From positions 1-28,368 of the IMG/VR virus record IMGVR_UViG_3300012942_000111: 28,368 nt of DNA. The stretch is one strand, 5' to 3'. The translations under genes were made by a program, and so were the position numbers. This DNA is from a virus (Duplodnaviria; Caudoviricetes). Position 1 is the first letter of the stretch, and the number at the start of each line of letters is the position of its first letter. Shown here one piece after another: positions 1 through 28,368 of the stretch. The notes under the pieces were generated by a model. It ran no database searches. It was not told the DNA's origin and worked only from the letters and a program-made list of their open reading frames with translations.

Positions 1-19
1 ATTTCCTATTACTCCTCCT

Positions 20-46
20 ATTAATCTGGTTATATACCAGATTAAT
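20..46. repeat. perfect 11-bp inverted repeat ATTAATCTGGT-N5-ACCAGATTAAT
   Basis: Arms at 20-30 and 36-46, read directly. Confidence 0.85.
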
Positions 47-64
47 TAAGTTTTTACACCAGAA

Positions 65-204
65 AAAAACAGAAGTCCAGATTTATGGGCAACAAAACCA
101 AGTGTCCAGAATATGACAGGACATAAAAAGGCCTGAAAAGCCTGTATCCAGTACATTTTGCCAGAAATTTGCCAGAAATTTGCCGAAAAACGAAATGTCC
201 AGAA
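65..204 (+). repeat. three direct ~18-bp repeats, candidate transposase end-binding sites
   Basis: AAAACCAAGTGTCCAGAA (94-111) and AAAACGAAATGTCCAGAA (187-204) match 16/18; AAAAACAGAAGTCCAGAT (65-82) matches the first 13/18. Confidence 0.6.
157..189 (+). repeat. tandem 11-bp repeat (TTTGCCAGAAA) x2 plus one degenerate copy
   Basis: Copies at 157-167, 168-178 and 179-189 (TTTGCCGAAAA). Confidence 0.85.
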
Positions 205-219
205 AATTGAATAAAATTG

Positions 220-247
220 AAACCAGCTTTAAAATAGGCTGGTTTTT
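220..247. terminator. hairpin, possible intrinsic terminator
   Basis: AAACCAGC...GCTGGTTT stem followed by a T-run; lies downstream of the repressor gene. Confidence 0.45.
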
Positions 248-427
248 CATTTTATGTTTGAAAGATGTTTAAAAGCAGGTTTAAAAATGCCTTAAATAAT
301 TGCTGAAATGCCCTATTTAAGCAAGTTTATAGATATCTGCCGGGATTGCCATTAAACAGGAAAAAACGTTTGTTTTATGCCATTAAATTGATAAGAATAA
401 ATTCCTTTAAAACGACCCAAAAAACGG

Positions 428-463
428 TTGGATGGACATTTGGGTGGACATTTGGGTGGACAT
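428..463 (+). repeat. tandem 12-bp repeat TTGG(A/G)TGGACAT x3
   Basis: Copies at 428-439, 440-451 and 452-463. Confidence 0.9.
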
Positions 464-672
464 AGAAGGGGTTTTAAAAGCGAGTAACAAGCCCTTTAAA
501 GCCTTAAATATGCGATTAAATGCTAAATAATAACTGATTACCCCCCCTTTATTCCCATCCTTCCTGGAAGTAAATGCCTTTGAAATGCCTTAAAACAGGG
601 CCTTTCAAAGAGTTTCGCAATAAATGCAAAATTGAAACTTTGTTTTCTTCAAGAAAAAAGCGTCGCTGTGCC

Positions 673-1272
673 TCATTCCATCCTAATACAACCTATTACC
701 AATGCAATCGAATAAACCTTAGATATAGGAAGCTCAAAAGGGTCAAAATCTGGATTTTCACTAACAACCTGAATATAATCTTCATCTTTCCCTCTTTTTA
801 TTCTTTTTATTAATGGCCCCTGATCTGTATCTATTACATAAACTTTATTCCATTGAAAGAATATATCCCTGATATTCAATTTTTTACATGCGACGATATC
901 GCCGCTATTATATTTGGGATACATTGAAGTCCCTTTGACAGCTATTAAAAAATCAGCGCCCCTGAAACTTGGGATAACATACCGTTCGCAATCGTAATCT
1001 AAAACAGACATCTCCCCTTGCCCAAAACCGGCCATGGCTCCAATTGGTATTAATGGAATTCCTTCTGCTTCTTTTTCCTTTGGCGTTTTTTTTATATTGG
1101 AAATGGAACTTTTTCCACTTAGGTAATCTTCTAAAATCTTAAGGTCCTTTGGCTTTGGCAGTCCCTTCCCTTGCTTCCATTTAGCCATTCGATCGTAGGG
1201 AATGCCGGTATTCCTTGAAACTTCCCTCAAATTCATTTCCGATAATTTCTCAACCGCTGTTTCTGGGCTCAT
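673..1272 (-). CDS. CI-like repressor, HTH + S24 (LexA-type) peptidase
   Basis: N-terminal HTH (LREVSRNTGIPYDRMAKW), Ala-Gly cleavage site (AMAGF), catalytic Ser (GTSM) and Lys (IKRI). Start moved to the ATG at 1272 because the longer ORF runs through the operator region. Confidence 0.9.
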   Translation of the reverse strand: MSPETAVEKLSEMNLREVSRNTGIPYDRMAKWKQGKGLPKPKDLKILEDYLSGKSSISNIKKTPKEKEAEGIPLIPIGAMAGFGQGEMSVLDYDCERYVIPSFRGADFLIAVKGTSMYPKYNSGDIVACKKLNIRDIFFQWNKVYVIDTDQGPLIKRIKRGKDEDYIQVVSENPDFDPFELPISKVYSIALVIGCIRME

Positions 1273-1290
1273 TTTAAATATTTTTAAAAA

Positions 1291-1354
1291 GTTCCAATAT
1301 TTTATTTGGAACAATGGAATAAATTCCTATTTTTGTGTCACACTTTGACACAAA
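1291..1354. promoter_or_regulatory. immunity region: three palindromes (candidate operators) and rightward early promoter
   Basis: GTTCCAA-N8-TTGGAAC (1291-1312), GGAAT-AA-ATTCC (1316-1327), TTTGTGTCA-N5-TGACACAAA (1332-1354). TTTG (1305-1308)-N19-TATTTTTG (1328-1335) matches the Bacteroidota -33/-7 consensus. Confidence 0.75.
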
Positions 1355-1361
1355 CCAAACA

Positions 1362-1571
1362 ATGGACAAAGGTATGTTAAAAACTAAATACGACGCAATA
1401 AAGGGACAGGTAATTAAAATGCTGATTCTCGAAACAGGATTCTCTCAATCATTTGTAAGGCAAGCGATCAGTGGCGATAGAGATAGTGAATTAGCCGTAG
1501 AGATTAGAAAGGAATTCAAGAAACGGTATGAAGCAGCATCTGCCGCTCTAAAACCAAAAAAGAGCAATTAA
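1362..1571 (+). CDS. Cro/Ner-like small HTH regulator
   Basis: Divergent from the repressor and upstream of the transposase; HTH-like LILETGFSQSFVRQAISG. Start is uncertain (1362 or 1374). Confidence 0.7.
   Translation: MDKGMLKTKYDAIKGQVIKMLILETGFSQSFVRQAISGDRDSELAVEIRKEFKKRYEAASAALKPKKSN
1367..1374 (-). promoter_or_regulatory. candidate -7 element (TACCTTTG) of the leftward repressor promoter
   Basis: Matches TAnnTTTG on the minus strand about 95 nt upstream of the repressor ATG. Confidence 0.5.
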
Positions 1572-1598
1572 TAGTAAAACTAACCAAAAACCGCTCAT

Positions 1599-3647
1599 AT
1601 GCCTTTTGAATTTAATAATACATTGGTGGTAAGATATGAAGAATTAGTTCCAACATTCTTCCCGTCTTATGATGCTTTGGCGAAGCGCATTCAGCGCTAT
1701 GAAAAAAAAGACTATGGTATTAAAGCTGTCCAGCGCGGGGGGAATGGCCGCGAACTACTGATCAGCTTTGACAGCCTGGACAAAGACGTCCGGGATGCCA
1801 TTGGAGACCCCCGCAAAGCCAAACATTTATTGGAAAATTGGTACAAAACCGACGATAACGCGGTCAAATTTTTTACCAAATTCGAATTTGATGACGGCGA
1901 CGGCCTTTCCCTTAAACACATTGAAGAATATATAACCAACGCATCGGTTCTTTCTGCCTGTGTTGAACTGAAAAAAGCCCGTGAATACGAGCGCAAAACC
2001 AAAAATCACTCCTTAAAAGGCGTAATGCACACAATTTGTCAGGATGCGCATGGATTTCAGACCGTTTTAAAGGTCAAGTATGACATTCAGCACACTTTGC
2101 CTGAATCAGACCGCCGGTTTAAAGAAGCATTCCGTGCATTCACCAATTCTACCGATGGGGGTTACAATTACGATAGCCTGATCTCTGGAAAGCTCCGCAA
2201 TCAGAATTCCAAGAAGGTCACCGACGAGGTTCTTGATCTGTTAAACAATCTGTTTAGCGACAATAAAGGAAAACCCACCAGAACGGAAATAAGCAACCGG
2301 TTTGAAGCCTTTTTATCTGGATATATGGAGGTGATCAACCCAGAAACTGGCGAATTGTTCGACCCTAAACAGTTCCAGCCCCTATCCGACGCCACAATTA
2401 TCAATTATCTCGGCAAATGGGAGGATTATATCGCCACTTCGCTCAAGCGTTCCGGCAACCGACAGATTTATATGGGGAAATTCAACCCTCACCACAGCCT
2501 AATCAAGCCACAATTTGCAGGTTCTATTATTTCCGTTGATGACCGCCAGCCGCCATTCAAATATGCTGGCAATGATCGGGCGTGGTTCTATATGGGTATT
2601 GATCTGGGCAGCGAGGCTTTTACTTGCTGGGTGCATGGCAAAAGTAAAGAAGGCATCATTATAGAATTTTATCGTCAAATGGTGCGCAATTATACGGAAT
2701 GGGGTATTTGCTTGCCTGCTGAACTGGAAGCGGAAGCCAGTTTGAATTCTGCATTCCAAAACACGTTCCTGCGGAATGGTGCATTGTTTAACAATGTTCG
2801 CATCGAAGCTAATAATGCACGGGGTAAGCGCATTGAAAGGTATTGGTCAACTTTAAGATATCAATTTGAAAAAGACAAAGAAGGGTGGCTTGCTAGGCCA
2901 CACGCAAAGAAAGAAGATAACCAGGGTGGTCCAAGCGATGTGCCGGTTATTCCTTACACTCAGATAGTGGAAAATAGCCTGCGGGATATCGAAGATTGGA
3001 ATAATATGCCGCATTCAGATTACCCAGACAAAACTCGTTGGGAGGTCTTTATGGAAATGCAACACCCAGACCTCCAACCTACTAACTGGAAGGCAATCCT
3101 GCCATTTTTGGGGTTCAGAACAGAAACCAGCTGCAATGCCGGAATTATCCGCTTTCAGAATAAAGAATTCCTGCTTGGTCATGATGGCAAGGTCTCCACT
3201 GGGGAGACTCTAATTAAGAGCATGAAGCTGGTGGAAGGCCAAAAGGTTGACGTCTACTGGCTGGATGATAACAACGGTAATGTTTTAAAGGCCCTAGTCT
3301 ATCTCAGGGGAGGCGATAAGTACATCTGTGAAGCAGTGGCCAAGCCAATGTATTCCCGCGCAAAAATTGAACGGACATCCGATCAGGAAAAGGCACGTGA
3401 GGTAATGAGTGCTTATGCCAATACAATCTCCTCCTATGCCCGCCGTCGCATGAGCCAATTGCAGGACTTGGTTATTATCGACCATCGTGAAAAGACCCTG
3501 AATAGAAAGTTTGTCATCAAAGACCTCGATAAACGCAAAAGGCCGGTTGATACAGAAACCGAAGAAGTAGAAACCCTACCTGATCTCCCGGACGAAATGG
3601 AAGCCCAGGTTAATCATAAATCTAAATCCCTTAAAGACAGATTCTAA
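1599..3647 (+). CDS. MuA-like DDE transposase
   Basis: 682 aa; integrase-core-like motifs ISVDD, GIDLGSE, NARGKRIERYW, IEDWNN; followed closely by a MuB-like ATPase. Confidence 0.88.
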   Translation: MPFEFNNTLVVRYEELVPTFFPSYDALAKRIQRYEKKDYGIKAVQRGGNGRELLISFDSLDKDVRDAIGDPRKAKHLLENWYKTDDNAVKFFTKFEFDDGDGLSLKHIEEYITNASVLSACVELKKAREYERKTKNHSLKGVMHTICQDAHGFQTVLKVKYDIQHTLPESDRRFKEAFRAFTNSTDGGYNYDSLISGKLRNQNSKKVTDEVLDLLNNLFSDNKGKPTRTEISNRFEAFLSGYMEVINPETGELFDPKQFQPLSDATIINYLGKWEDYIATSLKRSGNRQIYMGKFNPHHSLIKPQFAGSIISVDDRQPPFKYAGNDRAWFYMGIDLGSEAFTCWVHGKSKEGIIIEFYRQMVRNYTEWGICLPAELEAEASLNSAFQNTFLRNGALFNNVRIEANNARGKRIERYWSTLRYQFEKDKEGWLARPHAKKEDNQGGPSDVPVIPYTQIVENSLRDIEDWNNMPHSDYPDKTRWEVFMEMQHPDLQPTNWKAILPFLGFRTETSCNAGIIRFQNKEFLLGHDGKVSTGETLIKSMKLVEGQKVDVYWLDDNNGNVLKALVYLRGGDKYICEAVAKPMYSRAKIERTSDQEKAREVMSAYANTISSYARRRMSQLQDLVIIDHREKTLNRKFVIKDLDKRKRPVDTETEEVETLPDLPDEMEAQVNHKSKSLKDRF

Positions 3648-3877
3648 TGGCACTAAAGAAAATATTCGTGGCCTATGTGGACATCAAAACAAGGCCGGAT
3701 TCAAAAAAGCAACCCAGAAAAGGCAGACTTAAAATAATGGTTCTCGCTGAGGAGTATTGGAAAGTACAGCCAACAGTTGAAAACCACTTAAAAGCCTTTT
3801 TAAAAGAGGAGGAGGCTATAATCACGCGCATTAAACTTACTCACATCAGCTACGACGCCTTTATTCAGGCCAAATAG
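3647..3877 (+). CDS. hypothetical protein
   Basis: TAATG coupling with the transposase; 76 aa, basic. Confidence 0.65.
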   Translation: MALKKIFVAYVDIKTRPDSKKQPRKGRLKIMVLAEEYWKVQPTVENHLKAFLKEEEAIITRIKLTHISYDAFIQAK

Positions 3878-3893
3878 CACAAAACACAACACT

Positions 3894-4790
3894 ATGCTTA
3901 CTATTTCTCCAGAACAAAAAAAGATGATCGTAGCTGCACTATTAGAACAGCGCGAGAAGTTCGGCGGCACTGACGCCCAGTTTGCAAAACAATTTGATAT
4001 CAACGGTACTGTGTTCAGCCGGTTGAAAAATGACCACGACACCGCCGGTCTACTTAAGGAAGCGCAATGGCTGAATATTGCCCGCGAACTGGATATGCCC
4101 CTCAACGAACGCAAATGGGTTATGGCTAGAACTGAGGTCTATAATATGATCGAAGAGGATGTGTTATTCTGTAAAGAATACGCGAAAGGCCGCATCTGTG
4201 TAGATGACTGTGGTATTGGCAAAACATACTCTGCCAAATACCTATCAAGGAAGTTGGATAACTGTTTTTACGTTGATGCCAGCCAGGCAAAGACCAAACA
4301 GCTGTTTATTCGCCTGCTTGGTAAAGCTATCGGCGTGGACGCCCAAGATAAACTGGCAAAGGTCAAGGCGAACATAAAATATGCCCTTGGTATGCTGCCA
4401 AATCCAATCATCATTATTGATGAGGCGGGCGATCTGGAATATAATGCCTTTTTGGAGCTGAAAGAGTTCTGGAACGCCACCGTAGGTGCCTGCGGCTGGT
4501 ATTTGATGGGAGCCGATGGCCTTCGCGCTAAGATAGAACGTGGCATTTCTAATAAAAAAGTCGGATACGCTGAGTTGTTCAGCCGATATTCAGAAAGCTA
4601 CACGACAATTGTTCCTGCTGAAAAGAGCGAAAAGCTTTCCTTTTATAAGAAGTTGATCACCGATGTCCTGACCCCTAACATGAAAAATAAGACAAAGCTC
4701 AACGAAATCGTTAGGCGGTGCCTGAATAATGACAGCGGCAATATTGGCGGTCTGCGTCGTGCTGAATCCCTGTTAATCCTCAACCAGTAA
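3894..4790 (+). CDS. MuB-like AAA+ transposition ATPase
   Basis: Walker A-like DDCGIGKT, Walker B IIIIDEAG, arginine-finger-like ELFSR, N-terminal HTH. Confidence 0.88.
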   Translation: MLTISPEQKKMIVAALLEQREKFGGTDAQFAKQFDINGTVFSRLKNDHDTAGLLKEAQWLNIARELDMPLNERKWVMARTEVYNMIEEDVLFCKEYAKGRICVDDCGIGKTYSAKYLSRKLDNCFYVDASQAKTKQLFIRLLGKAIGVDAQDKLAKVKANIKYALGMLPNPIIIIDEAGDLEYNAFLELKEFWNATVGACGWYLMGADGLRAKIERGISNKKVGYAELFSRYSESYTTIVPAEKSEKLSFYKKLITDVLTPNMKNKTKLNEIVRRCLNNDSGNIGGLRRAESLLILNQ

Positions 4791-4831
4791 TCAAATCCAC
4801 TTTTTCTAACCTTAAAATCATTTTAAAAATT

Positions 4832-5455
4832 ATGGTTCGCGCCCTGAGTACTAAAAATCTGTTTGACAAACAATACAAGACATTCGGTTTTGACGGGCTT
4901 TGGGCGCAGGCAATGGGACAACCCACCCGTAATGGGATTTGGACTATTTACGGAAAGGAAAAGCACGGTAAAACGTGGTTTACACTAATGATCGCAGACC
5001 TGTTGAGTGAATTTGAACGAGTTCTTTACATAAGCGCGGAGGAAGGCATGGACAAGCCCTTTGTGGACGCAGTAAAAAGGGCTGGAATTAATGCCAGCAA
5101 GTCCAGGTTGAACTATCTGGAATACTTACCCATTGATGAGCTAGAGGAGCGCCTTGATAAGCGCAAAAGCCCAAATGTGATTGTCCTGGACAATTGCACT
5201 ATATACGCAGATGATTTTAAAGGCGGGGTGATTAAAAAACTCCTGCATAAATACCCTGACAAACTATTCATCTATGTTGCCCATGAAGAGAAAAACGAAC
5301 CGTACCCCGCTTTGGGTAAGATGGCAAAGAAGCTCAGCAAAATAATAGTCCGGGTGCAGGGGTTAACGGCCTTTATATCTGGCAGATGTCCAGGCGGCAC
5401 AATAAGTATTGACGAACAGAAGTCCCAACTGTTTTGGGGCACTATTGAAAACTAA
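4832..5455 (+). CDS. second P-loop ATPase (RecA/Sms-like)
   Basis: Walker A GKEKHGKT, VLYISAEEG, Walker B VIVLD. Confidence 0.82.
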   Translation: MVRALSTKNLFDKQYKTFGFDGLWAQAMGQPTRNGIWTIYGKEKHGKTWFTLMIADLLSEFERVLYISAEEGMDKPFVDAVKRAGINASKSRLNYLEYLPIDELEERLDKRKSPNVIVLDNCTIYADDFKGGVIKKLLHKYPDKLFIYVAHEEKNEPYPALGKMAKKLSKIIVRVQGLTAFISGRCPGGTISIDEQKSQLFWGTIEN

Positions 5456-5467
5456 TAAACACATTTT

Positions 5468-5722
5468 ATGAAAACAAGAAGTTACATGGTGGTTTGGCTG
5501 CCAAAAGATGATGAGGTTATTGACTTTGGGACAAACTTTGGCGATGACCAACAAATGTTCAATGACTACGATGAGGCGTTTGATACGTTTAACGCTGTTG
5601 TTCATTCGGCCATTGGCGAAACCTTCCGCCAGCCAAAGGGTGAACAGCCTATTCGGGCAAGCCTGCCTTACCAATATCTGGAACTGTGGATAATTGAACG
5701 GACAACTGATTTAATTAAATAG
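5468..5722 (+). CDS. hypothetical protein
   Basis: In-operon ORF with tight spacing. Confidence 0.65.
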   Translation: MKTRSYMVVWLPKDDEVIDFGTNFGDDQQMFNDYDEAFDTFNAVVHSAIGETFRQPKGEQPIRASLPYQYLELWIIERTTDLIK

Positions 5723-5724
5723 TT

Positions 5725-6171
5725 ATGATACAAGAGAATATAGGCAATTCCGATGAAAAATTAGCAGCCTACCTAAAGGAGGTTGAAAAAAACGCATTTA
5801 TATGCCTTGGGGTTCGTGTGAAATTACATGCGGAAAAGGTGGTAAACACAGTTGACATGAATTTCATTACCACGTTAGTCGCAAATTCTTTGGAAATACC
5901 ATTTAATAAAATCGTGAACTCGGCCAAGGGAGACATGGAAGTGTCCGCAGCTCGTCACATTGCGATGTTCCTGATCAGGAAATATATACCAGGTGTGACA
6001 TTGGCTGAAATTGGCCGATTCTTCAAACGGGACCATACCACCATCATGTATGCCATTGACCACATAGAAGGGGTGGTATTTGTAAGAGATGCGATAGCCG
6101 ATAAAGTTTTGAAATGCGAAAATAAACTTGTTCAATTAATAGCAAACAATCATGAGAGCCAGCTACATTAA
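5725..6171 (+). CDS. DnaA C-terminal (domain IV) HTH protein
   Basis: ARHIAMFLIRK...TLAEIGRFFKRDHTTIMYA resembles the DnaA domain IV signature; no AAA domain. Confidence 0.85.
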   Translation: MIQENIGNSDEKLAAYLKEVEKNAFICLGVRVKLHAEKVVNTVDMNFITTLVANSLEIPFNKIVNSAKGDMEVSAARHIAMFLIRKYIPGVTLAEIGRFFKRDHTTIMYAIDHIEGVVFVRDAIADKVLKCENKLVQLIANNHESQLH

Positions 6172-6529
6172 ACCCAATAGCCACACCTACGTTAAGGCGG
6201 CTTCATTCGTTGAAACTGTCAGGGAGGTACTTTGGATTGCTGAAATAACCGACGGATACCGAATTAAGGTATTATTTGAGGTCGGTTGTATGATCGCCGA
6301 AAAATGCGCTCCAAAATTTGCCAATAAGTTGTTGACTGAAAGGGATTATGGCTTCTGGGCGTGGTGGCTTGTTGAATTTCTTCGTGATGATGAAGCCCTG
6401 CTTTATTACCATCCAGAAGCCTTCCAGCAGCATTCTTACCGAACAATAAAGGCATCTATGCTAAACGACAAGGATGTTTCAGCAAATTTTGACCGCTTTC
6501 TATTAAACATTATCGAACCAAGATTTTAA
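6152..6529 (+). CDS. hypothetical protein
   Basis: Overlaps the previous gene; Trp-rich FWAWW motif. Confidence 0.7.
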   Translation: MRASYIKPNSHTYVKAASFVETVREVLWIAEITDGYRIKVLFEVGCMIAEKCAPKFANKLLTERDYGFWAWWLVEFLRDDEALLYYHPEAFQQHSYRTIKASMLNDKDVSANFDRFLLNIIEPRF

Positions 6530-6533
6530 GACC

Positions 6534-6845
6534 ATGAATAAATTCAAAGTGAAATTATCAGCCTTCCAGATGTCTGCCTTTCAGCAACTACTTGAGCATG
6601 TCCTATTAGATTGGGATTATACGGTTGAAGAATGGATTTTCAAATATGCACTTATTGAATGTCTTACCACTGTAAAAAAGAAACTGGCCATTCCTGAATT
6701 AAAGAAGGACTTCAAATTAACCTTTTCGCCAGTGCAAGCCCAGGCTATCTATTGGCTTTGGCAGGAGATGGGCGATCAGGCTACAAACGATTTCTCTAAT
6801 AAGCTGCATATGACAGCACTCGAAATACATCAACAATTTAGTTAA
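6534..6845 (+). CDS. hypothetical protein
   Basis: In-operon ORF, 103 aa. Confidence 0.7.
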   Translation: MNKFKVKLSAFQMSAFQQLLEHVLLDWDYTVEEWIFKYALIECLTTVKKKLAIPELKKDFKLTFSPVQAQAIYWLWQEMGDQATNDFSNKLHMTALEIHQQFS

Positions 6846-6861
6846 TACAAAAATCAAAAAG

Positions 6862-7395
6862 ATGGCAACAAAAGCAAAAACAAAAAAGAAAGTCTACGTC
6901 AATGTAACGTTGGACGAGGCGAACGCCGCCAGCGAGAAGTACTCCACTACTCAAAATAGCCTTTTCAAGGTTGAGGCTAAAATGAATGAGGAGCTAAACA
7001 AGGTCAAAAGCAAATATGTAGACCAGATTAGTGAATTGAAAGAAGACCTTGTCGAACCAGAAGAGATACTTGAATCCTTTGCCAATGCGCAAAAATCGAC
7101 CTGGGGTAAAAAGAAGAGCCTTGAACTGTTACATACAGTGATTGGATTCAGGACTGGTCAACCAAAGGTGTCCAAGTCCAAAAAGTTTACCTGGGATGCA
7201 GTAACTGAATTGCTAAAGAAAAACGCTGCATTCAAAAAGTTTATTAGAACCAAGGATGAAATCAACAAAGAAAATATTCTGGCTCTTAAAAATGACAAAG
7301 ACAAGAAAATGTTGGATTTGTTGAAAGAAGAGGCATTCGTTTTTGTTGAACAGGATGAAAGTTTCTTTGTTGAGGCAAAGTTAGAAGAAGTTTAA
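6862..7395 (+). CDS. gam: Mu Gam-like host-nuclease inhibitor
   Basis: N-terminal coiled coil, IGFRTGQPKV, FIRTKDEINKE and C-terminal VEQDESFFVE motifs; position in the early operon. Confidence 0.82.
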   Translation: MATKAKTKKKVYVNVTLDEANAASEKYSTTQNSLFKVEAKMNEELNKVKSKYVDQISELKEDLVEPEEILESFANAQKSTWGKKKSLELLHTVIGFRTGQPKVSKSKKFTWDAVTELLKKNAAFKKFIRTKDEINKENILALKNDKDKKMLDLLKEEAFVFVEQDESFFVEAKLEEV

Positions 7396-7411
7396 TGATT
7401 AGTAAGTATAG

Positions 7412-7437
7412 GCGCCCTGTGTCTACGGGGCGCATTT
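7412..7437 (+). terminator. GC-rich hairpin, weak terminator or attenuator
   Basis: GCGCCCTGT-GTCT-ACGGGGCGC followed by a short T-run. Confidence 0.5.
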
Positions 7438-7467
7438 AAAACAATTTTAAATATCAATTAAATACTC

Positions 7468-7560
7468 ATGAAAATTTTAATCATCGCCATCGCCACTTGG
7501 CTAATAATTGACGGTCTGGGTGGAATTCACGAGGCATATTCAAAAAGGAGGCACAAATGA
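7468..7560 (+). CDS. 30-aa hydrophobic peptide (not in ORF track)
   Basis: MKILIIAIATWLIIDGLGGIHEAYSKRRHK; its stop overlaps the next start (ATGA 7557-7560). Confidence 0.6.
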   Translation: MKILIIAIATWLIIDGLGGIHEAYSKRRHK

Positions 7561-7745
7561 CCCTATATAAAGCAATCATTCTTATAGTTTCCCGTATCAT
7601 ATTCTTTTACGGAATATTCGCCTTGTTGGCTACAGATTTAAACCCATTTGAGTGGCGTGCCTGGGTACGCATCATCTTCGTAATAATCATTCTCGGTATA
7701 ACAACCGTCGATATTCACGAGCAAATAGAAGGTAATGGCGAATAA
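7557..7745 (+). CDS. small two-TM membrane protein
   Basis: Two hydrophobic stretches flanking DLNPFEWRAW. Confidence 0.7.
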   Translation: MTLYKAIILIVSRIIFFYGIFALLATDLNPFEWRAWVRIIFVIIILGITTVDIHEQIEGNGE

Positions 7746-8184
7746 ATACTCATCCTTTTTTGCCGCCTATAATGCCAGCGTTAAACGGGGCAATCCCTTA
7801 TCTAAAGAGGAAATGATTAGTGAGTTCACCAACGGCCAAACAACCTCTTTAAAAGAATTGTCATGGCATGAATTACAGGAACTTACTAGAAAGCTCAATT
7901 ATACCAGTGGCAACACGGCACCTGCTCCTAAATACAATACAGTTGAAGATCGGATGCGCAAGGCCATTATAGCCATTTTCCACCGAATGGATAGAAGTCC
8001 AGCTGATGCAAAAGCCTGGGCGGAGAAACAAGGCGCAAAGGGCAATAAGCGCAAGTTCAATGATTATTCCACACAGGAGCTCTACATATTGATTGGTGTG
8101 GCTGAAATCATTCTTTTTGACTGGCAAAAAGGCATCCGTCGACGGATGGAAACAATTGGAGATATTAAAAATAATAATCATTAA
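7735..8184 (+). CDS. GemA/Mu gp16-like protein
   Basis: TTSLKELSWHELQEL and FNDYSTQELYILI helical motifs; synteny with the Mu early region. Confidence 0.55.
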   Translation: MANKYSSFFAAYNASVKRGNPLSKEEMISEFTNGQTTSLKELSWHELQELTRKLNYTSGNTAPAPKYNTVEDRMRKAIIAIFHRMDRSPADAKAWAEKQGAKGNKRKFNDYSTQELYILIGVAEIILFDWQKGIRRRMETIGDIKNNNH

Positions 8185-8213
8185 TAATCGCCGAAAGGCA
8201 CAAAATCCACAAA

Positions 8214-8693
8214 ATGCAAGAAGTTTTAACAATCGAAAAAAAGAATGCCATTGTGGCCCACAATGAGGCTAACGACAAAGGCAAAAAAATGCTTGAGAAC
8301 CTATTTGGAAGAAAGATATTCTTGGGCAATGTAATGGACAGGATTAAAACCTTTGAAGATGCATGCGCTGAATTAGGTATCCACTGGGGAGACGCCTGCC
8401 CAAAAGTTCAAAAGAATGGCGACTATGGGGCAATTGTATCTTTCGCACAAGCACTGATCGTCACCAGAGCGCTTAATGAAGGTTGGAAGCCTGATTTTAA
8501 CAACGGCCAATGGGATAAGCATTACCCCTACTTTGATATGCGTTCTTCCGCTGGCGGTTTCCGGTTCTACGGTTCCGGTTGCGTCGACGACGGTACGTTC
8601 GTCGGCGCCCGCCTTTGCTTTAAATCCGCAGAGTTGGCAAGATATGCCGGAACTCAATTTGAGGACATTTATAAGGGTTTTATGACCTTCTAG
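8214..8693 (+). CDS. DGR target protein 1 (159 aa)
   Basis: Contains VR1 in frame (SSAGGFRFYGSGCVDDGTFVGARLC); paralogous to the next ORF. Confidence 0.93.
   Translation: MQEVLTIEKKNAIVAHNEANDKGKKMLENLFGRKIFLGNVMDRIKTFEDACAELGIHWGDACPKVQKNGDYGAIVSFAQALIVTRALNEGWKPDFNNGQWDKHYPYFDMRSSAGGFRFYGSGCVDDGTFVGARLCFKSAELARYAGTQFEDIYKGFMTF
8542..8619 (+). repeat. DGR variable repeat VR1
   Basis: 78-nt ungapped match to TR 9171-9248; 15 mismatches, all at TR adenines. Confidence 0.96.
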
Positions 8694-8742
8694 GTCGCAT
8701 TATTATACTACACATCAGTTTTTAATCATTAATAAACACAAA

Positions 8743-9138
8743 ATGAAAATTTCAGAAAAAAGCACACAAGCCTTTGCAGCGGCTTGTCAAAAGTTGAAAA
8801 TTGGGACACAACTCCCAAATGTAAGCATGGTAAGACCGGATTTAGGTCTTTATCTGACGGCTCATTACATGCTTGCCGTAATAATTGAAGCGGGTAAGGA
8901 TGGGAAAGAATATGACATTACCAACCATTCAAAACCGAAATGGCAACCTTGGCACGTTGCAGATGACGGATATACTCCTGGTTCTTCCGCTGGCGGTTTC
9001 CGGTTCAGCGTTTCCGTTTACGTCTACGACCTTACGTTCGTCGGCGCCCGCCTTTGTTCGAATAGTGAAGAGGAGTCCGACGAAAACGCCCAGAACTATC
9101 CAGATCTCTGGGAAATCATTACCCTGATCGTCAAATAA
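8743..9138 (+). CDS. DGR target protein 2 (131 aa)
   Basis: Contains VR2 in frame (SSAGGFRFSVSVYVYDLTFVGARLC). Confidence 0.93.
   Translation: MKISEKSTQAFAAACQKLKIGTQLPNVSMVRPDLGLYLTAHYMLAVIIEAGKDGKEYDITNHSKPKWQPWHVADDGYTPGSSAGGFRFSVSVYVYDLTFVGARLCSNSEEESDENAQNYPDLWEIITLIVK
8981..9058 (+). repeat. DGR variable repeat VR2
   Basis: 78-nt ungapped match to TR; 14 mismatches, all at TR adenines. Confidence 0.96.
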
Positions 9139-9148
9139 GATAAAAATA

Positions 9149-9332
9149 GGTTGTGTGCTGTTGGCCTGTAGTTCTTCCGCTGGCAGTTTCCGGTTCAACG
9201 ATTCCGATTACGACAACGACAATACGAACGTCAGCGCCCACCTTAGATGTTTTTGTACAGCACAGACCTTGCCCGCATGGCAGAAAATAACACTTTTTAA
9301 AAGGACGTTGGTAGCGAAAGCGAAAGCGTCCT
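9149..9332 (+). ncRNA. predicted structured DGR template RNA (TR plus flanks)
   Basis: TGTGCTGT (9154-9161) pairs with ACAGCACA (9257-9264) across TR; hairpins TGCC/GGCA (9270-9282) and AGGACG/CGTCCT (9302-9332). Confidence 0.65.
9171..9248 (+). repeat. DGR template repeat TR
   Basis: Intergenic and rich in AAC/AAT/GAC/GAT (19 adenines in 78 nt); about 100 nt upstream of the RT. Confidence 0.96.
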
Positions 9333-9350
9333 GTTAAATCAAAGGCTCAA

Positions 9351-10412
9351 ATGAAACGCGAAAGCAATATATATTATAGGATTTGCAACATGGATAATCT
9401 GTATTTGGCGGATGCCATTGCGCAAAAAGGCAAATCAAAGCAATCCGACGTTATTCGGCATAACCAAAATGCTGAGAGCAACCTATTTATGCTTTATAAC
9501 ACTTTGATGGATAAGAAATATAACACTTCCGAATATTTGACCTTCACGATTCATGAACCAAAAGAACGGGTAATATTCAGATTGCCCTATTTCCCTGATA
9601 GAATTGTTCACCACGCTATTATGAATGTGCTTGAGCCAATCTTCACTAATATGTTTACCGCAGACACTTACAGCTGCATTAAAGGTAAAGGCATCCACGC
9701 CATGTCCAGAGGAATCATTAAGGCCTTAAAAGATGCGCCTAATACCGGGTATTACCTCAAATTGGACATTAAAAAGTTTTACCCATCCGTTGATCACAAA
9801 ATTTTAAAAAGCCTTCTACGTAGAAAATTCAAGGATAATGACCTATTGGATTTACTGGATGGAATAATTGATTCCGCCCCCGGACTTCCAATAGGTAATT
9901 ATTTGAGCCAATATTTTGCAAATTTCTACCTGACATATTTTGACCATTGGTTAAAGGAGGTCAAAGGTGTCCGGTATTATTTCCGCTATGCCGATGACAT
10001 GGTCATTTTCGCATCAAATAAAGCCGATTTACACAGGCTGCGGATTGATATAAGCGAATATCTTTCAAAGGAGTTGCATTTGGCCGTAAAAGGCAATTAT
10101 AAGGTATCGCCATTGGATGACAAGAGCGGCTTAGATGTGTGTGGATATGTTTTCTTCCGTCATTACACTTTAATGCGCAAAAAGAATAAGCAAAATTTTG
10201 CACGGGCTGTGGCAAAAGGCAAACCGATGCAGACGATAAACAGCTATTTGGGTTGGGCAAAGCATTGTAATAGTAAACACCTTACAAAAAAATTAATGAT
10301 TAAATATGAAAGAGTTCAACGAGCTAGGCATTACTCCTCCAGCACTCAAAACGTTTGTGGGAGACAAGATCAGCATAAAACGTGTGCTGAAAAAGAAGAT
10401 AATTATACATGA
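9351..10412 (+). CDS. DGR reverse transcriptase
   Basis: EPKER, FPDRIVHHA, LKLDIKKFYPSV, GLPIGNYLSQ (DGR-type IGxxxSQ) and YFRYADD motifs; no maturase or endonuclease domain. Confidence 0.96.
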   Translation: MKRESNIYYRICNMDNLYLADAIAQKGKSKQSDVIRHNQNAESNLFMLYNTLMDKKYNTSEYLTFTIHEPKERVIFRLPYFPDRIVHHAIMNVLEPIFTNMFTADTYSCIKGKGIHAMSRGIIKALKDAPNTGYYLKLDIKKFYPSVDHKILKSLLRRKFKDNDLLDLLDGIIDSAPGLPIGNYLSQYFANFYLTYFDHWLKEVKGVRYYFRYADDMVIFASNKADLHRLRIDISEYLSKELHLAVKGNYKVSPLDDKSGLDVCGYVFFRHYTLMRKKNKQNFARAVAKGKPMQTINSYLGWAKHCNSKHLTKKLMIKYERVQRARHYSSSTQNVCGRQDQHKTCAEKEDNYT

Positions 10413-10620
10413 TTTCGCAGTTAAGCCTTCAAAGTATGGAGCAAATAAGGACTGCCTTCATTTGCAGATTGAGTTTGAAGAAGAAAGAAGGGTGATGTTT
10501 ATTACAGCGACTTATTTGACTGAGGTACTAAATGTTATCCCCAAATCATCCTTTCCATTTGAAGCAACAATAGTAAACCCTGAAGGGTATTTTAGATTTA
10601 AACAAAAAGAGGAAAAATGA
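10306..10620 (+). CDS. small basic protein, candidate non-Avd DGR accessory factor
   Basis: Overlaps the RT 3' end by 107 nt; beta-strand-like pattern; ATGA-coupled to the next gene. The function is an inference. Confidence 0.6.
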   Translation: MKEFNELGITPPALKTFVGDKISIKRVLKKKIIIHDFAVKPSKYGANKDCLHLQIEFEEERRVMFITATYLTEVLNVIPKSSFPFEATIVNPEGYFRFKQKEEK

Positions 10621-10961
10621 GAAAAGCATACATCGCCGGTAAAATTACCGGATTGCCCCTTAAAACGGCTGAATCCCATTTTCGCGATAAGGAACGCGAA
10701 TTGTCAGCCCGTGGCTTTGAAGTGTTCAACCCATTTGCCGAGGTCAAAAAGCTAAATCTACAGCGCATGTCTCAAGGACTTAAGGAACTAACCGACCAGG
10801 ACAATAGAAAGGAGATAATGCGTTTTTGCATAATCAATATGCTGGACTGTGATGAAGTTCACCTATTGGCGGATTGGGAAGATAGCCGTGGAGCATGGGA
10901 TGAACGGATTATGGCTCATAAATATGGAATTGACGTTGTTTACCCTAAATTGGCAAAATAA
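10617..10961 (+). CDS. DUF4406 / nucleoside deoxyribosyltransferase-like protein
   Basis: KAYIAGKITGL, VFNP, LLADWEDSRGAWDE motifs. Confidence 0.82.
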   Translation: MRKAYIAGKITGLPLKTAESHFRDKERELSARGFEVFNPFAEVKKLNLQRMSQGLKELTDQDNRKEIMRFCIINMLDCDEVHLLADWEDSRGAWDERIMAHKYGIDVVYPKLAK

Positions 10962-11398
10962 TGGAGCAGATTATTTATACTTTGTCATCTACTGGGTTCC
11001 CAGGTGAAGTTGTTTTTAAGTTTGACCAATCCGGTCTTATGGTGGGTTATGATGTAACTGGGGCCAATTTGAATGAGCAGCAAAAAAAGTGGCTCTTAAG
11101 AGATCGGCCTAGGACTTTAAACGAGCTTAAAGAGCTTTTAAAGCAATCCAGAACCGCCCATCTGACCCAGAGAAAGGATTACAAGGAGAATGTCACCTTT
11201 GATGAATTTTGGACAGCATATGATTATAAAGCACTTAGCAGTAAGATTAAGACCAAGAAGATATGGGACAAAATGAAGCAGATTGATCGAGACCGGGCTT
11301 TTAACTTCATAGGCAAGTATGACCGGATGATTTCAAAAGAAGGCATTGCTAAAAAATACGCCACCACCTATTTAAATGACCGGTTATGGGAAAATTAA
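10961..11398 (+). CDS. hypothetical phage protein
   Basis: TAATG-coupled; C-terminal TFDEFWTAY...YATTYLNDRLWE resembles phage replication-protein C-termini. Confidence 0.7.
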   Translation: MEQIIYTLSSTGFPGEVVFKFDQSGLMVGYDVTGANLNEQQKKWLLRDRPRTLNELKELLKQSRTAHLTQRKDYKENVTFDEFWTAYDYKALSSKIKTKKIWDKMKQIDRDRAFNFIGKYDRMISKEGIAKKYATTYLNDRLWEN

Positions 11399-11604
11399 TC
11401 GAAAAAGCATGCAACAAGCATTGCTATATAAGCAAAAAGGATGCTTTGACCAGGTTAAACGAGCTGCGCAGACATAAGGCTAAATTCATTGGCGGTCGCC
11501 TCCAGAAGCGGAAAATTAAACACAGGGCCTGCCGAGCTTATTTTTGCCTCCAGTGTCAAAGCTGGCATTTAACATCAAAAAATAATTACATTTGTGAAAT
11601 CTAA
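11386..11604 (+). CDS. small basic Zn-finger-like protein
   Basis: RAYFCLQCQSWHLTS motif. Confidence 0.65.
   Translation: MGKLIEKACNKHCYISKKDALTRLNELRRHKAKFIGGRLQKRKIKHRACRAYFCLQCQSWHLTSKNNYICEI
11583..11594 (+). promoter_or_regulatory. -7 promoter element TAATTACATTTG (moron 1)
   Basis: TAnnTTTG ending 18 nt before ATG 11613; identical 12-mer at 13551-13562. Confidence 0.6.
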
Positions 11605-11612
11605 AAACTAAA

Positions 11613-12143
11613 ATGATGAAGAGAATACTGGCACTTTTTGTAATTCTGACCCTCGCTGTTGTGGCAGCAAACGCCCAAAAGACAACTTGGCTTATGGGCT
11701 TAAGTAAGGACAGTGCAAAAGTTTTATGCGACAATATTGTAAATAATATGAGAGGGGGATTTAAGTTCAAATATGCGGAGCCTGATACATTGAATAATAG
11801 ACCAGATATATATATATTTTATTATAAATCAGATAGTATCAAAACTGACGCTTCACTTATGACAGTAACTTTTGATGTAAGAAATGAAGGCGGTAATCAA
11901 GCATTAGAAATTCAAGGATCAGATCGATATTATTTAGGGTCTTTTATCGGGAGATATTTGGACGTTTTCCCATTTTGGAAAGAATACGTTGACCCAAATG
12001 CAGATAAGATTGAATTAAGCAACAAAAGCATATCTACTACAAAAAAGATATATTACCCAAATGACCCCAAAAATAATTTTCGACTTGTATATTTAATCCC
12101 AAGCGAGGACAGATCATCGTATGAGATAGAAATTAAATTCTAA
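11613..12143 (+). CDS. exported protein with Sec signal peptide (moron)
   Basis: MMKRILALFVILTLAVVAANA-Q signal peptide; visibly AT-rich; own promoter element and terminator. Confidence 0.8.
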   Translation: MMKRILALFVILTLAVVAANAQKTTWLMGLSKDSAKVLCDNIVNNMRGGFKFKYAEPDTLNNRPDIYIFYYKSDSIKTDASLMTVTFDVRNEGGNQALEIQGSDRYYLGSFIGRYLDVFPFWKEYVDPNADKIELSNKSISTTKKIYYPNDPKNNFRLVYLIPSEDRSSYEIEIKF

Positions 12144-12175
12144 TTATTACACATTCAAATGTGGAAACGTTTATT

Positions 12176-12208
12176 AAGCCATCTGTCATATTGCCGGATG
12201 GCTTTTTT
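12176..12208 (+). terminator. intrinsic terminator
   Basis: AAGCCATCTG...CGGATGGCTT followed by a T-run. Confidence 0.75.
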
Positions 12209-12220
12209 ATTTTTGTGGTA

Positions 12221-12433
12221 ATGGCTTACAATCGCAATAATTACTTAAGGAGCATTAAATATATTGTGGAGGTATATACGTCCGTTAAGCATCATGATGT
12301 ACCCGATACCTTTATTGTGCGGCATGAATTCCCAAAGCACAATATTTTTATCAGTTATCGCAAGTGGATGAATATCAAAAACATGAAACAAAGAGAGGTT
12401 AATCCACGGCAATTGAGCTTGTTCGCAAATTGA
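12221..12433 (+). CDS. candidate late-transcription activator (positional analogue of Mu Mor/C)
   Basis: Last plus-strand gene of the early region; small and basic; ends QLSLFAN. ATG 12221 preferred because the longer ORF crosses the terminator. Confidence 0.5.
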   Translation: MAYNRNNYLRSIKYIVEVYTSVKHHDVPDTFIVRHEFPKHNIFISYRKWMNIKNMKQREVNPRQLSLFAN

Positions 12434-12469
12434 TTTAAATTTTTCTCATATAAGCAGTTAGTTTTGGTT

Positions 12470-12498
12470 AAAGCCGGTGTTTCTACACTGGCTTTTTT
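12470..12498. terminator. terminator between convergent operons
   Basis: AAAGCCGGTGT-TTCT-ACACTGGCTTT plus T-run. Confidence 0.8.
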
Positions 12499-12997
12499 AC
12501 ATTCTGGCCACATTGAGCTTGACCGATGCTGCTGGTGTTCTGTTGGTCACGGTTTGTGCATACCTGTCTTGCCAGTTGCATGTAAAGGTGATAGTGCGCA
12601 TTCTGATACCGTCGTCGCGGATTGCCCGGCCAAATGAAGTTCTGACAAATCCTGAATAATCCACCCCACCACTCCAGCCATGAAGGGCCTTGTATATATC
12701 CTGAATGATGTCGTAAATCCTCATTTCATTAGCTGTTAGGTCAATTGGTGCTTTTCTGCTGACGTTTTGCGTCATGTCGGCCACCGATATGACTATCTGT
12801 AATAATCCCTCCTGGACCAAATTCCCGTCGTTGGTGAATTGGCCACTCATAATATCGACCAGGGCACACGGAAATTTAACCGGTGGTCTGTCTCCGTTCA
12901 CATATAGTGATAACTGGCCCCAGTCCTGTCCAATGTATTTTAAAGCGGGAACTTCGGATTCGAGCCTACCTTCTATGTCGCTGACGATTTTTTTCAT
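12497..12997 (-). CDS. Mu gp37-like tail terminator / neck protein
   Basis: VPALKYIGQDWGQL, PPVKFPCALVD, IYKALHGW; last gene of the head operon. Confidence 0.65.
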   Translation of the reverse strand: MKKIVSDIEGRLESEVPALKYIGQDWGQLSLYVNGDRPPVKFPCALVDIMSGQFTNDGNLVQEGLLQIVISVADMTQNVSRKAPIDLTANEMRIYDIIQDIYKALHGWSGGVDYSGFVRTSFGRAIRDDGIRMRTITFTCNWQDRYAQTVTNRTPAASVKLNVARM

Positions 12998-13548
12998 TAT
13001 TTCTGTTTTAAAGCGTTATATATTTCTTTTTCCAAATCATTGATTTGCTCATCCACTGCCTTTTGTACTATTTGGTGTACTCTGGGATGGTCACCAATAA
13101 ATTGCCGAGCCGGTATCTTTATTTTGGAGCCGACTTTCATTAAAGCCAGATTCTTATAAAATTCTGCCTCTGCTGTAAGGCCCCTGTTTTTAGCGGTGTT
13201 TCTTGTGCTACCGTCCTTTTTCTTGTCCATACCACCAGTAAGCTCATAATACTTGGCCCAGAAGAATTTTTTCATCTTCATTGTTACGGTGATTTCTCCG
13301 CCTGAATTCTGAATATCAGCATATGGTTCGGTAGATTCCCAGTGTATTTCATCTGAATGAACGCTGGGGTTGATACTGCGACGTAATTTGCCGCTCCTGA
13401 TCAGCTGCGACCCTCGTGGATTGTGATGGCCTTCTTTTGGCCATGCTCGGTCAAAAAAGGCCTTTCGTTGAAAATTCCGGTCAAATTCGTCTGTTAATTC
13501 AACTTTCAAGTCAGTTAAAAGACGCTTTAAAAAACTATTATAATCCAT
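12997..13548 (-). CDS. virion morphogenesis protein (Mu gpG / P2 gpS-like)
   Basis: LIRSGKLRRSI, PYADIQNSGG, IPARQFIG motifs. Confidence 0.82.
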   Translation of the reverse strand: MDYNSFLKRLLTDLKVELTDEFDRNFQRKAFFDRAWPKEGHHNPRGSQLIRSGKLRRSINPSVHSDEIHWESTEPYADIQNSGGEITVTMKMKKFFWAKYYELTGGMDKKKDGSTRNTAKNRGLTAEAEFYKNLALMKVGSKIKIPARQFIGDHPRVHQIVQKAVDEQINDLEKEIYNALKQK

Positions 13549-13550
13549 TT

Positions 13551-13562
13551 TAATTACATTTG
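13551..13562 (+). promoter_or_regulatory. -7 promoter element TAATTACATTTG (moron 2)
   Basis: TAnnTTTG ending 17 nt before ATG 13580. Confidence 0.6.
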
Positions 13563-13579
13563 AATCTTAAACTACTTAT

Positions 13580-13855
13580 ATGAATATCGAAAACTATAAT
13601 GTTGACATACAAGAACTTTTTGAATTTATTTTGACAAGAATCGCCTTAACCGATGCAAGAATAACCATATTGAGTGCCCAGGTGTCTGCTTTTTTACAAT
13701 ATCAACATCCCGACTTTGTTGAGAAGACGTCAACGGTTGCTCCAAAGCTTGAAGAAGTTGGCGCCGAACATCTTCGGTTAATGCTTGAAGGGCTTTCTCT
13801 TCAAAGTCAGGAAATGAAAGGGATGATAGTAGCCTTGATGCAGAAATCTCAATAG
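13580..13855 (+). CDS. hypothetical protein, antisense-oriented moron in the head operon
   Basis: Fills the gap between two minus-strand genes without overlap; has its own promoter element. Confidence 0.7.
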   Translation: MNIENYNVDIQELFEFILTRIALTDARITILSAQVSAFLQYQHPDFVEKTSTVAPKLEEVGAEHLRLMLEGLSLQSQEMKGMIVALMQKSQ

Positions 13856-13871
13856 TTTGCTCCATAATCTG

Positions 13872-14786
13872 TTATTTATCTTTTGTGGTTAGGGTTTTAC
13901 GTGCCGCTTCCTTATCTTCATTTCCTTTTGCCGTGTATGGATGGTTCGGCGGGAATATTACCTTTTGTTGTCCAGGGTTATATCTAAATATAGCTGCTGC
14001 ATTATTGTTGTCTTTATCCAGCCTTGTTGTGGCCTCGTCACCCAATTTATTGGCAAATTTGCTATCCGTGATGGTGTATTTGCCAGATTTAACCAGAACG
14101 GCCAGACAGCGGCATCCCCAATCATTTGGAGGATAATATTTTGTCCAAAATTTATCCGTGCGCGGGAGTGTGATATCTGCGAGCTTTTCGTGAGCTGGCC
14201 GAACGTGATCATCGCCAGCCGTCCTATATTGCAGGTCGTAATCACCCTCGGTTTGTTCCTGCTGTAGCCATTTATCGGCCATCTGAGCGGAACCGACTGC
14301 ATAGTTATACTCAGACTCCAGGTATCGTTGGTTATAATTAGAATTGATGTCGGCTATGTCTCGTTTGAACTCCTCAAAAGGCTTGATTGTCCCCTTTGTA
14401 TCTTTAAGTAGCTGAGCGGCTTCCTTCAGGGAAGCATAGGACTTCATTCCAGAAAATATAAAGATGTCGTTTTCAAACGAGTTTCTGATATTGTCAGATA
14501 TAACTGTCTTTATCTCGGACATGCTTTCTTTCAGGACATCAAATGTTGCTTTGATTAGCCCCTTAATGGGCTTCTCGGCCATCATTTTGCCGTCCATTTT
14601 GCCAGCAGCATGAATATGCTTCAAAGCCTTTTCAAAGGCTTTTTCAACCGTTTTAAAGGTCTTTTTATTGGCTGAAAGGTGGGCATGGTCACAACCTCCA
14701 AAATACAGGTTTTGGATGTTGGCATGAAGCCTATCAAATTTTAGCGGGCGAACGCTTGGCTTTCCGTCCGCCCCTACATGAAAAAA
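13872..14786 (-). CDS. MuF / gp30 (SPP1 gp7-like) minor head protein, probably reached by -1 frameshift from portal
   Basis: YRTAGDDHVRPAH, FWTKYYPPNDWGCRC motifs. The frame stays open for 54 codons upstream of the TTG at 14624, up to 14786, with no ATG. Confidence 0.85.
   Translation of the reverse strand, partial: FFHVGADGKPSVRPLKFDRLHANIQNLYFGGCDHAHLSANKKTFKTVEKAFEKALKHIHAAGKMDGKMMAEKPIKGLIKATFDVLKESMSEIKTVISDNIRNSFENDIFIFSGMKSYASLKEAAQLLKDTKGTIKPFEEFKRDIADINSNYNQRYLESEYNYAVGSAQMADKWLQQEQTEGDYDLQYRTAGDDHVRPAHEKLADITLPRTDKFWTKYYPPNDWGCRCLAVLVKSGKYTITDSKFANKLGDEATTRLDKDNNNAAAIFRYNPGQQKVIFPPNHPYTAKGNEDKEAARKTLTTKDK
14742..14786 (-). other. predicted -1 programmed ribosomal frameshift signal (portal to MuF)
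   Basis: T_TTT_TTC (14786-14780), 6-nt spacer, stem GGGCGGACG/CGTTCGCCC (14773-14765 / 14754-14746). Confidence 0.72.
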
Positions 14787-16039
14787 TCAGCAGACAGATT
14801 ATTGTTTTTCTGCTCCTCTTTTTTCTCATCTGGCGGTTGGATGGGACTTTGTCGGTTCCCAATAACTTCAATTCCGAATTTATCTTTAATCCAGTCGTCG
14901 GCGATGTCCTTATAAGGAAGCAGCCCTTTGACAAAGTCAAATAATTGTTTGATGTCCTCAGCTGGGGAAAACTCAAATGTAAGGTCACCTTTCAGAACGC
15001 CAATCTTTTGAAGTGCCGGTATAATGATGGTATTCCAGTCTGACTCCACCGATTCCATATCAGATTGGACTAGCAGCCATAAAACGTCCTGACTACTCTG
15101 GTCTTTGTTAAAACTCCCGTGCTTCGTGTCCTGGCCGATAACAGCCCCAGAAATTAGAAGGCTTATTTGGTTATCACAAAGTCTGATCAGATTGTTGTAC
15201 ACATCGCCGGTGGTGGTCACGCCATCCGCAAATTCGAACTCTTCTGTATCGTCAATGATAAACCAAGCCGCTGCTCCCATGTCGGCCATCATTTTCTCCG
15301 CTCTTCTGAGTGCGCTTGGGTCGGTGGTGTCTGTTTTCATGTACCTTGGTGGGATGCCATAGATTTCGCAGAGCTCAGACCAGCAGGATTGTGCAAATTT
15401 CTTAAATAAAACATGCGGCACGGCCTTGTTTAATAGACCCATCAGATCGTCGCTAAGGAACTCCAGCACCCACGTACCATATTCAGGCAGCATGCGATAC
15501 TCTAATGAACTGGTATCGTCTGTATAATCCCTATAGAATTTGCCAGTTTGCGGCACTATATTGGTGCGCGGTATGTTTTTTGTCCGCAATTTGTCATCTT
15601 CCCACACCAGTTCTACCGCTGAATAGCCCAGGTATTTTTTATCGAGTGCTGCTGTGGTCAGGCCCCGATAATAGGTTGATTTTTTCAGCATTTCCGTTTG
15701 TTCCTCGTCAATTTCGCCATTTGGCTTTTTGAGCGTGAATTCGCAGGTGAATAATTGCTGTTTGCGGTTTTCAATCTGGCTAGTTAATAGCGCATCCAAA
15801 GAGATATCATTTAACAACAGCTGCAAAGGCCATGTTTTTGTATCCTCCGCGCTGTTAAATTGATTGATTGCTCTTTTCCAATTACTGATATCCTGCCGGG
15901 TCATAAAAACACTCTTTTCGACCGTTGGCAGAATTCTCCGCTTTGACCCCTTGGATTCGTTGGAATTGTTGTCGGCCAGTGTCCTTGATGGCGGATTTGC
16001 GCCCTTGATGGCGGATAGAATATTATTGAGGTAACTCAT
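14774..16039 (-). CDS. portal protein (Mu gp29 / DUF935-like)
   Basis: LGYSAVEL, WSELCEIYGIPPR, QISLLISG motifs. Start moved to MSYLNN (16039), just after the gp36 stop. Confidence 0.87.
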   Translation of the reverse strand: MSYLNNILSAIKGANPPSRTLADNNSNESKGSKRRILPTVEKSVFMTRQDISNWKRAINQFNSAEDTKTWPLQLLLNDISLDALLTSQIENRKQQLFTCEFTLKKPNGEIDEEQTEMLKKSTYYRGLTTAALDKKYLGYSAVELVWEDDKLRTKNIPRTNIVPQTGKFYRDYTDDTSSLEYRMLPEYGTWVLEFLSDDLMGLLNKAVPHVLFKKFAQSCWSELCEIYGIPPRYMKTDTTDPSALRRAEKMMADMGAAAWFIIDDTEEFEFADGVTTTGDVYNNLIRLCDNQISLLISGAVIGQDTKHGSFNKDQSSQDVLWLLVQSDMESVESDWNTIIIPALQKIGVLKGDLTFEFSPAEDIKQLFDFVKGLLPYKDIADDWIKDKFGIEVIGNRQSPIQPPDEKKEEQKNNNLSADFFM

Positions 16040-16055
16040 TGTGGTACTATTTGGG

Positions 16056-16529
16056 TTATTCGTGAATGAATTTCTTTCTACTTCCAAATCGGAATGGTGT
16101 GTATTCGTCTGAACCGTTTTCCGGTGGCGCTGGAGGTGTGAGAACTGGAAGGTCAAGGGTGATATCCCCTTTATTGACTTTCTTTAAAAAATCGATGGCT
16201 CTATCGAACCGATCTTTTGCCTGATCATAAATGATGTCCAGATTGCAAAGCCGGGTGATATTCCAGAATGCTACATTTTTGCAGTATTCCAATAGCAGGG
16301 CATTGCGCTCAGTGCCAGTCGCAGCAAAGACCGCATCCACATCATAGCGAATTCTTCCATCCAGCCATTCTCTTTTATTGTTGGGTCGTAGGTAGCTTTT
16401 CACCAGGTCTACGGCTGACGAAATAGCCATGTACACAATGTCGTCGTCGTCTTCTGTTATCTGCTCAATCTGATAAGCATAAATGACCGATTTTAATTCC
16501 TCTTTTGTTAAAAATGTTGTTTCTGGCAT
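16056..16529 (-). CDS. Mu gp36 / DUF1320-like head-tail adaptor
   Basis: FLTKEEL start, AVDLVKSYL, RFDRAIDFLKKVNKG motifs. Confidence 0.8.
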   Translation of the reverse strand: MPETTFLTKEELKSVIYAYQIEQITEDDDDIVYMAISSAVDLVKSYLRPNNKREWLDGRIRYDVDAVFAATGTERNALLLEYCKNVAFWNITRLCNLDIIYDQAKDRFDRAIDFLKKVNKGDITLDLPVLTPPAPPENGSDEYTPFRFGSRKKFIHE

Positions 16530-16534
16530 TTTGA

Positions 16535-18043
16535 TTAATATTTGCGTGATTCTCTAAACCCCATTACGTAATTTGAATTCGTTGCCCTGGCACGGTGGTT
16601 CAGGATAAAGATGGCACCCTCCACTGCATCTGGCGCATCATCGTGAGCGCGGCTTCCCTTCTCAAACATTAGCAGCTGCTCCACTAATGCCCGGACACCT
16701 GGACTATCCTTTTCTCGTTCGTTGATTATAAATAACGCCCTTTCAAAAAGTGGCTGCATGGCTTCTATCCGTGCAAATTTGTCGGGCTTTTTGCGTTTGT
16801 CGCCCCTAATGGGAATCTGGTGGCCAATCAATGCACCTTCCTTTTTGAACTCATCCAAAAGAAGGTCTTGCAGAAAGTTGGCTTCCATGTAATACAGCAC
16901 TGGCGTGGCATCGTTGACAAATTCATTAATATCATAGTGCCACCTAACCATTTGGGCGACCGAAGTCTGATCGGCAAAGGCTTTAATCAAGTGATATTCG
17001 CCTTTTTTTGTCTTGCCAACGAGCATCGTTGCTTTATAGTCCGCACTATTACTGTCTTTAAAGGAAGGGTCAGTATAGCAGACGAGCGTCCGGTATTCCT
17101 TTAATGGAAGGATTTTGCCATAATGGATTTGCTTTTGCAGAAATACAGTACCCTCGGTGATTGGATTGTTCATGTATTCCTTTTGGAATAGCCGTTCCCC
17201 CTGAATTTCTTTCAGCGAATTAACCTCGGCACGGGTGTAGTTTTCTGGCCAGCTGATATTTCCCTTTTTGTCCAGGATGTTTACAACCTTATGATATAGA
17301 TTCTTTCTTGTGGCAAATCTGGATAGTACGCTGTCTTTGCCTATCCGGTTGCCGACCATTATGAAACGGCCACGACCGCCCTCCATAGCCCCAAACAAGG
17401 CCGATAACACCCATTCGAGTACAATGCCAATGCGGCTGGGATTGCGAATCATCTCATCGTCATCGATATCGTCTATAACAATATAGTCCGGCCTTCTACC
17501 TCTATTTTTTATGCCTCTGGGAGACTGACCACGCCCCAGTGCCAAGAACATACAGCCTCCGGTGGTCACAAATTCACCTTCCGTCCAGTTGCCTTCCATG
17601 ACCTGTTTGCCAAAATCACGAATCAGCCGTTCATTATATTGTAGTTCTGCCTGCAAATCTGATAACAACCGGATGGCTGCGTCCTGACTTTTGGACACCA
17701 GAACCATGAAGTGGATTTCCGGTTCTTCCTGGAATAACAACCACAAAGGGATAAGTAGGGATGCATGGGAGCTTTTGGCATGCCCGCGCGCCCATTCCAG
17801 TAATGCCCGGATGTTTTTAGACTTAAGAATTACCTCGGCTGCTTCAATTTGAAATTTGGCCGTTTTTTTTCTGGCCAGATGGGGAAAATACTCGGAAACA
17901 AAATACCCATAGTTTTTGCGGGCTTTTTTGATTCGTTTGGCCCGCTCTTCTTCGCTATCCTCAGCACCAAATTTTGCCGAAAGTATCCATGTGACACGGT
18001 CTTGCCACCGCTGCTGGAGCTCTTTGGTTATTTTCACTTTCAT
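16535..18043 (-). CDS. terL: terminase large subunit
   Basis: WARGHAKS (Walker A-like), RPDYIVIDDID (Walker B), FQKEYMNNP, YTDPS, HDDAPDAVEG nuclease motifs. Confidence 0.93.
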   Translation of the reverse strand: MKVKITKELQQRWQDRVTWILSAKFGAEDSEEERAKRIKKARKNYGYFVSEYFPHLARKKTAKFQIEAAEVILKSKNIRALLEWARGHAKSSHASLLIPLWLLFQEEPEIHFMVLVSKSQDAAIRLLSDLQAELQYNERLIRDFGKQVMEGNWTEGEFVTTGGCMFLALGRGQSPRGIKNRGRRPDYIVIDDIDDDEMIRNPSRIGIVLEWVLSALFGAMEGGRGRFIMVGNRIGKDSVLSRFATRKNLYHKVVNILDKKGNISWPENYTRAEVNSLKEIQGERLFQKEYMNNPITEGTVFLQKQIHYGKILPLKEYRTLVCYTDPSFKDSNSADYKATMLVGKTKKGEYHLIKAFADQTSVAQMVRWHYDINEFVNDATPVLYYMEANFLQDLLLDEFKKEGALIGHQIPIRGDKRKKPDKFARIEAMQPLFERALFIINEREKDSPGVRALVEQLLMFEKGSRAHDDAPDAVEGAIFILNHRARATNSNYVMGFRESRKY

Positions 18044-18546
18044 TAGTTGCCGAGTCTATGTTGAATAAATAAATCCTGAAGGCGAATAAGTTTCTTAAGA
18101 AATGCCTCTTCGATGCCTTCCGTACTTCTTCGCTCCAATAACCAGTTTTGGAAGTCCATAAAACACATGATCTCGTCATCGACGGTATTGCGCTGCTTAA
18201 GTGTTTTAAGTTGCGCCACTGCTTTGGCAAATGCATCTGCGTTAAAGTCGTCCTCTTCCAGCATGAGATTTATTTTTCCAAGTGCTTTAACGATAAGCTG
18301 GTCCATGCTGATGGTTTTGGCCGCTCTTTTGGCTTCCCATTCATCTTCCTTTTTCCATGCTGATATGGTTTGTGGAGAAACGCCAGTTCTTTGGCTGATT
18401 TCGCCCTGTGAGACTTTTTGCATATAGAGCATAAAAGCGAATTCCCGCATGCCGTCGTTTTGATTCCTCACGCGCTTTTTCTTTGGTGTCGCCTTTTTCA
18501 GTGGAATCACTTTAGGCGCCTTCTTAACTGTTTTTTTTGTGGCCAT
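18043..18546 (-). CDS. terS: terminase small subunit (HTH)
   Basis: HTH SQGEISQRTGVSPQTISAWKKEDEW; TAATG-coupled to terL; likely start MATKK at 18546. Confidence 0.75.
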   Translation of the reverse strand: MATKKTVKKAPKVIPLKKATPKKKRVRNQNDGMREFAFMLYMQKVSQGEISQRTGVSPQTISAWKKEDEWEAKRAAKTISMDQLIVKALGKINLMLEEDDFNADAFAKAVAQLKTLKQRNTVDDEIMCFMDFQNWLLERRSTEGIEEAFLKKLIRLQDLFIQHRLGN

Positions 18547-18562
18547 TTGAGGTAGTTTATAC

Positions 18563-18655
18563 TGCAAAACTGCCCGCGATTTGCCCCCTTATAAAATATC
18601 GAAGCAAGGTTTGCACAACTATTTCAATACGCTGTTTTTGCCGCCCATTTTTGCA
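18563..18655. promoter_or_regulatory. divergent late promoter pair with a central dyad
   Basis: CAGTTTTGCA (minus, 18572-18563) and CATTTTTGCA (plus, 18646-18655); GCAA-GGT-TTGC at 18604-18614 is centred at their midpoint, 18609. Confidence 0.6.
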
Positions 18656-18676
18656 TCAGAGAAAACAGTAAACAGC

Positions 18677-19657
18677 ATGAAGCCATTCATATTAAGCGAC
18701 GGTTCTAAGATTAACAGCTTTGGATTCAGGGTGCGCACATCGGGAATTAATTATTCCCGTTTTGACCCCAACCCTGTTATGCTGGCAGAACATAAAAACG
18801 CAATTGACAGTGTGATTGGCAAGTGGGTTAACAGGCGTGTTGATGGTGTTCAGCTTCTGGCTGATGCCGATTTTGATATGGAGGATGAAACATCTAAAAA
18901 GATTGCTGGAAAAGTGGAACGTGGATTTGTCAAAGGCGCCTCCATAGGTATTCAATTCGATTGGGATATGCTACAAAAGCAGCCAGACGGTGAATGGGAG
19001 CTTATCGAATGCGAACTATTGGAAGCCTCTATTTGCGCCATCCCTTCCAATGCTTCCGCCCTCCGGTTGTATGCTGCTACTGACGGTCATCTGATGGATG
19101 AACAAGAATTTAAACTTAGCCTTTCGGCGCTATCGGCGGACGGGGCTGTTATCAATAAACAAAAAACAAAAGAAAAAGAGATGAAAAAAGTAATCCTTTC
19201 CCTTTCCGCCCTGGAAGTACTTAATCTACAAAAGGAAAATACCACTGATGGTGTTGATTCCGCCTTGGTAGAGGGCGCCGTTTTGAAATTAAAATCAGAA
19301 CTGGACGATACCAAAACAAAGCTATCTGCCACAAATACTGCCTATGAAGCCTTGAAAGCACAAGCTGAAGCAGATGTAAAACTTCGTGTGGATAAATTGG
19401 TTGACGACGCGGTCAAATCTGGCAAGATTGACGCCACCAAAAAAGAGGATTGGGTAAAACTCGCAATGTCCAATCTGGCAATGGCTGAAAACACACTGGC
19501 ATCTATCCCAGCGAAAAAAACGCTTTCTACTGAGGTGAATAACCCCGATGCAGGAGGTGACGTGAAAACAATGGATGACTTCGCAAAAATGCCGTTTGAA
19601 AAGCAATTGGCATGGAAAGCGGCCAATCCAGATGCTTATAAAGCTATCTGCGGATAG
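18677..19657 (+). CDS. prohead protease with C-terminal scaffold domain
   Basis: NPVMLAEH, KGASIG, LLEASICAIPSN protease motifs followed by coiled coil; ATG 18677 preferred. Confidence 0.88.
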   Translation: MKPFILSDGSKINSFGFRVRTSGINYSRFDPNPVMLAEHKNAIDSVIGKWVNRRVDGVQLLADADFDMEDETSKKIAGKVERGFVKGASIGIQFDWDMLQKQPDGEWELIECELLEASICAIPSNASALRLYAATDGHLMDEQEFKLSLSALSADGAVINKQKTKEKEMKKVILSLSALEVLNLQKENTTDGVDSALVEGAVLKLKSELDDTKTKLSATNTAYEALKAQAEADVKLRVDKLVDDAVKSGKIDATKKEDWVKLAMSNLAMAENTLASIPAKKTLSTEVNNPDAGGDVKTMDDFAKMPFEKQLAWKAANPDAYKAICG

Positions 19658-19717
19658 ACTTCCGCACTCATCTAAATTAGACCAAAACGTATTAAAAAAC
19701 ATTAAAATTTCAAGAAA

Positions 19718-20641
19718 ATGCCTCAAAATTTCCCAGAAGTATGGCTCGGTCGGGTCAGAACACAGCTGACTACTCAGGATGTCGCTCCTTGGTTGGATGG
19801 AATTGAAGAACTGGACACACCGGTTATTGAACTCGGCGCAGGTAGCGCAGGGGAAAGCAACATCATCCATGTGCCGATTTCCACCTTCGCACCAGATGTC
19901 CTGATCAATAATACCACTTATCCTATTGCCACCCAGGCATACGATGATGACACTGTTGATATCAAATTGGATAAGTATCAGACCAAATCAACCACCCTTA
20001 GTGATGATCAGGTTATTGGCGCCGCTTATCCCAAAATTGATGCTGCCACCAAAGCGCATAGAACGGCCATCAATTCTAAAAAGTATGCTAAGGCTATCCA
20101 TGCGATCGCCCCTGCCGCTAATGCCGCCGGTACGCCGGTTATTCCAACCACCGGTGAAGCCATCAACGCTCGCAAACGCTTCACTTTCGTTGACCTGGTC
20201 AGCATGAAGGACGCCTTTGACAAAATGGAAGTTCCAGCTGAAGGCCGCAGAATCGTATTATCTACTGATCACTGGAACGATCTTCTGGTAGATGAAAGCA
20301 ACAAGGCTTACAACAAGCTGCTCGTTGACTTCAAGACAGGTCAGCCCGCGCCAATCATTGCAGGATTTGAGGTGTATAGCTATGTTTCAACCCCTTACTT
20401 CACTACCGCCGGTGCAAAAGTGGCCTTTGCTGCTGTTCCAGGTGGAACTGATAACCGCGCTTCTGTCGCCTACTTTGTAGGTAACATCGTTAAAAAGACC
20501 GGCTTAACCAAACAGTACTTTGCGCCTGCCAATCTTGACCCAGAAAATCAGACAAACAGGCTGAATTACCGTCACTACTTCATTACCCTTCCGGTTATGA
20601 ACAAGTACATCGGTGCAATTTACTCAGCTGCTAGTGCTTAA
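19718..20641 (+). CDS. major capsid protein
   Basis: 307 aa directly after protease/scaffold; FDKMEVPAEGRRIVLS, IAGFEVY; followed by a strong terminator. Confidence 0.85.
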   Translation: MPQNFPEVWLGRVRTQLTTQDVAPWLDGIEELDTPVIELGAGSAGESNIIHVPISTFAPDVLINNTTYPIATQAYDDDTVDIKLDKYQTKSTTLSDDQVIGAAYPKIDAATKAHRTAINSKKYAKAIHAIAPAANAAGTPVIPTTGEAINARKRFTFVDLVSMKDAFDKMEVPAEGRRIVLSTDHWNDLLVDESNKAYNKLLVDFKTGQPAPIIAGFEVYSYVSTPYFTTAGAKVAFAAVPGGTDNRASVAYFVGNIVKKTGLTKQYFAPANLDPENQTNRLNYRHYFITLPVMNKYIGAIYSAASA

Positions 20642-20658
20642 TGCTGATGTGTAGAAAG

Positions 20659-20686
20659 GGCGCAGCGATGCGTTGCGCCTCTTTTT
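20659..20686 (+). terminator. intrinsic terminator after the capsid gene
   Basis: GGCGCAGCG-ATG-CGTTGCGCC then TCTTTTT. Confidence 0.75.
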
Positions 20687-20710
20687 AAATCGAATTTTAA
20701 AGCCGTTTAA

Positions 20711-21241
20711 ATGCCAAAAATCACCACCATATCTTCCAATTGCCTTAAACTCATTGAACAGTTTGAGTGTTCCGGCAATGTGGATAGTCCTAAATGGCTG
20801 AATGCTTATCAGGATACAGGTGGAGTCTGGACAATTGGGATTGGTACAACGATATATTGTGGGGGGAAAGAAGTCAAAAAAGGCGATGTTATTACCCCTG
20901 AAAAAGCCTATCAGCTTTTACAATTTGACATGAAGCAGGCGACCATTGAGGTCGACGCCTGGACCAGAGATGATATTACCCAAAATCAGTTCGATGCGCT
21001 TGTCTCTTTTGTATATAACTGTGGAACCGTCGCTTACCGTACTTCACAGTTAAAAAAAGTTATTGATCGTGACCCTTTTGATTATGAGGCGATATGTAAG
21101 CAGTTTTTACGCTGGAAATATGATAATGGCAAATATGTACCCGGATTGCTACGTCGCAGACAGGCAGAATTCTGGCTTTACTGGAAAGGAGAATTAAAAT
21201 ACAATTTTTTACCAACCGATAAAATTATAGGTAATGGATAA
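20711..21241 (+). CDS. endolysin, GH24 lysozyme
   Basis: IEQFE, AYQDTGGVWTIGIGT, QNQFDALVSFVYNCG, GLLRRRQAE motifs. Confidence 0.93.
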   Translation: MPKITTISSNCLKLIEQFECSGNVDSPKWLNAYQDTGGVWTIGIGTTIYCGGKEVKKGDVITPEKAYQLLQFDMKQATIEVDAWTRDDITQNQFDALVSFVYNCGTVAYRTSQLKKVIDRDPFDYEAICKQFLRWKYDNGKYVPGLLRRRQAEFWLYWKGELKYNFLPTDKIIGNG

Positions 21242-21602
21242 CAAGATTAAAGAGCATTTCAAGAATCACAATAAGTCCGAGGTATTTCAGACCTCTGACG
21301 GGTTCTTATTTCATAAAGACTTTGACGCTAAGGCGCATGCAGGCTCACTTAAAGACAGAACCGTTACGCGGTTTGAACGCGGAAGTGTAGACCTGAAAAA
21401 GGATGAACCTGAAACAGGCGCTCAGGCTTCCACCGAAAAGGACAAAAAAGCAGTGAAAGAACCAAAGACGCTGCAAAAGGTGAAAGCACCAGCTGCTGAT
21501 AAAAAGGCAGGCGGCAAGGCTTCCAAAGCTCAAAAGGCAGAAACGGGAAATAACAAAAACCCAGATGCTACTGGCGAAGGTGCAGGCACTGAGTCCAAGT
21601 AG
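21234..21602 (+). CDS. hypothetical protein with K/A/E/T-rich low-complexity tail
   Basis: FQTSDGFLF N-terminal domain followed by a disordered-looking tail. Confidence 0.75.
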   Translation: MDNKIKEHFKNHNKSEVFQTSDGFLFHKDFDAKAHAGSLKDRTVTRFERGSVDLKKDEPETGAQASTEKDKKAVKEPKTLQKVKAPAADKKAGGKASKAQKAETGNNKNPDATGEGAGTESK

Positions 21603-21614
21603 CGAATATTAGCC

Positions 21615-21649
21615 AAAGGGCTGATAATCTGATTTATTAGCCCTTTTTT
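21615..21649 (+). terminator. intrinsic terminator
   Basis: AAAGGGCTGATAA...TTATTAGCCCTTT plus T-run. Confidence 0.75.
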
Positions 21650-21672
21650 ATTAAAAAGTAAAAAACACAGCA

Positions 21673-22860
21673 ATGTTACCACGCGTAAAAATATATTTCC
21701 AGAACGGTAATTTAGGCCAACAGGCAACAAGCGCCGACGGGGTACTTGGTTTGATTGGTTCTGGCGTTGCCATTGCCGGTAAATTTGAGCTGAATAAAGC
21801 ATATGTCCTCTACTCAATGGACGATCTGGCCGCTTTAGGCATTACAGCCACAACGAACGCAGCTCTTTATAAACTTGTCAGTGACTTTTATAATAATGCC
21901 ACTGCCGGAACTGAAGTTTGGCTAATGGGCTTCCCTGACACCTTACTGGTCAGCGATATTGTAGACAAGGATAAGGAAAACGCAAAGTTGCTGATCAACG
22001 CCGCCAACGGCAGATTAAGGGGACTTGTGGTGTCCAGAACGCCAGATGAAAGCTATGAGCCGACGATTACTGATGGTTTGGACGCAGATGTTGCATTGGC
22101 GGCTACAAATGCCCAGGCACTGGCAGAATGGGCCACAGAAACTAAATTTTCGCCATTGTTCGTTATTCTGGAAGGGTATGGCTATGCTGGCGACCCTTCT
22201 GAATTAGCCGACCTTTCCGAAGGCCAAAACAATCGTGTGGGCATTTTTATTGGTGATACCGTTATTGGTAGCCAGAACGCTACGATGGGGACAATTGCTG
22301 GTAGAATTGCTTCAATTCCGGTTCAGCGTAATATCGGTAGGGTAAAGGATGGCGCAATTGCTTCCATTACTGGATTCATCGCTGACAAGGCTGTTGAGGT
22401 GGCCGATGCGGAAACGCTCAATGCCAAACGCTATATTACCCTGCGAACCTTCGTTGGCCGCTCCGGGTATTTCTTTAGCGATGACCCCTTGGCTACTGCG
22501 GCCACGGACGACTATAGCAATCTGAGTTACAGAAGGACAATTGATAAGGCATACCGGGTGGCTTATGACACCTTATTGCCACTGCTTCTGGATGAAGTTC
22601 CCGTGAATTCAGATGGTACAATTCAACTGCCTTATGCCAGAAGTTGGGAAGCTGCGGTTGAAGATGCTATTGTATCGCAGATGACCGCTAATGGCGAATT
22701 GAGCGCAGATGCGGACAATGGCGATAGTGGTGTTGTTTGTGCAATTGATACAACCGTCAATCTGGTGGCTGGAAATCCCTTTAAAGTTCTGATTCAGGTA
22801 CGGCCATTTGGGTACGCCCGTCTGGTGGATGTGTATTTGGGATTTCAGACCATTTCTTAA
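21673..22860 (+). CDS. contractile tail sheath protein (DUF2586-like)
   Basis: 395 aa; NIGRVKDG, RTIDKAYR, VRPFGYARLVDVYLGF; precedes the tube gene. Confidence 0.85.
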   Translation: MLPRVKIYFQNGNLGQQATSADGVLGLIGSGVAIAGKFELNKAYVLYSMDDLAALGITATTNAALYKLVSDFYNNATAGTEVWLMGFPDTLLVSDIVDKDKENAKLLINAANGRLRGLVVSRTPDESYEPTITDGLDADVALAATNAQALAEWATETKFSPLFVILEGYGYAGDPSELADLSEGQNNRVGIFIGDTVIGSQNATMGTIAGRIASIPVQRNIGRVKDGAIASITGFIADKAVEVADAETLNAKRYITLRTFVGRSGYFFSDDPLATAATDDYSNLSYRRTIDKAYRVAYDTLLPLLLDEVPVNSDGTIQLPYARSWEAAVEDAIVSQMTANGELSADADNGDSGVVCAIDTTVNLVAGNPFKVLIQVRPFGYARLVDVYLGFQTIS

Positions 22861-22892
22861 CCCGATTTAAACCAATTTAAAAAACAAAGAAA

Positions 22893-23303
22893 ATGTTTAA
22901 CAGTAGAGAATACGAATGGTCAGACGTCAGGTTAATCCTTGGCGGTATTGAGATCACCGGGATTCGAGGGGTCAAATACACGCCTAAGCAAGAAAAGGAA
23001 GTCTTATACGCGAAAGGCAGTAAAGGCCATTCAGTCCAATTTGGCAACTTTTCACTAGAGGGGTCAATTACTGTCACCCAATCTGAATTGCAGGCACTTG
23101 ATGCTGCGGGTAATGGCAGTTTACTAGATATCCGTTCAATTACTGCTGTAGTAATGTATGGAGACCCTTCCAAAGGCGTTCCTCCCACTTCGGAAACAGT
23201 AAAAGGTATTTCATTTCAGGAAGCACCCAGAGAATGGAAGCAAGGTGATAAGTTCATGGAATGTGAAATTCCTTTCATTGCACTTGATCTGAAATCTAAA
23301 TAA
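22893..23303 (+). CDS. tail tube protein
   Basis: 136 aa after the sheath; EYEWSDV start, WKQGDKFME. Confidence 0.82.
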   Translation: MFNSREYEWSDVRLILGGIEITGIRGVKYTPKQEKEVLYAKGSKGHSVQFGNFSLEGSITVTQSELQALDAAGNGSLLDIRSITAVVMYGDPSKGVPPTSETVKGISFQEAPREWKQGDKFMECEIPFIALDLKSK

Positions 23304-23338
23304 ATTTCTTAACCAAAATCGAATTAAAATCTACACAG

Positions 23339-23635
23339 ATGGAAGTTACAGCAGAACAAATCGCAAAATGGAAGCAGCAATACGGCAGCGTATCCAAATT
23401 AAAGCTGGCATCAGGGGAAGTCGTATATGTGCGTCAACCGACAACACAGGAAATTGAATATGCAAGTGCCAATCTCATGCAGGGAAAAACCTACACTTTT
23501 GGTATTACATTATTTAAAACCTGTCAGATCGGTGGTGACCAGATCGACGGCAAGGATGAGGCCAAAATGAGGGGTATCGCTCAGCAAATGACGTCCATTA
23601 TTGAAGTTACAGCGGTTGAGGTGGAAAAGCTTTAG
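23339..23635 (+). CDS. tail assembly chaperone (G-like)
   Basis: Between tube and tape measure; EQIAKWKQQYG; ends VEKL. Confidence 0.8.
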   Translation: MEVTAEQIAKWKQQYGSVSKLKLASGEVVYVRQPTTQEIEYASANLMQGKTYTFGITLFKTCQIGGDQIDGKDEAKMRGIAQQMTSIIEVTAVEVEKL

Positions 23636-23889
23636 CGGATGCCGATTTTGGCATTCGCGTGGCCGGGAGCGAGAAAACAGATACAATCCCGGGTAAGACT
23701 AAAGAAATGGATTTTGACGAATGGGGTCGCCAATTTAAGCAATGGGTGGACAATGTTCGGAAACTAAACGCCCAATTACGTTATTACTACGGTGTAGAAC
23801 CCGGCAATTTAAGTATAACAGAATGGGCGTTTAGAGTAAATGAAATGAAATGGATTCGCCAGGAAGAGGCAAAGCAAAACAGTAATTAG
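23620..23889 (+). CDS. tail assembly chaperone frameshift extension (T-like), -1 frame
   Basis: -1 frame opens at 23620 after a TGA, overlaps G_GAA_AAG (23623-23629) and ends immediately before the tape measure ATG; hairpin at 23635-23658. Confidence 0.7.
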   Translation, partial: GGKALADADFGIRVAGSEKTDTIPGKTKEMDFDEWGRQFKQWVDNVRKLNAQLRYYYGVEPGNLSITEWAFRVNEMKWIRQEEAKQNSN

Positions 23890-25770
23890 ATGTCGAACGT
23901 TCTTGAATACATATTAAGGCTAAAAGACCAGATCAGTCCAGCTCTGCAAAAGCTGGGTATCAATAGCGCCAACGCCAAAGGGCAGGTTGACGGTATTGGT
24001 AATCAGGCGAAGAACCTCGACAATCAATTAAAGCGCACTGCTTCCGGCGGGATTTCCATTTTTAATATTGCCCTGGGTAATATGGTGGCCACTGCCGCCA
24101 CCTCAATGGCCAGAATTGTTCCAATGCTCGGAAATTCGATTTTTGAAGGAACCGTTAAACGCGAACAGGATATCATTGGCCTGACCACGTTTTTAGGAGA
24201 TAATGCTAAACGGGTCTATGATGCAATTCAACATGATGCGGCGGTAACGCCTTTCTCCACAGATTCCCTTTTGAATGTAAACCGGGCTTTAATAAGCTCT
24301 GGATTAAGCGCAGAAAGTGCCAGAAAGGACGCATTGAACTTAGCTAATGCCATTGCGGCTGTCGGTAAAGGAGATGCAGAGCTGTCCAATATGGCCGCAA
24401 ATATGCAGCAAATTAAGACAGTTGGTAAGGCCAGTTCAATGGATATTAAACAGTTTGCTTTCGCTGGGATTAATATCTATGCCGCCTTAAGTAAAGCAAC
24501 TGGGAAGTCCGTAGCTGAGGTGCAAAAGATGGATGTTACTTATGACCTACTTTCCCAAGCACTTGATAAAGCCGCTCAAAAAGGGGGCATATATGCAGGA
24601 GCATTAGAAAAACAAGGTAAGACGCTGGGCGCAATGATGGAATCTGCTAAAGACCAGGCTTCCATATTCTTTGCTGATTTTGGGGATATGCTCCGGCCAT
24701 TATTTGAGAAAGGACTAGTTTACTTTCAAAAATTTGTGGCATACATACCTAAAGTGTTTGCAGCACTTAAGCCCGTTATAATGGGTATTGGAAATGTATT
24801 TTTCTGGTTGATCGATGTAGTTGGGAGTGTCGTTAAAGGGGTTCAGTGGTTTTACCAAAAAGTTAAAGAAGGTAATCCCGCAATTTGGATTATAATATCG
24901 ACACTAGGTGTATTAACAGCTGCATTAATTCTAACAAAGACTTGGATGGCTTTAAGCACACTCTGGGCACAAAGAATGGTTATTTGGGATTTAGCAGTGG
25001 CGGCAGCAAAAGTAATATGGAAGGATGCTCAATTAGCATTAAATGCCTCAATGTTAGCCAATCCTGTTTTCTTAATAATTACAGGAGTTATCGCTTTAAT
25101 AGCGTTGATAGGTTTTTTGGTTTATAAAATTGATGGCTGGGGTAACGCATGGAAACATACGGTAACCGGCATGAAATTAATCGGAGATTGGTTTTTGACC
25201 TCTTTCAAATACGCCTTTGATACGATGGTTAATGGCTTGATGATCGGCATTAATAAAATTAAAGCTGGTTGGTATGAGTTTAAAAATGCGGTTGGGCTTG
25301 GTGATAGTGCCGCGAATGACCACATGTTGGCGCAGATCAATGCAGATACTAATGCCAGAAAGAAGGCTATTGTGGACGGCGCAAAAAATCTGAATAACCT
25401 TCAAAAGCAGGCTTTAGGTGAATTTGCCCAGGCAGGCCAATCCCTTACGTGGAATAAGAAAACGCTTGGCGACTTTAAAAATGGTGTTCAAAGCAAATTG
25501 GGCATTACTCCGGGCAAAATACCGGGTGGCCAGACGGTGAATAGCAGCATGGGCGCTTTGTCTGATGGCAAAGGGAATGCCGACAAAGCAAATAATGCAG
25601 TCGCAACCGGAGGCCAAAGGAATGTCACCGTGAATATGTCTATAGGTAAAATGATCGATGGATTTAAAATAGTGGTCTCAAATACTGAGGAAGGTATCAG
25701 GGACCTGGAACAAAAAGTAATAAGTGCCGTAACCAGAGGCGTGGCCGCTGGAGCTTCACTCGGAGGATAA
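23890..25770 (+). CDS. tape measure protein
   Basis: 626 aa, Ala/Gly-rich; AAVTPFS, DIKQFAFAGINIY, ANPVFLII and hydrophobic segments. Confidence 0.92.
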   Translation: MSNVLEYILRLKDQISPALQKLGINSANAKGQVDGIGNQAKNLDNQLKRTASGGISIFNIALGNMVATAATSMARIVPMLGNSIFEGTVKREQDIIGLTTFLGDNAKRVYDAIQHDAAVTPFSTDSLLNVNRALISSGLSAESARKDALNLANAIAAVGKGDAELSNMAANMQQIKTVGKASSMDIKQFAFAGINIYAALSKATGKSVAEVQKMDVTYDLLSQALDKAAQKGGIYAGALEKQGKTLGAMMESAKDQASIFFADFGDMLRPLFEKGLVYFQKFVAYIPKVFAALKPVIMGIGNVFFWLIDVVGSVVKGVQWFYQKVKEGNPAIWIIISTLGVLTAALILTKTWMALSTLWAQRMVIWDLAVAAAKVIWKDAQLALNASMLANPVFLIITGVIALIALIGFLVYKIDGWGNAWKHTVTGMKLIGDWFLTSFKYAFDTMVNGLMIGINKIKAGWYEFKNAVGLGDSAANDHMLAQINADTNARKKAIVDGAKNLNNLQKQALGEFAQAGQSLTWNKKTLGDFKNGVQSKLGITPGKIPGGQTVNSSMGALSDGKGNADKANNAVATGGQRNVTVNMSIGKMIDGFKIVVSNTEEGIRDLEQKVISAVTRGVAAGASLGG

Positions 25771-25773
25771 AAC

Positions 25774-26382
25774 ATGAATGTTTTTGAAATACCAAGTATA
25801 ATCAAGGGTTTTACCCTTCCTAAGCCGGAACCGGTTGGCATTAATGCCCCTTCGGTTGGTTTTGATGCTGATGTTCCAGAACAGACATTACCAGATAAAA
25901 CCGAGTACACCATTTTCGGGACTCCAATGATTGCCCCCTTGAAATTCAAAAGGAGCAGCGATACGGTGAATGATTGGTGGTTGTTCCCAACGGAACCGCT
26001 TATTACGATTGACGGGGAAAATGTACTGGTTCGCCGTAATGTCGCTAAAATGCCTTTACAGCTGAATAGGCGACGGGGAACAATTAAGGAACGCTGGATG
26101 CAGGGGGATTATGCAATTACTATTGAAGGTGTTTTCATAAACAGTAATGATGGTTTATCATTTCCTACTGAGGATAAAAAAAGGTTACTAGAGTTTTGCG
26201 AGTCAAGAGATGCAATCGACGTTCAATGCCCTCTATTTGAGGATTTGCACATTGGCCGGATTGTGATCGATAAATGGAATTTACCATTTACTAAAGGAAT
26301 TGAAAACCAGAGTTTTAGAATTACAGCCTTTTCCGACGATGATTGGGATTTGCTGATTAAAATAAAAAATAATGCTCTTTGA
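25774..26382 (+). CDS. tail/baseplate protein (DUF6046-like, tube-initiator position)
   Basis: GTIKERWMQGDYAITIEG motif; follows the tape measure gene. Confidence 0.65.
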   Translation: MNVFEIPSIIKGFTLPKPEPVGINAPSVGFDADVPEQTLPDKTEYTIFGTPMIAPLKFKRSSDTVNDWWLFPTEPLITIDGENVLVRRNVAKMPLQLNRRRGTIKERWMQGDYAITIEGVFINSNDGLSFPTEDKKRLLEFCESRDAIDVQCPLFEDLHIGRIVIDKWNLPFTKGIENQSFRITAFSDDDWDLLIKIKNNAL

Positions 26383-27340
26383 TATCGACTATAAAATAAC
26401 GATCGGAGGTTACCAGCTGATGTTATTGGATAGTATCGAAATTCATAAATCGGTAGACCTTTTAGCAGATAACTGCATGATCAAGCTACCAGCAACTGCC
26501 CTGAACTCGGTTTTGAAAATAGAGGACAAAATCAAAAGGGGCGATAAGATTACGGTTTGGGTCGGTTATTCCGGCAATCTGGTAAAAGAGTTCTTTGGAT
26601 ATCTACAAAATATCTCCACGGATGGTGGCAACATCAGCCTTAATTGTGAAGATTCAATGTTTTTGCTTCGTAAGCCGGTTGCTGATAAACAATTTGTAAA
26701 AGTCGATATCAAGACGATTGCAAATTATCTTATCCAGCAAACCGGGGTTAATATGAAGGTGGAAAGCACGCTTCCGATTACATACGACAAGTTTGTAATT
26801 AGCAAAGCGACTGCGTATGATGTTTTAAAGAAAATGCAGGATGAGACAAAGGCCAACATTTTCATAACTGAAGGCGATCGGCCAACCTTGCAAATTCATC
26901 CTCCATATCTGGACAAAGGTGGTAATGTAAGGTATAGTTTTCAGGTTAATATCGAATCGGACGACCTAAAGTATGTGCGAGCAGAGGACAAGAAGATTCA
27001 GATCATTGTCAAAAGCACCGGAAAGGATGGAAAAGTTAAAGAGGTCAGGTATGGAACGACTGGCGGCGACCAATCGACTATTGAAGGAAATGGAATGGAT
27101 TTGCTTTCTATGCAAAAAGTGGCGCAAAATGAATATGATCGGCTCTTGTATGATGGATATGAGGGCTCAATTACTGGGTGGTTGATTCCGTTTGTAGAAC
27201 CTACCTGGTCGGCTGAAATTGTGGATGAGGAATACCCCGAAAAAAACGGCTGGTATTATGTTGTAAGTGTAACAACTACTGTCAGCGCTGACGGTGGAAA
27301 ACGAAAGGTTCAAATAGGTAGAAAATTATCTAATGGATAA
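26372..27340 (+). CDS. baseplate hub (Mu gp44 / P2 gpD-like)
   Basis: 322 aa; IKRGDKITVWVGY, CEDSMFLL, GYEGSITGWLIP. Confidence 0.8.
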   Translation: MLFDIDYKITIGGYQLMLLDSIEIHKSVDLLADNCMIKLPATALNSVLKIEDKIKRGDKITVWVGYSGNLVKEFFGYLQNISTDGGNISLNCEDSMFLLRKPVADKQFVKVDIKTIANYLIQQTGVNMKVESTLPITYDKFVISKATAYDVLKKMQDETKANIFITEGDRPTLQIHPPYLDKGGNVRYSFQVNIESDDLKYVRAEDKKIQIIVKSTGKDGKVKEVRYGTTGGDQSTIEGNGMDLLSMQKVAQNEYDRLLYDGYEGSITGWLIPFVEPTWSAEIVDEEYPEKNGWYYVVSVTTTVSADGGKRKVQIGRKLSNG

Positions 27341-27842
27341 CTATAAAAAACTGGTAGACGTACTAAAGCAGGCGATTGGAGGTAATAATAATATCCCTTT
27401 GATCAATGCCGAGGTTAAAGAAATTACCGGTGAAAGTTGTACGGTCCTTTTCGGGGTGGATAATATGGAGCTTACAGAAGTGAGGCTGAAAAGCACTATC
27501 AACGAAAGCGGCAATTACCTGCTATTGGTTCCTAAAATAGGGACAATGGTAACATGCGGCTCGTTTACAGGCGATTTTAAAGACCTGTGTGTGTTGTCTG
27601 TGGATGAAGTGGAAACGGTAAAATATGTGCAAGACGGCCTAGAACTGGAGATTAACAGTACTGACGGGAAGGTTTCGGTTAAAAATGGGGAAATCGGGCT
27701 ATTGGATTTATTCAACAGTCTTGTGACTATCCTGAAATCCTTAAAGGTTTTTACGCCAGTGGGGCCATCAGGGACAATTCTGCCTGATATTCTAATTCAG
27801 GTAGACCAATTTGAAACGGATTTTAAAAAGCTTTTAAAATGA
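27333..27842 (+). CDS. baseplate spike-like protein (gp45 / gpV position)
   Basis: OB-fold-like N-terminus (VRLKS...LLVPKIGTMV) after the hub gene. Confidence 0.65.
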   Translation: MDNYKKLVDVLKQAIGGNNNIPLINAEVKEITGESCTVLFGVDNMELTEVRLKSTINESGNYLLLVPKIGTMVTCGSFTGDFKDLCVLSVDEVETVKYVQDGLELEINSTDGKVSVKNGEIGLLDLFNSLVTILKSLKVFTPVGPSGTILPDILIQVDQFETDFKKLLK

Positions 27843-28051
27843 GTTTAGATAAAGGTGCTTTAAAAGCGGATATAGTGCAGTTATTAACCGATATGATGAC
27901 GAGGGAGAACACTTCCATTGAGGAATTTGCCGACCGTCTTTCAACGGCAGTTGACGAATATACGAAAGAGGCAAAAATTGTCTATACCTCCGGGCTTACC
28001 TCTGCCACCGGTGGAGTAGTAACAGGAACTTTTAACGGAAATCTTGAATAA
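27839..28051 (+). CDS. small baseplate-region hypothetical protein
   Basis: ATGA- and TAATG-coupled to both neighbours. Confidence 0.7.
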   Translation: MSLDKGALKADIVQLLTDMMTRENTSIEEFADRLSTAVDEYTKEAKIVYTSGLTSATGGVVTGTFNGNLE

Positions 28052-28365
28052 TGAGAGGAACAGCTATTGCCCTGGCCAATGACTTTGATTTAAAGATCAA
28101 TACACAGCGGGGCGCAGACGGGAAAGTTGTCAAAGGTCTAATACTGGAAGAAACTCTTCCACAGAATCAAGCAATAATTCTCAAAATGCAACCCGGAGAA
28201 TTAAAAGAGGTTCCATATTTAGGATGCGGCATTGATGATATAAGTCTCGACAATGACCTATTGGAATGGCGGCGTAAAATCAGGATGCAGTTGGAGTTGG
28301 ATGGGCAGACGGTCGAGAATGTAAAGTTTACGAATAGCAAATTATTGATAGATGCCAGTTATTAA
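28051..28365 (+). CDS. gp25/gp46-like baseplate wedge protein
   Basis: PGELKEVPYLGCGI motif; size and position. Confidence 0.7.
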   Translation: MRGTAIALANDFDLKINTQRGADGKVVKGLILEETLPQNQAIILKMQPGELKEVPYLGCGIDDISLDNDLLEWRRKIRMQLELDGQTVENVKFTNSKLLIDASY

Positions 28366-28368
28366 GAC

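Follow-up and report, generated by a model that had tools for sequence, protein, structure and literature searches.

An Avd-less DGR and its two adjacent targets among the early genes of a Mu-like phage

The cassette among the described systems

According to Roux 2021, the targets of phage DGRs are for the most part predicted to be tail proteins, and those DGR variable regions that are annotated have been placed in C-type lectin (CLec) folds. Non-structural targets of phage DGRs have also been reported (Benler 2021, PMC8008677; Dahlman 2025, PMC12629997), and in these two papers a role in conflict was proposed for the second target of the Quimbyvirus/LoVEphage type. Cassettes of the kind described here have already been catalogued in the supplement of Wu et al. 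2018 (PMC5758913), whose rows t120 (Galbibacter sp. ck-I2-15) and t121 (Pedobacter arcticus) are assigned to Lineage 3, architecture A1 and target code f4; at least two f4 rows are filed under CLec3, with the remark that they align poorly to the other CLec3 targets. The same paper terms PAG genes tenuous and treats Avd-independent retrohoming as an open question. Its passages on f4 say nothing of a phage context, of how large the family is, of its fold or of pairing.

The window, i.e., the whole stretch of 28,368 nt under analysis (IMG/VR record IMGVR_UViG_3300012942_000111; Caudoviricetes, Duplodnaviria), belongs to a Mu-like transposable phage, as indicated by the Pfam and PHROG profiles of a transposase, a MuB-like ATPase, Gam and Mu-type portal, F and gp36 proteins. 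Its DGR cassette (Table 1) corresponds to the Lineage 3/f4 description of Wu et al. 2018 (PMC5758913) in the TG-TG-TR-RT order, the short template repeat (TR), the lack of avd and of a post-VR stem-loop, the small GSRL-type targets and the Bacteroidota affiliation; the f4 targets, of 156 and 123 aa, share the same motifs when compared by eye. Unlike the tenuous PAG of that paper, the PAG1-related gene found here tracks the reverse transcriptase (RT) in hundreds of loci. The CH1 proteins of the same authors were also considered as equivalents of these targets and were rejected, since their sequences look unlike them.

In common with the DGRs of BPP-1 (mtd-avd-TR-brt) and of hankyphage, which is likewise a transposable phage of Bacteroidota, the cassette exhibits the signature of adenine-specific TR-to-VR mutagenesis, the RT motifs, a structured TR-RT spacer and fixed 3' TR-VR differences. 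Unlike in those systems, Avd is missing, the putative homing signal lies inside the coding sequence, the VRs have no clear stem-loop after them, and the adjacent targets are not tail fibres in the tail module (the window ends in the baseplate, so that the tail-fibre genes are outside view). The LoVEphage protein QVQ57199 is a homologue of the targets: the target profile aligns to it from end to end (E 9e-35), and it bears a VR of LoVEphage's TR; one TR serves there both a tail fibre and a member of the target family. The neighbourhood of this distal target (methyltransferases, RtcB, opposite strand) fits the description of Quimbyvirus in Benler 2021 (PMC8008677). In Quimbyvirus, as described there, and in LoVEphage a tail-fibre DGR has just one such additional target, at a distance, whereas here it is an adjacent, specialised pair, and the family provides the only target in all five relatives checked (5/5). 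Given Wu et al. 2018, Benler 2021, Dahlman 2025 and the LoVEphage homologue, the rarity implied by the preliminary description was overstated. No paper dealing with the fold or the pairing of the family was found; the family may already be listed in subscription papers or in the supplementary material to Roux 2021, Benler 2021 and Dahlman 2025.

Table 1. Features of the DGR cassette and of its surroundings (positions in the window)
Feature	Positions	Strand	Basis or remark
CI-like repressor	673-1314
Rightward early operon of Mu-like phage (transposase, MuB-like ATPase, Gam, DUF4406)	1335-12495	+	Pfam/PHROG matches
Gam	6862-7395		Pfam
ORF without Pfam match	7735-8184		phrog_14123 (function unknown)
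Target 1, 159 aa, long type (N-terminal helical extension + core)	8214-8693	+	phrog_11581 family
VR1 (target 1 residues 110-136)	8542-8619	+	Ungapped alignment to TR
Target 2, 131 aa, short type	8743-9138	+	Paralogue of target 1
VR2	8979-9058	+	Alignment to TR; first-noted extent 8981-9058
5' arm of RNA stem enclosing TR	9149-9161	+
TR (19 adenines in 78 nt)	9171-9248	+	Ungapped alignment to VRs
TR-RT spacer RNA: 3' arm of stem, small conserved hairpin, longer hairpin	9258-9350	+
DGR RT, 353 aa, IGNYLSQ and YADD	9351-10412	+	RVT_1 E 2e-16; phrog_1423 E 2e-116
RT-linked accessory gene, 104 aa, pI 9.2, predicted OB-fold	10306-10620	+	Homologue of PAG1-like genes and of RT C-terminal extensions
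DUF4406	10617-10961		Pfam
Terminator-like site, end of early operon	12470-12495
Neck/tail-completion gene	12997-13548	opposite
Tail sheath	starts 21673

Template repeat, reverse transcriptase and accessory gene

The TR differs from VR1 at 15 positions, all of them TR adenines (15/15; hypergeometric chance 9e-13), and from VR2, over 8981-9058, at 14 positions, again all adenines (14/14; 1e-11), which confirms the earlier observation that the 29 mismatches fall on TR adenines without exception. VR2 reaches two nucleotides further 5', and its mismatches then become 15, all at TR adenines (15/15). Five of the mismatched positions of each VR (9185, 9233, 9240, 9245 and 9247) are near-fixed throughout the family, so that about 11 codons vary freely, corresponding in VR1 to residues 119-129 of target 1. 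Judging from this conservation, the five differences are of the scaffold/IMH type rather than free variation, and the 3' end of the TR, with its family-fixed VR differences, would be IMH*-like. Among 251 TR-VR pairs preselected for at most three non-A mismatches (94 targets failed this filter), 68.5% of 4,831 TR adenines were changed, vs. 1.3% of 11,735 other sites. The VRs are located 24-27 codons upstream of the target stop, which places the putative homing signal within the coding sequence; neither a convincing hairpin nor a clear stem-loop was detected after the VRs, in an inspection that did not use shuffles for comparison.

A covarying RNA stem encloses the TR: its 12 pairs are 97% paired in 42 sequences, eight of them exhibit two-sided changes, and the result was matched in none of 500 shuffles (0/500). 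Covariation was adopted because the duplex energy of the TR flanks proved a weak test (27/85 at z < -2, with z -0.4 for the flanks in the window); the folding energy of the whole region is not unusual either (z 0.23). The TR-RT spacer RNA gave a sub-threshold Rfam match to RT-17.

The RT, reported from the beginning as intact and bearing IGxxxSQ and YADD motifs, is indeed encoded by an uninterrupted ORF, and the gap between target 2 and the RT is of only 212 nt; no Avd-like family was found among the 46 ORFs scanned. The short gene overlapping the end of the RT gene, which the preliminary description does not mention, travels with the RT, is lost with it and is sometimes fused to it, as the comparison of loci shows: it is placed directly 3' of the RT in 151/164 RT loci (8/164 have no separate copy), it is missing from 34/35 uncut target loci devoid of RT, and 11 of its 12 longer homologues carry RVT_1. 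The PAG1-like form precedes the RT in 65 of the 80 loci found with it, and 54 of these loci have no member of the present target family nearby. The model of the accessory protein (pLDDT 86.4) retrieves a fold list dominated by OB/SSB chains, Rim1 among them with a modest score (Z 5.2, rmsd 2.5 over 67); the best Z is 5.9, but at an rmsd of 13.3, and Foldseek gave no match at E <= 0.001. A lead from the Atlas to the Phi29 SSB, with a low recognition value, extends over 44% of a single cluster. The tblastn search in annotated phages gave no match and the PDB sequence search nothing meaningful; no Pfam family recurs among 129 accessory sequences, and no SSB-like DGR accessory was found in the openly accessible literature. 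Since it is basic, predicted to adopt an OB-fold, lost with the RT and fused to it elsewhere, the 104-aa protein is likely a substitute for Avd.

Concerning the activity of the element, the protein P0001 shares 95% identity with target 1, and all eight differences lie within residues 119-129 and are compatible with the TR. In two relatives (L166 and L167; about 79% nucleotide identity), the TR is preserved to within 3/78 nt and the VRs are different, and in the gut nearly every copy has its own VR. The expected variation of the VRs across relatives, with constant TR and scaffold, is thus borne out in assembled sequences, and the reading of the cassette as a genuine DGR that was active recently and has non-tail targets in an early operon is supported, the same placement being found family-wide. 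Phages frequently survive the deletion or replacement of the TR-RT portion; as an example, 38/64 copies of one gut-phage gene have no RT directly downstream and retain the targets, from which it follows that ongoing diversification can be dispensable. Another locus (L216) harbors eight RT-less paralogues of the target family. No TR match was detected outside the cassette in five Mu-like relatives (5/5), four of which are only 61-66% complete.

Family, fold and surroundings of the target pair

The two targets are paralogues (profile-profile E 1e-52), a relationship absent from the preliminary description, and belong to a family of 5,231 clusters at 50% identity with no Pfam entry. A long and a short target form a conserved pair upstream of the TR-RT in Bacteroidota phages; at least two family genes were found in 137 of the 149 untruncated RT loci, and a single one in 10/149. 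On the target tree the label for position switches 13 times, vs. 87.6 when shuffled, and for 249/262 targets the nearest neighbour is the same-position gene of another locus, which shows that the two types are old and separate lineages. Two-domain fusions occur in 18 of the best 150 representatives, nine with type 1 followed by type 2 and nine of the same type (some may be stop-loss artefacts); the same-type fusions and the single-target loci indicate that a strict heterodimer is not required. The predicted complex of the two targets scored 0.37, vs. 0.02 for the best control (homodimers were not among the controls), with at least 87% of the contacts shared between runs and a partner pLDDT of at least 78. 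The mark used was reached by 116/157 solved and 2/215 mismatched pairs; among the pairs reaching it, only 18 solved and both mismatched ones score 0.60 or less, so that the pairing is weakly suggested by this model.

The targets are predicted to be mostly helical, with the VR modelled as a strand followed or preceded by a flexible loop on display; the model of target 1 (pLDDT 83.5) contains one hairpin. Among solved structures, its sequence profile gave one match (E 0.088), Foldseek none at E <= 0.001, and VIA none at Z >= 2 on Foldseek's 245 chains and a best Z of 3.3 on 48,161 representatives; the absence of a solved match does not prove that the fold is new. No CLec chains are listed among the structure matches of target 1, whereas Benler 2021 (PMC8008677) calls the domain a C-type lectin. 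The profile match to the CLec3 domains of tail fibres is confined to residues 112-137, the 26 VR residues being alignable to tail-fibre VRs, and residues 1-108 share no similarity with tail-fibre domains (probability 0.13). The proteins returned by the viral structure library were all uncharacterised ones of phages, crAss-like phages contributing several, and the Atlas clusters are unnamed; crAss001 matches were dropped because they extended over no more than about 35 residues at the N-terminus of a distant paralogue. The proposed lack of a signal peptide agrees with hydropathy, on which the assessment was based: the best 19-residue means are 1.05 and 1.14, compared with 2.5 and 2.2 for two membrane/secreted proteins of the window.

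The targets had been placed between gam/GemA-like and DUF4406 genes, more than 12 kb from the tail module. The Gam and DUF4406 assignments stand, while the GemA-like label is not supported, the ORF in question having as its sole match a PHROG of unknown function; the sheath gene is 12.5 kb from target 2, but the neck/tail-completion gene is nearer. A promoter scan with a non-Bacteroidota consensus gave results at chance level (29 found vs. 29 expected). On a wider scale, 150 flanking genes were sampled from 25 loci picked at random among the 83 eligible; a PHROG match was obtained for 58 of these genes, the top matches being 18 for DNA metabolism, three for methyltransferases and 30 for unknown functions; tail genes were absent (0/150) and one connector gene lay on the opposite strand. 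The cassette adjoins primases, helicases, RecT/Sak4, MuA/MuB and polymerase genes, and is present in many unrelated phage backbones and replication modules, whose hosts extend across Bacteroidota and related phyla. The contexts whose annotation was inspected are all of the temperate type (transposase, integrase or prophage loci in Bacteroidota genomes).

Possible roles of the diversified pair

The reading that we somewhat favour is that an intact Avd-less DGR in the early operon diversifies a two-chain intracellular binder of a variable host partner, e.g., a defence component. The DGR is ordered as target 1, target 2, TR, RT and accessory gene, and one TR serves both paralogous targets through adenine-specific changes; the accessory protein would bind the TR-RNA/cDNA in Avd's place. 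The targets would be cytoplasmic, made early and paired with each other, and each might sample about 2x10^8 loop sequences, thus keeping hold of a fast-changing host protein; their function might be anti-defence or host takeover, as the preliminary description proposed. It is possible, though doubtful, that the system is antibody-like in the full sense, with one template diversifying a heterodimer of two non-CLec chains (that same number of loops each) against host defence and an OB-fold subunit replacing Avd in retrohoming. By analogy with LoVEphage, a tail-fibre VR in the missing distal part might be a third target of the TR. If the favoured reading is true, a large, compact and possibly non-lectin scaffold tolerating intracellular hypermutation would widen the roles of DGRs, and the two genes would provide a way into a conflict between phages and Bacteroidota hosts that lacks an explanation so far, human gut prophages included. 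The RT-linked gene with its predicted OB-fold is a candidate for Avd-independent retrohoming, a question that the TR-RT-accessory unit of about 1.5 kb makes testable.

Other explanations have to be weighed against a host-directed binder. The pair might consist of prophage sensors or inhibitors of the proteins of competing phages, the DGR supplying a repertoire against invaders; the temperate-type contexts speak for such a superinfection defence, and the VR differences among nearly all gut copies would be expected of a repertoire. It is unlikely, since the CI-like repressor would probably silence the operon in the lysogen, on the model of Mu and hankyphage, and since no effector domain was found in the best 150 representatives, judged from their lengths and numbers of matches, and no recurring Pfam family among 79 members. 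That the pair tunes phage replication, transposition or transcription to different hosts by binding a conserved housekeeping machine with a surface varying between Bacteroidota species, thus setting a post-entry host range, would suit the adjoining replication and recombination genes and the breadth of hosts; it is quite unlikely, the cassette being found in unrelated replication modules and the eight RT-less paralogues of a single locus fitting conflict better than one housekeeping partner.

The targets could also be part of the virion, as decoration, ejection or receptor-binding proteins whose genes merely happen to lie in the early region, in line with the tail proteins predicted for most phage DGRs in Roux 2021, with the VR alignable to tail-fibre VRs and with a homologue in phage Versailles annotated as 'tail protein'. 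That gene is located among recombination genes, so its label probably derives from the VR; this, together with the lack of tail genes in the neighbourhood, the unrelated N-terminal part and the sharing of the cassette by related phages with unrelated virion types, renders a virion role improbable. The frequent loss or replacement of the TR-RT in phages that persist and the many unrelated backbones might instead point to a mobile, largely self-serving DGR module, with a minor target function and a mostly near-neutral VR variation. This is likewise improbable: at AAY codons (n = 1,310) Pro accounts for 0.4% and Tyr, the commonest residue, for 16%, as raw frequencies without a mutational null, and the targets remain intact after RT loss, have diverged into thousands of clusters and have been duplicated in the absence of the RT.

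The DGR cassette and its diversification

The template repeat (TR) and the two variable repeats (VR1 and VR2) form the strongest direct-repeat family of the window. The preliminary description of a two-target diversity-generating retroelement (DGR) held on this point: the TR aligns without gaps to VR1 with 15 mismatches and to VR2 with 14, every one at an adenine of the TR, which has 19 (chance 9e-13 and 1e-11, respectively), and the reverse transcriptase (RT) ORF runs without interruption and contains the motifs IGNYLSQ and YADD. The VRs also vary among relatives. P0001, a protein 95% identical to target 1, differs from it at eight residues, all in 119-129 and all attainable from the window TR; the relatives L166 and L167, about 79% identical around the cassette, have TRs within 3 of 78 nt and different VRs. 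One target gene was compared across a gut prophage group: its 26 RT-linked copies carry 24 different VRs and 7 different scaffolds, and its 38 copies without an adjacent RT carry 23 VRs, several of which are common to more than one locus. The comparative evidence indicates that the DGR of the window is real and active.

Compared with the TR, the VRs of L166 and L167 appear to have gained 3 nt and lost 6 nt in frame; loop length varies as well. In one gut prophage group (L091, L112 and L121 versus L099 and L197), TR, RT and accessory gene have been deleted or swapped for an HNH-like gene (recognized by eye), both targets being kept; after this loss, some VR alleles are common across loci, as if frozen.

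Coordinates of the cassette and of related features
Feature	Sequence	Positions	Strand
Target 1 (T1, 159 aa)	window	8214-8693	+
VR1	window	8542-8619	+
Target 2 (T2, 131 aa)	window	8743-9138	+
VR2	window	8979-9058	+
TR	window	9171-9248	+
RT	window	9351-10412	+
Accessory gene (104 aa)	window	10306-10620	+
RT/accessory overlap	window	10306-10412	+
176-aa protein	window	11613-12143	
Terminase, portal and neck genes	window	12497-18567	
Eight target paralogues	L216	7685-16660	
Third family member	L011	310-759	
Third family member	L030	1986-2384	
Third family member	L072	15903-16388	
SSB-like gene	L072	12553-13107	
VR with indels	L166	894-975	
VR with indels	L167	3067-3140	
Split RT	L163	5565-7352	

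Read in frame, S-A-H-L-R of the TR corresponds to G-A-R-L-C in both VRs, and residue 115 is S in the former and G in the latter. Among 251 TR-VR pairs from relatives, a set from which a filter removed 94 targets, the adenines at these differences were changed in 236/236, 239/240 and 34/35 cases (the first two counts being partly circular, because the anchor motif demanded G and R), and the adenine at the 5' G (residue 115) in 138/143. By analogy with BPP-1, these near-always-changed adenines probably mark homing-type (IMH/IMH*) or scaffold-fixed differences. There remain 14 free adenines, in codons 119-129, from which the codon table gives about 2x10^8 possible peptides per target.

A paired target family and its fold

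The two targets are paralogues (profile-profile E 1e-52), both belonging to phrog_11581, and matched no Pfam family. With the family profile, 5,231 clusters (50% identity) were retrieved, 3,789 of them at E<=1e-10, and an RT is present in 164 of the 212 de-duplicated loci with family genes. Where the RT locus is not cut by a contig end, at least two family genes lie upstream of the RT in 137/149 loci, one in 10 and none in 2. First and second positions constitute separate lineages (13 label changes on the tree versus 87.6 when shuffled), the nearest neighbour being the same-position gene of another locus in 249/262 cases and the gene's own partner in one; since kin share position labels, this split demonstrates old divergence, not co-evolution. 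Among the best 150 representatives, 18 are two-domain proteins (nine type 1 then type 2, eight type 1 twice, one type 2 twice). The predicted T1:T2 complex scored 0.37, the best control 0.02; the mark used is reached by 116/157 solved and 2/215 mismatched pairs, but in the range of 0.37 by only 18 solved pairs and both mismatches. Contact agreement was at least 87% and partner pLDDT at least 78. The prediction hints that the two proteins might pair. Three loci have a remote third family member, located 3-6 kb away from the cassette and bearing a VR of the same TR.

The AlphaFold model of target 1 (pLDDT 83.5) contains four helices (9-31, 47-54, 71-88, 139-157) and one hairpin (103-108, 117-123), with the VR on the second hairpin strand and a low-confidence loop. 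Neither model nor profile matched any solved structure, and the structural matches are uncharacterised phage proteins only. Roux et al. (2021; PMC8144416) assign annotated VRs to C-Lec folds and most viral targets to tails. Compared with 57 tail-fibre C-terminal domains of related DGRs, similarity is confined to residues 112-137, and residues 1-108 gave a probability of 0.13 (from a template alignment of low diversity). The simplest reading is that the VR is borne on a different scaffold, although this may instead be a highly reduced lectin.

TR RNA and the RT-linked accessory gene

A 12-pair stem encloses the TR and is followed by a 4-pair hairpin. In an alignment of 42 of the 85 usable intergenic regions, 97% of cells are paired and 12/16 pairs show two-sided changes, a level reached by 0/500 shuffles; the structure was derived from the window's own fold, which biases it favourably over slid controls. 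The TR-RT spacer resembles Rfam RT-17 below threshold (E 0.003).

The accessory ORF overlaps the RT end and lies directly after the RT in 77/80 loci found via the RT. Of all 164 RT loci, 151 have it behind the RT and 2 ahead of the TR; in 3 it is cut off, and 8 lack a separate copy. It is absent from 34/35 uncut target loci without RT. In phage BT-TP2 the accessory domain is fused to the RT C-terminus, and 11/12 longer homologues carry RVT_1 (N-terminal in one), the twelfth being an RT fragment. A divergent form precedes the RT in 65/80 loci found with that form, the profile having missed it in 13; compared by eye, it resembles the PAG1 of Wu et al. These sequence comparisons show that the gene is linked to the RT. 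The protein is basic (pI 9.2; median 9.0 across 131) and modelled as a small beta protein (pLDDT 86.4). Its best structure matches have modest scores, and from their titles we take them to be OB-folds, mainly SSBs; the Atlas pointed weakly to Phi29 SSB. The protein likely has an Avd-like role, in place of the usual DGR helper protein.

In the window the RT frame enters the accessory gene by 107 nt, the two genes merely abutting in most relatives; translational coupling, or a frameshift yielding an RT-accessory fusion, is possible. The LoVEphage (L163, MW660583) RT is split across several frames, as described for Quimbyvirus, with the accessory domain at the end of the last. Four cassettes lacking the gene after the RT (L072, L074, L076, L153) lie in DNA-polymerase-type replication modules; that of L072 includes a gene presumably resembling a phage SSB, which might act as a stand-in.

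Genomic setting and possible function

In the proposed mechanism, the RT would copy the stem-closed TR RNA and make its errors at adenines, the OB-fold protein likely serving as a subunit, and the cDNA would then substitute for either VR. The products would likely be early, cytoplasmic and paired, binding a variable partner.

In 25 random loci of 83 eligible, 58 of 150 flanking genes matched PHROGs (E<=1e-8; categories by top hit, hand-counted): 18 DNA metabolism, three methyltransferases, one integrase, two moron, three other and 30 unknown, with no tail gene and one connector on the opposite strand. Neighbours are co-oriented with the cassette in 461/498 cases. The window itself contains no tail-fibre genes, because it stops within the baseplate genes; in five Mu-like relatives (61-93% complete, covered almost in full, baseplate/tail-like ORFs identified by eye) the TR has no match beyond the cassette. 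LoVEphage, by contrast, has a single TR for two targets, a tail collar fibre and, about 15 kb off on the other strand, a family member. Eight paralogues are scattered among small genes of L216, an 18-kb contig without RT, an expansion by duplication that would be an alternative to DGR diversification. Phage-host conflict is the class of function that we prefer over its rivals, because the family persists after RT loss, because L216 expanded to eight RT-less paralogues, and because the LoVEphage member lies close to methyltransferases.

Non-tail DGR targets are already precedented: distal non-structural targets close to counter-defence genes were described by Benler et al. (2021; PMC8008677) and Dahlman et al. 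(2025; PMC12629997). Wu et al. (2018; PMC5758913) catalogue the same type of cassette for Galbibacter and Pedobacter under CLec3, with poor alignment, report avd missing from Lineage 3 and term PAG genes tenuous. The target family was not found in the parts consulted of 10.1101/2024.11.15.621889, PMC13739734, PMC12875486, PMC12135933, PMC12386605, 10.64898/2026.05.08.723808 and PMC8525569, and a literature search, which among supplements took in Wu's, returned nothing on a specialised pair, an unmatched fold or an RT-linked OB-fold accessory.

The window belongs to a Mu-like phage, as seen from its genes for a contractile sheath, Mu-type portal, Gam, MuB-like ATPase, transposase and CI-like repressor. 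The target alignment matched 76 genome loci, nearly all Bacteroidota, with a few Ignavibacteria/Chlorobi and one other; the host is probably a member of Bacteroidota. The 176-aa protein at the end of the early operon has a hydrophobic N-terminus; its weak AcrF31 match is under the cut-off and probably due to chance. The early operon faces a block of leftward genes for terminase, portal and neck, and an endolysin gene is placed between the capsid and sheath genes.

Follow-up and report, generated by a model that had tools for sequence, protein, structure and literature searches.

Does the portal gene of this phage end in a programmed −1 ribosomal frameshift that joins the portal protein to the MuF protein encoded directly behind it? 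This had been proposed in a first-pass annotation of the window, that is, of the whole stretch of DNA analysed (28,368 bases), a virus record with an estimated completeness of 53%. According to Pfam and PHROG matches, the window contains a Mu-type head module (portal, MuF, gp36, and neck). The PF04233 domain lies directly downstream of the portal gene, which is the same context as that of the MuF/SPP1 gp7 family (PMC5576092). The features needed for the argument are as follows.

16056..16529, minus strand: Mu gp36-like head–tail adaptor (PF07030, phrog_195), upstream of the portal in the same gene block
14774..16039, minus strand: Mu-type portal gene, 421 aa, C-terminus ...ADFFM-stop (ORF; PF06074, E 1e-66; phrog_113)
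14787..14789, minus strand: TGA closing the −1 frame immediately upstream of the heptamer (sequence)
14780..14786, minus strand: slippery heptamer U_UUU_UUC in the portal frame, Phe-Phe codons (sequence)
14774..14779, minus strand: 6-nt spacer ATGTAG, made up of the final portal codon ATG and the stop TAG (sequence)
14746..14773, minus strand: predicted stimulatory hairpin, 9 bp with a 10-nt loop (folding; extendable to 14776/14742)
13872..14786, minus strand: −1 frame of 304 codons, a linker (~40 residues, Cys/His-containing) plus a short-type MuF (PF04233)
14622..14624, minus strand: TTG, codon 55 of the −1 frame, the MuF start according to ORF callers (start codon in 3 of 70 aligned sequences)
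14595..14597, minus strand: first ATG of the −1 frame, codon 64 (ATG in 2 of 70 aligned sequences)
14103..14375, minus strand: Pfam Phage_Mu_F match, residues 138–228 of the −1 frame (PF04233, E 1e-10)
12997..13548, minus strand: neck/tail-completion gene downstream of MuF (PF05069, phrog_26)

Read from its ATG at 16039 on the minus strand, the portal gene ends with GCT GAT TTT TTC ATG TAG. The heptamer, the 6-nt spacer, and the 9-bp stem with its 10-nt loop were all found where the first-pass annotation had placed them. The stem arms GGGCGGACG (14773–14765) and CGTTCGCCC (14754–14746) include one G-U pair, and UAG/CUA can extend the stem. The 9-bp hairpin folds at −17.2 kcal/mol (z −2.4), with 4 of 200 shuffles being equally good; for the hairpin with the UAG/CUA extension, the values are −18.7 kcal/mol, z −3.2, and 0 of 200 shuffles. 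The −1 frame opens at 14786, right after the TGA, and reaches 13872 after 304 codons, running through the MuF domain as proposed. No ATG had been noticed in roughly its first 60 codons, and the first one is indeed codon 64 (14597). The predicted portal–MuF fusion has 722 aa and ~82 kDa, in agreement with the original estimate of ~720 aa.

A scan of the whole window for XXXYYYZ, a spacing of 5–9 nt, and a strong stem returned three sites, one of them at the portal end. The decisive evidence that the putative portal-end signal exceeds chance is its conservation. The window contains a second likely frameshift site, that of G/GT, with a 6-nt spacer and a hairpin of its own. An Rfam search gave two matches far below the gathering score, neither of them on the hairpin, and a scan for promoters and terminators remained at chance level.

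To follow the junction through related phages, we took 161 loci (80 genomes, 80 viral contigs, and the window). A portal stop was present in 159 of them, which were grouped into 115 clusters at 90% identity with one representative each. The loci were picked by similarity and are mutually related, and the counts are not independent events. At the protein level, 115 of the best 120 of 2073 portal homologues have FF within their last 8 residues. MuF is in the −1 frame in 99 of the 115 clusters, fused in frame in 11, in the +1 frame in one, and unseen in four; natural portal–MuF fusions thus exist among the relatives. One heptamer was chosen per locus by a rule that favoured the one nearest the stop, and X_XXU_UUN was found in 111 of 115 clusters, in keeping with a conserved TTTTTTC-type heptamer at related portal ends. 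The −1 class comprises U_UUU_UUC (79), U_UUU_UUU (9), A_AAU_UUU (8), C_CCU_UUC (1), and two clusters with none, and the −1 frame is open from the heptamer through to the MuF match in 97 of 97 cases.

A count independent of the heptamer-picking rule was also made. All 92 FF pairs within the last 22 portal codons are written T_TTT_TTY; FF pairs in the portal core are so written in only 3 of 33 cases, and TTC makes up only 521 of the 1723 Phe codons there. The residue before the junction FF varies (D, S, G, N, and seven others), yet its third base stays T. Exactly one codon separates the heptamer from the stop in 87 of the 101 non-fused clusters with a heptamer. The TGA ahead of the heptamer is not conserved as such: the −1 frame is closed at that codon in 18 of 97 relatives, and upstream of the heptamer it is open for a median of 4 codons (97 relatives).

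The hairpin is conserved in both position and pairing. In 104 of 111 clusters the stem opens at the seventh base after the heptamer, that is, behind a 6-nt spacer. Helices of at least 6 bp start at spacer 6 in 95 of 111 clusters and at spacers 0–4 in at most 13. The mean fold energy of 45-nt windows is ~−6 kcal/mol upstream, −16.8 kcal/mol at offset 6, and then ~−7 kcal/mol. At the second and third stem pairs, C-G is found in 81 and 82 cases and G-C in 20 and 19, respectively. Counted without folding, GGGC occurs downstream of the 5′ arm GCCC in 75 of 76 cases and downstream of the 5′ arm GGGC in 0 of 18, whereas GCCC or GTCC follows these arms in 5 of 76 and 17 of 18 cases. The two arms swap together (GCCC...GGGC or GGGC...GCCC), and the arm type has switched at least 10 times on the portal tree. 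Compensatory stem changes, which the first-pass annotation had proposed to look for, are therefore present. Heptamer and stem are found together at 79 of 104 ends of non-fused portals; for the ends of other long frames from these loci, the count is 0 of 710.

Alternatively, MuF might be a separate protein translated from an internal start (TTG 14624, ATG 14597, or the relatives' Met at about residue 100), and the hairpin might couple translation or protect the mRNA. Annotators call MuF in this way, and distant phages use a separate MuF start. The alignment comprised 70 sequences: that of the window plus 69 forward-type frames that contain the CRC motif. An ATG stands in the residue-100 column in 50 of them, and ATG64 is kept in the two closest relatives (L001 and L002). 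However, TTG55 reads TTA in both L001 and L002, and residue 100 is Ile in the window. The positions of the first ATG, GTG, or TTG in the −1 frames are scattered, the first ATG lies at a median of codon 97 and past codon 50 in 74 of 97 relatives, and no start codon is conserved near the junction. Judging from its substitutions, the region before the candidate starts behaves as coding: 462 changes fall on third, 280 on first, and 208 on second codon positions (919 codons, 21 disjoint pairs). P10, Y28, C32, L37, and A54 of the −1 frame are at least 90% conserved in the 70 sequences. An AlphaFold model of the −1 frame has a pLDDT of 87, with low confidence for residues 1–40 and values of 88–97 for a helix at residues 41–61; starting at TTG55, ATG64, or Met~100 would in each case truncate or remove this predicted helix. 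As for free-standing MuF proteins, residue 23 of that of FPSV-S1 aligns to residue 62, which places its start near residue 40, and the MuF of lotta aligned to the −1 frame only from residue 101. An internal start also leaves unexplained the invariant T_TTT_TTY, the fixed −1 phase, the fixed 6-nt spacer, the coding conservation upstream, and the presence of the signal within in-frame fusions. We consider it unlikely as a replacement for the frameshift; it may act alongside, and many relatives possibly make an additional, internally started MuF besides the shift product.

Slippage of the RNA polymerase on the T run would add one U, and translation of some mRNAs would then yield the fusion. In locus L041, where the DNA has one T more, MuF is indeed in frame, and a single added U would have the same effect; runs of T7–T8 occur in 24 of the 111 clusters. 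The run is T6 in 79 of 111, however, and T3–T4 in 8 of 111, where A_AAU_UUU or C_CCU_UUC preserves the XXXYYYZ pattern; the run is locked to the codon phase, and the structure sits downstream at ribosome-entry distance. Efficient transcriptional slippage has been reported at runs of 9 and was undetectable at T5C5 without context (PMC5009743). We regard this explanation as even less probable than an internal start. Least likely of all, and very improbable, is a trivial origin of the pattern, namely a sequencing error, a decayed fusion gene, or a hairpin that is an intrinsic terminator. A homopolymer is present at the site, the assembly pieces of the best-matching run end there, and L041, L092, and L093 show indels nearby. 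Against an error or decay, the same phase is seen in 99 of 115 clusters, complete genomes included, and the T6 run recurs in L001 and L002 (93% and 81% portal identity), which answers the concern about homopolymer length raised at the outset. No indel is listed among the assembly pieces of four runs, a result that is not independent support, as the pieces end at the site and the best-matching sample is possibly the source sample. A terminator is difficult to reconcile with a U run on the upstream side of the stem. Behind the stem, at least 5 T within 8 nt were counted in only 4 of 105 cases, and the portal-end hairpin is not among the terminators listed by the scan.

We conclude that the portal gene probably ends in a programmed −1 ribosomal frameshift joining portal to MuF, to which we assign a probability of roughly 0.88. 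The heptamer, the covarying stem, the natural fusions, and the lack of a conserved nearby start all argue for the fusion that the first-pass annotation had supposed. One start codon would give two proteins, the 421-aa portal and a predicted 722-aa portal–linker–MuF product. The ribosome would pause at the stem, and both Phe tRNAs would re-pair one base back, from UUU UUC to UUU UUU. After the slip, translation would enter MuF; ribosomes that do not shift would meet the stop one codon beyond the heptamer. Portal and fusion would then co-assemble in the portal ring, so that MuF, in relatives together with its C-terminal domain, would be carried covalently into the head.

In this scheme the shift rate would set the dose of MuF, a role equal to the binding between SPP1 gp6 and gp7. 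SPP1 gp7 binds the portal at 1–2 copies per capsid and raises infectivity (PMC5576092, PMC6316719); in the literature covered, this copy number is given for SPP1 alone. The SPP1 proteins form a non-covalent pair, whereas the portal–MuF product is a predicted covalent fusion. By this analogy, the frameshift may set the MuF copy number in the portal ring, as the first-pass annotation had proposed. The fusion may be a minority product, as also proposed there. In mass spectrometry of hankyphage particles, 20 peptides were assigned to the portal and 3 to MuF (PMC12135933, table S6), counts that fit a minority fusion. Hankyphage MuF was detected in the 250–85 kDa gel slice (PMC12135933), which is non-discriminating because Gam, the adaptor, and other small proteins turn up in that slice too. 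H_HH.U_UU.Y motifs rank among the efficient ones in E. coli (PMC4066793). Judged from the relatives of reversed polarity described below, the product ratio may not be very lopsided.

The in-frame portal–MuF fusions retain FF at the junction. Nine fused clusters of the near set have T_TTT_TTT, 6 nt, and a GCCC stem; the zero frame runs on into MuF, and the −1 frame meets a stop 20–41 codons past the site. A further fused cluster (L127) has an imperfect heptamer, with stem and −1 stop present. This reversed form thus accounts for 10 of the 11 near fused clusters. The exception is L041, from Flavobacterium covae, which has the forward layout plus one extra T that is due either to a mutation or to an assembly error. 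For relatives of the reversed form, translation without a shift would give the fusion, and a shift would end translation ~16–41 codons later, yielding a short portal. A reversed site is also present in P. gingivalis phage007a, within its 853-aa "portal". Among the P. gingivalis-like clusters with MuF in view, 12 of 12 have it, with the −1 stop after 18–36 codons; one further cluster of this set is truncated. A search with reversed-type MuF yielded 80 loci, 77 with a portal upstream, in 41 clusters, several of which overlap the earlier loci. Here, by the rule applied, the site was present in 24 of 28 fused clusters (L380 being doubtful), 5 of 10 in the −1 frame, and 0 of 3 in the +1 frame. Split genes keep a signal that joins them and fused genes keep one that shortens them, which argues that both products are necessary; short portal and fusion both appear to be kept under selection.

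The hairpin length is 2 mod 3 in 9 of 9 near reversed sites and 0 or 1 mod 3 in 82 of 92 forward sites, which suggests that the polarity flip arose by an indel inside the hairpin together with stop loss. A simple assignment of U_UUU_UUU to reversed and U_UUU_UUC to forward sites (10 of 10 versus 79 of 97) was rejected, since 10 of the 12 P. gingivalis-like reversed sites are U_UUU_UUC. Polarity changes five times on the portal tree and, in clades of 19 and 2, twice on the MuF tree, and five separate reversal origins, as read from the portal tree, were accordingly reduced to two changes. Thus, the junction seems to travel with MuF. One MuF tree had 105 rows, after removal of 24 that lacked the CRC motif, and the other had 128 rows, after removal of L017. 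All trees were built with FastTree and gave long-branch warnings, and the direction and number of reversal origins are soft.

A broader proposal is tentative, and we would put it at somewhat below even odds. Mu-like phages of Bacteroidota might build a mixed portal ring of short portal and portal–MuF, with the frameshift as a dial. The dial would have been reversed at least twice without loss of the signal, so that shifting would be efficient enough to let the unshifted product be either of the two. Together with its junction, and often with a PBECR nuclease-like tail, the MuF module would pass as a cassette from one portal lineage to another, and the amount of this cargo per virion would be set by the shift rate. 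PBECR2 was found in 7 of 9 scanned reversed-type MuFs. Of the forward-type MuF frames, 22 of 101 are no longer than 330 aa. The window belongs to this short type: its 304-aa frame has no C-terminal extension or second domain of the kind that would mark a MuF polymorphic toxin.

The forward site extends beyond the close relatives. It is found in the hankyphage p00-like portals (4 of 4 clusters, 81 loci) and in phages TCUEAP3 and MT836506; the portals of the p00-like phages and TCUEAP3 have ~25% identity to that of the window. In Peternella and fF4, a −1 MuF follows A-rich heptamers with weaker structure. In lotta, FPSV-S1, Mushu, and Villandry, MuF is in the +1 frame and has its own ATG. MT835523 is fused, and inspection by eye found no site. 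Two loci (L016 and L025) have no hairpin and an ATG at the junction; in p00 an ATG overlaps the portal stop, and its relatives L309 and L316 are without that ATG. The candidate signal, as traced in these genomes, is common in the group and not universal.

Comparable recoding is known from other structural genes. In T3/T7 gp10 and in the capsid and tail proteins of Lactobacillus phage A2 and Listeria phages A118/A500, a −1 shift near the gene end places a domain on a fraction of the subunits, in a set ratio (PMC5009743, PMC6316719). In our case, by contrast, it would be the portal that is extended, and the part added would be MuF, which is usually encoded by a gene of its own. SPP1 gp17.1* is otherwise alike and receives its C-terminal extension by a +1 shift. 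The tail chaperone G/GT of lambda resembles the portal end in having a heptamer near the stop and a −1 fusion product, and SPP1 17.5 has a predicted −1 shift at UUUUUUC, the heptamer of the portal site (PMC6316719). G and GT are assembly chaperones (PMC6316719), whereas the portal–MuF site would join two head proteins. In dnaX, one signal gives a long and a short product (tau and gamma), as proposed for portal–MuF. Its polarity appears reversed in some bacteria, and the easy reversal has been tied to an efficiency near 50% (PMC5009743). However, dnaX is a cellular replisome gene with A_AAA_AAG; the portal site is U_UUU_UUY, and only 20 of 111 clusters show an SD-like motif ahead of it. The orfA–orfB pair of IS3/IS911 likewise uses a heptamer and a downstream structure to make a fusion, in the control of transposase and not in virion assembly; U_UU.U_UU.C is among the IS-element motifs (PMC4066793).

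In-frame portal–MuF genes have been reported for Microbacterium phage clusters EA3/5/8 and EB (PMC7302621), and portal–MuF–PBECR proteins have been described (PMC5512222). Both show that portal and MuF tolerate fusion. The available text of these reports presents them as plain fusions and mentions no recoding, whereas the Bacteroidota fusions mostly keep the signal for a shift to the short portal. The first-pass annotation had known of no such frameshift in portal genes, and we found no description of one in open-access PMC and bioRxiv. Within its first 300,000 characters, the review PMC5009743 never uses the word "portal". A portal–MuF frameshift goes unmentioned in the accessible parts of PMC2628397, PMC10367356, PMC7911831, and PMC8776804, and neither portal nor DUF935 appears in the main text or two supplements of the GeneTack paper (PMC3711429). 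PRFect lists MuF-like genes among its "false positives" (PMC10885494). The nearest published statement, in the same paper, is that genes fused in some genomes may be frameshift-joined in others. What would be new is the place, the portal, and the reversible polarity; the mechanism itself is known.

If the frameshift is real, the portal, which lies at the heart of DNA packaging and ejection, joins the phage proteins made by recoding. Among the phages concerned are hankyphage, which is widespread in the gut, and prophages of P. gingivalis. The frameshift would provide a handle on the entry of MuF into heads and on its copy number: one silent change in the heptamer would remove MuF, and one in-frame change would fuse all portals. 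The two polarities would be a natural experiment on the evolution of frameshift signals. In annotations of these genomes, the start of MuF is probably misplaced, and the short product would be absent from fused portal genes. Should the more tentative idea of a mixed ring with a dial also hold, many annotated "fused portal" genes would be recoded genes.

The portal homologues that carry names belong to Niabella, Pedobacter, Flavobacterium, and Sphingobacterium. Six Bacteroidota orders account for 69 of the 80 genome loci; nine loci are without an order, and two have other labels. The ORF at 1599–3647, considered for the DDE transposase of a Mu-like transposable phage of Bacteroidota, had no Pfam match. 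No solved MuF relative was found by sequence or Foldseek; a profile search of solved structures with the portal led to 8RKA and 9KHX.

Some of the related loci compared with the window carry variant junctions. In the Flavobacterium covae chromosome (L041:4160-4200), a forward-type site, with MuF in the -1 frame after the portal stop, contains one extra T, which results in an in-frame portal-MuF gene of 722 codons. The extra T is either an assembly error or a mutation. In Peternella_1 (L163:4100-4140) and fF4 (L166:4090-4128), MuF lies in the -1 frame after A-rich heptamers (A_AAA_AAA), and neither junction has a nearby ATG. Judged from their sequences, both possibly produce the same portal-MuF fusion through a different slippery motif. 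The portal gene of the Sphingobacterium psychroaquaticum prophage (L024, L118) contains a premature TGA; its junction site is intact.

The trans-frame linker, that is, the N-terminal part of the -1 frame preceding the MuF domain, carries a Cys/His cluster in the window (14786-14670, minus strand) and in its homologues. A loose Cys/His pair pattern was matched in 97 of 107 linkers, and residue C32 is conserved to at least 90%. This cluster could represent a metal or cleavage site. The CRC motif, used for selecting the rows of the MuF tree, is absent from 24 forward-type frames, including L007, L019-L021, L023, L024, L089, L101, L106, L112, and L154. In those whose motif was inspected, a variant MuF motif, HYNCR or HFGER, replaces GWxCRC, and many of them originate from Sphingobacteriales.

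An additional ORF was located downstream of MuF:

13580-13855 (+), ORF of 91 aa in the gap from MuF to the neck gene, oriented opposite to both

In hankyphage p00, the equivalent position is likewise occupied by a gene on the opposite strand.

A second -1 frameshift site is likely present in the window:

23623-23657 (+), G_GAA_AAG, CTT TAG, then a 9-bp hairpin

Its -1 frame is open to position 23889, and the site is placed as in a tail chaperone pair, upstream of a tape-measure-like gene. The 6-nt geometry is common to this site and the portal site; the z value of its hairpin is only -1.0.

Region 8214-10620 (+) probably constitutes a diversity-generating retroelement with the following parts:

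9351-10412 (+), reverse transcriptase (PF00078)
~9170-9255 (+), template-like repeat, candidate retroelement part
end of ORF 8214-8693 (+), variable copy 1, resembling the repeat
end of ORF 8743-9138 (+), variable copy 2, resembling the repeat

Comparison within the window sequence revealed that the two variable copies differ from the template-like repeat mostly at A positions. Both candidate target ORFs are located among early genes, not among tail genes.
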